A stretch of 64,000 nt of DNA, taken from assembly GCF_002113885.1 (NCBI RefSeq), contig NW_018408489.1, forward strand, positions 215,800-279,799, written 5' to 3'. The notes below the pieces were generated by a model that was given only the letters and a program-made list of their open reading frames with translations, made no database searches and was not told where the DNA came from. This document shows, one piece after another, positions 1 through 64,000 of the stretch. The position numbers were made by a program, and so were the translations under genes. Source of the stretch: Mizuhopecten yessoensis (Eukaryota). The first letter of the stretch is position 1. Every line of letters starts with the position of its first letter.

Positions 1-46
1 GCCCGATCAGCAGGACATAAACAATGTAAACAAGTCTTACTACATA

Positions 47-250
47 CTGTTTACCGGTAACCTTTCGCCCAATTGAATTTCCTCCCTCCCGTAAATCAGT
101 TTTCGCGCAATGTTATTTTTCGCCCTTTACATAATATTACGGTGTATGGTGTGTTGTGGGCTTCTTTTCACCGTCGTGATAAATTTACCCTCATTTATGA
201 TGACCAAAAAGGCGAGAGTTCAAGTTCGGCGAAATTTCTCCGGTTTACAA
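47..250. mobile_element. Small degenerate TA-flanked MITE (Tc1/mariner-like)
   Basis: Imperfect TIRs ctgtttaccggtaacctttcgcc / ggcgaaatttctccggtttacaa, flanked by TA. Confidence 0.4.
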
Positions 251-449
251 TATTGAAGTAATAAATCAGGACCTCTTAGCAGGCCCTAAACTGAACCATG
301 TATAGTGTGTTTGGTACGTTCCATCGAGTACAACCCTAATAATTCGACTAGGCTGTACACCGGAAATTATCAAGTAGGTAACTACTTGTCGATTTACTTC
401 TGCTATAGCTACATCACCTAGGACAGATTAAAAATGAAGTCGTGATCCA

Positions 450-611
450 AGATGTCATAGTGGTTAAGGCGACTGACCGACTTATCACTAGCTCTTTACT
501 TCAGGGTCGAGGAGTCGAGGCCTACGTGAGGCAGTCGCCATGTACTTCCGCAGGTCGTTGGTTTTCCTCTGAGTACTCAGGTTTTTCTCCTTCACTAAAA
601 CCTGGCACGTC
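450..611 (+). mobile_element. tRNA-derived SINE (V-SINE-like), 5' part, interrupted by the 612-12047 element
   Basis: A-box-like tagtggttaagg, degenerate B-box, and body ggttttctctgagtactcaggtttttctccttcactaaaacctggcacgtc. Confidence 0.55.
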
Positions 612-1522
612 TGTTACGGCACGATTTCTCACCTCGACACGATTTCTCACCCGGGTGAGAAATCGTGTTAGGAGTATGCATATTATCCTTTTATCTTTTT
701 TATAAAGGGACTATTTCCAGCTATGTTAAAATTACATAGGAGCCTGCTCCCTCATTAATTTTGTTTTAGAAGTGCTACGAGATCTATGCTGTTGTTTTAA
801 CTTTTTTCAATCCCTTATACATCCGATGTTATTACTTTGAATCAATCTTCTAAATATTTAGATGATTAATTAACCTTCTTACAGCATGGGGTCGAAAAAT
901 GGAATATCAGCCTGAAAATATTTTTCTGAAAAATGATCGTATTTTTTGCATCGTATTACTTGGGAAAGGACGTTTACCCTCATTTAGTGCTGTAATAATA
1001 TATTTATCATCCAGAATGTGAGTTAAATCGAACATTTTGTGAAATTTTAATGTAAAATATAGAATTTTCAATCTTATTATACTTGTGTACCAAAAATTAT
1101 CATAGTATGAAGAAGTGGTGTTATTTTAAATATGTTTGCAAAAATTCAGTCCAAAAATGTGCTGAAAAGTATTCATTTCGCACAACAAAGTCCCCAGTGT
1201 GCCAAAAACGGTGAGGGCCTAAGACACATCCCTGGCGTCCACTTAAAAGCAATGCACATAATTACAGGTAATTGGTTACTAAATTCGTTGCCTACAATAA
1301 ATCTTTCAGTGCATGTAAGGTCACAAACAATTCCAAATTCCAATTTATTTCATCACTTGGCGTGATTTAACAATCAATTTTGAAATTAAATGTAATTTTC
1401 TTGTCACTTTTTAGAATTTGCTCTTATACATTTTTTTTATTTTTTATACATTTTATCATCAGACTTTCGTTTTTACATTTACATTTTACATCGATATTTC
1501 ATACTCGGTTGTTAATATTCAT

Positions 1523-4500
1523 TTCATTTCAGAATATTTATTGTTCAGATCTTAGATACAAAGGAATTGGGCAACAGGCAAAGCCTATGAGCGCCCTCTC
1601 CTTACAGTTATAAACAGTTTACACATATCATATTGAATTGAAGTAATGATAAAACATTTATATTATGTACATGAATATTGATATTTGCATGTCATTATTA
1701 ATTTTTTGATAATTGTTGTACAAAAACTAGATTTTACAAAAAAATGGCAATTAAAATGATGCTGGTGGACAGAGCACATAGTAAAAGTATGTACTGGTAT
1801 CATTCCACACAGCAAAGTCATGAGATAAACAAGTAAGTGTAATCTAGTTAAAGCGTCTTGTATCTTTAACGAATCTCTTAACCATCTCCAAGATACTTAT
1901 GTTCATATTGATATCAAGTCTTTGACATCCATAAAGAAAAGTCTGGGTATTTAATGGAATAATGTCATTAAAAGCAGAAATGGAGTTCAGGAGAATTTGC
2001 CTTTGATTAGTATACAGAGTACAATGGAAGAAGAAGTGATCACAGTCCTCAACAGGAGAACTACATAAGCAGGCAGGGGTATCAATTAGGTGAGATTCAA
2101 ATAGATCTGAATTCAGGTTACTGGCACAGTTTCTAAGTTGACATAAGGTAATATTAAATTTTCGATCACCATTGTATTTAAAAATATCAGTACATTGGGG
2201 TTGAGAATCCATTTCATCTGAGTGTAAAAAATCTCTTTTTATAGATCCAATGGATGTCATTGTGGGATACAGGCAAGTTGGATTATTCCATTCAGACATC
2301 AGTTTCGGGAAAAAACTGGCATTATATAACTGAGTTCTTGGTATAGGAACATCAAAAATTCTATTGTGGCGAAGATGATAATTGTCAGTATTATCATTAA
2401 TGTACGGTTGAATTATATCATAGACATGAGAGGGACATTTCCTATTATATATTTTATAAAAAGTAATATTTTGATGCAAATGTCTTCTTCTATTAAGTGT
2501 TATAAAACCAGATTCTCTATATAAGATAGCATGACTTGTTCCACGTCTTAACCCTAAGATAATACGTGCTGCTTCTAGTTGGATAGACTCCAAGACACTG
2601 CATTCATTCTGCGTGCAGTTTGCCCATATAATATTTGCATATTCCAGAATTGGACGTATAAATGTGATATATATAGTTTCGAGTGATTTTCTATCAATTT
2701 TGTATTTCAACATTCTAAGTATATTAATTCTTTTATAAGCTTTTTCGTATATATAGTTTATGTGGTTAGACCAATTAGCCTTGCTGTTGAAAAACAAACC
2801 TAGGTGTTTATGATTAGAAACATTAATAATTGATGATTCATCAAAATATAGGTTAGGATGCAGTGTCTCAGAGTCAACCCGCCTCGAGAAGAGCAGGGCT
2901 ACAGTTTTATCTGGATTAAAGATAATTCCCCATGTTCTAGCCCAGATTGAAATTTTCCTCAGATCATCATTTAATATATTAGCACATTCTTGCCTGTCTC
3001 CCTCAATGAGACCATATAAGGAGGTATCATCAGCAAATAGTTTGAAGTTTGAGGCCAATTCATCACCAATATCATTAATATATAGTAAAAACAAAAAAGG
3101 ACCAAGGACTGAACCTTGGGGTACCCCTGCCTGTAATGTTTTCCAGTTAGACTTATACCCATCTATGACCACTCTCTGTTGCCTATCATGAAGGTATGAT
3201 GTAAACCATTCTAACATATTATTACATATACCATATTTTTTTAGTTTATAAATTAGACCGTCATGCCAAACTCTGTCAAAGGCTTTGCTAATATCACAGA
3301 AAATCATTCTGGCCTCTTTGCCTTTGTCTAAATGTTTTACAATTTCATCGTATATAATTAATAGCTGATACACTGTGGAATCCTTAGGTAAAAAGCCTGA
3401 CTGATTCTTAGAAATAATGTTATATCTTGAGAGGTAATTGAACATATACTTAAAAACATTTTTTTCAAATAGCTTGCTAAATATAGGGGTAACAGATATT
3501 GGTCTATAGTTGGATGGATCACTTTTATCTCCCTTGCCCTTATAAATTGGGGTAACATGAGCATTTTTCCATCTATTTGGTAGCTTTCCGGTAGAAATAG
3601 ATTTGTTGAATAAGAGATAGAGTGGTTTCACAAGAGATTGGGAAACCCCTTTTATGAATTTTGGAGGGATACTATCAGGGCCTGAAGGTTTATTAGTATT
3701 GAGTAGATCGAGCTGATCAAGAATGTCCTGTTCGGTTATGTCTATTGTTGAGAAGCTATGTCGGGGTCGGGGGCAATCAGGAGGTAAATCGTCAGCATTC
3801 TTTTCAGTTACGGAAATCGAAGTGAAATAATCGTTAAAAGATTCCGCCTTATCTATGGGGTGGATTTTCAGTTCGCCGTTGATAATCAATGGAGAGTCAT
3901 TTTCGTTTTTGTTTTTGAGATTCATAACCGATTTTGCAATACGCCACCATTTTCCGGGGGGTATGGTTTTATCAATTAAAGAAGATTGAAGTTTAGATAA
4001 ATATTTTTCTTTAGCTTCCCGGACTAAGGATATAACTTCATTCCGAATAGATCTAAATTTTGCCCAGGAAGATGGAGTATTATGTAGCTTAGCTTTGGAA
4101 TGCTGGCGATTTCTTTGTCTAATTTTGAGTCTGATACCATTAGTCATCCAAATTTTATCATTAGGTCTTATTGTTACTGTTTTATGGGGCACGAATAGGT
4201 CGATAGCAGTTAGGATTTTATCAGTTAAGAGAGAGTTCATATTTTCAATATCACCTTGTAATAAAAGATTCCAGTCAATGGACTTAAGATACTCATTTGC
4301 CCCGTCAAAGTCAGTGTTATTGAAGTATAATAAAGTCTTTTTATATGCATGTTTCTTTAAAGTTTTAAATTTCAGATCAGCGCTTACTGGACAGTGATCA
4401 CTACAAGAGGGAGGATGTACTATTGTATTTTTAATAAAGTTAACATTGTTTGTTAGTATAGTGTCAAGTGATGTTGAGGTCTGGGAAGTAATCCTGGTAG

Positions 4501-5505
4501 GTTCAGTAACAGTGTTTTCTAACCCATATTTCAACAAAATTCTATGTAGATGTGAGTTTGGATTTAGATGTAACATGTCTTGATTTATATCACCTACCAG
4601 GACTACTTCCCTTTGCAGATCAATAATATTATTTAGGTTAATATCTAGCCTGTCCCAGTAGCCAACGAGAGAGTTAGGGGGTCTATATATACAGCCAAGA
4701 AAAATAGGTTTATTATGGGTAGTTACTTCAGTCCATATTAATTCAAGATCATCTGTCTCAAGGTCAGGTCTACGTTTAATATTAATATTATGTTTAGTAT
4801 AAATCAGAACTCCGCCACCATAATTATCTCTATCCTTTCTAAAAATATTACCAAAGTTTTTCAAAGATACAGCACTATCAGGAATTGAATTATCAAGATG
4901 AGTTTCAGAGACGCACAGTATATCGTATTCGGAAAATTCAGCATCAAGAATATGAGTTTTGTTCCTTAACGAACAAATATTGATATGACAAATAGAAATA
5001 AAATCTAGGTGGATGTGGGAGTTGGGTGGACCGGGGTTCGGGTGAATATCACCGCATATGGATAGTATTAATAATAAAATAAAAATGTAGTGCAAATTCA
5101 GAGAGAATAGATTCAGAGAGACACTAACGATACATAAACATTTATAAAGTAGTGAGTCATTCCCTGCCGTTACAGCACCAAGGTAGTTTGTTGTTTTATC
5201 CATTGTCAAAAAGGAAACGAATATGTAGAAAATACATCCTGGTAGAGTAAGAGCAGAGAATGACACAGATAGGTTTTAAGGAAGATACACGGGATATACC
5301 AATATTTAAGTTGTGTAAACAAGATTGACATGCATAACTGTTTATATTCTGAAAACACAATTTGCCTTGGCGAAGTAAACACATTGACAAATGAGAACAA
5401 AAAACAATATAAAAATAGATGATAAACATAAACATTATTTACATTAACCTTTAGGATCCATATAAAAAATGACTGTGATACAAAAATGAAATGTAAGAAA
5501 AAACA
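1523..5505 (-). mobile_element. CR1/L2-group LINE, recent insertion, no ORF1 visible
   Basis: 15-bp TSD gttgttaatattcat at 1508-1522 and 5506-5520; short (tgaaa)n tail; long open ORF2. Confidence 0.85.
1844..5266 (-). CDS. LINE ORF2: 2A-like motif, APE endonuclease, reverse transcriptase, C-terminal Cys/His motif
   Basis: GDIHPNPGP; APE motifs CHINICSL, SETHL, YRPP, GDIN, SDHCPV; RT motifs DISKAFD, GVPQGSVLGP, LFADDT, HLG; CLC..EDCDHFFFHC. The true start codon is uncertain. Confidence 0.95.
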   Translation of the reverse strand: MSFSALTLPGCIFYIFVSFLTMDKTTNYLGAVTAGNDSLLYKCLCIVSVSLNLFSLNLHYIFILLLILSICGDIHPNPGPPNSHIHLDFISICHINICSLRNKTHILDAEFSEYDILCVSETHLDNSIPDSAVSLKNFGNIFRKDRDNYGGGVLIYTKHNINIKRRPDLETDDLELIWTEVTTHNKPIFLGCIYRPPNSLVGYWDRLDINLNNIIDLQREVVLVGDINQDMLHLNPNSHLHRILLKYGLENTVTEPTRITSQTSTSLDTILTNNVNFIKNTIVHPPSCSDHCPVSADLKFKTLKKHAYKKTLLYFNNTDFDGANEYLKSIDWNLLLQGDIENMNSLLTDKILTAIDLFVPHKTVTIRPNDKIWMTNGIRLKIRQRNRQHSKAKLHNTPSSWAKFRSIRNEVISLVREAKEKYLSKLQSSLIDKTIPPGKWWRIAKSVMNLKNKNENDSPLIINGELKIHPIDKAESFNDYFTSISVTEKNADDLPPDCPRPRHSFSTIDITEQDILDQLDLLNTNKPSGPDSIPPKFIKGVSQSLVKPLYLLFNKSISTGKLPNRWKNAHVTPIYKGKGDKSDPSNYRPISVTPIFSKLFEKNVFKYMFNYLSRYNIISKNQSGFLPKDSTVYQLLIIYDEIVKHLDKGKEARMIFCDISKAFDRVWHDGLIYKLKKYGICNNMLEWFTSYLHDRQQRVVIDGYKSNWKTLQAGVPQGSVLGPFLFLLYINDIGDELASNFKLFADDTSLYGLIEGDRQECANILNDDLRKISIWARTWGIIFNPDKTVALLFSRRVDSETLHPNLYFDESSIINVSNHKHLGLFFNSKANWSNHINYIYEKAYKRINILRMLKYKIDRKSLETIYITFIRPILEYANIIWANCTQNECSVLESIQLEAARIILGLRRGTSHAILYRESGFITLNRRRHLHQNITFYKIYNRKCPSHVYDIIQPYINDNTDNYHLRHNRIFDVPIPRTQLYNASFFPKLMSEWNNPTCLYPTMTSIGSIKRDFLHSDEMDSQPQCTDIFKYNGDRKFNITLCQLRNCASNLNSDLFESHLIDTPACLCSSPVEDCDHFFFHCTLYTNQRQILLNSISAFNDIIPLNTQTFLYGCQRLDINMNISILEMVKRFVKDTRRFN

Positions 5506-5821
5506 GTTGTTAATATTCATCTCATAATGAAGAGTAAATGTATTGGTGAAGGTCGCCATCCTATCTTCGCGAAATATCATAAATGTAAAGGTACACGCAA
5601 TGTTAAAAAAAACCAATCTTTAATGGCTTTTGGATATACTGACTTAAAGGGACTAAAGAGAATTTGAAACAGAACGTTTTGAAGATGAAACCACTAGTAG
5701 TTTTGTTTTCTTAACAATCAATGACCTGCTTTACGGATCCTGTTCACATATAAATTGTTGTCTTTGTTTTAACAATATTAATAAATTTTATCTTATTGGC
5801 AATTACCTAAACCATTTTACA

Positions 5822-6010
5822 CAGGTTATCCTACACGGACCCAGTCGACCCACCCCTAATTTGCTGAGCGTTAAGCAGGAGTAGAAACTACCATTTCTAA
5901 AGACTTTGGTATGTCTCGGCCAGGGGACAGAACCCAAAGCCTTCCTCACAGGTGCGAACGCTCAACAAATGGCCAAAAGTGAGGCAATGTCAAGGGAGAC
6001 ATTAGGGGGG
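5822..6010 (-). mobile_element. tRNA-derived SINE fragment
   Basis: gactttggtatgtctcggccaggggacagaaccc..gcgaacgctcaac resembles the reverse complement of a tRNA-like head plus SINE core. Confidence 0.55.
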
Positions 6011-6039
6011 AAAATAAAAAACTGATATATCTTGTAATT

Positions 6040-7090
6040 AAGTGTTTCGCTCTTGACTTTTCTCTGCCTAGTATTCCAAAAACCTTCCGTCTGTAGTACA
6101 AGCATTGCATAAATCTATAGTTCCAGTGTGTGTTCCTTCGTCCTGACCATTTGAGTAGGGAACATATGTTCATACAATCCTGTGTTCTCAGAAACATTCT
6201 TGCGAGACAGAGTGACTGCCATACTAGATGATACATATATATTTATATTTAAAAAAAATGCTCTCAATAAGCTTCAGAGAATGTCTAATGGTCGCCAGAA
6301 GGAGCATAATTATCTTAAATCCATGAGCATAACCCTACCGGATGGCTACATTTTGAACACTGTATGACCATTCAATGGAAGCCAAAATGATGCAAGCATT
6401 ACAAAAACATCATAGACAAGCTCACATGGTTGGAGCAAGACGACAATGTAGTCGTTGGTCGTAGTTTTAGAGATGTCCTGCCAATGTTAGAGGTATCTGG
6501 TATTAATACCAGTATGCACGCATATTTTAAAACTGGTCAGAGTCAACACTCTGATCTACAGGTTAACATTGACAGAGCAGTTACTTACTCCCTATGGATT
6601 GTAGTCTTGTCATTGCTGTATTAAGCATTAGATAGGTTTTTGAACTCAATTATTATCAAATTGCTTCGTTGATATACTTATGGCAGTGCTAAAGATTGTG
6701 ACTGCATGTCTCAATTGGATACGGGGACCAATTTATCAAAGATCACCGGACACTGACAGAAAAGACAGAGAACTCGCACATCAAATGAAGATTCATCTCA
6801 CAGAAACAAACTGTTTGGCTCAGAGGGTGAAAACAACCAGCTCTTTCCAAATGAACAGAGTCAGAATTCGTAAAGATCATACGGGTGAATCAGCACTATC
6901 AAGACCTCATCTGTTGCCAGATTTTTTCCAGACACAAAAGCCAGACTAAATATAATGTCTAGATTCAGTACAGCACGACAACAAATGATAATAATCCAAT
7001 AAAAGATTACTACTGCCAATGCCCAGTTGGTAAAAGAAATATGGGAATGTGTGCGCATACATCAAGTATGCATTATTATATTGGCCATTT
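6040..7090 (+). pseudogene. Decayed PIF/Harbinger/ISL2EU-type (DDE_Tnp_4-like) transposase with C-terminal SWIM finger
   Basis: Fragments AILDDTYIFI, LKSMSITLPDGYI, NDASIT, VVVGRSFRDV, AVTYSLWIV; YYCQCPVGKRNMGMCAH (CxC..CxH) at about 7008-7060; many stops and frameshifts. Confidence 0.65.
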
Positions 7091-10000
7091 TAGAATTCTT
7101 TAAAATCCAAAAGAGTTGCACCAAAGGGCTAAGATGAAATAAGTAGTTTTCTTGTGAATCTAGAATCACCAGTTTGAAAACAAACTCAAAAGCATCTTCG
7201 TTTTTCTTCCTTCCTTTTCTAAGTCTGCAATCGAACACATATTGCAAGAAAGTTGTCTGGGAATCTGACAACAGATTAGGCAGTAGAATGAATGTTTTGG
7301 TGGCCATCTTGAAAAGAAATATACCAACAAATCTTTTCGAAACATGTTCTTTGTTTATTAAATATTAATTCCATTTAAACTGGAACAAACATTTCCTTCT
7401 TTTCTGTAAGTTTCAGTTCAATCATAATGAATAGACTATACACATAGCCATGAATTGTGATATATAGACCATATGGTCATTTGAGCCCTTCTCTGAATAT
7501 GTTCAACCACATATTTTTATTGATATATTTGTATGTAGTTCATGACCTAGTCCTTTTATAATCAAAATATATTTGGTATACAAAAGTTATCAGATACATT
7601 TATTCCAAGATGAACAGTTTTTGTCTGGAAAATATCGTTACTTGAGATGGCTTTCGGCTGTTGATTTGTCTTTTAATATCTGATAACTGACCATAGCAAG
7701 ATATTTTTACATGTTTACTGTAGTATATGATCCTAAGTTTTGGTTGCATCAAAAATGATCCTTCAATAGGTTATTAGTTTGACAACATGCTTTTAGGAAA
7801 AAATCTGACTTTTTGAGAATTTCAGTTTTATGCTCCTACGAAAAATGATCAAAATCCTCATTTGAATTTTAATGGGTGTTTTTGTTGTGATAAGGTTTAG
7901 GTCTACACCTCACCAAAAGAAAATTAAAATCTGTTCTGTTTTATGAACTGTAATATAGGTTGGTAAAATTGATATGTTGATGGTGTTCTTGAAGATGGCA
8001 CAAAGTCAACATCTACCGCAAAATGTCTGTTGCAGCCTAACTTTGGAAAAGTCTCAATTATGCAGTGTCCTATATCACTTGAATTTTGTATCAAAATCAG
8101 CAATGAGACTAAAAACACTTCAGAGGCTTTCGTTAAAAAAAATCATTTTATAATATGTCCGTGTTAGGTCGGGTCCTGATTGGTTGACAATTAGATATTG
8201 ACCGATTTTGTATGCAGATGTGTTATGGCAATGTGATAATTTTTGCAGCATCATTTGCGACTACAGTGTAGATATTGTTATGATTTATGATAAAAAATGA
8301 AATGTATGTACCCTTCCAGAGCAACTTATTTCACTTCTGCTTTAGTAAGCTTATGTTGTGTAAAAAGCAGATTTTATTTTAGGAATCAATAATACCGTAT
8401 AATAGAAATTGATGAAAAGAGTGATATTGCTATGACAACTCGATCAACATACCTGTACATGTAATATACACAAGTTATCATGTATCCAAATGTATTATTG
8501 AAATATATAGCATCGATATAAATTGTTTATGTCACTCCTTCACAATTTAAACAGCATTTCATGGTTACGAAATTACCGATATTGCATTCCAATATCATGT
8601 ATGATTGTGCAACCACCAGACTAATATAAATAATATATTTCAGCGTAATAATACCACAGGATGTGATGACGAAATCTAGAACAATTCTATGCCAATTTCA
8701 TTGCTTTCGTTTGACATGTCAATCAAGAGTAACCATGTGGAACAAGTCTGCCCAATTCAATGACACATTCATTAGAAGCATTGATTGGAATCAATACGTT
8801 TTCATTTAAACAAATATGCACGAGTTAGGATTTGGAAATAGGCACCCTTAAATAATACAACACAAATGCTCATTGACATACGCAAGATAAAAGTACAATT
8901 TTGAATGAAGATACTGTAGGATCTCGTGCTTTGTCTGGGTCTCAAACTGACCATCTGCGGCACCAAACCATTACCTTCCGACCATTTCAACCTCCTAGTA
9001 AGTTTTACACTTCGTAACATTCAATAACATGGTATTGTCGGCAGAACAGTACAAATCGCAAATTGATGAAAAGTATTATATGTAAAAGTACATACAAATC
9101 TAATATTCTGGGCTAAAACATCAGCAAATAAAACACTCACGTTTGAAAGCGTCAACATTTGACCAAACGAAACCATCAAATTAAAACGTGTGACCACTAC
9201 CCCAACATTTAACCATCACATTGTAAAGTTTGACCACTACATCAAATATAAAAGTCAAATTGGAAAGTTTGACCACTACATCAAATATACCTGCCAGTTA
9301 AAATAACGCAGTGAATCAGACACACTCGGTGTTTCCTTTTAGGGGATGTGATTTTAGATTCTGCTGAAGTGGGGTTTCCTATTTTTCTTATCTTAATATT
9401 ATTTATGTCCTGTTTATTTTCTATCTGAGTCTTCAGTCCTCCATAGATAACTATTACTTCAATCATGTCATGTGATAATTAGTTTTATGCACTCGTGTAT
9501 TTACTCCTACACGTGTACATTTCTGTATAATGCGGCACATTGAACGGAAACGTGTGATAAGTACATTGCAATATATATATCTATTAACAATGACTATTGA
9601 GTTATGAATTATGTTGTTGAAATAAATTGACGTGACCTGTTACACATATTACAGATGTAAAAACGAAAGAAATATGTGATACATCTGTATTCAAAATCTT
9701 TCATTTTCAGACATAAAAAAGATGCGAAACAAACTACAAAATTGACACGAAAGCTCTCTAGAGAAAACAAGGTTGGTTAAGTAATTTAGTATCCACAGCC
9801 TAAGCCCCTAAACTTATTAATATTGAGACAGGTGTCCGTTTAAGTCATATCATTCTCCACTCTTCACCAAAATTCATCTAAATTAGTGACCTTGAGGTTA
9901 AGTACCGGTATCCTAGAAGTTGAATCATAGCTTATTCCAGAATATGCGTGCATACAAAATAATGTGTAAAAGAATTGATCGAAGCGTATACGGAAGATAT

Positions 10001-10199
10001 AAATTTCATTTCTCAACAAACACTGTGCTGTTTTGTAATAATACATAGGATACTATCAAATCTGTACTACTGGTCCAAGTATCAGTGTATGATAATGTAT
10101 ATCCAGAAATGGATGACCGGATATCTAAGACGACAACATATCTTTATTCTAATAATATGAGCTCCCATTTCCTAATAAAAGGCGAATGGCGATATACAC

Positions 10200-10480
10200 A
10201 TATCGTTGTTAACCAATTTAGACCTTCGTTTTATATATGCATATATATATATTGAGGGGGGATATATGTCAGTAACTAAGATCAATTGTAATGAGGATGA
10301 AATCGTGAGAATTCTTCAATTCCTGATCGACGGTATTTCCAGCAGACTGTTGGTATTCCCATTTCATATAAAACTAAATGAATTAAGGAAATTTTCAGGA
10401 CAGGTAAAAAGAAAACTTGTCAGTTCCTTAATTTCATTTTCATACATAACGAAGATGTGCTGTCTTTAAACAAATAACGA
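10200..10480 (+). pseudogene. Penelope-like RT fragment
   Basis: EDEIVRILQFLID, FQQTVGIP, and a decayed F..YI(D)DVLSLN-like segment. Confidence 0.45.
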
Positions 10481-10599
10481 TTCGATCGTGAAGGTTTCTT
10501 TTCTTGACAGCTTCATCCCTGCTTCCCTCACCTAGTTTGAAGCCCAGCTGCGTAATCTCTGACCTACTTACAGCAACATATTGAAGACGCTGGTTAAGT

Positions 10600-11160
10600 T
10601 TTATGGCCCTTACCTCGGAATCCGAAAGTCTAACCTTTTTTAAATTTGAGATGGTTATACAAGGTGATATGTACAAGTGCAATAGGGATTTAAAAAGTGC
10701 TTAAGGTTGAGATCAAGATTACAATTTCTAAATATAGATCATGGGGGTACGCTCCTTATCTCGGAATTCAAATGTTCTTCTTGAAATTTTACATGGTGAT
10801 ACACTGTAATATGTAGATGTGCATAAGGGGTTTAATTTGTTCGTAATGTCAAGGTCACTGTTACTAAAATAGCCCGGGGTTCTTCCTTATCTCAGAATCA
10901 AAAAGTCTTATCTTTTTGAAATTTTACATTGTGATACAATGTGATATTTAAATGTGTACTAGGCAGGGGTTTAAACATTTTCAAAGGTCAAGGTCACTCT
11001 TACTAAACACAGAAGGGGAGAGGGGTGTGTGTGTGTTTCAGTCCTTAGTTCAGAGATATATTTAACAAATTTGGCATAGGGATACACTGTGATATGCAGA
11101 TGTGCAATAGGGGTTTTAATTTTTTTTAAGGTCAAGGTAATTGTTATTAAAAAATCAGAT
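10600..11160. repeat. About 4 degenerate 125-150-bp units (aaggtcaaggtca-type, Helentron-derived)
   Basis: Recurring ctcggaat..gatacac..gatgtgca..aaggtca blocks. Confidence 0.5.
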
Positions 11161-13744
11161 CCTGTGCTCAAATACAGTTTCATGTTAAGTGTAAAAAGTG
11201 ATAATCCATAAAAAGTCACATTTTATCAATAATTTGGAAGAATTGTGGTTTGGAAGAAATGTGGAGAGATGTACATGTACAGCCATATTCCGTTTTCAAT
11301 ATTTCCATTGGACTATTTTATTTTGACCCACATTAACTGTACATGTGTGTCACAAGTTGCTAATTAAATTGTGAATCGCCGGAAAGCCACGGTATAATCT
11401 TTGCACAAAGGATGTACGTCTCGAGTAGATCGTATACTGTATTATCTCGAAATACATCTTTCGAGTTGATTTAAAATACTAACAGAGATAAATAAAGAAT
11501 ACAAAAAAAAAATCTTCGATAAAGACATATTAATTATCATTTAACTTAATACATTTGTTTGTGCATGTTGTCCAAAAAATTTCAAAAAAAAGACAGGTCC
11601 ATTTTATCGATGATTCCCCAACCATGCAATGACACGGCCTTTCTCTAAAGTCATCATTCAGTTTGTAATTTCGTCAGGATTATCAAACGTCAGCGTATTA
11701 ACTGTGTGACAGTCTATTACTCATAGGACTACGTAGCTCTCCCATGACTAACGTCTCCGCGTCTTCGGAAGTAGGCGGGTCCAATTCATCTGTGACGTCA
11801 CGATCCTATATATATGATCCACGTTTTTTTGGCGCCGTTTAAACAATCGATATATATACTGCTGACAACACCCCGATTGAGATATAGAGCCGGGTTGAGA
11901 AATCGTGTTGCCCATATAGATTGCACAATTTCTGACCCGGATGAGAAATCGTGTAGGGGTGAGAAATCGTGTCGCGAACGCAGCAATTTTGCACGATTTC
12001 TCACCCGGGTGAGAAATCGTGTCGGGGTGAGAAATCGTGCCGTAACACACGTCCTTGAAAGGATGAAGCAAAAGTCGACTAACCAAATATTAAATGGTTG
12101 ATACATTCGACTTTGTTGTCCTGCTTATCACAAATTTATATCGAAAACTATTGTTTATTTTTAGTAATACGAAATTTAGGAGCAGGTTGAAGGGTTTGTC
12201 TCTGTTTTAATTGTGGGGCATACTGATAACTCGGTCTTTTGGATTTCTTTTTTAATTAAAAAAATCGTTAGCATGCCATATATTTCATTAATTTTCCTTG
12301 TTTTTGAATATGTTGGTTACAGAAAATATATTAAGGTATCACAGCATCAGTTTAAGTCGCGCATAATTGTTCAACTCAGATTTTTTTTCTTTTTCTTACC
12401 TTTTTTCTTGAAGGACATTCCTCACTGTATAGAACATGAAGCAACATAAAGTGTTTTTTTGTGGCTTAGAGTAACTGCCGCTGTCAGATTTTTCATATAT
12501 GTTTTGCAGCCCACCAATTAGACACTCATATTGCTGCTATATGTTAAATCCCTGTACGGTAGCACTGGTTAGGCGTAGGCTTTGGAATGTAAAGGTTTCC
12601 AGTCTGACCCCATTTGGCTAATTATATATTTTTATTTCTAACTATATTTACAATTCTGTCAAATGTATGGCAAGCTATGATCTTCATTAAATAAATACAT
12701 AATTTGAAAAGGTCGTTAACGAATATTTTACAATAGTGACATTCTTTTGATTTATATATATGTATAATATATATAAGCAATGATAATCTTGAATTTTGAT
12801 GAATGAGTATTTATACTTATATATATGCTGGACATATGTATACATATAGGGTCAAAAATATAATTATAAAACAGAAATATATATATATAAATATAAAATG
12901 TCATGTTTTAGAGGTTTGGTTGTTTGTCTTCCAACAAGCTCCAACAAGCTTCACTAATGATATATGATTAAAAGGCTGTCACTACTTAGCTAGTCGCTCT
13001 AGTGTCCGAGGTCGATACAGCAGTCCCTCAAGTAGCAGTGTACAGTAGCGTACGGTGGCCATGGTTGATATTTTTGTACAATGAATAACCCCTGTAATAT
13101 TACATGTATCAAAAATTAAAAAAAAAATAAGCTCTAAAATTGGCATATGCATGATGAATTGGACTATGTGGGCTTCACATTTACAAAAAAATCGAATATG
13201 GCTTAAGATTACATTTTTGGCCATTTACGAATCTGTGTCTACACAACAAAAGCTAGCTTTTCATGTAGTCTATTTTTGTACCCAGTACATGTGTAAATAT
13301 TGTGAAAAATCCAGTTTGACGACATATGCTAAAACATGAGTATCTGTGACCGAGTAGGTGATATTTAATTTAAGACAGGTTTCAAGACAAAAATTACTAC
13401 TTGCGTGGGTCAAATTTTGGGTTAAAAACCATGTTTTTTGCATTTTTTTGGCGTTTTTTGAAGTGGTAACCATGGTTTTCAACAGTCCCAAATCTGGGGA
13501 AATCACTTTTTGAAAAAATATTCAAAAAAACCTTATTCAAAATGTAATTTATAAATATATATATATGTAGGTGTGTTGTGCAGGATGAACCCACTATCCA
13601 TGTTTATCCGAGACATGCCCTTTATTTTTAGGGTCAAGCCATTTCTACTGTACTCTGTCTGCTACCTCAACATCTTAAGCAGTCGACTGTCAATTTGTTC
13701 TCTGGTAATGATAATTTACTGGCAAAGATGTTCTGAAAAAATAT

Positions 13745-14152
13745 AGGGCGCTTTATCTACCCTCTGACAGTGGGTGTAAACTATTCTACCGGACAGACGG
13801 TTCCTTTTATACCGATGAACATAAGGCGATTTGTATACCTGTCGACAAAGGGCATTGTATTATCCCACAGGAGGCGCTTTAAATCCCCACCGACAGAAGG
13901 GACTTTATATACCCGACGACAAAGGCGTATAAAAGGCGTTTTTAATAACCACTAACAGGGGGCATTGACACAAAACGCTTATAGATACCCTTCCTTCCAG
14001 AGGGTGTTTTTAAAACCCACTTACAGGGGGCATTTTATATACCCGCCGACAGAAGGCGCCTTATATGCCCCCTGACAAAAGGCAATTAAAATACCCACAG
14101 ACAATGAAATACCCACAGACAATAAAATACCCACAGACAATAAAATACCCAC
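13745..14152. repeat. Degenerate ~29-bp tandem repeat ending in 4 copies of aaatacccacagacaat
   Basis: Directly visible repeats. Confidence 0.6.
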
Positions 14153-16789
14153 AGCCTCTCACTGCAACCGCTTTATACGGCATACCGGGAATTTCCGATG
14201 CCGTTTAATTTTCGTCTTTTTCGCATACCGTAATTAGGGCGAATTTATCATTACAGCAAGAATATTTTAACAACATAACATCCATAGTAATAAAATGTGA
14301 TGGACAGAAACCGCTTTTACCGTCAAGGTGCGAACATTAGACTGAGAGACAATGACCTGGTATACAGTATACTCGATGGCAGAAGATGCTTTATATAGCC
14401 GTTGGCAGATGGCGATTTCTTAACATGTGTTAGACGGCACTTTATATTGCCGCTAACGGAGAACGTTTCATATATGTATATTTTCTGTCAAAAAGGATGG
14501 CTACATTGTATTATAAAAGTCTGGTGATTATGAACATTCATTCCCGCTTACCTAGGACTTGGTGTATGCAGTGCTATTATAGGATAGCTCTTTGATTATT
14601 AGTAGCTTTATAATCCATGTTCGTACTTTGCTAAAAGAACCACTACATGAATCCAAATTATACTTAATATCACAGACAAACATGCATGGGCTATGTTACA
14701 GAAGACAATTGTTGCATTATGTTAAATCAAACATCCTTCAAAATGTTCCATTTATGACATTTTTGGATCCCTATTACATTGCCGAAACTGCAACTTTGTA
14801 TTTTCATTCCTTGCGGGACTGTTATATTTCATATTTTTATTATTCTACAGCTCAAGAGGATCCTCCTTGGGAAACCTCTCAGCGAAATGGCAGTAGATGA
14901 CATTTTGAAATGCCACGATACCATGACACTTTTGGAAATACTGGATATTCGAGGAAAGGAGTCTGCAGTCGATGTGAGTTCTACATCTTCCGAATGATGC
15001 TGAAGGTGGTCTCGATAGCTATGTTGTGTGGTGAGCCAGCTCGGGTAGAACAGCAGTAAGCACCCTCGGAGGTTTAGCCTGATTTGGAAACATAGCTCCA
15101 AGGAAATGTCCACTTAGAGCCAACTTAGAAAGATTGTACAACCATAGGAGGTTTCTATCGACCGAATCGAACGCTTTCGTCATGTCTATAAAGCAGACGA
15201 TATGTAGTTGACGAGAAATGTTCCGGTATTATTTGTAAGAGGTGTGATGTTGTGTATTATTTGTACGAGGCGTGATGTCATGTATTATTTCTACGACACC
15301 TGATGTTCAATATTATTTAAATGTAAATACTTCTTCGGATTAGGGAACGAATTGTTTCTCTTGAGTTATCTCACTGCTCCGACTTTCCTCTTGAATGTTT
15401 TTTGCGGACTCTGCTTAAATTGATCGTATTGAAATTTCTTGCTTGCTTCATGTGCCGCTATCCGTCTATTTGTACGAGGCGTGATGTCATGTATTATTTC
15501 TACGACAGCCGCAACCTCTTTGAATCGTTCCTCTATCTTAAAATCTTGACATACTATCATTTTTAACCGTGGCTTTGCAGTTTTCACATAACTATAGACA
15601 GTCTTGTTATAACACAAGTAGCCCAAACTCTGCTTTTGTCATCCTTGACATCTGTCGCATTCCAGTATTCCAGATTCATGCTGTTTGTGACACGATACAC
15701 ATTCCATGCGTCCTTGCGTAGCTTCTTCGCCGCTGTTTGCTGGTGTAACGAAGTGCTTTGCTCCTATGTGCAGATGCTTTTTGCTGGTATCCAAGGCCGA
15801 TGATCCGCCATCTTTCTTTTGTTGTCCTGCTACATATTAAAGAATATTCCTTTAGTTCTTCAGCTCTGAGACAAATCCTTCTAAAGGATAGAAGACAAAA
15901 TGTTCTACAACCGTGATAAATATGAGAGACGTTCTAAATTTCTACTTTACAGAGTAAAACAGTAGAAATAATACATTACATACGGCGGGCGTGTATTGTT
16001 ACATACCTGCTGTACTCATGTTCAATTTTTGCATACAATCTACGTTTTATTTGTAGTAACATAATGGAATTTTGATGGTTCATAGATGGATCATGGAATG
16101 TTGTTACGCATTCTTGACATGGACACCACTGTGATAGCCGGGTATGGGACTGTGCCTACATGCATTTGTATGTTCTAGACACGACAAACACGGCTGTAGG
16201 TAATTACCTGTACATGTAACCGGGGAGGGCGTTCGCATAGAGTAATGCGCAAACATCAGTCAACAGCGAAATGTTACCAATGCGTAGGCCTAGTCGTAAA
16301 CTTTCTGTAGCATTCTTATTGTGTTTAATGTTCCGGTATATGTTTTATCGTCAACATATGATTGGCAGTATCGACAAAATAAGATGTTTTGGAGTGAAAG
16401 TGAAAAGGTATGTATACTTTACTCATTTGTGATCTTTAATTTTATCATAGCTTTTCTAAATCTTACAAAGAACCTCCCTTGATATGAGACAGTATTTCGA
16501 AAAGACTCTCATTTCTTGTATCGTTATCTTTTATTGAGTTCTAATAAGGCCGACGGCAACTTGACTTACCGGCTCAATACATAAAGATTCTTCCATGTTT
16601 TCTATGCAGTTTAAAATTTCATGTCTTTGAAGATCATTATGTTTTCGAATCAAATGGAATATCTTCGTAATTTATTTTATCATTCATCCGCTCTTATTTT
16701 ACTGACGTTCGTTAAATCAAGAAAATGCAGTGTAGCCCGTGAGATACGAATTGTTCAGTTTTATTTTCAGCAATGAAAGAGGAATAGTA

Positions 16790-17280
16790 CAGTATAACCT
16801 GTCTAAACTGGCCCATGTCTAATCCGTCTCATGTCTAAACCGGCTGTGATTTGTGGTTTCGGCATATTCCCTATATAATCATTGTAGTTAAACCCGGTAT
16901 AAACCGGACCCTCTCCATTATGAAAACTGGCGTTATTTCACAAAAGTTGTCATAGTAATCCATGTAAAAACAACTTGTTCATTCCGGTCCTGAAATTTCT
17001 CTCGGCCGGCTACAATCTAAAGAAAACACATTCTAAACAAATAGCGCTATCGAATGTTGAGTCGCCCTTCATTTGTATTATATACTGTATATTTTGTAAA
17101 TAATTAAGCGTTGCAATTGATTCATTTCTCTATGGTTTATGTTGACACACAGATCCTATGCAAAACACTACATTTTTGTATTTCAAAAAATGACATGCCG
17201 ATCCTGTATAAACCAGACACCTGTGTAAACCGGACAAATAATTTGGTCCCGATGACATCCGGTTAAGACAGGTTATACTG
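16790..17280. mobile_element. Tc1/mariner-pogo-type MITE
   Basis: TIRs CAGTATAACCTGTCT / AGACAGGTTATACTG with TA TSD. Confidence 0.8.
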
Positions 17281-17399
17281 TACTTTGAATGGAAATCCAG
17301 AAAAAAGATGTCGCTTGGCTGCAGTTTTCTCCACCCTAACAAAACAACTCCCTTACGGAAATGATCTACAAGTTTCATATATGTACATGTATTATCATT

Positions 17400-18108
17400 A
17401 TCATTATTACAAGGTTGGTGTCCTTTATTGATGACTATATGCGCCATAGATTAAGCCAATCGGAATGGGTGTCCGATATATGTTACATAGGGCCAGGAGG
17501 CTGGGGTATAAAAGGGGATGCACAGGCAAAATCGGGGACTTGCGTTGTCGGAAACCCGGCTTTATCAGGAGAGGAAAACCTCTCCACCCAGGCGCTGAAA
17601 ACAGTGCTACCACAGGCGCTGAAAACAGTGCTACCACGTTAGGGAACGTTAGGGCTGGTTAGTTGAACGTATATCAGTGTTCTGGGAGGGGTTGGTTTTC
17701 AACGTCATAATTACTTATAGGCCTTATTTTACCACGTGGGGCTGATATATGTAGGTTTACTAAACATACGTTCTTTTCTACACACTGTAGGTTTTGTTCT
17801 GTCTTGTATTATAGTATTATATGCTACTGTTATTAATGTACGTATTGTTTGCCGTGTTTTTAACGGCTACCTTAGCCGTGTAATAAACGCTAGTTAACTT
17901 TGAAACAAGGTGTTGACTGATTTATAACTGGGATACTCCTCCACATCTGACGGACCTGTGTCTGACTGTTCAGACGAACGCACTGGGGACATTCTTGGGG
18001 ATTGCCGCCGGCCAGCTTGTCGGTAGTTTTGAGGAAAACATAAATTACTATACGATCACTTTCATCTACCGACGCTGGACAGGCTCTCCCCACGGACGTC
18101 CTATTACA
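17400..18108 (+). mobile_element. 5' LTR of a Gypsy retrotransposon (left boundary uncertain)
   Basis: CCAAT about 17456, TATAAAA about 17507, AATAAA about 17882; ends in ..ATTACA immediately before the PBS. Confidence 0.65.
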
Positions 18109-18111
18109 GAT

Positions 18112-18124
18112 TGGTGCCGTGACC
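18112..18124 (+). promoter_or_regulatory. Primer binding site complementary to the tRNA-His 3' end
   Basis: TGGTGCCGTGACC, 3 nt after the LTR terminal CA. Confidence 0.75.
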
Positions 18125-18376
18125 GTGGATGTGGAAACGTGAGTAACGAGTTATTTTCCGATTTTATCTTTGTTAACAAGTTTAAATACTCTAGTTTTGA
18201 TTTCATGAAACTATTTTTTATGTGTATTACAGATCTACCTTTATCGTTAGAAATAGTAAGTCCTGTAACGATAGATGTTCTTTTACATGCATTGAAACTG
18301 GTTGGATTTGCAGTAAGATCTACAGTAGATAAAGGGTCTATATGTTGTACGCTTAAGCTTCTGTGTAAACCAATGT

Positions 18377-19985
18377 GGCAGGGGCGCTTCACTTTACCAT
18401 AATGGTGAAATGAAAGATTTTAGCATTTTTTCCCCCTATTTGACTTGTTTAAACCAATTATGGTTTAGATTACATCAGTTTGATGTCCTGAATATGAAAA
18501 TCACAAAAATTATGTCTGGGGTAGAGAAAATCAGGGTGGGGCAGGGGCCCTTCACTTTACCATAATTGTGAAATGATGGGTTTTAGCATTTTTTCTATTT
18601 AACTTTTTTAAACCAAATCCATTTAGGTTATATCAGTTTGATGTCCTGAATATGAAAATCACAAAAATTATACCTGGGGTAGAGAAATTTAGGGTGGGTC
18701 AGGGGCGCTTCACTTAACCATAATGGTGAAATGAAGGGTTTCAGCAATTTTTTTTCTATTCTACTTTTTTAAACCAAATCCATTTAGGTTACATCAGTTT
18801 GATGTCCTAAATATGAAAATCACAGAAATAAGGTCGGGGGTAGAGAAATTGAGGGTGGGTCAGGGGCGCTTCACTTTACCATAATGGTGAAATGAAGGAT
18901 CTGAGCTTTTTTTTTCTGTTTGACTTTTGTAAAAAAAATCTGGTTTAGATAACATCAGTTTGATGTCCTGAATATGAAAATCACAAAAATTATACCTGGG
19001 GTAGAAAAATTGAGGGTGGGGCAGGGGCGCTTCACTTTACCATAATGGTGAAATGAAGAATTTGAGCATTTTTCCCCCTATTTGACTTGTTTAAACCAAT
19101 TATGGTTTAGGTTACATCAGTTTGATGTCCTGAATATGAAAATCACAAAAATTATGTCTGGGGTAGAGAAAATCAGGGTGGGGCAGGGGTCCTTCACTTT
19201 ACCATAATGGTGAAATGATGGGTTTTAGCATTTTTTCTATTTAACTTTTTTAAACCAAATCCATTTAGGTTATATCAGTTTGATGTCCTGAATATGAAAA
19301 TCACAAAAATTATACCTGGGGTAGAGAAATTTAGGGTGGGTCAGGGGCGCTTCACTTAACCATAATGGTGAAATGAAGGGTTTAAGCATTTTTTTTTCTA
19401 TTCTACTTTTTTAAACCAAATCCATTTAGGTTACATCAGTTTGATGTCCTGAATATGAAAATCACAGAAATAAGGTCGGGGGTAGAGAAATTGAGGGTGG
19501 GTCAGGGGCGCTTCACTTTACCATAATGGTGAAATGAAGGATCTGAGCTTTTTTTTTCTGTTTGACTTTTGTAAAAAAATCTGGTTTAGATTACATCAGT
19601 TTGATGTCCTGAATATGAAAATCACAAAAATTATACCTGGGGTAGAGAAATTGAGGGTGGGGCAGGGGCGCTTCACTTTACCATAATGGTGAAATGAAGG
19701 ATTTGAGCATTTCCCCCCTATTTGACTTGTTTAAACCAATTATGGTTTAGATTACATCAGTTTGATGTCCTGAATATAAAAATCACAAAAATTATGTCTG
19801 GGGTAGAGAAAATCAGGTTGGGGCAGGGGCCCTTCACTTTACCATAATTGTGAAATGAAGGGTTTTAGCAAAAAAAATTCTATTTGTCTTTAATAAACCA
19901 AATCTGTTTTACTTTACTTCAGTTTGATGTCCTGAATATGAAAATCACAGAAATTAAGTCAGGGGGTAGAGAAAATCAGGGTGGG
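18377..19985 (+). repeat. Left subterminal array: 10 units of 158-163 bp
   Basis: Unit starts at 18381, 18544, 18702, 18863, 19024, 19186, 19344, 19505, 19665, 19826. Confidence 0.95.
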
Positions 19986-20770
19986 ACTGACAGGTATAGT
20001 ATAGTGTGATACAGGACTGACAAGTATAATGTAAGACAGGACTGACAGGTATAGTATAGTGTAATACAGGACTGACAGGCATAGTATAGTGTAATACAGG
20101 ACTTACAGGTATAGAATAGTGTAATACAGGACTGACAAGAAAAGTATAGAGTGATACAGGACTTACCGGAATAGTATAGTGTAATACAGTACTGACAGGT
20201 ATAGTATAGTGATGAAGTCTAGTTTGATACAAGACTGACAGATATAGAATAGTGATGAAGTCTAGTGTAATACAGGACTGAAAGGTATAGTATAGTGTAA
20301 TACAGTACTGACAGGTATAGTATAGGGATGAAGTCTAGTGTAATACAGGACTGACAGGTATAGAATAGTGATGAAGTCTAGTGTAATACAGGACTGACAG
20401 GTTTAGTATGGTGTGATACAGGACTGACAAGTATAGTGTAATACAGGACTGACAGGTATAGTATAGTGTAATACAGGACTGACAGGTGTAGTATAGAGTG
20501 ATACAGGACTTACAGGTATAGTATAGTGTAATACATGACTGACAGGTCTAGTATAATGTAATACAGGACTGACGGGTATAGTATAGTGATGAAGTCTAGT
20601 GTGATACAAGACTGACAGATATAGAATAGTGATGAAGTCTAGTGTAATACAGGACTGACAGGTATAGTATAGTGTAATACAGGACTGACAGGTATAGTAT
20701 AGAGTGATACAGGACTGACAGGTATAGTATAGTGATATGGTCTATAATGTAATACAGGACTGACATGTAG
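19985..20770. repeat. ~30-bp minisatellite (acaggactgacaggtatagtatagtgtaat)n
   Basis: Directly visible tandem repeat. Confidence 0.95.
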
Positions 20771-20951
20771 AGTAAAGTGATGGATAACTATTTATACAAT
20801 TGTTGTGTAAAAAGAAACCAACACAACCATGCTATCAGGGTCTGGTCATCCCAAAGAGGACAGAGTTTCTAAGTCATAACATGGAAACTTTAAAGATCGC
20901 TACTTTTATAACAATAAATACAATAGTTATTGTTAAGCATGCTTCTTTTAA

Positions 20952-21966
20952 GGATGTACACCTCTGAGAAGTCAAAAAATTCCTGTATTCAACTTTTTTT
21001 CTTATATGGATTTTTGGAAAAAGGAGTTAATGGCATGGTAGAAAATGCAAAAAAACGGTATGTCGGTGTGTTTGTTTTTGTGCTATTATCGGCCAAAGAT
21101 ACCAATTTAACACAACATGCGATTTTAGGTGATTTTTTGGGTTTTGACCATTTGCGGAACAAATTCATACAATTTCTTTCAAGTGTGTTATCAGATATGT
21201 ATAAATGTTTGTAGAATTGATAAAAATATTATTTTCTTTTAAATTATGGAAGTAAAATTTCTTAATCTTATTCTTTTAACTCAAAAAGCCGATTTTAGTT
21301 ACCCCTACCCCCTATTTTTTAATGAAAAAATACTAATTTTTTACCATTTTTTGCAGATTAAACGCTTGATATCAAAAGTTCTGGTATTCAACTTTTTTTT
21401 AATATTTAATGAATTTAAAGAAAATGTTTTTCTTTTTCTAAAACATCCATAAAAATGGGGGGTCGGTGTGCTTCTTTTTTTGTCCCATTATCATTTGTGT
21501 TATTTTTTACCTTTTTCGGGGTCAAAAATCAAAAGTGCTTCAGTTACACAAAATATGTAAAAAAAATATCAATAATGTATAATTTTCCAGTTTGTTGCAT
21601 ATTATTTTTATCATATTAAACATTATAAAGTTGTACAGCAAAATTGAACCTGCTATTATTAAAAATGACGACAGAATGACAACTTAAGTGATCAATCTAG
21701 TGTCAAAAAAGGTGAATCTTTTGCCTTTTTTGTAGCCCAAGAAATACACATTTATACTCATTTTCAAAATGGACGCCGAATTGGTATTTTTTCGAAATTC
21801 TTGTAAAAAACAGTTCTACAAGCAACAGACATCTAGTTTTTTGACATATTTTTCAGATGCGTGTTTGCTAATAAACTTGATCATAATTTGTTAAATATTA
21901 CAAAAACCCGTTACACCAGATCAAAACGAGACTTGAACGTGATTGAAACCTCAGAAGAGTACATCC
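20952..21966. mobile_element. Kolobok-type non-autonomous element inside the Ginger element
   Basis: TTAA TSD on both sides; TIRs GGATGTACACCTCTGA / TCAGAAGAGTACATCC. Confidence 0.75.
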
Positions 21967-22075
21967 TTAATGATAATATTGCTATGATTGCTTAAATATC
22001 ACCATATGTTGAGGAAATGTATTCTCAGGATATTTTATGTTTCTCTCTTGATAAGGGTTCTTATTTACTTTTTAG

Positions 22076-24172
22076 GTTAATTCCAAAAATGGAAAGAACA
22101 ACTTCAGAAGGAAAATTAAGCCTTATTTCCTTGAAGATGGCACACTTTTCTTCAATCATAGATCACTTGGTGCCTTAAGAGTTATTAAGGAACATTATCA
22201 GGATGCAATTTTAAGAGGATGCCATTCCAGCAATCCATCGGGTCATCAAGGAGTAAATAGAACTGGGAAAAAAATTGCAGAAAGATACTTTTGGCCTGGT
22301 ATGACCAGTGACATCAGAGAATTCATCAGATGTTGTGATGAATGTCAGCGTCAGAACAACTTGAGAAAGATCTCTGCACCACTCCATCCGACTCAGGTCA
22401 AAGACGAAGCATTGGCTATGGTTGGCATGGATTTAGTTGGACCTCTGCATGAGACAGAGAATGGCAACAAATACATAGCTGTACTGAGGGAGTATTTTAC
22501 AAAATGGCCAGAAGTTAAGGCAATCCCAGACAAGTCAGCAGTACAGATAGCAGAGATCATAACAGAGATCATCTGCCGTGATGGAACGCCAAAAACAATA
22601 CTTACAGACCAAGGCAGGGAATTTTGTAATGCAGTTGTGCCAGCGTTTAAACATAGACCACAAAGTGACAGCAGCCTACCATCCCCAGATCAATGGTTTA
22701 ACAGAACGCTATAACAAGACACTTTGTGATTCATTAGTAAAATATGTGAATGAAGAGCAGAACAACTGGGACAAATATCTACAAATGGTTGCATTTGCTA
22801 CAAGAACTTGCGTCCAACGCTCTACAAAACAGACTCCTTTTTACTAGTTAGAACGGCTGTTCTTCCAATTCAACTGGACATCCCCACATCATTGGGTGAA
22901 CCGTCAGACACCTTGTCAAATGAAGACTGGGAAGAAGTGATCACAGACAGAACAACATAATTTGTCCAACTCTTAAAAGTCAGAGAAAAGGCCATATCTT
23001 CCATAGCTGATGCTCAGAGGAAGCAGAAGACATATTATGACAGAAATCAGAAGAAAATGCCACTTCAGCTAGGTGATCAAGTTCTCATAAAAAATCCAAA
23101 AAGGCACAACAGAAAAGGAGACAAGATGGCCAAGAGTTTACTGGACAATACAAAGTGATTGAAGTTAAAAGGAAAAGGTGTGTATAAGCTAGAAGGCAGG
23201 AAGGCTTCACAGAACATTCAAAACTTGCGCAAGTACATCACACCTAAGAAGTCTCCCAAGATACCTACAAATACACCTACCATGGTTGCTGCCAGTGGGA
23301 AAAGTCTTGTACCACTGATCAACATCAAAACCAGGATCCCTGCCTGCGGAAAACCATCACGTTCGCTGCCTTCTTTCCGCGGAAATTCAGAGCAGGAAAG
23401 GGTCACCGCTAAACGATCCTTAAAAACCTCCATCAAGATCCCTTCAAGTGAAAAGACAAGAGAAAAGGGAAAAATGAAGAAGCCAAATCACACTCTGCAT
23501 GATATCAGACAGAAAGATTCCCACAAAAAAACCTCCAAATACCCCCAAAAAGACTCCAGACCAGATAAACTCCAGAAAGACAGAACCCAGTATCAACAAG
23601 AAACCTGCAGTAAAGACCCTCCCCAGCAGAATAGATTCATAAGGAAAGATGAAAAGACAGACACCCCTTTGATCACTTTCCTCAACGAGATGCCACACTC
23701 CCAGATCAAAGACCTCATCAAGAGATGCTCATCGTATCATCTGCTCAAACCAAACAACATTTCTAGTATGGTTTTAGAATCAGGCCAATCGCCAACACCG
23801 TCTTTGTATTTGAAACATCAGCAACAATCCCAAGAGGACAGGTGTGTCCAGTTTCTTTCAAGACTATCGTGGTGATAGTCTTGAAAGAAACTGGACACAC
23901 CTGTCCTCTTGGGATTTGCTATTATCAGCCCATATGATGTGGTGCCAGGACTGATGGTTGCTTCTTCAGTTGTGCTTGAGTGCCTCAATCAAAAGTCAGA
24001 TCCAGATTCGGTCATAGATACACTTAAAACACTGCCTTTAACTACACCAAAGCTAAAACGAAAAATGCCACTTCTATCGAGATTGACCCGTGGACGGTTA
24101 GGAATAGGGACTACGCAGCTAACAAAGGAAGATTTCAAAACCTTAGCACCAAGGAAATGGGTCAATGGCCAG
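22076..24172 (+). pseudogene. Ginger1 integrase exon: HHCC zinc finger, DDE core, GPY/F-like motif, linker, start of Ulp1
   Basis: CHSSNPSGHQG..YFWPGM..CDEC; GMDLVGPL; ILTDQGREF; YHPQINGLTERYNKTL; FTGQYKV. Frameshifts near 22635 and 23140, stops near 22845 and 22958; begins at an AG acceptor. Confidence 0.85.
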
Positions 24173-24926
24173 GTAAGAACAAATGTGACATGAAAGATTG
24201 TAATTTGAAAACCAAATATAATGATAAAATCTCCATGCGTAGATCAAATCACTCATAAAGTTGTAATCAGTTTGCTAAAATACATGCTTTTTGCTTAAAT
24301 AATAATCACATTTGGTCCCATAAGCACATAGTGTAGGTGACCACCATACCGAGTGAAAAGTACTATTATTCTTTATTTTAATGGTTTGAACGGTTTTCAT
24401 TAATACACAGATATACATATCAATTGATAAATCTATTGAGGAGTTGTAAATCTGTCTGAACATGTTTTAAAATTAAACAAACACATTACACAAATAATAT
24501 AATGCACATTTTCATAATTTAATGGATTTCTTAATAACCTTTTTCACTTTGATTTACAAATGAATTTAAGAAAAACACAACATAAAAATGTGTAATCGAA
24601 CCTATCTATTAAAAATGGATTACTTTATTTCATAACTCATATAGTTTCAACCTTTTGATTACAACCGTGGTCTTCAAATATCAGATATTCCTGTTTTACT
24701 TTGATATCTTACTTAATGGCTGAATTATCTCAGGATTAAACAATTAATACCATATTTAATACTGTAATTTATTATTTGATAAAAACAATGCAACAGTATT
24801 TCATGATTTTTATACAATTCCTAGACCAAATATGACAATCTTATTTCATTCCTAGATCAAATATGACACTCTTATTTCATTTTCCAAATAATAAAAACGG
24901 ATGAACTCTCAATCCTTTTTGTTCGG

Positions 24927-26667
24927 GTGATACACTCCTTCTTGGCAGTTCTAAGTTGGGAACAGAAACAGGAGAACAACCATGAAAGCCTCATTCTGCC
25001 CTGCTTCCTGGCAACCAAATGGAGCCACAATGACTACCAAACATGGACATTCCATAAGGTGAAGTTTCAATTAACAAGTTCAAATGGTGCTTTAATGAAA
25101 AGAAATTACCGTACAAACGTGAAATAAGGGCTTGAGTACCACTTAAATAGTCATGTGACATTTATTTATAGAAAAGAACAGCAAAGAGATTCTGAGATTT
25201 TTCTTTAAGTTCCTTCACAAAAAAAGAAAAGAAAAAAGATGAAGACCAATAGAGCTGAAGCCACTCTAAAACTAATTTCTTTATATTTATCATCACAAAA
25301 TCAGTAAGTTTTATTTTTAGCTCACATATATTTAAACAAAGCACCAACCCACAATTCCTAGTTCATAATCTTCAAGTTTTGTATACAATATTTCATAATG
25401 ATAGCTTAAAATAAGTTTTTTTAAAAACTAAACCAAATTTATTTATATCATGTTCAATTCCATATTTACGAGACTATACTCCTGCCTGTATGTCATAAGG
25501 ACCACTGGTTCCTTATGATCGCCAAACCCAAACAACAGGAACTGTACATCTATGATTCGCTACATAGTATTGAGAGATCAAACATGTTTGCAAAACATTG
25601 GAGGTAAGTAATTAAATTTCCATGGCATCAGCATGGAAATTATTATTATAATGTTTAAAAAGATTCATAATTTCTTAGAATAAGATGTGTTGTTTTGAAC
25701 TATTTTCTTAAGATTGAACACCAGTGATAGCAATTCCATTATAAAATTAATGTCCCGCATGATTAAGTGTCTTTGAAGTACTGTTTTGTCATCTCATTGA
25801 TATTTTTGGTCTCTGCAAATGTCATGACTACAATTTTTGATGCATCAGTTATGTTTTAACTTCTTTGGTAAATGCATTTCCTGTTTTCACTCGTTTTGTT
25901 TTCATAAAATATTTAGATATATTCACCTGTCTTTCAAAAATATACACATGTCTATATGTTCATACTTTCTTTTCTGTATACTTTTTTTTCTTTTAACTAA
26001 TAATAATTTTCATTTAAAAGCAATGTTTTATTTATTTGTTAAGACAGAAATAAAATGATTAGCTAATACATAGTTTCATAAATTTAGGCAATTCCTCATT
26101 GCTCGTGGTCAAGCTCTTGGAATGGCACCACAGGAGTGCACTTTGATGGAGTCTCCTTGCTCGAGGCAAGACGACGGTCATTCATGTGTAGTCTTTGTCA
26201 TGATGGTACGACATAAACTTAAGTGGAACTAAGTGAAAAATAAAAAGTACTTAAATACCAACTGTTTTTATTGGAAAACTGGACACAAGTTAAGTTAATA
26301 TAATGAAAAAGATTCAAAGTACAATTTTATATTTAGGGAAACATTTGATTTAAAGATTATAATAATTATGATACTTATCAATTTCTATAGCTACAATATG
26401 TTCATATATTTGTTTTAATGTTGTTCTGAGAAGCAAAATGCTGTGAAATCTTAATCTCCTGCAGCTTAAGTTAAATTGGTCTTACATATCTACATAGAAT
26501 AATTTGTATATATTATATCAGTTAAATTGTTATATTAATTCACTCTTGAATTATTTCAGAATGCAGCTGCAGTTTTTGCAAGGAGAAATCCGTTGGTGAT
26601 AAGACAATGTCATGTTAACAACTACAGAGTTTTTGTAAGAGAACGACTGATCCATGCTGAATTGTGA
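24927..26667 (+). pseudogene. Ulp1/SENP cysteine protease exons of the Ginger element (24927-25058, 25452-25603, 26088-26205, 26560-26667)
   Basis: In-phase exons give ILLPVCHKDHWFL (His), IYDSL (Asp), QDDGHSCVVF (Gln/Cys); two acceptors are mutated (cgg, cat). Confidence 0.8.
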
Positions 26668-26964
26668 ATGTGTCTAAATCTGATAACAAAAAAATCATTC
26701 AGACCCCTTTTTATGGAGTTGTTGCCCTTTGTTGAAAAACTATTGTCCTGACAACTCTTCTAAAAACTCTGGTCTAATCGTCCATACAGCTTCTCCTAAG
26801 ATACTGGGTCGATTATAACAATAGTTGACATTGTGCATCTAGGAAGTAGTATTTCTACATTCCAACCTTTTTTTAACAGCGTTATAGCCCCTTGTAGAAA
26901 AATCCTTGTACAGGAATCTGTGTATTTGTATGTCAAAGGGATGAAAACTTTTTTTTTTGTATTA

Positions 26965-27415
26965 ATATTTATTGTCGAATGAATACCAAAGTATACGTGT
27001 TGTTTTGTGTGAATTTATATTTATTGTAGAATGAATACCAAGTATAAGTGTTGTTTTGTGTGAATTTATATTTGTTGTAGAATGAATACCAAAGTATAAG
27101 TGTTGTTTTGTATGAATTTATATTTATTGTAGAATGAACACCAAAGTATAAGTGTTGTTTTGTATGAATTTATATTTATTGTAGAATGAACACCAAAGTA
27201 TAAGTGTTGTTTTGTTTGAATTTATATTTATTCTAGACTAAATATCAAAGTATAAGTGTTGTTTTGTGTGAATTTATATTTGTTGTAGAATGAATACCAA
27301 AGTATAAGTGTTGTTTTGTGTGAATTTATATTTATTTTAGAATAAATATCAAAGTATAAGTGTTGTTTTGTGTGAATTTATATTTATTCTAGAATAAATA
27401 TCAAAGTATAAGTGT
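26965..27415. repeat. 51-bp minisatellite, about 9 copies
   Basis: gaatttatatttattgtagaatgaataccaaagtataagtgttgttttgtgt repeats. Confidence 0.9.
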
Positions 27416-27609
27416 GAAAGAGTTTGTTTTTGTTTTGTTATTTCTATCTTAGAATTTGTCAGACAATCATTACTTTTATGATGAGCGAATATCATAATAT
27501 AATATATTCAATAAATAATTCATCAGACTGTTTTGGTTTTAACTTTGTGTTTATTTTATGTCAATATTTACCAAACATTCCTGACCTTGAATTCTACATC
27601 AGATTGACA

Positions 27610-28500
27610 TTTTACCATTATGGTAAAGTTAAGGGCCCCTGCCCCACCCTGATTTTCTCTACCCTAGAGATATTTATTTTTTTATTTTCATATTCAGGAC
27701 ATCACACTAATGTAAAGTAAAACAGATTTGGTTTAAAAAAGTCAAATAAATCAAAATTGTTAAAATCCTTAATTTCACCAATATGGTAAAGTGCAGGGCC
27801 CCTGCCCCACCCTGATTTTCTCTACCCCAGACATAATTTTGTGATTTTCATATTCAAGACATAAAACTGATGTGAAGTAAAACAGTTTTGGTTTAAAAAG
27901 TCAAATAGAAAAAAATGCTAAAACCCTTCATTTCACCATTATGGTAAAGTGAAGCGCCCCTACTCCACTCTGATTTTTTCTACCCCAGACTTAATTTTTG
28001 TGATTTTCATATTCAGGACATCAAACTGATGTAATCTAAACCAGAATTGGTTTAAAAAAGTCAAATAGAAAACAATATATGCTAAAACCCTTCATTTCAC
28101 CATTATGGTAAAGTGAAGGTCCCTTGCCCCACCCTAAATATCTCTACCCAAGACCTAATTACTGTGATTTTCATATTCAGGACATCAAACTGTTGTAATC
28201 TAAACCAGATTTGGTTTAAAAAAATTAAATAAATCAAAATTGCTAAAATCTTTCATTTCACCATTATGGTAAAGTGAAGGGCCCCTGCCCCACCCTGATT
28301 TTCTCTACCCCAGACTTAATTTCTGTGATTTTTATATTCAGGACATCAAACTGATGTAAAGTAAAACAGATTTGGTTTAAAAAAGTCAAATAGAAAAAAA
28401 TGCTGAAACCCTTCATTTCACCATTATGGTAAAGTGAAGCGCCCCTGCCCCACCCTAATTTGTTTTACCCCTGACTTAATTTTTGTCATTTCAGATAGAA
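27610..28500 (-). repeat. Right subterminal array: about 6 copies of the ~160-bp unit, inverted relative to the left array
   Basis: Reverse complement of the 18377-19985 unit. Confidence 0.9.
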
Positions 28501-29566
28501 TACATCAAATTGAAGTAAATTTTAAGAAAAAGAATTGAAAAAAAGTTGTCAGAATAGCAATCGTTCATTTCACCATGGGGTGGTTCATATTACCATAATG
28601 GTAAATATGAACCGCGGTTCATTTCACCATGGCCTTCATATTACCATACTACACCGGTTTTCTTTTTAAATTATTGAATTATTAGCCCTTCAGGTTTGTG
28701 ATAGACCATAGGAGCCTGAAGTTCTGTCAATAATGAATAATAATAGTAATACACAAAAAATACCCCTAATATGCTTAAAAAATAGACAGGAGTGCAACGG
28801 CAGATTTACCCCTCTTCGTTTTCAACGAAGTTTTCTCGCCCAAAACTGAAAAATTCCACAGAAACCAAAACTCCTATGCAGTCTAGGATGACTACTAATG
28901 TACACTACAGATCGTTTTGTGGAACAACATGCTTGCTGACCTGTTACATAGCCCGTTTTTTAGAATTCTCCTTTCAGCGCCCACTGACACGGAATCCATG
29001 CGGTGAATCCGTTTCCGGTCGTACGGAGTGAATATACAGGTAATTATTGTAATATGTTTTCTACTCGAAATTAAATATAAACCAACAATAGTAGGTACTT
29101 TTAACTTTTTTTAAAAATAACTGCACATTCAATTTAATTAACAAATGTACATTAGAGTTGTGTATCATTCTATTTAGAAACATTATTAATCAGGGGCAGA
29201 TAACTCTAATACCCGTTTAGTTCCGTTGCGGGAAATTCAAATTTCAAAGTATCGGGAAGATTTTAAAACATTTCAGAAGCCGTCAACATGAGTGACAAGC
29301 ATCTTGATGTTGCCTTGTGGTATGTTTTTAACTGAAAAGTAGAATTANAAGATCAGACACATGAATAATAAATGCGAGTTAGTTTAATTTGTATGTGAGA
29401 AAATAACAGGCACATGTTTTTTGGAGGGAAATCTGTCAATGCTTTTTGCAGGGAAACTGTCAATGCTTATCAGGCCCATTACACTGCCGATTGAGCTATA
29501 TAGTTGTAAAGACCTATACCATTTGTTTGTTTGTTTGCTTGAGTGGTTTTACGTCCGCTTTACTAC

Positions 29567-29693
29567 CATAGGAGCCTGAAGTTCTGTCAAAAATTAATAA
29601 TAACAGTAATACAAAAATACTATAATATGCTAGGTATTTTTTTCTATTTCTGTTTAATATTATTAATTTTTGAAAGAACTTCAGGCTCCTGTG
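29567..29693. mobile_element. 127-bp MITE sharing the P-like element's termini
   Basis: CATAGGAGCCTGAAGTTCT / AGAACTTCAGGCTCCTGTG; 8-bp TSD TTTACTAC at 29559-29566 and 29694-29701. Confidence 0.9.
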
Positions 29694-30013
29694 TTTACTA
29701 CCTAGTAATTTGGTAAATATAATCAAGCAGACGCCAATACCAGCTCCATCAACCCATCTGAAATAGGGTTTTAGAGCTATTTTGACATGATTTTCGTTCT
29801 AAAAGACAAAAAAAAATCGTTTGCATTTAAAATATCATTTTAACACTACCTGAACTGAAAAAAGCATAAAAATATATGTAATTTTACATTTGTGAAAATA
29901 AATTATACTTTTTACTGTATGCTTTTCGAAGTGAAGTATGAAATCTTTGGAAATATACAGGTAGGTCTTTACAGCTATATACATTGTAGCGCAATACGCA
30001 TAGTGTACTGTAC

Positions 30014-30914
30014 CTGGTTNAGTTGGGCTAGTAATAAGACTTTGAGATGTTCTGGTGTTGTTTCTGATGAAGATATGTTTTCAATAATTTTCACCATGTC
30101 ATTATGATCAGGTTCAGAGAGGTTGATACATGTCATATTGGATTCATCCAAGTCATTCTGTTCATGTCCATTTTTGTTTAAATTATTAGGATCACTTGGA
30201 GTGACTTTTGCCTTTTTATCGGTTTTGGAATCATTCATGTTGTTTTCCATCTTTTTCCGCTTTCTTGATCTACTAATAACTTCATAATTTATGCATCTTT
30301 CACAGTGTTCATTTTTTGCACACAATGGTAAAATCACTCTGCATGACTTTGACCTGTAGATGGTTTTCATGGAGTTTTCATCATGAACATAGCTCCAAGT
30401 TTCCTTTATGACATCACAGGGGCGTTGTTCACTGATGTATGATCCTTGGCACATAGACACAGTTTGGGCAAGTAAAACAAAACCATTAATAGTTTCCTGG
30501 TCAAAATTCAAACGATAGCCCATGCTGAAAACTTTATTACGTATAGTAATTTTTGCAGTTTCTCCTAAAGAAAGAATACAATACTGCAGGCTTCCATTTA
30601 TAATGGTGTTAAAGGGACACTTGACTTCCACAAAGTTATTGTTTGTTTGAGACATTTCACAAAAATCTGGTAAAACCACTTTTTCAACACTTCTTGGACG
30701 CTCCATTATAGATGTGAAAATAATGTGTCGTTTTCCTTTCTCGTACAAAAATGTTGACTTCACATCAAAGATGACTTGAACTAGTCTTGATAGCAGTACT
30801 TGAGTTGGTGGACAGACGTTGTTATCTCTGTAGAATTGCGTACACACATCATACATCCGATTCAGCCGCACAAACTTTTTGCTGTCATCTGTTCGTTGGA
30901 AGTGAATTGCCAAC
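30014..30914 (-). CDS. Exon: RFX-like winged helix plus Cys-rich region, probable N-terminal part of the P-like transposase
   Basis: AG acceptor at 30916-30915; (W)LAIHF..V..MY..NN..P..LV..IF..V..L..G..I pattern; RSKSC..CERC; NLS RSRKRKK; interrupted by an N at 30020; no catalytic domain visible. Confidence 0.55.
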
Positions 30915-31166
30915 CTGTAGAGAAAATAATTTATAATATGTATAATAAATTCAAACAGCATACTTTCGAGTTTCGATGAAGGCCGGAATAATAATTGGTA
31001 AAAAAGTATTCTGTTAATGGCACATTTTGTTTGTTTTATATCACATTTTCTTCTGATAAATGACATATGATATTAAGAGGAATGTATTGTTATATGATAG
31101 AGATCGAATTCAGGAGAAATTCACAAAATTTGGATATCTAATGTTTTGTTTATATTTGTGTTATAG

Positions 31167-34100
31167 GAAGATTTTACAAGAGATTATCCAAAAAGAAGAC
31201 AGCAAAAATGTTGCTGTAACTGCAACAACGGGAATGGCCAGTCTCCATCTAGGATCCAATGCAACAACCTTACACCACTGGGCCGGGATTTTAGATGGGA
31301 GACACTCCATTGAAAAACTTCAAGAGTTATTTGACAATGACGACAGCTACTCAGAAGCCAAAAAACGGATACAGATCACCAAATGCTTAATCATTGATGA
31401 AATAAGCATGTTGTCAGCCAAAATTTTCAACATGGTGGAGTCTGTATGTCGGCTTGTTAAGAAAAATAATCAAGCCTTCGGGGGTATTCAGGTAATTATT
31501 TCTCTAGCAAAAATGAGCCATGACTGGTAATTTGTTTGTCAAAATCATGTCTACAAATATTACCAATATGCATTTTTGTCCCGCCATCATCAAATCTCCC
31601 TCTATGTGTGGTCTGTCTGTCCATTCATACTTAAACAACTATTGTGATGAATTGTTACAATAATACATTATTTTAATACTGTTGACATAACTCCATCCAA
31701 CAGATAAGCGATAATATCAAATTTACATAGTACTAATGATTAATTTACAATGGTGGGCTCAAAGGTCCTTCCTGTATGTTTTATTATCAAATTTGTAAAT
31801 AACCCCTTAATGAAAGCAACTTTTTAATATTTTGTTTCAATATTGTAATTTTTCATTTATAATATTTTTCAGGTTTTAGTGTCTGGGGATTTTAAGCAAC
31901 TTCCTCCTGTTCCAAACTACAGATTAGGGGATGAAGGGAAATACTGTTTCGAAAGTGAGATTTTCCAGCAAACATTTCATCATCATATTAACTTACCCAA
32001 GGTATGTGTAATTTTGTTATACATTTTTACTTCACCAAAGCCCAAGTGAGCTTTTGCAATCTATTGCCATCCATCATCTGTCTGAAACTTTATTTTAACC
32101 ATTTCTCCTCAAAAACTATGAAGCCAACTTCAACCAAATTTTGTAGGAAGTATCAATCTATAAAAATCTTTTCACACATCAGCTATCTGAGGATTCTTGA
32201 ATTTGTTATATAGCATATACATGTACTACAAAACTGAAAACTTGCAAAGAAAACCCCCCAAAAAGGTCTTATTGGAAACAAATGACCTTGAACCATATTT
32301 TAAGGTCATGGGGTCATATCTTGTGAAATACTCAAACAAAAATGCCTAGTCATTATATTTCGCATTTTGGCAATATTATATATGGCAAATAGCTTGGTTT
32401 GATATAGTGCTATATTTCTTCTTCTTTTTTAAGAAATAAGCCTTGAACCATATTCAATGCCACAGTATTCCATTTTATTGATACACCCAACAACCTCTTC
32501 TGAGAGCAGCTAAGGACATTAATTGATTAGTTTATGAGTGGAAGGTAGCCAGGTTGCATGGCAGGCCGCTTCTCTTAAATTAATACATGGAAAATGATCC
32601 CTGTAATGCATGTTATAGTGACGAAGCATGCAAGTATGTACATGTATTTACAAGGTAAATGTTAAAGCTAATGGCTTCTTAGCTTGCATAGATGATTTTG
32701 TAATTCCTTTGTTCATTTGTTCACAGGTAATGAGACAACATGAGGAAGACTTAATCAAAGCTGTAAATGAGTTATGTAACGGTTCTCCATCAGCTGAAAC
32801 ACTGCAGCTGATGAAAAGTCTTGACAGACCCCTGGACCCTGGTGATGATCATACAGAAATTGTGAGCTTTTTGGAACAAACTTTGATGCCAGCTTTGTGA
32901 ACCAAGAAATGTTGGAGGATATGGAAGGAGAAATGCATGTGTTCAAAGCCAAAGATGAAGGTTTGTACTTAATTACCAGTACCTTCCTGGGGTGAAGTTT
33001 CTCAAATTATTGATCTTCAAATATCAAATAATAGTTTGAAGTGGATAACCATGTGAAAAGTTTTGAACATTTTGTAAAACATCTATAAAGGTCTAAAGTA
33101 TTTAAATGTGTTTTTTAGCAACAATAGTAAGCTGGAATATAGTGATTATTGAAAAAAATAAAGACAAAGGGCTAATTTGAACATCCTTAGCCTATTTGTT
33201 TTTACCTCCAGTTATATGTGTTCAGGTGACAGATACAGGTCCCCTGGGTCTCTTGTTTAAGTTTTGTTGATTTCATTTTTTCCTGATCATTTTATATTCA
33301 TGTATATATATGTATTCTTTCAGGTTATCTGAAGCTTTTACGAGGAAATGCGGTTCCTAAAACACTGACTGTAAAGATATGTGCTCCAGTCATTCTTTTG
33401 AAAAATATTGGAAACGGTCTATTCAATGGAATGAGAGGAAAAGTCCACAGTATATCGAAGGAAAATCTACCTATTATTGATTTCCATGGACGAATGATCA
33501 CAGTGAGTCCTGTAAGATTTGATGTTTTTGATGCACAACAGCAAAAATCGTTGGCGTCGCGAAGACAAATTCCACTCATGCTGGCATTTGCGTTGACAGT
33601 TCATAGAGCCCAAGGTCAGACAATAGAAAAACTTGAAATTGACTGTTATTCTTTTTTTGCACCGGGACAGATGGGTGTTGCTGTTGGCAGAGCTAGAAAC
33701 AAAACTGGGTTGTGTATCAGGAACTTTAACAAAAAAGCAGCCAACCTCAAACATCCTCAGTGTGTTTATGACTTTTACGATAATGTAGAACAATTCCAAA
33801 ACCGCGTAGATGACTGTTGTTGGGCTGATATTGTGTGTGAGGATCTATTACCTCTGGACACTGAACCCAGCTCGTCACAGACCTATGAGACTGATCCAGA
33901 GGAACCAGGTCCATCTGAGTTACCTGCAGAAGCAACACCAAAATCAACAGTTGAATCCCCATTTAGCCTGGAAGAGTTTTTCCTTCACAACAAAGATGCT
34001 AAATTCACGTACAATATTCAATCAGATGTAATCAAGAAATTAAAAGGTCACATGAACTGGATTTATGAAATAATTACTGACATCTTAAAAGAAAGTCCAA

Positions 34101-35212
34101 AAACAAGACAGAAGTGGACCACAGCTTTCGATCAACTGAACAATTTCTTAGTGAGTGACAACCACATCACCAGCATCAAAACACTCTTTTCTGTGGACAC
34201 AATTACAAAAGAAAACAACAAGCTCTCTTCCAAACTGGCTTTCTGGCTCATGGACAAACTAATTGAAAATGAGGCCAAAAAAGTGCAACAAACACAGGAA
34301 GAGGAACTGCATCAGGAGACCCCACCTCCTCAACTTTCACAAGCTGCCAAAGGAAAAATTAGATATATTGCTGGTGCATGTGTTAACAAAATTGGGACAA
34401 GGCTGCAAAAGTCGGTTGTATCAAAACTAAGTCAATGCACAGCCAAGAGCAAAATAAGTAGGAAATTGGACTACAGGAAACAACGAATGCTGAAAACCTT
34501 CAGAATAAATGAGAGTGAAGTTGACGATTCAGAACCCAGCATGGCAGAGATAGATTTCAAACAAGGGTTGTCACATGGATTATATGTTGTCAGTGATGAT
34601 GTGTTTAATTTCTTCATTAAACTCCATGATGTGGTGCAAAGCACAATAACCGTGGCTCAATTTCATCTGCATTTTGACAACATTCACCTGAATTGTAGGT
34701 CTGCAGTTGATGCCAGTGACCTTCTTCTCGACAAATGGATAGATTTGTTTGGGGAAATCGATGACACACAAATGGAAGATGAAATATTCTTGAATTTAGT
34801 TATGGAGCTGTACAAAGACATTACAGAATATTTCTTGAAAGTGTCCATAGCAGAGGCCTTGAAAAACTTTAAAGCAACTGTGCCAAGGAAGAAAAAACAA
34901 GCGTTTAGGGTCAAACTCACTGCTCTTGGCGAGAAAAAAAATCCCAAAAAACAAAAACTTGAGGAAATAAATACAGAACAGGCATCATACATTTGTCATT
35001 TATGTAATGAAATTTGTGACTGGGATCCGGCAGAGATTGGGGATGAGAGCATTGCCTGTGACACGTGCAATTGCTGGTGTCACTATAAATGTGTTGACAT
35101 TGAAGGAACTGAAACTTTCTTGAAAAGAAAAAATGCTAAGTGGTATTGTCCAAACTGCTTTAAGGGGAAAGGCAAGGGAAAAGGCAGGGGGAAAAAAAGT
35201 AAAAAGAATTAA
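31167..35212 (+). CDS. Spliced Pif1-family helicase + P-transposase-CTD-like domain + PHD finger (exons 31167-31491, 31873-32001, 32727-32960, 33324-35212); one frameshift near 32865; Walker A exon not found
   Basis: Helicase motifs TATTGMAS, LIIDEISML, FGGIQV, GDFKQLPPV, VMRQ, AFALTVHRAQGQT, VAVGRAR; RYIAGAC and GLYVVSDDVFNFF; PHD CHLC..IACDTCNCWCHYKC..WYCPNC; canonical GT-AG introns. Confidence 0.9.
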
Positions 35213-35857
35213 GTGTAAGAAATACATGTCATTTATATTTCTTTGTTTTTTTTGTAAACTCATAGATTCTACTGTGTCCAGTTTAGGTCAAAGGTTGAAT
35301 GAAAATCACAGTTATGGGCTAAACAAGAATGGGGGTCCATGCATGATTGAATATAAATTTGTATTAAGATTTTGTATTGATGCGACATTGGTTGTAGTTG
35401 AGTATTGGCTCTACATATATGTCTTTTCTGGGTTTTTTTTGTTACAAATACACCAGTCATAAAAGGATCACAAATGATATTTTATGCTTGATGAGATTAT
35501 CAGGTTGTTCAACTGCCTAACATAACTATAAACTATGTCAGATTTGGTTGAATATGTATCTACCACATATAACCCCTTCCTGTCTTTATTTTAATATATT
35601 CTGTAAAATATAGTGTACTCTTTCTTTTTGATTTTTTTTTCACTGAGCAGTGGGCACTGTAACTCCATAGGAGTCAAATATAATGTTTATAATATTAACA
35701 AGAGTAACAAATAGAAATATCAGAAATGTAAAGTACTCCAGTCACAGAACTGATCTGCTAAATAAATTATTGACTGAAAAACGCTATGTTTTCTCGTTTT
35801 TTTTAAAAACTGTTTCCCATTTCATGGTCTAATTCTACTTTTCAGTTAAAAACATAC

Positions 35858-35889
35858 CACAAGGCAACATCAAGATGCTTGTCACTCAT
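35858..35889 (-). CDS. Putative first coding exon MSDKHLDVAL(W) inside the right TIR (mirror copy at 29288-29319 on +)
   Basis: caacATG context; GTATGT donor; phase 2 matches the 30914 acceptor and creates the W of the RFX-like WL motif. Confidence 0.55.
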
Positions 35890-36600
35890 GTTGACGGCTT
35901 CTGAAATGTTTTAAAATCTTCCCGATACTTTGAAATTTGAATTTCCCGCAACGGAACTAAACGGGTATTAGAGTTATCTGCCCCTGATTAATAATGTTTC
36001 TAAATAGAATGATACACAACTCTAATGTACATTTGTTAATTAAATTGAATGTGCAGTTATTTTTAAAAAAAGTTAAAAGTACCTACTATTGTTGGTTTAT
36101 ATTTAATTTCGAGTAGAAAACATATTACAATAATTACCTGTATATTCACTCCGTACGACCGGAAACGGATTCACCGCATGGATTCCGTGTCAGTGGGCGC
36201 TGAAAGGAGAATTCTAAAAAACGGGCTATGTAACAGGTCAGCAAGCATGTTGTTCCACAAAACGATCTGTAGTGTACATTAGTAGTCATCCTAGACTGCA
36301 TAGGAGTTTTGGTTTCTGTGGAATTTTTCAGTTATGGGCGAGAAAACTTCGTTGAAAACGAAGAGGGGTAAATCTGCCGTTGCACTCCTGTCTATTTTTT
36401 AAGCATATTAGGGGTATTTTTTTTGTATTACTATTATTATTCATTATTGACAGAACTTCAGGCTCCTATGGATAGACGTAAGAAGGAGAATTTATATTGC
36501 TTGGTGATTGTTTAAAAAGTGTAGTTTGGTATACGACTAAAAAGGGTTTAACAATTGTGGTTTTACAATTAGTCAGGTATATATAGACACTTTTGGTGAA

Positions 36601-38012
36601 CATGGAGACTAATAAATACTCCAGTGAGTCGGATATTACTAAATCTGTTTGGGAGGAAGAGTTTGTAGAGACTGTAGTACAAACACCTTCAGATAGATTT
36701 ACATCAACACCAAAGAGGGCTCCAGAAAATGATTTAGAGCCATTTATCCTCAGTCAAGATATCATATCGTTTCCTAAGCGTAAAGGTGTGGGTAGTAGGG
36801 AGGTAGTTACCTTAGAATCGCCACCCAGCTCAGAAACAGAGGAAGATGAAAATACAGAGGATGAAATAAAAAGGGTGGTAGTAAGAAGAAGGTTAAGACA
36901 GTCTGCTGTACATTTTACCCCTAAAACTATGAAAGTTAAGACAGGAAAAAGGGGAGGATGTTAAACCCGCGATTAAACAGAAAGTTTATAGTACTGAGAG
37001 GGAAAGGTCAGAACAGTATGAGGGGGATACTGAGGATAATGAACCACATTTGGTTAGACATAAAAATAGGAGACAGGTCAGACGTAAGGTGTCGGGGGCA
37101 GCACCTGCCTCACACACCATCCCACAAATTTCAAGTATCAATGATAGCCACAGGGAGTTAGATGGACAGATTACTGACACTCCTCAGAGCATAAACGTTC
37201 TATCTAATCAAAATTTGTCAGGATTGAGGGTGCATAGAAGAGAAAAACATCCAGATACATTTAACGGTACTAGCAGTGACTGGCAAGACTATCTTGTTCA
37301 CTTTAAACAGGTAGCTGCCTGGAATGCTTGGACGGACACAGAAAAATCCCAACAATTAAGTATGAGTTTAAGGGACACAGCCCAAAAGCTGTTAAGCAAT
37401 CTAACGGTAGGGCAGTTATCTGATTATAACTCAATTAGACAATGTCTCACTTAGAGATTCAATTCTAAGGAAATGAGTGTGGCACATAGGTGTACAATGA
37501 GGGAACAAAAGCAGAGTAAAGGCGAGTCAGCTCCAGACTTTGGGTATTCTCTACGAAGAACATCATTACTAGCTTACCCAGGTTTACCCTGTCATTACCT
37601 AGAGTGTCAAGTAACAGATCAGTTCATAAACGGTCTAAATAACTTTGAGATGAAAAAGAAGGTAGCATTTAGCCATCCTTAAACACCAGAAGAGGCTATT
37701 TCCTCCGCTGTAGAGTACGAGGCTGTAGCAGGGAGTAGTCCACAGAAACACGTGGAAACCTCTGAAAAAGTCTGTTCCATAACCCAATCTGATAGCTAAG
37801 GGAGTCAGATATTAACAATAGAGCAAATAAGTAAGCTACTGGACAACAAGTTAGCGGAACCTAGAAAAGGAAGGAAAGATAGTAAAAACAGGACTTCAGA
37901 CAAAAAGGGGGCTTGTTTGTTTTTTAAAGAAGAGGATCATTATATGAGGGAATGTACCAGACTTAATAATTTAAGGGACTTAGAAGAAAAACTAAGTAGG
38001 TCAGAAAACTAA
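36601..38012 (+). pseudogene. Gypsy gag, disrupted
   Basis: PDTFNGTSSDWQDYLVHFKQVAAWNAW..LSMSLRDTAQ; QSKGES..DFGYSLRR..LAYP; DQFINGL; decayed zinc knuckle near 37910-37955; frameshift and stops. Confidence 0.8.
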
Positions 38013-38149
38013 AGAAGGCTAGGGTTGTGGCCGAGATACCAGTCTATCAGGATACAATACACACAATATGTATATCTAGGCCTAAAACAGAGTTAAACAA
38101 AGGGGAGAAAACCCAGTTTCGACTAAGTTCACATAATGTATCTTCAGGC

Positions 38150-38500
38150 ATAGGTTATCTGTATACAGATGTGCAGGTGCACAATGTAACGTGTAGGATG
38201 CTGGTAGATACTGGGTCTCCTGTTTCTGTTCTCTCCTATAGGGAGTTTGTAAAATTGGGATTAGACCAACAGTCGCTACAGGGATTTGGACCAAATCTCA
38301 TAACAGCAAATGGAAACCAACTTGATGTTAAGGGATATATTCCTTAAGTTTTTGAAATGGGACCATATAAGTTTGAACAAACCTTTGTAGTGTCAGCTGT
38401 AGATAACCTATCAGGTTTACTAGGGATTGATTTCTTAGTGAAATATGAGAGTGAAATTCAGCTTCAAAACGAAATCTTAGTAACCTCTCAGAAAAAAGTT
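38150..38500 (+). pseudogene. Gypsy aspartic protease
   Basis: MLVDTGSPVSVLS, ITANGNQL, GLLGIDFL; one stop; no RT, RNase H or integrase follows. Confidence 0.8.
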
Positions 38501-38919
38501 CAGTTAAGCAGAAAGATACATAACAGTCAGTGTTAAGGTAATACTCTCTGTTATTGACATAGCACCATCAGGAGGTGTTTGTACAGATCCAGATGCGGTA
38601 ATTAGTACTGTGGATACGGTAACTAATGTTGAGAGTTTGAAATACACAGAGTTAGGTGAGCATCCTGAAAATAAACTCCCAAACAACTTTAAAATTCAAA
38701 TAGACTATAGTCAAAGTTTTGAGGGAGAACATGACTTGAAGGATGTCTCGTTATTGGAAAAAAATTCACGTGAGGATACTAGCCTAATTACGATAAAACA
38801 CCACCATGCTACGCTCATCCAACTAATGATAGTCATGCTTTTGACAGGACTGATAGCGATGACTATAATTGGTACCGTTATGTCTGATCCGTTACGCTAC
38901 AAAATACTAGTAGATGTGC

Positions 38920-39156
38920 TTGTGTTCGACACTGATGTTGATACTAGATAGGAAGGGACATTGTCAGACAGATAGAGTAGCTATAGGTAGACCCAGGGTT
39001 TGGTATCCTCCGTAACTATACAGGTGGTACGGGTATGTTTGTGTTCGACACTGATGTTGATACTAGATAGGAAGGGACATTGTCAGACAGATAGAGTATC
39101 TAAAGGTAGACCCAGGGTTTGGTATCCTCAGTAACTATACAGGTGGTACGGGTATG
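38920..39156. repeat. Tandem duplication of about 119 bp
   Basis: ttgtgttcgacactgatgttgatactagatagg..caggtggtacgggtatg occurs twice. Confidence 0.85.
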
Positions 39157-39599
39157 CTATGTAGACCTCCTCATGACAGGTTGACTGGGAAGTTACATGA
39201 AGTGTAAAATTAGTTGTACATAGGTAGTTGATTTTTAAAACTAACTAGTGGGAGACTTTACAATAAATAAGTACGAACGTAGAGTGTCTAGATTTTAGTT
39301 TAGATAAAATACAGGACATGGGTGGGGGTACTGAAAACAGTGAGAACGACAGTTACCAGTCGTCAGGACTGAATTCTCCGAGATAGCAACGTTGACTGTG
39401 ACCAGTCGATTCTATCTACATCCGCTAGATAGACAGCAGAATACATAGAAACTAGATTATGATGGTTATTCAATATCATGGAAGTGATCTTCTAAGGACT
39501 ATTAGTACAGTTATGTGTTAGTCTAAGGGAGATAACCTACTTCATAATTACTATCGGTTTTATGTTTGTAAAGAAACCGGATTCAACAGTTTAAAGGGG

Positions 39600-40760
39600 T
39601 TCGACGATTTACAGGAACGGGCAGGAACGGGCAGGAACGCGCAAAAACGGGCAGAAACGTGCAGGAACGGGCAGGAACGGGCAGAAATCTATTAATTATT
39701 ATATACATTAATGAATATAAAAAATAGAACAAAAGACAGAGATAGCGTCTCATTAATGAATATATATACTAGATACATTTAAGTATCATTATCGGGTATA
39801 AGATATATTTGATAAAAGGATTGCAATTACAAGATCGGGGCAGGTTCGGACTTATTTATATATATTTATTGTATATATTTAATTATCCTTATCGGGTATA
39901 AGGTATATTTGATAAAAAAAAGTATATGCAATTACATGATCGGGGCAGAATCGGACTAAATTGTATATATATATATATATTTATATTATTATATTGTTTT
40001 ATCGGGTATAAGATATATATATTAGATATGTTTAAGTATCATTATCGGGTATAAGATATATTTGATAAAAGGATTGCAATTTCATGATCGGGGCAGAATC
40101 GGACTAAATTATATAAATACATTTATGTCGATATTACTTATGATACCTACATTTGTAGTATCATATATTTTGTATCGGGTATAAGATATATTTGATAAAA
40201 GAATTGCAAGGAATTAGGAGTATTGAATTGATATGGATCGGGCAGGAACGGGCGACAATTTACAGGAACGGACAGAAACGGGCGACGATTTACAGGAACG
40301 GACAGAAACGGGGCAGGATCGGACTTATTTATATATATTTATTGTATATATTTGATTATCCTTATCGGGTATAAGGTATATTTGATAAAAGGATTGCAAT
40401 TACATGATCGAGGCAGAATCGGACTAAATTATATATATACATTTATGTCGATATTATACTTATGATACCTACATTTATAGTATCATATATTTGTTATCGG
40501 GTATAAGATATATTCGATAAAAGACTTGCAAGGAATTAAGAGTATTGTATTGATATGGATCGGACAGGAACGGGCGACACTTTACAGGAACGGACAGAAA
40601 CGGGCGACGATTTACAGGAACGGACAGAAACGGGGCAGGATCGGACTTATTTATATTTATATAGTCATTGTATATATTTAATGTATCCTTATCGGGTATA
40701 AGGTATATTTGATAAAAAAAAATGCAATTACATGATCGGGGCAGAATCGCACTAAACTAT
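39600..40760. repeat. Complex tandem repeat (caggaacggg and atcgggtataagatatatttgataaaa modules)
   Basis: Modules recur, with a period of about 300 bp in 40040-40750. Confidence 0.85.
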
Positions 40761-41100
40761 ATATATATATATATACATACATACAAATGTACATACATAC
40801 ACAGTATAGATACCTAGTATACCTAACGTAAATACATCAACATGGTAACGGAGGATCACTGGTGTTAGGTAGCTGTAAGTACAATGAATCAGAATAGCAC
40901 GTTTTTGTTTAAAATCATATTTCATAGCTATGAAAGTCATTTTATAACTGATAGCAAAACAAACACTGCATGGAGATAATATACGACTGTAGTATAAATG
41001 GAAACTGTACTGTAGCGATGTACACTAAAGTCCGTGTGTACTGCAGACCAGAAGGGCCTACTCGCTACATTGATATAACAATTTCATGTCATAGTCATTA

Positions 41101-41830
41101 GTCAAGTGTGCATATCATGGCCGAATGCAGTGAGGTCTCGTTCTCGTTCTCGTTCTCGTTTTATTAGATGGACGCGCTCATTACGATCTTTAACCAATAT
41201 TTTTCCGTTGGTAGTTCAGGTCTGAGAGGCATAGCCATTTTTTTACAGCCTGTCGAGCGAGATAGGCGAGTTGGCTGCGGAGCTGTGTAAGATCTTCATT
41301 TACAGATATATGTTTAAAGTTCATTTTTTCTAAAGTTTTTGGCAGATTTCAGCAGGAGGAATTTGGTGTCAACCGAGCGAAGACGCGTGATGATTTGACG
41401 TGGCTGGGATTGGTTGGGACGAGGTTTCCCTACACGATGAGAACTTTCAACGTCGTCCGGACCCAGATTTATCCCACATGCGGCAGTAGCCTGAAGCACG
41501 GTATCAGTAATGTTTTCTCGATCCTTTTCAGGGAAACCTGGAAATCTTACTAATGACCGCCGGCCATATTGCTCAACCTCGTCAATTTGGTGTCTGAGTT
41601 TTTCATTTTCAGATTCGAGGGAATTCACACGATCAGTCAAAGGAGCAATATGATTTTGGTCGATAACGTTTATGTCTTCCATCATCAAGCTGCGCACAGC
41701 TTTGGCAATACGGTCTATATCAGAGTCGGGTATACTATTGCTCATGGGACTAGGCTGTATACATTGCTGAGGTACAATCCTCTGTGACGACAGTGCGTTC
41801 ATCAGCAGTTGCTGCTGAAGCTGGTAAGCG
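41101..41830 (-). pseudogene. LINE ORF1-like protein (coiled coil + RRM + CTD, L1/Transposase_22 type)
   Basis: EVEQYGRRSLVRFPGFPE, SHRVGK, RQIITRL, then after a frameshift VNEDLT..T*TTNGKILVK. Confidence 0.75.
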
Positions 41831-41865
41831 ATAATGATACTTAAACATATCTAATATAAATATAT

Positions 41866-42023
41866 NNNNNNNNNNNNNNNNNNNNNNNNNNNNNNNNNNN
41901 NNNNNNNNNNNNNNNNNNNNNNNNNNNNNNNNNNNNNNNNNNNNNNNNNNNNNNNNNNNNNNNNNNNNNNNNNNNNNNNNNNNNNNNNNNNNNNNNNNNN
42001 NNNNNNNNNNNNNNNNNNNNNNN
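41866..42023. other. Assembly gap (N run)
   Basis: Run of n. Confidence 1.
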
Positions 42024-42892
42024 AACTGGCCCCTGTCTCAAGGGTGATCTGCGAAACATTTCGATTTCATTTTCATTTTACATATGCCCTGCCGCGACAC
42101 TGCTCTGAACATTTATTGCTATTGCCCATCCATGCATTTCGGGTCACTTGGCTTCATTTTCTGTCAACGCTCCTTTAAGTTTGCAATAGTACCGACTAGC
42201 TAATGGGTGTTAGTCATGTCTTGTTTCGCGAATCTCGTTTGGAGTATAAATTAAATCTCTTGAAACGTCTTTTCTTTTGTGTGAATCTATATCTTTTTAA
42301 ACTTTATTATATTGAGGTAAACATCACTTTATTATTATACTGCGATATATGTCCTTATTCTAGATGTATGTACGGATGTATGTATATATTCTCCTAGCGT
42401 TCTCCTCCATTATCTTATGCCAAGTACATGTTTCTATCCTCCTGGTCCATCTATTGTTCATCATGTTCTCCAACCTTTTGACTACTTTACTTTTCATTTT
42501 TAGCACGACCCCTTCCCTTCACAACGTTCACCCTATTATAAATAGACGTTTCCTCAAATACTACACTGCATTATACTTTCCTACTCAAAACTCTGTTCGT
42601 CTTAGTACGAAATGGTTCACTATGCATCCTATCCGCATGCGATTTCTCATGTTTCTCCAAAGATTATCCTTTGTAACTTAAATGCCGATCTGCCCTAATT
42701 TGTATTGTATCCGGAGTAGGCCTTTTTTACAATCGTTGTTATTCTGTATTTTGTAACTATACATGTATGTGTGGAGCTATGCTTATTTGTGCTATTTATA
42801 CTATATGTATTACCGCTATTGGTGAATGTCCTTCTTACTCCAATTAAGTTACAAACACTTTTTACTGATATGAATGTACCTAATGAAGTTAA

Positions 42893-45262
42893 AGGGGCAT
42901 CACGGTGAAGTAACTTTATTTTTTGTCCTTTCTTCAAATATTACATAAACATATGAAGTGAGACTCCTTATGGAGCATAACGATCGGATTTGGCTGAAAT
43001 AGATTCATAAAAATGATTAAATCTAAGATAATCATCGGTATTTCTACCTGTCTGACCAACGTTTTGTTCAGGGATTTCCCTCTACTAGCGCATGCGCATA
43101 GCACACCATTTCTTTGTAAACAAAATGACTGGCCGTGTGAAGTAAGCGAAAGAAAAGTGTTGTACCGTGTCAGCTACGAAACGAAAAGTTGCCAAATGGT
43201 CAAAAGATAGCGCAAGGAGTACGTTAAGGTATCGTTATTGCAGGTGGGCAGTATTCAAAGGAGAAAATAACTGCCGTAGCGGTTAGCCGGTTAAGCTGAA
43301 ATGGAATCGACAGAAATGCTAGGGCTGTTTATGTTATGAATACATATCTAAACCTATTAAGCTCGCTAGTATCTTTGTCTGAGTTTGAACGCAGATGAAC
43401 TTAGTTTAATATGTTAATGGGCATGTATTGGAGAGAGTTTAATTTGCGTTTCTATAATTATACAGTGGTTTATGCGAAAGGAAGGGATAAGTGACTGGTT
43501 AGTTTGATTTTTGCCATGAGGCCCTCCAAGGGATAACTGTTGTGATGGCCAACGGCGTATTTTATGGGTCACCGAGATACGTGTTATCCAAGTCCGTGGA
43601 TTTACAAAATTTATAAAATTACCGGGTTCAATAAAATGGTATGATTCAATTATATTGCTGAATTAAACGATTATTTTTGTTTTTACATGCAAGATTTAAA
43701 TTAGTACTAATATGAATAACCGGCCTCCCTTGCCGGTTAAGCTGAAATGGAATCGACAGAAATGCTAGGGCTGTTTATGTTATGAATACATATCTAAACC
43801 TATTAAGCTCGCTAGTATCTTTGTCTGAGTTTGAACGCAGATGAACTTAGTTTAATATGTTAATGGGCATGTATTGTAGAGAGTTTAATTTGTGTTTCTA
43901 TAATTATACCGTGGTTTATGCGAAAGGAAGGGATAAGTGACTGGTTAGTTTGATTTTTGCCATGAGGCCCTCCAAGGGATAACTGTTGTGATGGCCCACG
44001 GCTTATTTTATGGGTCACCGAGATACGTGTTATCCAAGTCCGTGGATTTACAAAATTTATAATATTACCGGGTTCAATAAAATGGTATGATTTAATTATA
44101 TTGCTGAATTAAACGATTATTTTTGTTTTTACATGCAAGATTTAAATTAGTACTAATATGAATAACCGGCCTCCCTTGCCGGTTAAGCTGAAATGGAATC
44201 GACAGAAATGCTAGGGCTGTTTATGTTATGAATACATATCTAAACCTATTAAGCTCGCTAGTATCTTTGTCTGAGTTTGAACGCAGATGAACTTAGTTTA
44301 ATATGTTAATGGGCATGTATTGTAGAGAGTTTAATTTGTGTTTCTATAATTATACCGTGGTTTATGCGAAAGGAAGGGATAAGTGACTGGTTAGTTTGAT
44401 TTTTGCCATGAGGCCCTCCAAGGGATAACTGTTGTGATGGCCCACGGCGTATTTTATGGGTCACCGAGATACGTGTTATCCAAGTCCGTGGATTTACAAA
44501 ATTTATAATATTACCGGGTTCAATAAAATGGTATGATTGAATTATATTGCTGAATTAAACGATTATTTTTGTTTTTACATGCAAGATTTAAATTAGTACT
44601 AATATGAATAACCGGCCTCCCTTGCCGCGGCAATATATAAAAAAAATCAGAAAGGTTTGTCCCTTTGTGTAGGGAAGGTGTTTGGCCCCGTACCATCTGT
44701 ACCGGCCACATTCCGGTACTAAATTCAATATATATTTAAATATATCCACTTTATGTTTATGCCTATTATCATTGTTGACATTTAATTGTAAATGGATGAC
44801 GGGAGAAGGCTGTGATAAATTGTAAAAACGTGTGCCCCATCCCTTGTTTAACTTTATTGGCAACAAATTTATGTTTAAAAGCTATATACATTTAAATTAT
44901 GAACATTGGCGAGTGTGCAATTTACTTCTAATGATGAATAATTACTGTTCAATAAGTTTGAATACGGACTCAGAAATCATATAACTTGGTTTCATAGTGC
45001 GGTAAGAAGTTGCAGTTGCCTGACGGCCCCTCTCTTGGGGCCCCTTTGAAAACCGTTTCATCTCGCTCGCATCTCTTGTGTACTATACTTAGTAAGGTGA
45101 CGTTATCGGCGCTATTTTTAGCAGGGCTTTCCCGAACAATTCAAGTGGTCAAACTGGACATTTGGAACGGACTATGAATATGGGGATAGCGAGGTAACAT
45201 AAGTGGAAGTGCATACAATGCATACATTCATTAAAAAAAACGCCTTTTCACGTGATGTCCCT
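42893..45262. mobile_element. Kolobok-type non-autonomous element inserted in the 5' part of a LINE ORF2
   Basis: TTAA TSDs at 42889-42892 and 45263-45266; TIRs AGGGGCATCACG / CGTGATGTCCCT. Confidence 0.75.
43286..44627. repeat. Three near-identical 446-bp tandem copies
   Basis: Unit starts at 43286, 43732, 44178. Confidence 0.95.
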
Positions 45263-45266
45263 TTAA

Positions 45267-46630
45267 GAGTGTTGTATCTCTCTCTACCAAGCTATGTATC
45301 ACTTTGTTAATAATTAGATTTTTGCTCCTTCTCTCTGGTGATGTTGACAGTAACCCTGGGCCAAATGAGTCTGAATCAGATCTATCCTCGGTTTCATCAT
45401 GTTCTTCTTATTTTTCAACTTTATTTAATGACGCCAACTATTCTTTTGTGCACCTGAATGTCCAAAGTTTGAAACAAAAACTTGATATCCTTTTTAGTGG
45501 ACTACATAATATAACTATCCTGTCCTTTACCGAAACGTGGCTTAGTCCTGACGAGATAACTTCTGATTTTAACTTTCCTGGTTTTGCACCCCCTTATTGT
45601 TACTGCAGACCCAATAGGCAAGGAGGAGGAGTGGCAGTATATGTAAGCAATGAAATTTCCTCTAAACGTCGACCCGACCTAGAGTTACCCTCAGTCGAGT
45701 GTGTATGGTTGCAGCTAAATATTTCTGGAAGGTCCATTTTATATGGGACTATCTACAGGCCCCCCGATGCAACAGTTTCTTCCTGGGATCACATTGCCAA
45801 TTCTATAGATCTTGCATTCAGTACCGGAATCTCTAATATAACTGTAACTGGTGACTTCAATGCAAATTTACTAAGTGACACTAATCACTGTCTACACCTA
45901 CGTAATTTACTATATACTGTAAATCTTACACAAAGCGTTGTCAGTCCTACTTTCTTCACTGAATCGTTTTCCTCCCTTTTAGATATAATTTGCGCAAGTG
46001 ATCCTTCTTTAGTAAACATGTGTCATGCCGGTGAACATTTCCTCGATCAGCCTATTAGAATTCATTGTCCCGTGTATGGCACTCTTAACATTTCAAAACC
46101 CCTAAAATCCAGTTTTAAACGTAAGGTATGGCTATATGACCTCGGCAACTTCGACGAATATCGTGACAGACTTTCTAAAGTTGACTGGGACAGCACTTTC
46201 GACATTAATAACATAGACAAAAGTACAGAGCAATTTACACGTTATTTACTTACAATTGCAAATGAGTGCATACCTAATAAAGATATAATTGTAAGAGCGA
46301 ATGATGCTGCTTGGATGAATAGTGCAATTAGAAAATTGATTCGTAAACGTAAGTATATACACCGCAAAGCCAAACAGTCACAGAATACTGACGACCGGTC
46401 GAATTTTAGGAAAGCTCGTAACATGTGTATAAATGTCATTCGTAAATCCAAACGTGATTATTTTAACAAATTATGTACGAAGCTTAACCATACTTATACC
46501 AGTAGCAAAGAATGGTGGAAGATTGTTAATTGTCTTATGTCTAACTCAAGCAAAAAAAAACAAAACATATTCCTCCTATTTCCGATAACGGTAACTTTAT
46601 ACACGACGACTTAGACAAAGCCATTGCATT
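45267..46630 (+). pseudogene. CR1-group LINE ORF2, 5' part (2A-like motif + APE endonuclease); RT absent
   Basis: LLLLSGDVDSNPGP, HLNVQSL, FTETWL, YRPP, GDFNA, HCPV, WWKIV; probable leader at 42203-42892 on the other side of the Kolobok insert. Confidence 0.85.
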
Positions 46631-48584
46631 TTTTGGGAAAATCCTCTATTTGCCAATTCTATTCAAAACTTATCTCCGTTTTCATCGTCATTGCATCCGA
46701 AAATTTTTGCCACAATATTTTCACCTGTTAACCCTCTGCAACAAGGGCATATTTATCATGACAGCGAACAATACTACGCTATAGACTATATAAGGTAATT
46801 ACGTGAGAAGGAGCGAATAAGGGTTTTATCTGTGAAGGGCGAACATTTTATTGGCGAAAGTTTTCCGTGTACAGTCGTGATGTAAAGTTTACCGTTACCA
46901 GTACGAAAGTATATTATATACTGGGAAAAATAAGCCCAGTGAAATATTCACCCTTTGTCGATAAAATCTTAAGTCCATGTGTGCCTAGTGTTAAAATCGC
47001 CCTTCAGTCGGAATTGCGATATATTGTATGTTATCAAGTAGAGGAGAAATCTCATTTAAAGCAATACAGCAACTAACCCCCTTTCTCGGACTTGGGGGCT
47101 GGGCCACGAAGGGGCAAGTTTGTCATATTGCTTCAAAGCCTACTCCGAAGGAACTAAGAGATGGACATCAACCATATTTGGTTGTAAGCATTCGCAAAAG
47201 ATGGGGATTCAAAATAGTACAAATGTAGGGACTGACCACCCTCGGGAGGGGGGCAATCGGAACAACTCCGCATTCATTTGTGCTCGACCCCCTGTTTTTT
47301 AAGCCCAACAATGTCTTCAGTAGATGTCACCAATCATTACTAGCTGTGAAATAGTTAAAGAAAGAACAGAAGACGTTTTATGATGACACAAGTGCAAATA
47401 TTACCGAAAATGAAACGGTGTAAAAAGTTAAATGACGACTCATCAGATACCTTCAGCGAAGTCATTTTCGCTCAGTCATTAAAGTGATCGATAAATAAAC
47501 TGAAATAAAGTCTAATGTCTAAGTAAATTTTCTCATCACCTTGACTAGCCCTCCTTAACTTGATAAATTTGACTGTTATTTGTGCCTGCTCTGGTTCGTT
47601 GTATCGGGATAGCAGTGTGTAGTTTCTGGACCACAAAATGGAAACGGTTGAGATTCCATCCTATAACCATTGGTACATTTGCTTTGCACGGAATAGAGAT
47701 ATGCAAACAGGACTGACCTCAGGTTCCGCCCCCGCTCACTGGGTCTCGGATCAAGGAGTCATAGAATGGAAATGGTTTAGAACCCCATCCCATGACCCTT
47801 TTTGCCTTTGCTGAGCATGCAGCTTTGGATACAAATATGCATGTACTACCAGAATTGGCCTCTTTGACTTGCCCTATCGATGGGATCTCATTTATTTACT
47901 ACTTTTGATAAGAACATTTTTGCAGATTGGCCTCACTGCTGGTAACTTTGTCTGAGGGTCACGATTTTTCCTTCCATAACTGGTGTAGGTTTTATCACTT
48001 AGTATTTTTGGGGTAATTTGTAGGTGTTAAATAGCATCAGCAGGTAGCATCACACTTAGCATGTTATGGGAGAAAAAGAATATCAAATTTGTGATGATAG
48101 ATTATCATGTATGCATTGTTATACTTAGACTTAAATTACAACTATTTCTTGTAGGGTAACGACCTATTCTACGGGACTATCAAAACATTTAACAGAAATG
48201 ATTGTTAGAGGATTGATTTTCTTACCGCAGCATGAACGCAGTTGGTAACGAACACATTCTTCATAAAAAATAATCTTGTTGCCAACTGCGTTCATGCTGC
48301 CATATACAAGTACGCCGTCATGAATATAATTATAATAATTAACAGTCGAAACTGACTACGTTGGGGTTTATTTCTTTTCAATTAAGATCCTTGTACCACT
48401 GCCAAAAATAGAAACTAAGTACTCGAAACTGTTTTCTCCGGTAGGACTATAGCATTGATTAATCATTTCTGAAAAGAAAATATCGTACTTTGCGTGACTT
48501 TTATGAGAAGTAATACAGATGACATGTTCTGAGTGTAAAAATACAGCCTGGCTAGACCGGGGTTCAAACCCTGGACCTCAGATT

Positions 48585-49500
48585 ATACCGGGTCCGAAGG
48601 ACCAAGGTGAGCTTATGCCATACCGTGCCGTCCGTCCGTCGTCCGTCCGTGCATCAACATATTTTTTAAACGACTTCTTGTTAACCACTGATTGGAATTC
48701 AACTTAATTTGACTGATGGTGGGGATTCAAAATTGTACAAATGGTTGGGCTGAGGGGCGGGGCAAAAAGGGGTCAATTTGGCTATATTGCTTTAAGCGAC
48801 TTCTCTTGAACTAAGGGATGGATATCAACCATATTTGACTGGAAGCATCCCTAGGTGGTGGTGATTCAGAATTGTACAAATGGTGGGGCTTACCCCCCAG
48901 GGGGGCTGAGGGCTGGGGCCAAAAGGGGACAATTCGGCTATATTGCTATAAACGACCTCTGTAGATCTATGCCATGGATATTGATCATATTTGGTCGGAA
49001 GCATTCATGGGAGGCAAGGATTCAAATTGTACAAATGGTGGGGCTGAAACAGTTGAGATCCCCACCCTATAACCATAGATACAATTGCTGAGTGTAAAGA
49101 AATGAATGCACATATGCTTCCAGGATGGCCTTGGGGTCTACCCCACCCTTGCAGACTTAATCCTTGGGTCATAACTTTGAAACGGTTGAGATCCCCACCT
49201 TAACACTATAAATACAAATGCTTGGCAAAAAGAGACGAATGCAGTCATGATATTAGAATTGATCCTGGGGTCTGGCCACAACCCTATGGTCCTAGTTTCT
49301 GAGTCACAGCTTGGAAGCAATTGAGATCCCCACCCCATAACCATACATTAAATTGCTGGGCATGACAAACCTAATACAGATATGCTACAAGGATTGGCCT
49401 TGGGGTCTGGCATATTCCATTGGATCTCATTTGGAGAATATTTTGCCATGATTGCTTAGATATCCAGGTGAGCGATACATGCCCTCTTGGCCTCTTGTTT
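48585..49500 (+). mobile_element. Non-autonomous Helentron/HINE-like element inserted in a tRNA-SINE fragment
   Basis: ggtccgaaggacc hairpin, ggtgagct, (gtcc)n microsatellite, internal ~170-bp repeats, end caggtgagcgatac..cctcttgttt. Confidence 0.7.
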
Positions 49501-49890
49501 TACTATCGCTCTAAGCATTTGAGCTACAGTGTACCTGTTCAACGGTGTGCTACTGTTATTTTTAAACGGAACTTAACACGGTCCGTTGGGACGGGGACCC
49601 TTCAGTTCCAATAGTATTTCACATTCGATACAAAAACAATTATGTATGGAACAATTTATTGAGTTTTCCACCAATTATATCGAAAATTTGTGTATTGTTT
49701 GTTATATTGATAATGCTGTCTTGCCGATTTTTCAACTGTTTGTGTGGGATTCAAATTTCAGCCAAATATACCTCATGCAAAAGAAACCCGGAGAACGAGC
49801 TAGGTGTATATGTCGTGATGAAGTTTCCGTTCGCTATTTTGATAGTGATTTCAAGCCAATTTTTCAATTCTTTGTGTTGAATTAAAAAAA

Positions 49891-52800
49891 TCAGCCAAAT
49901 ATAGGTGCCTCTTCTACCTCATGCAAAAGAAACCCGGAGAATGTGGTGAATCTGTCGTGGAGGAAGTTTCCGTAATTGTCCGCCTTTTCGACGTAGACAC
50001 TGTCCCCTGTGTTTAGTTGGACCAAGATAAGGTTCCCACCTATGTCAAAATAAGTTGAAAACGTAGATGCAAAATATGTATAAACATGAAGAGCCCTGTG
50101 AAGGGTGAAAGCAGCTAGTTTTTTAGCCGGTCGTTAAATCTTATATTTTCTATATTTACTTACTTCGCATGGACAAAGTAGTTTACAGTTGCAATTCCAA
50201 CCGTCGGCTGTCTTATCTAAACTGTCGATCGTATCGATTTAAAGCTGACAGTGCAAGTTAAAAAGCTTTCAATTTAGCATCGAACTGTTTTTGTATGGTA
50301 TTTATGATCTATTTGAATGACACAGCTTTGCAAGCAAGCAACATAATGCGTGCTAGCGCATTATGATTTGTTTGCTTGTAAATCTGTGTCATTCAAACAG
50401 ATCATAAATACCATACAAAACAGTTCAATACTTATATTTACGTTTCTCTGCCTCTTATGTTCTTTTTTAACTTATAATTTATAATTTAAAAATTAAAAAT
50501 GCCCGCCTTACCGACAGTCCACACAATTTCGTTCAATAGTTTGAACAGCGTATTGTCGCGTGCTGATTGGCGAACAAAGTAGTACTTTGAAATTTTAACA
50601 AACCCTTCATTTTATTCCACAATTCAGTATCAATAGAATTGCGTATGTTATGTATATAGGGTGATTTAAGTTTATCAATAGAACTCTGAGCTGAAAGTTA
50701 GATTTGAAATTGTTTCGATTTTTTCCCGGAACAAAATTCGCGCATGGACAAATACAGTGAACACCGTTAATCCGACCTTGCCCTCCACGAGGGAGTTAAT
50801 TCGAACTTTTCTCTTTGCTCATTTTGTGAAGAATCCAGGCGTGAATGTATTTGTTGATTGTATGGGAACCTGACAACAGTCGGTAGACTCTATAACAGCA
50901 TCGTTATTTGACATGTCGTCAGAAACTGAGGAACCGTGGATCCGAGACGCGTGAAACTGATAGCGTTTGAAGTGAGTGATCTTGCTGCGACGGAGCACAG
51001 AATCGTTACACATGTCTGAAATGTTTATGTGTGCTGTGACTCATATCAGTAGGTCTGTAACATATGTTTCAGTAGGTCTATAGAATATGTGTATTTCAGA
51101 CATTTGTAACGAACCCCTGTTGATCAGTGCAGTGTAACATACGATATTTCTGATAAATTGCATGAGCATTAAAATTGTTTCCATTGCCGGCATTGCAACC
51201 GATGTGCATTTTGTACGAGATTGCAGACCTTGGTCTTGTTTTCGTTGTAATAAAAGTGTTTTTTTTATTTCATTTTGTATTTTGCACATAAATTTACAAT
51301 GACATTGTCAAATCTCACAATGCCCAGCGATATTTCAGCAGCCGTCATGTTTATTTATATTGGATATTGTAGTTCCGGTCAGTGTTGTATTAATACGCTA
51401 AGAATTGTGTCTCGTGATGCATGGTAATTACAGTCCCATCAACGACACAGCTTTCAAAGAGGCTATATAGTGACAATGCCATGCAAATGTAAATATATGA
51501 GATTATTTTATTTTTTATTTTTTTCAAAATATTTTTTTTATGGTTTTGAGATCTTCCCTATATCTTCGGTTATCGTTTCTAAGGAAGTGCCGACATTTTG
51601 TTTTTTTCATTGCTTGGTAACGAGTATGGTTCTCGCTGGGTATAAAAAGCGCATAACTGCTTTAATTTTAACTTACTTAGATAAATGATATCTTTGATGT
51701 GTTCCATTTCAGTTTTAATCCAATGAACTGATACAAAATGTTGGTAAAAGGTAATGCGCTTTTTATACCCAGCGAGACCCATACTCGTTAAACCCCTGTC
51801 ACACTAGGGCCGCGTTCCCACGGCGTCCGAGAAAAATCCAGAACGCCGATCTGTGCGCAGTTGAATCGCAAGCATCGCCACGGCAACGCAGTGACATCGC
51901 CAGTGAACGCGGTGGGATCGCATAGAACGCCGAGCGACGGCGCTCACTTTGAGCATGCCCAAAACAAACGCCGTCGCTCGGTGTTCTGATAAGAGCGCAG
52001 CGGGGTCGCCGGAGCAGCGCAGTTAGGTCTCCTACAACGCCACATGATCGCCGCGGGCGCGCACAGAGGTCGCAGTGCGAACGCAATGGTTATCGGTGAC
52101 GCTTGCACGGCGATCGTACGACGTTCTCTGAGATGACACTGCGTCTCTACCGCGCTTATACGGCGCCGTGACAATTCAATGCACGCAGTGGACGCGCAGT
52201 AAGAGCGCCGTGAGAGCGCCATGAGAGCGCAGACAATCACCAACTATAACTCCGTAGGAACGCGGTAGAACGTCATGGAGCTTCGTTGGAACGCCAAGGT
52301 CGCCGTGAGAACGCCGTGACATCGACATCTTCATGAAAAAAATCAATTTTTCCTGCGATCTCACGGCGCTCTGCGAAATTTAACAACGCCGTGCAATCGC
52401 AGTGGAAACGCGGCTAGGTGTGACAGGGCTTTTACCAAGCAAGGACAAACTAAAATGTCGACACTTCCTTAGAAACGGCAAAAGGAATAGATGGGGAAAA
52501 TCTCTAAACCAGAAAAACATAAACCATAAAAAACCTCAATTGAAAGCTTTTTAAGTTGCACTGTCAGCTTTAAGATGTGTCTTCGATAACCAAGGGTTAA
52601 CCCTAACCCAGCCTATAAACATGAACGACGACTGTAAACGTTCCAGTGTAGATTGATGTTTCTCCGGTAGGAAGCCCCTGCTTAAAGTTATTGTTCGTCA
52701 AGGCGTTTTTGACAATAATAACCCGATACTAAGTGCATGTTCTACAGAACCGATTCAAAGCTGAGGAGGTTACATAAAAAGGGGCAATTAGAAGTTACCT

Positions 52801-54138
52801 TTTGTCGTAGACTGGTTAAAAATTGTATTTACACTTTCGAAAACCATTATATTGTGAGCACGTTAGTGTTGTTATTGCCTCTTGGAATTATTTAAAAGCG
52901 CTCTGACCTACCTGTACTACCTGCATGAGCATAACCGTCAGCCAGGCGGCTCCTTGATGACATCAGAGTTGTGTCGAGGGCGCTGGTACTGTCGGTCATC
53001 AGGTTCCAGTAAAAAACGTACACCCCGTCCAGTGGCACGACGAAAATACCGTTAGAGCTGTTGTAACCGTTACCATAGTTGAGATGGACTCTGTCATACA
53101 CGATCGGCTGGCCTCGGACGATCTTATGAAGATGGCTGCCCAACTCGGCGGAGAACGATACTCCATAGTTCGACAACACTCGCTTGTTTCCTGTAAAGGA
53201 GAAAATTGTTTCTTTAGCAATAATGTCATAATATGTTGGAGTATAAAGTAGCCCGATTTTAATCTGTCCCTGGCACCTGAATTAGACATTTTACCAGACA
53301 GTCAAGTCTGGTATCAGGGCAAGAGGAAAAATCGTTGGTGACATGTATCTGTCAAAATGTCTAAGTCTGGTGTCAGGGACAGAGGAAGCTCGGGCTAAGT
53401 ATCAAGGTCCAATTCTATAGGGGACAACATCAGACCCTTCTTACGATCATGTAGCACGACAGTCCAATCAATAACTCCTTATTCTCCCCTTATCTCACCT
53501 GGTAGATAAACCTGAAAATGTGCAATGTACCCTCCAAACAGCAACAGCAATTCCAACAGTAAAACTATGTTTTTCTGTATTACCTTCCACGATGAAATGA
53601 AGATTATGGTATAATTTTGTAATCTGTGATTGGCTAATAGGTGCACGTGACAAAATATTCCTTACTAATGTTTCTATTCAGTATTATCGGCACTAAAATC
53701 AAAAATAAGGCACGAGGAAGAACTCCACCTTGTCTACCTGTGCCAAACTAGTTTATATCGAGAAGATCAATGGATAAAATTTAGATACTAAGTCTTATAT
53801 ATGAGACAGCATTGTTTTTTTTTTATTACCGTAGCAACAAGTAAAATATAACTATTTCATAGAAAACTCATTGAAGTGTTTCGTTAATTAAAAAAATATG
53901 ATATGTGCTAAATGGGTATATCCAATCCCTACTTACGTTGTACGCCAGTGTTTGATTTTTGTCTTACTATGGCTTTGAGTTCTCGCATTTCCTCGGACAT
54001 TATTTCGTTGCTTTTCTTAAGTTCTGCCATTTCAGCTCTCATTTTCTCAAACTCCTGTAGGATGTGCTGGTCTGATTCGGCCGACACGCAAAGATGCAAG
54101 CCGATGGAAAAAAGAGCAAATTCAAACATCCTCACCAT
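49891..54138 (-). CDS. Secreted C1q-domain-containing protein, about 209 aa (exons 54138-53937, 53190-52912, 50039-49891)
   Basis: Signal peptide and coiled coil; VSFSAEL..IVYDRVHLNYGNGYNSSNGIFVVPLDGVYVFYW; GNLILVQLNTGDSVYVE..FTTFSGFLL; two phase-1 GT-AG introns give an open frame. Confidence 0.9.
50283..50426. mobile_element. Foldback hairpin MITE
   Basis: Near-perfect inverted arms of about 68 bp around tgctag. Confidence 0.65.
51535..52530. mobile_element. Foldback element with long inverted arms, split by the 51791-52431 insert
   Basis: gtttctaaggaagtgccgacatttt..gcttggtaacgagtatgg..aaaaagcgcat is mirrored at 51755-51790 plus 52432-52476. Confidence 0.7.
51791..52431. mobile_element. 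GC-rich PIF/Harbinger (Tourist-like) MITE
   Basis: TIRs AACCCCTGTCACAC / GTGTGACAGGGCTT; 3-bp TSD TTA. Confidence 0.8.
53249..53397. mobile_element. Small palindromic MITE in C1q intron 1
   Basis: tagcccga..tctgtccctggcacc..ttagacatttt mirrored by aaaatgtctaa..ggtgtcagggacaga..tcgggcta; no clear TSD. Confidence 0.5.
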
Positions 54139-54277
54139 TGTCACAGCGTATTGAATCTATGGACTATCTTACAATTTCTTAACCTATATTCACCTTACAA
54201 CCTATATGCACGCGTTATATGTGAATACTCAGCTGTTTGATAAGCATATACTTATGATTGTGATAGTGTCCCGGTAT

Positions 54278-57200
54278 TAAAGAGACAATGTTTAACACAG
54301 GTAAAGAGACAATGTGTTCTGGAGGTAAAGAGACAATGTGTTCTGGGGGTAAAGAGACAATGTGTTCTGGAGGTAAAGAGACAATGTGTTCCGAAGGTTT
54401 AGAGACAATGTGTTACATAGGTAAAGAGACAATGTGTAATATAGGTGGGGGAAACAATGTGTTCTGGAGGCAAAGAGACAATGTGTTCTAAAGGTTAAGA
54501 GACAATGTGTGAAGTTTTAGAGACAATGTGTTACAAAGGTTAAGAGACAATGTGTGAAGTTTTAGAGACAATGTGTTACAAAGGTTAAGAGACAATATGT
54601 AACATAGGTAAAGAGTCAATGTGTTCTTGAGGTAAAGAGACAATGAGTTCTTGAGGGAAAGAGACAATATGTTCCGACGGTTAAGAGACAATGTGTAACA
54701 TAGGTAGAGAAACAATGTGTTCTGGAGGTAAAGAGACAATGTATAACATAGGTAAAGAGACAATGTGTTCTTGAGGTAAAGAGACAATATGTTCCGAAGG
54801 TTAAGAGACAATGTGTAACATAGGTAAAGAAACAATGTGTAATATAGGTTAAAAAAACAATGTGTTCTGGAGGTAAAAAAACAACATGTTCTGGAGGTTA
54901 AGAGACAATGTGTTCCGAAGGTTAAGAGACAATGTGTAACATAGGTAAATAGACAATGTGTAACATAGGTAAAGAGACACTGTGTTCTGGAGGTAAAGAG
55001 ACAATGTGTTCTGTAGGTAAAGAGACAATGTGTTCTGGAGGTAAAGAAACAATGTGTTATGGAGGTAAAGAGACAATGTATTACATAGATAAAGAGACAA
55101 TTTGTTACATAGGTAAAGAAACAATGGTTTCTGGGGGTAAAGAAACAATGTGTTCTGGAGGTAAAGAAACAATGTGTTATGGAGGTAAAGAGACAATGTG
55201 TAACATAGGTAAAGAGACAATGGGTTCTGGAGGTAAAGAGACAATGTGTTCCGAAGGTTTAGAGACAATGTGTTACATAGGTAAAGAGACAATGTGTAAT
55301 ATAGGTTAAAAAAACAATGTGTTCTGGAGGTAAAAAACAATATGTTCTGGAGGTTAAGAGACAATGTGTTCCAAAGGTTAAGAGACAATGTGAAACATAG
55401 GTAAAGAGACAATGTGTAACATACGTAAAGAGCCAATGTGTTCTGGAGGTAAAGAGACAATGTGTTCTGGGGGTAAAGAGACAATGTGTTCTGGAGGTAA
55501 CGAGACAATGTGTAACATAGCTAAAGAGACAATGTGTTCTGGAGGAAAAGAGACAATGTGTTCTGGTGGTAAAGAGACAATGTGTTCCAAAGGATAAGAG
55601 ACGATGTGTAACATAAGTAAAGAGCCAATGTGTAACATACGTAAAGAGACAATGTGTTCTGGAGGTAAAGAGACAATGCGTTCTGGAGGTAAAGAGACAA
55701 TGTGTTCCAAAGGATAAGAGACGATGTGTAACATAGGTAAAGAGACAATGTGTAACATAGCTAAAGAGACAATGTGTTCTGGAGGTAAAGAAACAATGTG
55801 TTCTGGAGGTAAAGAAACAATGTGTTCTGGAGGTAAAGAAACAATGTGTTCTGGAGGTTCTGGAGGTAAAGAGACAATGTGTAACATAGGAAAAGAGACA
55901 ATGTGTTCTGGAGGTAAAGAGACAATGTGTAACATAGGTAGAGAAACAATGTGTTCGGGAGGTAAAGAGACAATGTGTAACATAGGTAGAGAAACAATGT
56001 GTTCTGGAGGTAAAGAGACAATGTGTTCTGGAGGTAAAGAGACAATGTGTTCCAAAGGATAAGAGACGATGTGTAACATAGGTAAAGAGACAATGTGTAA
56101 CATACGTAAAGAGACAATGTGTTCTGGAGGTAAAGAGACAATGTGTAACATAGCTAAAGAGACAATGTGTTCTGGAGGTAAAGAGACAATGTGTTCTGAA
56201 GGTTAAGAGCCAAGGTGTTACTAAGGAAAGGGACAATGTGTAACATAGGTAAAAAAACAATGCGTTCTAGAGGCAAAGAGATAATGTGTTCCGAAAGTTA
56301 AGAGACAATGTGTTACATAAGTAAAAAGAGACAATGTGTTACATAGGTAAAGAGACAATGTGTAATATAGGTTAAAAAAACCAATGTGTTCTGGAGGTAA
56401 AAAAACAATGTGTTCTGGAGGTTAAGAGACAATGTGTTCCAAAGGTTAAGAGACAATGTGTTCCGAAGGTTAAGAGACAATGTGTAACATAGTTAAAGAG
56501 ACAATGTGTAATATAGGTTACAAAAACCAATGTGTTCTGGAGAAGAGACAATGTGTAACATAGTTAAAGAGACAATGTGTTCTGGAGGTAAAGAGACAAT
56601 GTGTAACATAGGTAAAGAGACAATGTGTTCTGGAGGTAAAGAGACAATTTGTTCTCGAGGTAAAGAGACAATGTGTTCTGGAGGTTAAGAGACAATGTGT
56701 TCCGAAGGTTAAGAGACAATGTGTAACATAGGTTAAGAGACAATGTGTTCTGGAGGTAAAGAGACAATGTGTTCTGGAGGTTAAGAGACAATGTGTTCCG
56801 AAGGTTAAGAGACAATGTCTTACTAAGGAAAGAAACAATTTGTAATATAGGTAAAAAAAACGATGTGTTCTAGAAGCAAAGAGCCAATGTGTTCCGAAGG
56901 TTAAGAGACAATGTGTTACATAGGTAAAAAGAGACAATGTGTTACATAGATAAAGAGACAATGTGTTCTGGAGGTAAAGAAACAATGTATTCTGGAGGTA
57001 AAGAGACAATGTGTTACATATGTAAAGAGACAATGTGTTCTGGAGGTAAAGAAACAATGTGTTCTGGAGGTAAAGAAACAATGTGTTATGGAGGTAAAGA
57101 GACAATGTATTACATAGATAAAGAGACAATTTGTTACATAGGTAAAGAAACAATGTTTTCTGGGGGTAAAGAAACAATGTGTTCTGGAGGTAAAGAAACA

Positions 57201-58640
57201 ATGTGTTCTGGAGGTAAAGAAACAATGTGTTATGGAGGTAAAGAGACAATGTGTTACATAGATAAAGAGACGATTTGTTACATAGGTAAAGAGACAATGT
57301 GTTCTGGGGGTTTCTTCAATGTGTTCTGGAGGTAAAGAAACAATGTGTTATGGAGGTAAAGAGACAATGTGTTACATAGATAAAGTGACAATTTGTTACA
57401 TAAGTAAAGAGACAATGTGTTCTGGAGGTAAAGAGACAAAATCGCCCGCAGGCTCTAAGAGACAATGTTGGTTCTGTATGTTGTAAAGAGACGATATGTT
57501 CCGCGTAGGTTAGAGACAATATTTGCCTCGGAGGTTAGAGATGTGTTCCGCGTAGGTTAGAGACAATATTTGCCTCGGAGGTTAGAGACAAAGTGTTCCG
57601 CGGAGGTTAGAGACAATGTGTTCCGCGGAGGTTAGAGACAATGTGTTCCGCGGAGGTTAGAGACGATATGTTCCGCGGAGGTTAGAGACGATATGTTCGG
57701 CGGAGGTTAGAACAATGTGTTCCACAGAGGTTAGAGATGATATGTTACGCGGAGGTTAGAGACAATGTGTTCCGCGGAGGTTAGAGACAATGTGTTCCGC
57801 GGAGGTTAGAGACAATGTGTTCCGCGGAGGTAAGAGACAATGTGTTCCGCGGAGGTTATAGACAATGTGTTACGCGGAGGTTAGAGACAATGTGTTCCGC
57901 GGAGGTTATAGACAATGTGTTCCGCGGAGGTTAGAGACGATATGTTACACGGAGGTTAGAGACAATGTGTTCCGCGGAGGTTAGAGACGATATGTTACAC
58001 GGAGGTTAGAGACAATGTGTTCCGCGGAGGTTAGAGACGATATGTTCCGCGGAGGTTAGAGACGATATGTTTCGCGGAGGTTAGAGACAATGTGTTCCGC
58101 GGAGGATAGAGACAGTGTGTTCCGCCGAGGTTAGAGACGATATGTTTCGCGGAGGTAAGAAACAATGTGTTCCTCGGAGGTTAGAGACAATGTGTTCCGC
58201 GCAGGTTATAGACAATGTGTTCCGCGGAGGTTAGAGACAGTGTGTTCCGCGGAGGTTAGAGACATTAAGTTCCGCGGAGGTTAGAGACAATGTGTTCCAA
58301 GGGAAAACAGAAAATATGTTCCGGAGGTAAACAGTAAATTTTTTCCATATAGGTAAAATGCTATATTTGTTCCATAGGTAAATAGACAATAATAGATTAT
58401 TTTTCGAAAGTTAAAAGAAACGTTTACTTGAGGTTTAGAGAAAATGATATCCGGAGGTAAAGAGACAAAATGTTCAGGGTAGTAAAGATACATTATGCTT
58501 TGGAGGTAAAGAGACAATGTCTTCCGAAGATAAGGAGAAAAAGCGTTCCGGATATTAGATAAAATGTGTTCCTTAGGTTAAGACGTAATGATAGATTTGT
58601 GTTACTTAGGTCAAGAAACAATGTGTTCTGGAGGTGAAAA
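54278..58640. repeat. 4.3-kb minisatellite: 24-bp units to about 57440, 25-bp CpG-containing units 57500-58295, then a decayed tail
   Basis: (gtaaagagacaatgtgttctggag)n and (ttagagacaatgtgttccgcggagg)n. Confidence 0.97.
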
Positions 58641-61600
58641 GAAAATATGTTTCATATAGGTTCTAAATCAATATCAAATCTGATTCTGTCAATGATTTGG
58701 AATAAAATTGAAGAGATTTAAAGCCGAATACTGTTTTCAATATTTCCATTTGATGTTTTTATCGTTTGACATGATTCAAGTGTGTTACAAGAAAAAACTC
58801 TTGAGGACAAAATCCATGCTTGAGCATTAGAACGGTTTCGTGAAACTGGATCTAACTTGAAATGGTATACGTCTAGCCTCGAAATTGTAATCATTCAGAT
58901 TTCAAGATATTGAAATACAATTCGTGAAAAATATTCGGTTGTAAGTTGTAAGTTGTAACTATGAACTCAGCAGCGTTTAGAAATTAGTGAGCGATTTTAG
59001 ACGGCAATTTTTTGACCAAATGGGAAGGTGTAATATGAAAATCTTTAAAAATCCTAATCAACAGGACTGTGTGTAACTGTACACATGTGTATGTTGACTT
59101 GTATACACGTGTGACATCTCTCTTTAAAAGAACGTCTGACCGTGTCAGCGCCAACAGGTATAAACCCGTACAAAGATTAGTGTACTTATTGTGATTTGTA
59201 GGATTACCAGATCAGAAGTTGAATGGCATATTAACATAATATATATGAAGTACACTATGACATAAGACATGAATTCTCTTTTTCTGGGCTTCCGTTTCGT
59301 CCACATACATGCGCTTATACCAAATATATATATACTCTTTTATATTAGCTTTACAGGACCCAAACGGTACCCGTTGTTTATCACGTGACTGGAATCTTGT
59401 TTGTTTGCGTGAGTGGTTTTACGTCCGCTTTACGACAGGGTAGTTCGGTTCTGTCACATTCAGCACTTTCCGTATGCGAGAAAAAGTACATTTACGGAAA
59501 GTGCCGATGGTTCCCGATAGGAATCTGTCATTTGATCAGATCAATTTCGCCATAATAATGTCATATTGATCATTATATTTACTCAGACATGTGTGGTTCC
59601 GCAGTGACCTTAAGTGTTGACCATTTATTACCAGATATTGATTATAAACGAGTCAATAGATATATCTAGTTGACATGTAAACACGGACTTCGATCTAGTT
59701 CTGCGATATAAGCAACAGTGGCATTATAACTTCACTTGCATAATATTACCACATGTATACATGTATAGGAAAAGTTGGTCAATAGTTGACCTCAATTCAC
59801 GTGTAATGTCATGCACCATTATCTCCAGTGATCTTTGGTCACAATATTTTTCGTGTAAATGTACCCTAACGCTTTATGGCACGGAATTAGAATATGTGCT
59901 ATTTAAGTCCATGTTTAATGTCACTATTGCCAGAGACGTAATATGTACAAAGTATGGGGAATGCATTTGCTTTGTTTCTTATCCAAATAAATGCGTTTTT
60001 GTTTAAATTACATGAAATAGTTTCTGTTTTCAAGTATTTATTTTTGGCGGGTGGTTATGAGAAGAGGATGGGGGGGGGGGGCATTTGAGTTCGGTTTTCA
60101 TCATCACCCTTCCGGCAGGTAAGTTTTTATTTTTACACTGTTATAGCACGGAATTAGATTGTTATCTAAGTCTGTGGTTATAGCCCCCGATTATATTATG
60201 TTTATATATTCACACTTTAATACAATATCACTCCCAGCAAATACTTATAATATGTATATTTATGTACGTCTCTCCTCTCAGGTATCGTATTCATGATAGG
60301 TAGCGTATATAATGAGTAATTAAGATAATTGTAGAATAATTAAGAATTATAATTGGCCGTGTTTGTAAGAAGGGAGATGACTCTTTAACACACTCACGCG
60401 CTGCGCTATCCCGTACACACATAGCTGACGGGACGAGACACGTTTTTAATCTACTATATAAATAAAACACACGCACAACGCTGTGTTCATAATCACATTT
60501 ATCAATACATGACGTATTACATATATAACTGACGGGTGTAAGTGATCGCATTATATTTAGTTTTAGGTGGACACAAGGTCTCAAATAATGACATTTACAC
60601 TGTAGTGATCGAATACCAGCCTATTTGCAGCAGGTATACGTTATGTCAAAACTCATGTCGTGTAGTTCTAGGTGAAATTAAACTTGAAATCGGAGTAAGT
60701 TCTGGGCTTAAGTTGTCAGGGACGACATGTAAACAACAGTTATACACACGTACACACACTCTGATATTACTCGTGGTCATTGATCTGTGACACCGGCGAG
60801 CTTGGACACATTGACCAATGTCTGGACATGGTCAGTGCTAGGTGAAATGATATTCCTATAAACATCAGCGGACACACCCTCCGTGATCAGGTATGTACAA
60901 CACCTTTTTGGTCAGGTAAATAATCGTTTACTTATTACTGTAAATAGTGATATTCTTTTATTATATAATTTAATAGTTTGTATATTTAAATCCGGATTTA
61001 GCTGCACGAACAGTGGCGATGTCAATTTTAGCTTGGGTATTGTAAATGAGTAAGCTTACACTGATCAATGTGGTGTGTTAACTAAACGTACTGTGGAACA
61101 TGCTGAACATGAAAATATAGGCACAAAGATAATGTCATTATATCATGAAAAAACACATCAACCTAAAATACGATGTACATGTATATATTAAGTCAAGTAA
61201 CTTCGATTAATGTCGTAGCTTGACTACCATGGAATTATGTCATAAATGTGGGTTTTTATATCAAGACCCAATGACACATCTAGTGCTACAGTGTACTTAT
61301 ACTTCCGAGTTGAGGGACCAACTATATATGGTGCTGTATAATTAATATCAAGGATATACTGTTTAGTATCTATTTACACTCTCTCCCAGATCATGAGATA
61401 TTACAAATAATGATTGGAGGAAATATAACCTACAACATTAGTGAGGAAGAGTTGAATGATTTCAGGATAAAACTCATCATTTATGTGTACAAGATGTGTA
61501 AACTATATTATACTTAATGTATATAATAGTTATGATTAAAAGTTTTGAATACATACATATCTAATGTAGAATTTCTTTAAGTTATGTGCACTTAGTAAAA

Positions 61601-62207
61601 GATATCACATGAGATACTATATGAACTATACTACATATTAAGATGCATGGGAGTATACATATGTGGGCCCGTAACACCTCGCAGGTAGGGATATCCCCCA
61701 CCCTTATGTGATCCAGACCCACAGATGTATCTTCCGCGTTTATAGTTAGTATGTTACAATAACGTCTGTATTGCATGTATTAACAAATACAACGATACAT
61801 TGATTTATATACATAGTCATGTGTAAGTATTACGTATCACTTATCAATACAATTTATTATAATTTACTTGGCTTGTGCAAATCAATTTACAATCTGTATA
61901 TTGAAACTTTTTAGGTTTACTCTAAAATATTCTCTTATTTTACACCTTATATCCACATCCCTATATATAAAGTGTATATTTATGTAATGCATATTATGTA
62001 TTCGTGTATATATGTACCAAATACTTCGTATATATGTTCCACATTACTTTGTAATCTTCATCTTTGGAGGAAATAAAGAGAATAATATACATTACATGTA
62101 CAAACATGAACACACGCCCCCATGGGTGTTTACAACCGTTCATTGACTTAAATTTTCCCGCTGGAAAGCTTTCAAATTAAAACACTGAAGTTAAAAAAAT
62201 TCCTTAA

Positions 62208-62567
62208 GGATCCCTGTCCCATGCAGTGTTGCTGTAAAACTCTTCTTTGACTCCCACTGAAGTTTTTCATGCATACAGTTACCTCCCCTTATATTTGTCT
62301 TTGTCTTGTGTGTGTGTGTGTGTGTGTGGGGGNCAAAATAATGATCGGAGGTCTGGAGTCAAATCTATATGATACTCCTGTTAAATTTTCACTCTTAGAA
62401 TCATGGTGTTGACTATATTTCATCTATATTAGTATTAAAAAAAATCATTTCAAACAGTTGAAGTTCCAAAAGATAGGGAATTCTTTTCCAAAATATGTTT
62501 TGATGCTAGAAAATAAATTTCCAATTCATAGTAAAAGTAAAAAGGTTTGGTAGTGGTGCGGGGACCC
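62208..62567. mobile_element. Possible Kolobok-type MITE
   Basis: TTAA flanks with imperfect TIRs ggatccctg / cggggaccc. Confidence 0.4.
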
Positions 62568-63186
62568 TTAAGTAAAGTTAAGAAATGTACCTTGTACCAT
62601 ATTTATTTGGATTTCTTGGCATTTATGAAGACTGACTGTTGCAATGTTATCAATATAGTTAGTACTGTTCAGTTATCTCGTAACTCTACTTCTACGTTCC
62701 TTGTTAAACGCTATTTGTTTTTCTATGTTAGCTTGGTATTATTTCAAGATAAACTGTTTACAAAATATCGTCTGTACAACTTTAACGAACATTGGAAAAG
62801 TCAAAATTGATCTGCCCTCATTGCAAATATTTGGGCCTCATTTTCTCTCGTCACTGCTAAGTGTCATAGTTATCTCCCTTCATAGAAACGATAGCTAAGA
62901 AACGACTGGGACAAAATGCAAAACTGAGCATCAAAATGAATTCGATTCTTAAAGAAAAGAAAACGGCTAATATCAATTTCCTATTAATTTTATTCATAAA
63001 AGTAAAATAGGAAAACAAAACATACCACAGCCTAACCTTACAACGACAAAATCCGAGTGAAAATAAAAATAAAAACGAAAACAAATGGACTGAGGCGAAA
63101 TGAGCGTGTTTACGTGCAGTTGTCTGTATTTTCGGGTTTTTTTCATAAAATGATTCAATATTTGTTTTATTAATTTCAGGTCCAAA

Positions 63187-64000
63187 ATGGCGGATGAGGT
63201 GGTACTGGACATCGGAGGTAGGGAGGAACCTCAGACTTTGATGGGAAAAATCCGAGAACGCTACAACGATCCGGAGGCTGACAAACGTCACAAGGTATCT
63301 GCTCAGAGATGGGTGCGCTATCTGATGGTGTTTCAGACTCCAACTCAACTGTTCATGTTTCACTATTACATCATCCCGTGTCTATTCGAAGACTACGACG
63401 ATTGGACTAGATATTATCTCAAAGTTTTCGTCACCTACCTTGCTATACAGGGAGTCGTGAACTACTTATGTACAGTTTTCTATGACACGAGTATCTCCCC
63501 CTCCAAGGATCGGCCTGACCTACCGGGACTGACTGATTGGTGGAATAATCCGCCCGACCATTTTGTGTCATTACACAACCAGAATGGATCTGTCGTTCTC
63601 ATGGAGTCACCGGATGCGGACGAATCCGGATTTGAAACGAAATATTGTGAAATTTGTAAAATTTACCAGCCGCCCCGTACACACCACTGCAAATTGTGTG
63701 ACGCGTGCATTCTGAAGCGTGATCATCACTGCTATATGGTGGGAAACTGCATCGGTTTTAAAAACCAAAGATATTTTGTGGTGTTGACATTTTACGCGAT
63801 GATAATTGGGCTTATTGGTGGATATTTTCAGTACAAGTATTTACAGATATTTTACTACCCGGTCAGTTACGCGTGGACGGATTTCATTCCTCCGGTAGCG
63901 CTCTACCGATGGCTGTTCGGACGAGTGGACGCAATGACCTTGCACATATGCGTCATGATAATTCACGTGTATCTAGAATTTTTGTTCGGGTTCATTGGAT
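63187..64000 (+). CDS. DHHC palmitoyltransferase (ZDHHC22/24-like), runs past the window end
   Basis: Open frame from aaaATGG; transmembrane-like segments; KYCEICKIYQPPRTHHCKLCDACILKRDHHCYMVGNCIGFKNQRYF; AG acceptor at 63178-63179 just upstream. Confidence 0.93.
   Translation, partial: MADEVVLDIGGREEPQTLMGKIRERYNDPEADKRHKVSAQRWVRYLMVFQTPTQLFMFHYYIIPCLFEDYDDWTRYYLKVFVTYLAIQGVVNYLCTVFYDTSISPSKDRPDLPGLTDWWNNPPDHFVSLHNQNGSVVLMESPDADESGFETKYCEICKIYQPPRTHHCKLCDACILKRDHHCYMVGNCIGFKNQRYFVVLTFYAMIIGLIGGYFQYKYLQIFYYPVSYAWTDFIPPVALYRWLFGRVDAMTLHICVMIIHVYLEFLFGFIG

Follow-up and report, generated by a model that had tools for sequence, protein, structure and literature searches.

A scallop P-type transposon whose transposase and Pif1 helicase suggest a two-part enzyme with a built-in motor

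In the scallop Mizuhopecten yessoensis, a copy of an apparently undescribed and widespread lineage of P transposons encodes a transposase and a Pif1 helicase, which suggest a two-part enzyme with a built-in motor. The copy lies in a stretch of 64,000 nt (assembly GCF_002113885.1, contig NW_018408489.1, positions 215,800-279,799 of the forward strand), called the window here. The two genes are linked, spliced and co-diverging, and the transposase lacks the DNA-gripping C-terminal domain (CTD) of P transposases; a CTD fold is predicted in the helicase protein and an RFX fold in the transposase. Our reading, held with slightly better than even confidence, is that this is a two-gene P-superfamily transposon with a split transposase, whose second subunit brings the helicase to the transposon ends.

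The element spans 28707-36470, opens with CATAGG, closes with CCTATG and is flanked on both sides by GATAGAC, which confirms the CA..TG ends and the 7-bp TSD given by a sequence-only reading of this DNA. Among all CAYAGG..CCTRTG pairs in the window, a 7/8-bp duplication is found only for the element and its internal MITE; for a given pair, its chance is about 1 in 10,000. The inverted arms of the assembled copy measure 641 bp with 2 mismatches, and the left arm stops at an N (29348). The same reading had described nearly identical TIRs of 643 bp; the family TIR is only 337 bp, as measured in a sister copy, L013. The features are as follows, by window position.

28700-28706, no strand: left TSD, 7 bp, GATAGAC, a duplication of the right flank
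28707-29043, plus: left TIR, 337 bp (length from the L013 TIR); presumed inward promoter of the helicase gene
29044-29347, plus: an additional 304 bp copied from right-end-specific sequence (mirror of 35830-36133), up to the assembly N at 29348; probably an assembly error; the Walker A exon occupies this place in L013
29567-29693, no strand: 127-bp MITE of the same family, 28/30 terminal matches, own 8-bp TSD TTTACTAC; present in L013 too
30014-30914, minus: remnant of the main transposase exon, with a predicted RFX-type winged helix (about 30913-30695), a Cys-containing domain and a linker; interrupted by the N at 30020; contig X1 shows splicing at 30914
31167-31491, plus: helicase exon 2, motifs Ia-II (Pfam PF05970, 5.8e-13); loose ends in contigs X1 and X3; the Walker A exon joins 31167 in transcripts
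31873-32001, plus: helicase exon 3, motif III
32727-32960, plus: helicase exon 4, carrying a frameshift near 32865
33324-35212, plus: helicase exon 5, with 2B domain, motifs V-VI, acidic linker, helical domain, CTD-like domain, PHD finger and basic tail
34328-34891, plus: P-transposase CTD-like fold within the helicase protein, by predicted-structure match only
34994-35158, plus: PHD finger (PF00628, 2.1e-06, over the cut-off)
35858-35900, minus: coding microexon of the transposase, ATG at 35889, ten codons and two bases, in a phase that suits the 30914 acceptor
36134-36470, minus: right TIR, 337 bp, with a non-coding first exon and splice donor 36137, which contig X1 joins to transposase acceptor 30914
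36471-36477, no strand: right TSD, GATAGAC, matching the left TSD

The window copy is described as assembled, with the Ns at 29348 and 30020 left unfilled. L013, an element of 9.5 kb, is a separate locus with its own flanks and TSD, 99% identical to the window copy, and served solely to tell which segments the latter lacks. It contains both missing parts, the Walker A exon and the catalytic half of the transposase; the completeness of the window copy had been misjudged earlier. Since the extra arm and the two missing parts all break at the Ns, the window copy is probably misassembled. A single first coding exon serving both genes from a 641-bp TIR is ruled out by L013, whose TIR measures 337 bp and which has the Walker A exon as a unit of its own, joined to 31167 in transcripts; in L013 the helicase ATG lies at offset 370. 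The scallop family looks young and expressed, because its copies are 99% identical and its contigs are spliced.

The minus-strand gene (30914-30014), which the sequence-only reading overlooked, encodes the N-terminal part of a P-type transposase. In the window copy, the two genes sit within each other's introns on opposite strands, and both are spliced in scallop transcript contigs. The microexon is found in L001, L012 and L013 and in the contiguous N-termini P0050, P0054, P0069 and P0125; no junction of it is among the transcript-contig matches listed. The P-type DDE core, with a D-x-x-H motif and a GTP-binding insertion, is present in relatives and L013 and missing from the assembled window. 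In described P transposons, transposition depends on GTP and involves a 17-nt staggered donor cut. The transposase profile matches only one PDB entry, that of Drosophila P transposase (6P5A, E 4.6e-05), and the catalytic D, D, E and the D-x-x-H motif align with it. PF21787 is found in 33/33 transposases, PF21788, PF21789 and PF12017 in some, and the catalytic motifs are intact in 10/10 transposase ORFs. A THAP domain was rejected, with no match among 56 transposase N-termini and an N-terminal model that matches RFX1 (1dp7, Z 10.1, rmsd 1.6 A); an RFX-type winged helix is predicted to replace it. Thirty-four transposases stop at a median of 77 residues past the catalytic-E motif, and the CTD profile matches no transposase.

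The plus-strand gene had been read as a Pif1 gene of four exons. These four have AG/GT borders and matching phases, and all three introns between them are spliced in scallop transcript-like contigs; the gene, however, has five exons, the first of which (Walker A) is absent from the assembled copy. The 1-nt frameshift in exon 4 occurs in the window copy and L013 and not in the contigs of four runs. Searches of the spliced models were made exon by exon, and the element helicase is assigned to PF05970 (Pif1, superfamily 1). Full-length element helicases start at the helicase domain and retain Walker A, DE, motif III and the arginine finger. At the family level, motifs I, II and III and the arginine finger are present and motif VI is a variant (xGVAVGRA vs AYVALSRA in host PIF1); unwinding activity may therefore be altered.

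The helicase belongs to the Pif1 family and human PIF1 is its nearest solved structure, as would be expected of a nested Helitron fragment or a single host PIF1 captured by an ordinary P element. This origin is extremely improbable and was rejected. The element helicases form a long-stemmed branch of their own, separate from the PIF1 of animals and fungi (SH-aLRT 99, in a tree with a midpoint root only and without mollusc host PIF1 or Helitron rows), Helraiser comes last among the PDB matches (7e-17 vs 4e-56), and the pairing of helicase and transposase recurs in many species with independent TSDs. Rep families are absent from the Pfam annotations of element helicases, and a domain search of the element bore out the earlier statement that no Rep/HUH domain is visible in it. 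P0203, a candidate host PIF1, was ruled out as such by its placement in the element clade and its missing host N-terminal Pfam domain.

From modelled structures, the helicase protein appears to carry the P-transposase CTD that is lacking from the transposase. Its helical domain matches the Drosophila P CTD (6p5a_B, residues 617-734) at rank 1 of 48,161, over 118/118 residues with an rmsd of 2.6 A and a Z of 11.0, short of the value of about 13 under which the tool advises caution for a helical domain. THAP9_C clusters head the Atlas search with this domain (TM 0.43 by query, 0.59 by target). Profile searches of PDB and Pfam gave no sequence-level CTD match, bar one chance-level match to PF12596, and both a Foldseek search with the CTD-like domain and an Atlas feature search were blank. 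The domain is present in 80 element helicases, and in every locus the CTD profile matches the helicase ORF alone.

Both genes occur together in five more bivalve genera, abalone and a sea cucumber. They are found at 11 genome loci (bivalves, a gastropod and an echinoderm) and co-diverge, so that Pif1 is more than a one-off capture. The transposase and helicase trees agree, and identities of the transposase core and the CTD are correlated (Mantel rho 0.78, p 0.0003, 10 loci). Protein identity between families is 35-68%, and the sole close pair shares the frameshift. In a transposase-only search, most loci also bear the helicase on the opposite strand; no helicase is near L059, L061 and L063, weak and distant matches whose transposase tails are similarly short. 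The elements are 7.7-16 kb long, with TIRs of 303-610 bp in relatives and 7-8-bp TSDs in five elements. The TSD is 7 bp in the window copy and L013, and 8 bp in L002, L005, L015, L016 and the MITE. CAYAGG ends are seen in 7/7 TIR-bearing elements, one with a terminal mismatch; TIRs were not found for L003, L004, L012 and L014. TIR-bearing copies encode the P-type transposase, which together with the co-occurrence supports the two-gene P-type system proposed earlier. A viral origin was rejected, as IMG/VR, searched with the transposase only, holds no relative of it. The sequence-only reading knew of no P lineage with Pif1, and literature searches, with Repbase and Dfam left out, found no published description of one.

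Retention of the helicase throughout the lineage could also mean that it makes transposition replicative or single-stranded (peel-and-paste or Mu-like), the element being copied and not cut out. Helicase-bearing transposons are known, such as Helitron and AcademH, the latter with a TSD length unlike that of its nuclease-bearing sister lineage (PMC10045372). We give this little credence: in its ends, 7-8-bp TSDs and catalytic motifs the lineage is like any ordinary P element, transposition of short MITEs that share these ends leaves 8-bp TSDs, and a Rep/HUH domain is absent. It is similarly improbable that the second protein has a regulatory role or has long been carried along as a passenger, acting as a dominant repressor or a chromatin adaptor with a helicase domain that transposition can do without. 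The altered motif VI would suit such a role, as would the opposite-strand nesting, which would cause mutual transcription interference as in a regulator pair, but the ATP-binding and hydrolysis motifs are conserved over a deep clade and the helicase is strictly co-retained with the transposase.

The split transposase with a helicase subunit can be potentially described as follows. Gene 1 would give an RFX-winged-helix, HTH, RNase H and GTP-binding core that binds the TIRs, cuts the element out and integrates it with a stagger of 7-8 bp. Gene 2 would give a Pif1 helicase fused to a PHD finger and to the CTD that is absent from the core. The CTD may dock the gene 2 protein in the transpososome, and a 5'-to-3' motor would thus be positioned on the transposon ends; in Drosophila P, the CTD contacts target DNA and single-stranded transposon DNA (PMC7776569), the latter being the looped-out strand of the transposon end. 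The motor would most likely remodel or dismantle the strand-transfer complex and open junctions for repair synthesis; how the P strand-transfer complex is dismantled and repaired at the target is uninvestigated (PMC7776569). The PHD finger may serve to read target-site chromatin. The full version of this scheme is given a little less than an even chance: it posits two obligatory subunits, the second an ATP-driven Pif1 helicase with an inherited CTD that remodels or dismantles the transpososome, and an undescribed P lineage that extends over molluscs and echinoderms and whose genes are repeatedly nested in each other's introns.

The helicase might instead act after excision at the donor site, where long-tract synthesis from the sister chromatid would restore the element of about 10 kb and raise copy number, the CTD-like domain merely tethering it to the ends. 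P elements leave a double-strand gap that is mended by homologous recombination (PMC7776569), the P{wa} gap-repair assay shows Drosophila PIF1 to promote long synthesis (10.1101/554550), and the elements are long. This alternative is rather unlikely, as the effect of fly PIF1 is slight unless POL32 is also missing (10.1101/554550), and it gives no reason for the loss, from the transposase, of a domain that touches both donor and target DNA within the strand-transfer complex. Of the two roles suggested by the sequence-only reading, the CTD fusion favours processing of intermediates over donor-site gap repair.

The lineage resembles the Drosophila P/THAP9 type (6P5A; PMC7776569) in its CA..TG ends, 7-8-bp TSDs, MITE derivatives, HTH, split RNase H with D/D/E, D-x-x-H motif and GTP-binding insertion. 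It differs in its two convergent, often nested genes and in its TIRs (about 300-610 bp vs 13-31 bp); unlike canonical THAP-type P, it has a predicted RFX-type winged helix in place of the THAP domain and a transposase that stops before the CTD, the CTD-like fold being part of the separate protein that bears the Pif1 helicase and a PHD finger. AcademH and KolobokH are likewise DDE transposons with TIRs, TSDs and a helicase as an accessory function; their helicase is RecQ-type (superfamily 2) and their transposases are of other superfamilies, whereas Pif1 here is superfamily 1, and the available parts of the reports mention no transposase-derived domain on the helicase (PMC10045372, PMC9587614). 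Helitron RepHel (PMC8788227) shares a Pif1-family helicase. Unlike Helitrons, the elements here have TIRs and TSDs and lack Rep/HUH, and cellular PIF1 structures match their helicase far more closely than Helraiser does. A PHD finger is present in vertebrate RAG2. RAG1L/RAG2L transposons share the convergent layout of a catalytic core and a partner subunit; with a Transib-type core, a kelch partner and no helicase in the available part of PMC7204232, they offer an analogy only.

The lineage bears on genome annotation: many multi-copy mollusc genes named PIF1 fall in the element clade, and not with host PIF1 or Helitrons. If the preferred reading is true, this would be the third DDE transposon lineage to adopt a helicase and, among the cases found, the first in which the helicase is a Pif1 and the accessory protein has taken over a domain of the transposase. 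A helicase would then be fused to the domain that holds the single-stranded transposon end, which would make the disassembly step testable with two purified proteins.

The element spans 28707-36470, with the termini CATAGG and CCTATG, and these termini and the flanking repeat bear out the CA..TG ends and 7-bp duplication proposed by the sequence-only reading. Among all end pairs in the window, a 7/8-bp duplication was found only for the element and for one MITE.

Features of the element
28707-36470, both flanks: 7-bp target site duplication (TSD), GATAGAC
29567-29693: MITE of 127 bp with the same ends as the element and an 8-bp TSD
30914-30014, minus strand: transposase exon, 297 codons, homologous to the N-terminal part of related proteins such as P0057 and P0059
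35900-35858, minus strand: coding microexon, its product matching the N-termini of contiguous relatives

Over 641 bp the inverted arms differ at only 2 positions, which both fall in the first 337 bp; on the left, the arm ends at a single N (29348). The sequence-only reading gave near-identical TIRs of 643 bp; those of L013, the sister copy found in the scallop genome assembly, are 337 bp long. L013 (9,510 bp) is ~99% identical to the window copy, and has different flanks and a 7-bp TSD. In it, a 98-nt phase-2 Walker A exon follows closely on the left TIR, and the transposase still has its catalytic half. The two copies diverge exactly at the two single Ns of the window: at 29348, 304 bp of right-end sequence stands in place of the Walker A exon, and at 30020 ~1.5 kb is absent. 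Since divergences at Ns fit contig joins across a repeat, the window copy is probably misassembled; a genuine template-switch deletion would also explain it and is a distinctly less likely account. L013 also has one single N, within a 511-bp duplication. About 115 bp of helicase intron 3 (window 32249-32363) is not present in L013. A same-family MITE lies inside the autonomous-type element of the window, and in L013 at 11640-11766 and 12151-12277; the MITE insertion has an 8-bp TSD, as against 7 bp for both long copies.

The helicase gene had been read as a four-exon Pif1 gene. Four plus-strand Pif1-family exons were found, with a PHD finger at the end, but no reading frame of the element encodes a Walker A motif, and a 1-nt frameshift interrupts exon 32727-32960 in this copy as well as in L013. 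An extra base at 32865 is present in contigs from four runs, and thus there are expressed copies in which the helicase frame is open there. The best protein match is 99% identical and annotated as Mizuhopecten yessoensis. Full-length element helicases keep motifs I-III and the arginine finger, with motif VI as xGVA(V/I)GRA versus AYVALSRA. Their matches to solved structures rank human PIF1 (4e-56) before yeast (4e-50), bacterial (1e-38 to 1e-29) and Helraiser (7e-17) proteins. In a quick, midpoint-rooted tree, built without Helitron or mollusc host PIF1 rows, the element branch is separate from animal and fungal PIF1 (SH-aLRT 99, stem 0.51), and the protein P0201 branches deeper.

The minus-strand exon 30914-30014 belongs to a transposase gene that was overlooked in the sequence-only reading. 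P0057- and P0059-type proteins contain PF21787, the P-type RNase H domain, and some members additionally have PF21788, PF21789 and PF12017. A profile of 33 transposases gave one match in the PDB, the Drosophila P transposase 6P5A (E 4.6e-05), with an alignment covering the HTH, both catalytic aspartates, the D-x-x-H motif, the GTP-binding insertion and the catalytic glutamate. The L013 transposase has an additional frameshift in the linker. A GT donor at window 30013 (minus strand) lies a few bases past the transposase stop position of L013, i.e. a 3' UTR intron. An assignment of the N-terminal domain as THAP was rejected; its model (pLDDT 94.8) matches the RFX winged helix instead (RFX1 Z 10.1, RFX5 Z 9.4, rmsd 1.6 A), and weak Pfam RFX matches occur in four relatives.

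In 34 transposases the C-terminus lies a median 77 residues beyond the catalytic-glutamate motif, short of the position of the Drosophila C-terminal domain (CTD). Among 48,161 chains, the best match to the modelled post-helicase domain of the helicase protein (pLDDT 85.8) is that CTD (6p5a_B 617-734, all 118 residues, rmsd 2.6 A) at Z 11.0, a value within the chance range for helical bundles; the next-best match is 7.4. In an Atlas search, four of the five top rows were THAP9 C-terminal or P transposase clusters; sequence-profile searches and Foldseek gave no support. A profile of the CTD-like domain, present in 80 helicases, matched helicase ORFs only and zero transposases. The structural match is credible because of its context, and the modelled domain is very probably homologous to the P transposase CTD.

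Both genes lie on opposite strands in Saccostrea (L001, L012), Tegillarca (L002), Mytilus (L003, L006), Pinctada (L004, L005), Pecten (L016), Haliotis (L014) and the sea cucumber Holothuria (L015). TIRs are 303-610 bp in seven elements, L013 included, and TSDs are clean in five: 8 bp in L002, L005, L015 and L016, and 7 bp in L013. Independent copies in several genera, each with its own TSD, thus carry Pif1 together with a P-type transposase, as the earlier reading had proposed to check. Among metagenome loci retrieved by the transposase alone, 12 of the 14 with adjoining room (10 distinct, given two duplicates) have opposite-strand helicase or CTD sequence. No helicase was found in up to 20 kb around L059, L061 and L063. 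These are weak, distant matches to a P-like transposase, fragmentary and with short C-termini, and form a possible outgroup. In Mytilus L006 (9354-23255), a second copy lies after the element; it is partial and rearranged, and has pieces of both helicase and transposase.

The layout is tail-to-tail in L005, L006, L024, L025 and L065, and elsewhere the transposase lies within a helicase intron, which follows about residue 33 in the clade of the window element, residue 200-260 in L015, L026 and L032, and residue 425 in L016 and L021. In the window element's clade the nesting is mutual, as the first transposase exons are situated past the helicase stop. Since each gene begins in its own TIR, an identical TIR promoter probably drives both. 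Over ten loci, the identities of transposase core and CTD correlate (rho 0.78, p 0.0003); in both trees, a single host genus contributes copies to different groups. Because relatedness among loci inflates the test, the correlation shows long linkage, not co-adaptation.

Transcript-like contigs came from four studies, and they carry neither strand nor level and were classed as RNA by an automated guess only. All three helicase introns are spliced in them (GT..AG), and two contigs join the Walker A-coding stretch to 31167. In one contig, a donor within the right TIR (36137) is spliced onto 30914, the transposase acceptor, and the contig continues 1,540 letters past 30100. This junction omits the conserved coding microexon, and an in-frame stop then lies just upstream. 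Such skipping would cost the start of the RFX domain and may be a splice control of the transposase, by analogy with Drosophila P. A 2,459-letter contig from one run (X2 record 9; window 30100-30917) closes on itself as a 2,429-nt circle, running from just beyond the transposase stop to the 30914 acceptor. In L013 the main transposase exon measures 2,428 nt and contains a 1-nt frameshift; this single contig is consistent with a circular RNA formed by back-splicing of the entire exon.

Around the element, a 161-bp satellite, which we take to resemble Helentron-associated bivalve satellites, forms two arrays in opposite orientation (18377-19985 and 27608-28519), the second stopping ~190 bp left of the element. 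To the right, three short plus-strand ORFs (36593-37682) resemble a decayed retrotransposon gag, and a Pfam search of them gave no match. LINE-type ORFs, judged by eye, are at 1844-5266 (minus strand, 1,140 codons, endonuclease and reverse transcriptase-like) and 45304-46614 (plus strand, 436 codons, endonuclease-like). Tandem arrays are at 54278-58331 (24/25 bp), 43286-44627 (446 bp, three copies, 98%) and 26961-27415 (52 bp).

The CTD of the Drosophila P transposase touches both the target DNA and single-stranded DNA of the transposon (PMC7776569). A CTD supplied in trans would bring the helicase to the single strand at the transposon end. Action in donor-site gap repair is unlikely, as PIF1 in the fly has little effect except where POL32 is also missing (10.1101/554550). 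Replicative transposition, and a second protein that acts as a regulator or passenger, are each improbable. The reading favoured over these, held with modest confidence, is that the helicase remodels or dismantles the complex and passes the junctions to repair.

The lineage works like a P element, but differs from canonical members in having neither a THAP domain nor the CTD on a single chain. Helitrons are known carriers of Pif1. AcademH and KolobokH are known DDE transposons with a RecQ-type helicase, in contrast to Pif1 here. A full-text literature search found no P lineage with Pif1, although Repbase, rich in oyster and scallop families, may already record it. A bivalve-wide survey makes no mention of helicase or PIF1 and lists zero curated P families (PMC10294476). 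We regard the lineage as genuine, and as a variant of the P superfamily that appears to be undescribed.

Follow-up and report, generated by a model that had tools for sequence, protein, structure and literature searches.

The window, a stretch of 64,000 nucleotides from the Yesso scallop Mizuhopecten yessoensis, contains one copy of a cut-and-paste transposon of the P superfamily (Table 1). The element ends in CATAGGAG and is bounded by a target duplication of 7 bp. Between its terminal inverted repeats it carries two genes on opposite strands, a Pif1-PHD helicase gene on the plus strand and an RFX-type/TNP-like transposase gene on the minus strand. The acceptors from which the two gene bodies diverge, at 30914 (minus) and 31167 (plus), lie 252 nt apart, are both phase 2 and are both used by RNA contigs; the spacer between them is crossed only by unspliced contigs (records 16 and 22). 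A short coding exon (caacATG...TG/gtatgt) is present in both arms, at 29288-29319 on the plus strand and 35889-35858 on the minus strand. The initial annotation had described this exon, the two phase-2 acceptors and the absence of a start exon between them, and all are confirmed in the sequence.

Table 1 Features of the transposon copy, in positions of the window (slashes mark splice junctions)
Feature	Position	Strand	Basis or remark
Left target-site duplication, GATAGAC	28700..28706		Read directly in the sequence
Left terminal inverted repeat proper, ~339 nt, terminus CATAGGAG	28707..29044	+
Left-arm extension, repeating in inverted orientation and without mismatch the unique inner sequence of the right end	29045..29347	+	Carries second copy of the short exon, 29288-29319
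127-bp miniature element, same family and termini, inserted within the element	29567..29693		Flanked by 8-bp duplication TTTACTAC
Single N within transposase gene	30020..30020		Sister copy C5180 has 1,526 bp more at the matching place
Transposase exon 2	30021..30914	-	Acceptor ag/G at 30914, phase 2; open reading frame, RNA joint
Spacer between acceptors, 252 nt	30915..31166		Intronic for both genes, without start exon
Pif1-PHD exon 2	31167..31491	+	Phase-2 acceptor; Pfam PIF1 5.8e-13, profile positions 45-142
Pif1-PHD exon 3, GDFKQLPPV motif	31873..32001	+	GT..AG joints 31491/31873 and 32001/32727 in RNA contigs
Pif1-PHD exon 4	32727..32960	+	Frame broken in the window and in C5180
Pif1-PHD last exon	33324..35212	+	Open reading frame; RNA contigs; stop codon 35210-35212
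Transposase short first coding exon, MSDKHLDVAL, TG/gtatgt	35858..35889	-	Position, phase and peptide type conserved in five molluscs
Conserved block GCGGGAAATTCAAA	35936..35949	-	47-60 nt upstream of short-exon ATG
Right terminal inverted repeat proper	36133..36470	-	Inner part is the non-coding leader exon
Right copy of target-site duplication, GATAGAC	36471-36477		Read directly in the sequence

The inner 94 nt of the repeat contain eight CpG dinucleotides (observed/expected ratio 1.42, GC 0.49), compared with ratios of 0.2-0.6 in the gene bodies, and in the left repeat they end in ACAG/GTAA; in the arms a CpG-rich stretch is found upstream of the inward-facing ATG exon. The termini of related elements conserve the motif CA(C/T)AGGAG. 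Target duplications measure 7-8 bp in the sister copy and the related elements: GATAGAC in the window, TAGAAAC in the near-identical sister copy C5180, and CCTCACC, CTCTAAAT and ATATAAAC in related elements. Short copies resembling the 127-bp miniature element occur by the dozen across the genome.

Membership of the P superfamily is established by a TNP-like RNase H domain in the sister copy (PF21787, 7.1e-16, on a 439-aa open reading frame of C5180), by the 7-8-bp target duplications that accompany the terminal inverted repeats, and by the CA(C/T)AGGAG termini. The TNP-like catalytic core is not present in the window as assembled, in which an N stands at 30020. Homologues carry PF21787/PF21788; the latter, the GTP-binding insertion TNP-like_GBD, is present in some of them, and the scallop reading frame has no match to it at E <= 0.1. 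A THAP zinc finger was not matched in Pfam at E <= 0.1 or 10, and the N-terminus is instead predicted to be an RFX-type winged helix. THAP is typical of P and THAP9, and the superfamily is defined by its catalytic domain, not by THAP. The element is not a Helitron or Helentron: the helicase exons match PIF1/AAA and PHD only, and the element has repeats and a target duplication.

Expression was followed in RNA contigs from four scallop runs of four studies, which cannot reveal strand, transcript start or rare isoforms. The helicase introns are GT..AG in these contigs, and an extra G behind 32865, found in all four runs, keeps the frame of exon 4 open. The last exon encodes the C-terminal part of the helicase, a long further region, a PHD finger (Pfam PHD 1.9e-6) and a basic tail, and has homologues in many molluscs. 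The Walker A motif (PIF1 profile positions 17-39) is found in the first exon of C5180 and in RNA; the PIF1 exon of the window matches profile positions 45-142. In RNA this Walker exon, which supplies the start codon, precedes 31167: in runs X1 and X3 the 29 letters that overhang ahead of 31167 are identical to the end of the C5180 Walker exon, and contigs in the same two runs pass from at least 82 nt of the repeat directly into its leader. The Walker exon was not found in the window as assembled; a genome search located it only on C5180 and on the older copy C4, with a weak partial match on C5005.

These contigs run against the earlier proposal that a single repeat-borne exon serves both genes, since the RNA ahead of 31167 is the Walker exon and not the MSDK exon. 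Splicing of the left-arm short exon to 31167 would yield a Walker-less helicase isoform (MSDKHLDVALW-KILQ...); both sites are phase 2, and the join is in frame as assembled. We regard such an isoform as very unlikely: X1 and X3 have the Walker exon at this place, a strand-switch joint from 35858 to 31167, although detectable, is absent from the RNA, and the product would have no ATP-binding loop.

On the minus strand, the frame of transposase exon 2 is open from 30913 down to the N and encodes the remainder of the RFX-type winged helix and a Cys-rich region. The exon and its acceptor are homologous in five species, and the ag/G followed by Leu is conserved. A contig of 2,383 nt (X1 record 1) joins this acceptor, with GT..AG borders on the minus strand, to a donor at 36138, where the leader exon in the right repeat ends in ACAG/GTAA. 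The joint skips 5,223 nt, comprising the entire helicase gene, and bears out the initial annotation in its claim of a long first intron that holds the whole Pif1 gene in antisense. Its more specific version, a 4.9-kb intron that begins at the short exon, is favoured by conservation in five molluscs, a coral gene model and a transcript-like contig (below); the check proposed for it, a junction from 35858 to 30914, found 30914 in use from 36138, and the 35858 joint was not seen in the four runs. Donor-like sequences at the inner end of the repeat also occur in Tegillarca granosa and Saccostrea echinata. The leader of the 36138-30914 transcript contains an in-frame stop, and translation could start only at an internal Met. 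A conserved internal Met as regular alternative start was considered and dropped, as it is not conserved in Saccostrea cucullata.

The short exon is 32 nt long, and its final Trp codon is completed by the G at 30914. It lies 244 nt inside the right repeat in the scallop and recurs in five mollusc species. Each element has it once and on no strand but that of the transposase, at 212-244 nt inward of the right repeat and always in the form ATG, 8-9 codons and TG/GTR. The pattern arises in 3-6% of shuffles per element, and its right-side occurrence is far above chance. Contig L067, termed transcript-like solely because the introns of genomic copies are absent from it, joins the exon to exon 2 (MNSLFDAALW/LSLNY) behind a leader of 93 nt; in a coral gene model, too, the Trp codon is split in this way, and plausible acceptors precede the exon in scallop, oyster and clam. 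No MSDK exon occurs in the scallop RNA contigs of the four runs, the sole transposase 5' junction seen there skips it, and none of the mollusc genome gene models seen includes it. Exons were searched singly, with the contig-derived natural protein P0075 representing the joined form; when the first 330 residues of P0075 were used in a word search for further full-length models with the short exon, the query alone was returned. Taken together, the conservation, the acceptor, L067, the coral model and the predicted helix across the junction suggest that the short exon is the true transposase start.

This helix is helix 1 of the AlphaFold model of the transposase N-terminus (pLDDT 84), which spans the exon junction; in the predicted fold of the L067 contig protein the short exon encodes its first half. 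The model matches the DNA-binding domains of RFX1 (Foldseek E 4.3e-4, TM 0.81 and r.m.s.d. 1.9 with 1dp7) and RFX5 (E 9.2e-4, TM 0.80 with 8zjr), with the next match at E 0.42 and all other winged helices at E > 0.4. The profile PF02257 (RFX_DNA_binding) reaches 16.1 bits, below its cut-off of 27, and does so only for the protein with the short exon; searching PDB sequences with a profile of the N-terminal alignment gave nothing meaningful. The transposase N-terminus starts with W-L-x-x-(N/H)-(Y/F), as RFX domains do. Its RFX-like character, first suggested by the WL motif completed across the junction, is borne out by the predicted structure.

The layout of the element is shared beyond the window. 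C5180 and C4 (88-92% alike) have the same gene order and orientation as the window copy. A layout that runs from the left repeat through the Walker exon, the transposase in antisense, the helicase from exon 2 on and the short exon to the right repeat is found in independent assemblies of S. cucullata, S. echinata, T. granosa and Haliotis rufescens, with repeats of 303-350 nt and the same left/right asymmetry, and the Walker exon adjoins the left repeat in the two sister copies and in these four species. The first intron of two RefSeq models, P0008 (oyster) and P0031 (abalone), spans the transposase. A Mytilus locus (L071) was left out, having no detectable repeats in the examined range. In several molluscs the repeats are 94-100% alike between arms and the target duplications are intact; the family is recently active in these species. 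An internal inversion or a mis-oriented contig had been offered as the other explanation for divergent bodies without first exons, and two single-N joins do lie inside the element. This explanation is extremely improbable, because order and orientation are the same in C5180, C4 and the four other mollusc species, and RNA junctions cross the supposed breakpoints at canonical splice sites.

The left arm of the window copy departs from this layout. The inverted arms (28706-29347 and 35830-36471) are 642 nt each and 100% complementary, whereas the arms of C5180 and C4 share only the repeat proper (~339 nt); at the matching left place these copies have a different exon, that with the helicase start codon and Walker A. 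The 303-nt extension stops exactly at a single N (29348) and is present in no other copy or species compared. In the same assembly, a single N in C5180 is surrounded by a duplication artefact. The Ns of the window copy, at 29348 and 30020, were left unfilled, and only the length difference from the sister copy is reported. The statement that each repeat holds the exon is accordingly right for the sequence of the window but not for the element, since C5180, C4 and the four other molluscs are asymmetric; the presence of one and the same first exon at either end is probably a peculiarity of this assembly. The extension is an artefact of assembly or else a rearrangement confined to the window copy; it is not a feature of the family.

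The second of these options, in which the window copy truly has symmetrical 642-nt arms and a rearrangement such as template switching in gap repair replaced the helicase first exon, falls somewhat short of even odds. The copy would then be a defective derivative with two transposase-type starts and no Walker A. The arms are fully identical as assembled; a perfect inverted repeat would break contigs at its inner edge and could explain the N at 29348, and the N at 30020, where C5180 is longer, could mark an internally deleted derivative, of a kind common among P elements. The confinement of the Walker exon to C5180, C4 and, weakly and in part, C5005 in the genome search also fits. Against it stand the lack of symmetric arms in every other copy and species compared, the occurrence of an artefact at a single N elsewhere in the assembly, and RNA that carries window-type letters in exon 2 behind the Walker exon, even if this RNA could stem from a third copy.

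The expressed copy is not exactly the window copy. The RNA resembles the window at 30780-30821 and 31324-31482 and has letters found in neither assembled copy (the extra G behind 32865, 32912A and 34796C). Some unusual RNA joints (between 36004 and 36133 on opposite strands, and an overhang at 35995) were set aside as gene evidence; they are consistent with short, internally deleted copies in which the right arm stops at arm positions 436-477.

The best explanation of these observations, to which we assign a probability of roughly 0.8, is that the family carries two genes mutually nested on opposite strands. The helicase gene would start inside or beside the left terminal repeat, with a leader and a first coding exon bearing Walker A, and would be spliced over the whole transposase body to 31167. 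The transposase gene would start with the non-coding leader in the right repeat, include the 32-nt coding exon as an option, and be spliced over the entire helicase body to 30914. As each gene is spliced across the body of the other, each first intron would contain, in antisense, all further exons of the other gene. The window as assembled lacks the helicase first exon and has a mirror of the inner 303 nt of the right end in its place. Transcript contigs of both genes contain inner-repeat sequence, and the identical repeats would most likely give both genes one and the same inward-facing promoter. The earlier idea of a shared repeat promoter thus remains plausible, although the same exon is not shared. 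Start sites are unreadable from contigs, and these may reflect transcripts that start inside the repeat or read-through from outside, being compatible with both.

A different arrangement for the transposase would place an internal promoter upstream of the short exon, at GCGGGAAATTCAAA, and leave the repeat-to-30914 transcript non-coding or regulatory. Similar blocks stand at the same distance from the ATG in S. cucullata, T. granosa and S. echinata, giving four species with the scallop, and the sole repeat-leader junction skips the exon without a usable upstream start codon. The L067 leader, however, is longer than the block-to-ATG distance, the short exon has plausible acceptors ahead of it in scallop, oyster and clam, and donor-like sequences occur at the inner end of the repeat in three species; the arrangement is rather unlikely. 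The block itself may act as an internal promoter element or may bind a protein. An E2F site is not claimed, as the strict E2F pattern matched the clam only.

Mutual nesting might in addition form a built-in control circuit of opposed promoters, antisense transcription over more than 6 kb and a splicing switch, a speculative proposal that we consider improbable. If true, simultaneous firing would cause transcriptional collision or double-stranded RNA, limiting expression as copy number rises, and after splicing the mature mRNAs would retain hardly any complementarity. Whether the 32-nt exon is included or skipped would determine if the transposase has its start codon and an intact RFX-type domain, a switch analogous to the germline-only removal of the P third intron. 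Directly testable are how two genes are coordinated from identical promoters, whether antisense nesting and exon skipping regulate transposition, and why a P-type element carries its own Pif1 helicase. PIF1 of Drosophila promotes the synthesis of long tracts when double-strand gaps are repaired (bioRxiv 10.1101/554550); by analogy, the Pif1 gene may be linked to the gap repair that restores P elements after excision. The layout also matters for annotation, in which automatic gene prediction breaks up or shortens both genes; P0008 and P0031 are the only two models seen that span the nesting.

The usual description of a cut-and-paste transposon is that of a single gene flanked by two repeats. 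In the literature searched, which did not include Repbase reports and so does not prove novelty, no P-type element with a Pif1 gene or with such nesting was found described. The scallop family resembles the Drosophila P element and THAP9 in its TNP-like RNase H domain, 7-8-bp duplications, terminal inverted repeats and many short internally deleted derivatives. In the Drosophila P element a single gene lies between 31-bp repeats, the N-terminus of its product is a THAP zinc finger, and the full-length transposase depends on alternative splicing of the third intron (PMC7776569); transposase production in the scallop family may, by analogy, also depend on alternative splicing. The scallop family differs in its ~339-nt repeats, its RFX-type winged helix, its second, Pif1-PHD gene and the mutual nesting.

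Galileo and 1360 generate 7-bp target duplications. They combine long terminal inverted repeats with a P-type transposase (PMC3573991), but carry one gene only, with neither a helicase nor nesting, whereas the scallop family has both. MuDR of maize has two inward genes that start from ~215-bp terminal repeats and are alternatively spliced (PMC3440606). The likeness would lie in two genes directed inward from terminal repeats; the MuDR genes are simply convergent and their bodies do not overlap, whereas each scallop body lies inside the first intron of the other, and the MuDR transposase is a MULE, unrelated to the scallop TNP-like enzyme. The helicase of Helitrons is a fusion with a Rep nuclease, and these elements have neither terminal inverted repeats nor target duplications. 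Helitrons and Helentrons also carry a Pif1-family helicase (PMC4067079, PMC11417382); the scallop element, in contrast, has PIF1/AAA and PHD only, with terminal repeats, duplications and a separate DDE-type transposase.

The RFX domain, here predicted at TM ~0.8 and r.m.s.d. ~2 Å, belongs to a transposase and not to a transcription factor. Among host genes, nesting places exons in introns of the opposite strand, and rare mutually interleaved pairs are catalogued in the Drosophila annotation. In the scallop family both partners belong to one mobile element and apparently use the same repeated promoter, and, unlike the host gene comparison, the nested layout is conserved across bivalves and a gastropod.

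The element in the window is a transposon of the P superfamily that carries a second gene. Its termini conform to CA(C/T)AGGAG, as in all elements compared (scallop copies and related molluscs), and target duplications of 7–8 bp accompany the window element, a sister copy on contig C5180 (loci L031 and L003; approximately 99% identical), a 127-bp miniature copy and the related mollusc elements. In C5180, the minus-strand gene contains a 439-residue open reading frame with the TNP-like RNase H domain of P-element/THAP9 transposases (PF21787, 7e-16). The plus-strand gene encodes a Pif1-type helicase, with PIF1 profile positions 45–142 matched in the exon at 31168–31491 and a PHD finger at its end. 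Identity as a Helitron was considered and dropped, as a Rep domain is absent and repeats and duplications are present. The miniature element has the same termini, lies inside the large element at 29567–29693 and has its own 8-bp duplication, TTTACTAC; dozens of copies of approximately 150 bp, each composed of two 70–80-nt arms, are found in the genome. Upstream of the element, at 27221–27411, a 35-nt AT-rich unit (TTTATATTTATT...) is repeated several times and pairs weakly with 29047–29081 in the left arm.

Features of the window element and of related mollusc elements. Homologous helicase proteins led to the loci on which the scallop exons were mapped; coordinates for these four species are locus coordinates.
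Element	Extent	Terminal repeats	Termini	Target duplication	Walker exon	Antisense transposase	Helicase exon 2 onward
Window	28707–36470	28706–29347 / 35830–36471, inverted, 642 nt each, complementarity 100%	CATAGGAG	7 bp, GATAGAC, both flanks
Saccostrea cucullata (L065)		~303 nt, 99%			10001–10129	13207 down to 10485	from 13537
S. echinata (L070)		339 nt			5863–5958	9660 down to 6865	from 10368
Tegillarca granosa (L066)		~350 nt			4960–5034	8645 down to 5162	from 10036
Haliotis rufescens (L069)		337 nt			10001–10099	16220 down to 13593	from 16998

The sequence features reported in the initial annotation are all present. Each arm bears an inward-facing short exon, comprising caacATG, the peptide MSDKHLDVAL and the donor TG/gtatgt (slashes mark exon boundaries), at 29288–29319 on the plus strand and 35889–35858 on the minus strand. 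CpG is abundant in the innermost 94 nt of the repeat (eight CpG, observed/expected 1.42, against 0.2–0.6 in the gene bodies). Open frames begin directly after ag/G at 30914 on the minus strand and, for the Pif1-type frame, at 31167 on the plus strand; both acceptors are phase 2, and the 252 nt separating them contain no start exon. Two single Ns lie inside the element, one at 29348, where it coincides precisely with the inner edge of the left arm, and one at 30020, where C5180 is 1,526 bp longer. A segment of 115–116 bp in the third helicase intron (32249–32363) is missing from C5180.

The helicase first exon lies at the far left of the element. In C5180 the two arms have only approximately 339 nt in common, and beyond this stretch on the left are 143 nt containing an ATG and 32 codons with a Walker A loop (…GQCGTGKTFLL), ending in AA/gtaagt. 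This Walker exon is phase 2, compatible with the acceptor matching 31167, and matches PIF1 profile positions 17–39, dovetailing with exon 2. An older copy on contig C4 (88–92% alike) agrees with C5180 in its left repeat, its Walker exon and its antisense transposase. Across the 988-Mb assembly of 82,659 contigs, the Walker exon was found in C5180 and C4 only, with a weak partial match on C5005.

The left end of the window element differs from that of both these copies: the place of the Walker exon is held by a mirror copy of the inner 303 nt of the right end, extending as far as the N at 29348. Symmetrical 642-nt arms do not characterize the family, the arms measuring approximately 339 nt in C5180 and 303–350 nt in the other molluscs, and this part of the original observation falls away while the features themselves stand. 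We estimate a probability of about 60% that the left arm of the window element is an artefact or hides sequence at the N; a real rearrangement private to this copy is a serious, if less favoured, alternative. In the C5180 copy, a stretch of approximately 510 nt occurs twice, once before and once after a single N at position 2000 (L031, 1491–2667). This duplication is a local assembly artefact, and artefacts of the same kind may be present at the single-N joins of the window.

Contigs from four runs of four studies (Logan contigs; run type guessed) were aligned to 30480–36471, and their canonical spliced joints indicate that the runs contain RNA. Helicase introns 31492–31872, 32002–32726 and 32961–33323 are spliced out with GT..AG borders, and one 3,334-nt contig from run X3 links helicase exons 2 to 5 and continues to 35980. 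The proposal of one first exon shared by both genes proved wrong: what precedes 31167 in contigs from X1 and X3 is not the MSDK exon but 29 letters that match the end of the C5180 Walker exon exactly. Contigs of these two runs also pass without a break from at least 82 nt of inner repeat, through ACAGGTAA, to the Walker-exon leader, so repeat sequence is part of the helicase transcript and the donor there is unused.

On the minus strand, a 2,383-nt X1 contig joins 36138 to 30914 with GT..AG borders and seven shared letters at the joint, skipping 5,223 nt, and extends 1,920 nt past 30480 on the left side. The transposase leader is thus borne by the repeat and spliced across the helicase gene. 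In this contig the repeat leader is placed directly on transposase exon 2 and the short exon is skipped. No joint with 35858 or 35900 was found in the four runs across 30480–36471, where contigs show presence only. Because of an in-frame stop in its leader, the skipping transcript could start only at an internal methionine, and helix 1 of the protein would be lost.

Several letters of the RNA distinguish it from the assembled copies. It matches the window, not C5180, at 30780–30821 and 31324–31482. All four runs have an extra G behind 32865 relative to both window and C5180, with which the helicase frame stays open; without it, exon 32727–32960 is frame-shifted in both assembled copies. With 32912A and 34796C the RNA differs from both copies, so its source is another copy or other alleles. 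Strand-switch joints near 35995–36004 fit short internally deleted copies. Short deletion derivatives (C4772, C4995, C979 and C2332; compare window 35995–36133) comprise the 339-nt repeat and approximately 100–140 nt of the right inner region, without the short exon; they reach high depth in the RNA contigs and are the likely source of such joints.

The same nested order is found in C5180, C4 and four other mollusc species (see table), and in RefSeq helicase models the transposase lies inside the first intron (3.4 kb in oyster P0008, 6.9 kb in abalone P0031). The interleaved antisense layout first proposed, with genes apparently driven from both ends, is real and conserved, and its recurrence in these species excludes the alternative that the scallop assembly contains an internal inversion or a mis-oriented contig here. 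In H. rufescens, the full helicase gene is followed by partial tandem copies of it (19489–22772), which lengthen the element to approximately 17.5 kb. The coral Dendronephthya gigantea (L068, 10001–19420) has the same gene pair with convergent gene bodies; nesting is therefore not universal for this pair. The coral helicase gene consists of a single ORF (849 residues) and starts 39 nt from a 696-nt inverted repeat (100%); this repeat does not include exon 1 of the coral transposase model.

Conservation of the short exon is confined to the right side of the element. In all five mollusc species, exactly one ATG followed by 8–9 codons and TG/GTR occurs within 450 nt of the right repeat, on the transposase strand and 212–244 nt from the repeat (MSDKHLDVAL, MSNNFGASV, MSTNIDIAA, MVENTNVIS and MSTHLDILA); shuffling each element yields the pattern in 3–6% of cases, and it is absent from the opposite strand. 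Exon 2 opens with ag/G and a Leu codon in all five, making the split codon Trp. The joined form is seen in the transcript-like Logan contig L067 (2,460 nt, one 740-residue frame; MNSLFDAALW/LSLNY), which has no introns at places where genomic copies have them, and the coral gene model joins …SSIL and TG/gtaagt to ag/G CTT at the same phase and position. A block, GCGGGAAATTCAAA, lies at 35936–35949 (mirror 29228–29241), 47–60 nt upstream of the short-exon ATG, and has equally spaced counterparts in S. cucullata, T. granosa and S. echinata; a strict E2F-type pattern for it fits the clam only.

The structure predicted for the N-terminus of the L067 protein P0075 (alignment of eight homologues, mean pLDDT of 84) comprises a helix (residues 3–14), a hairpin, two helices and a wing, with the exon junction within helix 1. 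The best Foldseek match is the X-box-bound DNA-binding domain of RFX1 (1dp7, E of 4e-4, TM of 0.81 and r.m.s.d. of 1.9), followed by RFX5 (8zjr, TM of 0.80), and every other winged helix has E > 0.4. The Pfam RFX model matches only the form with the short exon, below threshold (16 bits versus 27). At the level of the predicted fold, the suggested RFX-like WL motif therefore holds.

Together, the transposase and helicase genes are mutually nested. The full transposase probably begins at the short exon, and the same promoter in both repeats appears to drive both genes. More speculatively, antisense primary transcripts and exon skipping might regulate the element, by analogy with the third-intron control of the P element (PMC7776569). 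No description of this transposon family or of its nested layout was found in the literature searched. The closest known two-gene, repeat-driven layout is that of MuDR of maize, whose genes are simply convergent (PMC3440606).

What the first reader, a model, noticed from the sequence alone, without database searches (positions are those of the whole stretch)
34330..35212. Helicase fused to a P-transposase C-terminal-like domain, a PHD finger and a basic tail
Seen: after helicase motif VI the same ORF reads KIRYIAGACVNKI...GLYVVSDDVFNFF, then a complete C4HC3 PHD finger and GKGKGKGRGKKSKKN. From recalled family patterns, the first two motifs resemble the YIAGY / GGLxxPS signature of the P/THAP9 transposase C-terminal domain. 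Inference: the helicase is a native part of the element rather than cargo, and may dock on the transposase and read histone H3 tails.
Basis: partly seen in the sequence, partly recalled or inferred. Interest (0 to 1): 0.8.

Follow-up and report, generated by a model that had tools for sequence, protein, structure and literature searches.

The report
Transposon helicase carrying P-transposase tail domain
Inside a young P-type jumping gene of the Yesso scallop, the last exon of a Pif1 helicase gene also encodes a copy of the tail domain that P-element transposases normally carry themselves, followed by a chromatin-reading PHD finger, while the element's own transposase has no such tail, which suggests a two-protein transposition machine not described before.

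Summary
ORF 33398-35212 (+) reads through Pif1 helicase motifs V and VI, a linker, a ~330-aa all-helical region, a C4HC3 PHD finger (Pfam 1.9e-6) and a GK-rich tail.

The second half of the helical region (residues ~311-515, window 34328-34942) is a homologue of the P/THAP9 transposase C-terminal domain (CTD).
- An AlphaFold model has the Drosophila P transposase CTD (6p5a_B, 617-734) as its single best match among 48,161 chains: Z 10.9, 118/118 residues, next Z 7.5.
- The three nearest ESM-Atlas clusters are THAP9_C or P-transposase clusters.
- All three published CTD consensus blocks are present in order.
- Pfam HMMs and Foldseek do not detect the domain.

The helicase belongs to a P-like element (28707-36470) with 642-nt perfect TIRs and a 7-bp TSD. 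In a sister copy, and in ark clam, sea cucumber and a metagenome contig, the P-like transposase lies on the opposite strand inside helicase intron 1 and ends without a CTD. RNA contigs show the spliced mRNA.

A second P-like clade (mollusc, starfish, amphioxus, hydroid) encodes the CTD homologue as a stand-alone second ORF.

Docking in trans and histone reading are inferred, not tested.

The parts
28700..28706 (.). Left copy of the 7-bp target-site duplication, GATAGAC.
   Evidence: Read directly. The same heptamer follows the right end at 36471-36477.
28707..29347 (+). Left terminal inverted repeat, terminus CATAGGAGCC. The outer ~339 nt are shared with the sister copy. The inner ~300 nt are a mirror of the right end and sit where the sister copy has helicase exon 1.
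   Evidence: 642-nt arms, 100% complementary; blastn map to L006; the termini are repeated across the genome, many as ~150-bp MITE-like pairs.
29566..29693 (.). Nested MITE-like unit of 128 bp with the same CATAGGAGCC termini.
   Evidence: pairs I2-I4.
29975..31066 (-). N-terminal part of the P-like transposase gene (363-aa ORF, no Pfam match). It breaks off at a single N (30020), exactly where the sister copy continues with 1.5 kb that encodes the RNase H core.
   Evidence: In sister copy L006, the ORF at 2166-3485(-) matches PF21787 TNP-like_RNaseH_N at 7e-16. The N was not filled.
31167..31491 (+). Helicase exon 2 (Pif1 motifs Ia-II; PF05970, 5e-15).
   Evidence: GT..AG joints in RNA contigs laid on L006 were mapped to the window. 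Coordinates are good to about +/-2 nt.
31873..32001 (+). Helicase exon 3.
32727..32960 (+). Helicase exon 4. In the assembly the reading frame changes near 32850-32864. RNA contigs of four runs carry one more letter there.
   Evidence: two frames. table 4: place 6417 of L006..
33324..33800 (+). Start of the last exon: Pif1 2B/2A end of the helicase, with motif V at 33581-33622 and motif VI at 33665-33712.
   Evidence: 5o6b Pif1, E 2.4e-16, residues 18-131; acceptor site..
33965..34327 (+). Helical sub-domain of unknown relationship (ORF residues ~190-310), conserved within the helicase family only.
   Evidence: There is no specific structural match. It is not similar to the N-half of the stand-alone ORF2 family (hhalign E 0.68).
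34328..34942 (+). P/THAP9-transposase CTD-like domain (ORF residues ~311-515). Region 1 (YIAG) is at 34355-34405, region 2 (GL..VSD..FNFF.KL) at 34574-34636, region 3 (LYKDITEYFLKV) at 34781-34843, and the terminal basic helix (VPRKKKQAFRVKL) at 34880-34939.
   Evidence: 6p5a_B, Z 10.9. THAP9_C clusters; hhalign E 3e-8 and 4.4e-8 to the ORF2 family; published consensus blocks; coordinates.
34988..35158 (+). C4HC3 PHD finger.
   Evidence: PF00628, 1.9e-6, above the cut-off; the nearest solved relatives are DIDO1, PPS, ING2, TAF3, BYE1, PHF2 and SPP1, and the Trp two residues before the His aligns.
35165..35209 (+). Gly/Lys-rich basic tail (GKGKGKGRGKKSKKN), conserved as a GKGKGK run in relatives.
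35830..36470 (-). Right terminal inverted repeat, followed by the TSD copy GATAGAC at 36471-36477.

Best explanation
The stretch is the 3' half of the last exon of the accessory gene of a P-superfamily cut-and-paste transposon of Mizuhopecten yessoensis. The gene encodes four modules in order:
- a Pif1-family 5'-3' helicase;
- a helical linker domain;
- a homologue of the all-helical C-terminal domain (CTD) of P-element/THAP9 transposases;
- a PHD finger and a Gly/Lys-rich basic tail.

The element's own transposase is encoded on the opposite strand inside helicase intron 1. It stops about 55-70 residues after the last RNase H motif and has no CTD.

**Proposed mechanism.** The CTD-like domain occupies, in trans, the place the CTD takes in the Drosophila transpososome. 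That place is between the RNase H domain of one subunit and the insertion domain of the other, along the single-stranded transposon end, with its terminal basic helix pointing at the target DNA. This would build the helicase into the transpososome next to the single-stranded end. It would also put the PHD finger and basic tail next to the target, where they could bias insertion towards H3K4-methylated chromatin.

**Shown:** the domain architecture, homology of the domain to the CTD, membership of the gene in the element, absence of a CTD from the cognate transposases, and expression with splicing.

**Inferred:** docking in trans, what the helicase does, and histone reading.

The copy in the window is itself defective. 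It lacks exon 1 (Walker A), lacks the transposase core or has it hidden by an N, and has a frame change in exon 4. Its last exon is intact.

The confidence given is for the whole statement including the docking mechanism. For homology of the domain to the CTD, and for the helicase being native to the element, it is about 0.9 each.
For: **Homology to the CTD**
- The model of residues 190-513 (pLDDT 79.6) has 6p5a_B, the P transposase CTD 617-734, as its only match with Z>=8 among 48,161 chains. Z is 10.9, rmsd 2.7 A, 118/118 aligned, 17% identity, and the next match has Z 7.5.
- The ESM-Atlas top three rows are THAP9_C or P-transposase clusters. The best aligns 168 residues at TM 0.59, over query residues 117-313.
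- The published CTD consensus blocks are ALEYIAGYVARKL..SRGGLIKPSDAFLNFLKKLENIF.. and ..LLKDIIICFLKIRA... They correspond to KIRYIAGACVNKI, SHGLYVVSDDVFNFFIKLHDVV and LYKDITEYFLKV in the ORF.
- hhalign to the stand-alone ORF2 family of other P-like elements gives probability 95% and E 3e-8. For the C-halves alone E is 4.4e-8, and the cross-controls give 0.02-0.7.
- The ORF2 family model also has 6p5a_B as rank 1 (Z 9.8, 115/118 aligned, 23% identity). Three ORF2 members touch PF12596 weakly (best E 0.04).

**Native part of a P-like element**
- The window element has 642-nt perfect TIRs and a 7-bp TSD.
- Sister copy L006 has a PF21787 transposase at 7e-16.
- The same layout recurs in three other sources: Walker-A exon, then the transposase on the opposite strand, then the rest of the helicase.
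  - Tegillarca L036, inside ~350-nt TIRs with an 8-bp TSD.
  - Holothuria L037.
  - Metagenome contig L038.
- All 10 of 10 distant long relatives tested carry Pif1-family domains, and 9 of the 10 show a PHD match (E<=0.01).

**Transposases lack a CTD**
- The transposases of L006 and L036 end about 65-70 residues after VENLFGQQRG.
- All 52 relatives of the second clade with a recognisable motif end 55-70 residues after it, and none has a YIAGY-like motif.
- None of the 120 best relatives carries PF12596.

**Expression**
- RNA contigs from four studies show GT..AG joints: 977->4842 (one run), 5161->5543, and 5674->6277 (four runs).

**Plausibility of action in trans**
- In the solved complex the CTD hangs on a flexible, disordered linker and sits against another subunit.
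- It contacts the looped-out single strand and the target DNA, and it ends in a basic helix (review PMC7776569).
- The helicase domain likewise ends in a conserved basic helix, VPRKKKQALR.K.
Against: - No sequence HMM sees the relationship. PF12596 and PF22824 do not appear even at E<=10 for any of 12 members. Profiles against the PDB return only PHD matches or nothing. Foldseek against the PDB returns nothing better than E 0.3.
- A Z near 10 is within the range that helical bundles can reach by arrangement alone, according to the tool's own note.
- The models rest on shallow alignments of 11 and 7 sequences. pLDDT is 58-92 across the CTD-like part, and the mean for ORF2 is 68.
- A 2026 preprint reports that CTD-less THAP9 and Drosophila transposase still excise and integrate in cell assays. 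A missing CTD therefore need not be complemented, and the domain could be regulatory instead.
- The insertion (GTP-binding) domain of this element's transposase is not recognised by Pfam.
- The window copy cannot make a full helicase.
Confidence: 0.6

Rival explanations
1. The domain is a true CTD homologue but does not complete the transposase. It acts as a regulator or competitor. For example, it could limit integration or titrate transposon ends, in the way truncated P proteins repress transposition. Alternatively it is simply the helicase's own DNA-binding module for the element's single-stranded ends.
For: - CTD truncation of THAP9 favours integration, and the CTD is dispensable for catalysis in cell assays (preprint).
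- The CTD contacts single-stranded transposon DNA and target DNA directly.
- The stand-alone ORF2 family shows that the domain is maintained as a separate product in many phyla.
Against: - In the solved complex the CTD is wedged between protein domains of two subunits, not only on DNA.
- The strict co-inheritance with CTD-less transposases, seen in two different gene layouts, is what a required subunit would show.
- Neither point excludes a regulatory role.
Confidence: 0.25
2. The resemblance to the P transposase CTD is a generic helical-bundle arrangement plus chance short motifs. The region is an unrelated helicase accessory domain.
For: - Pfam, HMM-versus-PDB and Foldseek searches are all negative.
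- Z values of 9.8-10.9 are below the ~13 that unrelated helical models sometimes reach (notes).
Against: - The same 118-residue chain is rank 1 of 48,161 for two models built from different families. It is fully covered and stands about 3 Z units above the next row.
- A third library gives THAP9_C or P-transposase clusters as its top three.
- Three ordered motif blocks match the published consensus.
- The gene sits in P-like elements whose transposases lack exactly this domain.
Confidence: 0.06
3. The helicase is a host Pif1 paralogue, or captured cargo, that happens to lie between the inverted repeats of this copy.
For: - Pif1-like genes are often multiplied in invertebrate genomes.
- Only 2-3 near-identical copies exist in this genome.
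Against: - The nested layout with the transposase in helicase intron 1 is conserved in scallop, ark clam, sea cucumber and a metagenome contig, with transposases only 35-40% identical.
- In Tegillarca both genes lie inside the TIRs, with an 8-bp TSD.
- Every one of the four family members whose flanking DNA could be checked has a P-like transposase beside it.
Confidence: 0.03

Closest known systems
C-terminal domain of Drosophila P element transposase and human THAP9 (PDB 6P5A residues 617-734; Pfam PF12596 Tnp_P_element_C, PF22824 THAP9_C)
   Same: - All-helical fold that superposes at Z 10.9 with 118/118 residues aligned.
- Three conserved blocks in the same order: YIAG.., ..GL..[PV]SD..F.NF..KL.., ..L.KDI...FLK[IV]..
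- A terminal basic helix.
- Association with a P-type RNase H transposase and with 7-8-bp target duplications.
   Different: - Here the domain is not part of the transposase. It lies in a Pif1 helicase, between a helical linker domain and a PHD finger, and the transposase ends without it.
- It is about 70 residues longer through insertions between blocks 1 and 2.
- The Pfam models do not detect it.
- The literature held here states that this fold occurs only in DmTNP and THAP9 homologues.
RAG1/RAG2 and the ProtoRAG transposon (transposase plus accessory subunit with a PHD finger that reads H3K4me3)
   Same: - A DDE-type cut-and-paste enzyme paired with a second element-encoded protein that carries a PHD finger of the H3K4me3-reader type.
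- Both genes lie between the inverted repeats.
   Different: - RAG2 has a kelch propeller, not a helicase or a CTD.
- The transposase superfamily differs (Transib versus P).
- PHD function is untested here.
DNA transposons that encode helicases: Helitron Rep-Hel (Pif1-like) and KolobokH (RecQ)
   Same: - An SF1B or SF2 helicase encoded by the element itself.
- KolobokH and Kolobok-1_CCri show that DDE transposons can carry a helicase, sometimes on the complementary strand.
   Different: - In Helitrons the helicase is fused to a HUH nuclease and the mechanism is rolling-circle. The solved Pif1 proteins match this ORF far better than Helraiser does (2.4e-16 versus 2.9e-5).
- Kolobok uses RecQ and TTAA targets.
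- Neither carries a piece of the transposase on the helicase.
Two-protein DNA transposons (PIF/Harbinger transposase plus Myb-like ORF2; Kolobok0 plus KolX)
   Same: - The element needs, or at least keeps, a second conserved ORF beside the transposase.
- The stand-alone ORF2 family found here in other P-like elements has this simple form.
   Different: The second protein here is homologous to a domain that other members of the same superfamily have inside the transposase, so the case looks like a split or fusion of one machine. No two-ORF P-superfamily element was found in the papers searched.

Membership tests
P/THAP9 transposase C-terminal domain (PF12596 / PF22824) | All-alpha fold superposable on the solved CTD (6P5A 617-734). 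| tested here: met
   - rank 1 of 48,161 chains, Z 10.9, rmsd 2.7 A, 118/118 aligned.
- the Atlas top three are THAP9_C or P-transposase clusters.
- Foldseek against the PDB was negative.
P/THAP9 transposase C-terminal domain (PF12596 / PF22824) | Three conserved helical blocks with the published consensus (YIAGY; RGGLxxPSDxF; hydrophobic or charged block 3). | tested here: met
   The consensus strings come and the family alignments. Invariant residues are Y134, A136, G137, G205, L206, V209, F214, F216 and F217. Block 3 reads L.KDITE.F.[KR][IV]. Departures from consensus: the fifth residue of block 1 is A or V rather than Y, and V replaces P in block 2.
P/THAP9 transposase C-terminal domain (PF12596 / PF22824) | Match to the Pfam HMM above the gathering score. 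| tested here: not met
   - Neither family is listed at E<=10 for 12 members.
- Neither is found in six frames of the genome.
- Only the stand-alone ORF2 relatives touch PF12596, at E 0.04-0.27.
P/THAP9 transposase C-terminal domain (PF12596 / PF22824) | Located at the C-terminus of a P-type transposase, after the RNase H domain. | tested here: not met
   It follows a Pif1 helicase. The cognate transposase ends without it. It is therefore a homologous domain in a new context, not a member of the transposase family.
Pif1 family helicase (PF05970, SF1B) | Helicase motifs I-VI including the Walker A motif. | tested here: inconclusive
   - Motifs Ia-VI are present in window exons 2-5.
- The Walker A exon (GQCGTGKT) is present in sister copy L006 at 881-977 and in L036, L037 and L038.
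- That exon is absent from the window copy.
- The gene family is a member. This copy is 5'-truncated.
PHD finger (PF00628) | C4HC3 zinc ligands with correct spacing, and an HMM match above the cut-off. | tested here: met
   One search gives 28.2 bits against a cut-off of 24. Ten of 12 relatives match. The ligands can be read directly in the alignment.
PHD finger (PF00628) | Binding of the histone H3 tail (aromatic cage for K4me3). | not testable with these tools
   - The nearest solved relatives are H3K4me3 readers, and the Trp at His-2 aligns.
- The first cage position is not canonical. It reads Y/F/D two residues before the first Cys.
- This needs a peptide-binding assay.
P superfamily DNA transposon | Terminal inverted repeats and a 7-8-bp target-site duplication. 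| tested here: met
   - Window: 642-nt TIRs and the TSD GATAGAC.
- Tegillarca relative: 8-bp TSD ATATAAAC.
P superfamily DNA transposon | Transposase with a TNP-like split RNase H domain. | tested here: met
   - PF21787 at 7e-16 in sister copy L006, and also in L036 and L038.
- In the window copy this part is missing at a single N.
P superfamily DNA transposon | GTP-binding insertion domain (PF21788) inside the RNase H domain. | tested here: inconclusive
   Pfam does not detect it in the L006 transposase, although about 230 residues separate the two RNase H parts. It is detected in the second clade (L007, 1e-20).

The most novel reading that the evidence does not exclude
Across several animal phyla there is a clade of P-type transposons whose transpososome is heteromeric. 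The transposase lacks the C-terminal domain, and that domain is supplied by a second element-encoded protein. The second protein is either a small stand-alone ORF2 or, in the lineage found here, a Pif1 helicase with a PHD finger. The CTD module then serves as the plug that brings an ATP-driven helicase to the single-stranded transposon ends and a histone reader to the target site. This would be a P-element counterpart of RAG1/RAG2.
Probability: 0.45. Interest if true: 0.85.

Novelty: new variant of a known kind. Interest (0 to 1): 0.8.

Why it matters
**An open question about the CTD.** The function of the P/THAP9 transposase C-terminal domain is unresolved. The papers held here call it functionally uncharacterised and say its fold occurs in no other protein.

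**What this finding adds.** The domain has been separated from the transposase and kept on a partner protein, in two different forms and in several phyla. That argues for a self-contained module that works in trans. It also gives a direct experimental handle: co-express or omit the partner, and swap or delete the module.

**Possible consequences.**
- It would add a two-component family to the P superfamily, with a built-in Pif1 helicase and a chromatin reader.
- It bears on how P elements create and handle their unusual 17-nt single-stranded ends.
- It bears on why P elements favour promoters.
- It bears on how accessory subunits such as RAG2 become attached to transposases.
- Young copies with perfect repeats, expressed mRNA and abundant MITEs suggest recent activity in a farmed scallop.

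Tried and rejected
- **Pfam scan** of the ORF and of 12 family members at E<=10: only PHD hits, no PF12596 or PF22824.
- **HMM profiles against PDB sequences.** A1 gave only PHD chains, A2 gave nothing, and A4 and the single ORF2 gave only chance hits.
- **Foldseek against the PDB:** no match better than E 0.3.
- **ESM-Atlas search by sequence features:** no usable hit.
- **Six-frame search of the scallop genome** with PF12596 and PF22824: nothing. The controls did not ring either, so this is weak evidence of absence.
- **Word search with the 348-aa minus-strand ORF** (transposase N-terminal part): no relatives.
- **Looking for a CTD elsewhere.** I looked for a YIAGY-type motif in every ORF of at least 90 aa in L006 and L036, and in the C-terminal tails of the second-clade relatives. 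I found none outside the helicase or ORF2.
- **Similarity of the first helical sub-domain (residues 190-310) to the N-half of ORF2:** none (hhalign E 0.68).
- **Helitron origin:** considered and rejected. There is no Rep domain, the element has TIRs and a TSD, and cellular-type Pif1 structures match far better than Helraiser.
- **KolobokP:** considered and rejected. That lineage has direct long terminal repeats, TTAA targets and a His-Me nuclease.

- The exons were not joined into one spliced protein for any search.
- The N at 30020 was not filled from other copies.
Full report
**What is there.** The window comes from the Yesso scallop, Mizuhopecten yessoensis. An annotated protein of that species is 100% identical to part of the ORF.

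ORF 33398-35212 (+, 604 aa) is open throughout. It contains, in order (coordinates):
- Pif1 motif V at 33581-33622 and motif VI at 33665-33712. Solved Pif1 structures match at E 2.4e-16.
- An acidic linker.
- A conserved helical region of about 330 aa.
- A C4HC3 PHD finger at 34988-35158 (PF00628, E 1.9e-6, above the cut-off).
- A Gly/Lys-rich tail at 35165-35209.

These features are not chance. Eleven relatives at 43-50% identity keep these residues invariant. An HMM of the region finds 720 clusters. All ten distant long hits that I scanned carry Pif1-family domains, and nine of them also show a PHD match.

**Is the middle region related to the P transposase C-terminal domain?** Sequence HMMs say nothing:
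- Neither PF12596 nor PF22824 appears at E<=10 for any member.
- Profiles against PDB sequences find only PHD chains or nothing.
- Foldseek against the PDB is empty.

Structure and profile-profile comparison say yes:
- An AlphaFold2 model built without templates (pLDDT 79.6) was aligned to 48,161 representative chains. The best match is 6p5a_B, residues 617-734 of the Drosophila P element transposase, which is its CTD. Z is 10.9, rmsd 2.7 A, all 118 residues are aligned, identity is 17%, and the model range is 122-309. The next chain has Z 7.5.
- The ESM-Atlas shape search gives, as its first three rows, a THAP9_C cluster (168 residues aligned, TM 0.59), a P-transposase RNaseH_C plus THAP9_C cluster, and a full-length THAP-RNaseH-GBD cluster. 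All three map to model residues ~110-320.
- A 2026 preprint gives consensus strings for the three conserved helical blocks of the CTD. All three are recognisable in the ORF, in the same order, including block 3 (L.KDI...FLK[IV]).

The tool warns that helical models can reach such Z values by arrangement alone. The case therefore rests on the convergence of independent lines, not on Z by itself.

**A second family links the two.** While looking for P-like transposases in the same genome, I found elements such as L007, whose transposase has PF21787, PF21788 and PF21789. These elements carry a separate, convergent ORF of about 350 aa with YISGY and RGGLKFPSD motifs.
- The pair recurs at four scallop loci.
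- It also occurs in abalone, a starfish, amphioxus and a hydroid. In amphioxus the pair lies inside 36-nt TIRs with a 7-bp TSD.
- The alignment of this ORF2 family matches the helicase region at hhalign probability 95% and E 3e-8 over 152 columns.
- The signal lies only in the C-terminal halves (E 4.4e-8). The N-halves give E 0.68 and the cross-controls give 0.02-0.07.
- The ORF2 model also has 6p5a_B as rank 1 (Z 9.8, 115/118 aligned, 23% identity, next Z 7.2).
- Three ORF2 members touch PF12596 weakly.

Two models from two families thus pick the same 118-residue chain out of 48,161.

**The element.**
- Arms 28706-29347 and 35830-36471 are 642 nt long and 100% complementary.
- The termini read CATAGGAGCC, and the heptamer GATAGAC flanks both ends.
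- The termini are repeated through the genome, mostly as short MITE-like pairs. One such pair is nested at 29566-29693.

A 99%-identical sister copy (L006) shows the full layout.
- Helicase exon 1 lies just inside the left repeat. It has an ATG, the Walker A motif GQCGTGKT and a GTAAGT donor.
- About 3.9 kb follow, holding the transposase gene on the opposite strand (PF21787, 7e-16).
- Then come helicase exons 2-5.

RNA contigs of four runs from four studies carry GT..AG joints at 977->4842 (one run, 29 letters on the short side), 5161->5543, and 5674->6277 (all four runs). They also show the junction into the last exon. The gene is therefore expressed and spliced, and the transposase lies in its first intron.

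The same order recurs in three other sources:
- Tegillarca granosa, inside ~350-nt TIRs with an 8-bp TSD.
- Holothuria leucospilota.
- A metagenome contig.

The transposases in these sources are only 35-40% identical to the scallop one. The helicase is therefore a native, long-standing part of the element.

**The transposases lack the domain.**
- The transposases of L006 and Tegillarca end about 65-70 residues after the VENLFGQQRG motif, in a conserved ..RRSIRI tail.
- In the second clade, all 52 relatives with a recognisable motif end 55-70 residues after it, and none has a YIAGY-like motif.
- None of the 120 best relatives carries PF12596.
- No other ORF in L006 or L036 has the motif.

**How it most likely works (inference).** According to the review of the cryo-EM structure, the CTD:
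- hangs on a flexible, disordered linker;
- runs along the looped-out single strand of the transposon end;

A domain with those properties can plausibly be supplied by another polypeptide. On the helicase it ends in a conserved basic helix (VPRKKKQALR.K..), followed directly by the PHD finger and a basic tail.

I therefore propose that the domain plugs the helicase into the transpososome. The Pif1 motor would sit at the single-stranded end; P elements make 17-nt 3' extensions. The PHD and tail would sit at the target. The PHD's nearest solved relatives are H3K4me3 readers, and the cage Trp aligns. This would fit the known promoter preference of P elements.

Against a strict requirement, a preprint reports that CTD-less THAP9 and Drosophila transposase still excise and integrate, and that truncation favours integration. 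A regulatory role is therefore a serious rival.

**State of this copy.** Relative to the sister copy, the window copy differs in four ways:
- It lacks the 143 bp that hold exon 1. Those are replaced by an inward extension of the left repeat.
- It lacks the 1.5 kb that encode the transposase core. The junction is a single N at 30020, so a gap cannot be excluded, and I did not fill it.
- Exon 4 changes frame where RNA contigs have one more letter.
- Its last exon is intact, whereas the sister copy has an in-frame stop there.

**Limits.**
- No canonical CTD sequence was available from a tool, so there is no direct sequence alignment with one.
- The exons were searched separately and never joined.
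- The models rest on shallow alignments.
- The library of papers holds nothing on Pif1 with P/THAP9 elements. Repbase reports are not covered, so prior description there cannot be excluded.

Noticed in passing
L006:881-4842 (sister copy G000:C5180); window 29975-31166: The P-like transposase gene lies on the opposite strand inside the first intron of the helicase gene. Helicase exon 1 (Walker A) sits just inside the left inverted repeat. An RNA contig joins 977 to 4842 with GT..AG ends. The same nesting occurs in Tegillarca, Holothuria and a metagenome contig.
   Followed up: partly
L007:455-1543 (+) with 3711-6890 (-); L031:11542-12660; L032:13886-14938; L033:13007-14092; L035:11429-12388: A second clade of P-like elements has a CTD-less transposase and a convergent, unannotated ORF2 of about 350 aa that is a stand-alone homologue of the P transposase CTD. 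It occurs in scallop, abalone, starfish, amphioxus and a hydroid. In amphioxus it lies inside 36-nt TIRs with a 7-bp TSD.
   Followed up: partly
window 30020: A single N lies exactly where the window copy lacks 1.5 kb (the transposase RNase H core) relative to the sister copy. This is either a deletion or an assembly gap. It was not filled.
   Followed up: partly
window 29044-29347: The inner ~300 nt of the left inverted repeat mirror the right end and replace the segment that holds helicase exon 1 in the sister copy, whose left repeat is only ~339 nt. This could come from template switching during repair or from an assembly collapse.
   Followed up: no
window 29566-29693 and many genome places: There are ~130-150-bp MITE-like units with the same CATAGGAGCC termini. 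One is nested inside this element, and dozens are scattered across the genome at 95-100% identity to the first ~80 nt of the repeat.
   Followed up: no
window 32850-32864 (L006 place 6417): Both assembled copies differ from the RNA contigs of four runs by one letter in helicase exon 4, where the assembled reading frame changes.
   Followed up: no
window 29975-31066 (-): The N-terminal 350 aa of the transposase have no Pfam match and no word-search relatives. No THAP domain was detected. Another note of the scan calls this region RFX-like, which was not tested here.
   Followed up: no
window 36593-38951 (+): Directly right of the element are ORFs with a retroviral-type aspartyl protease (PF13650/PF13975, ~5e-6) that look like part of an LTR retrotransposon. 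They are probably the insertion target or a neighbour.
   Followed up: no
window 1844-5266 (-): This is the largest ORF of the window (1140 aa). It was not examined.
   Followed up: no
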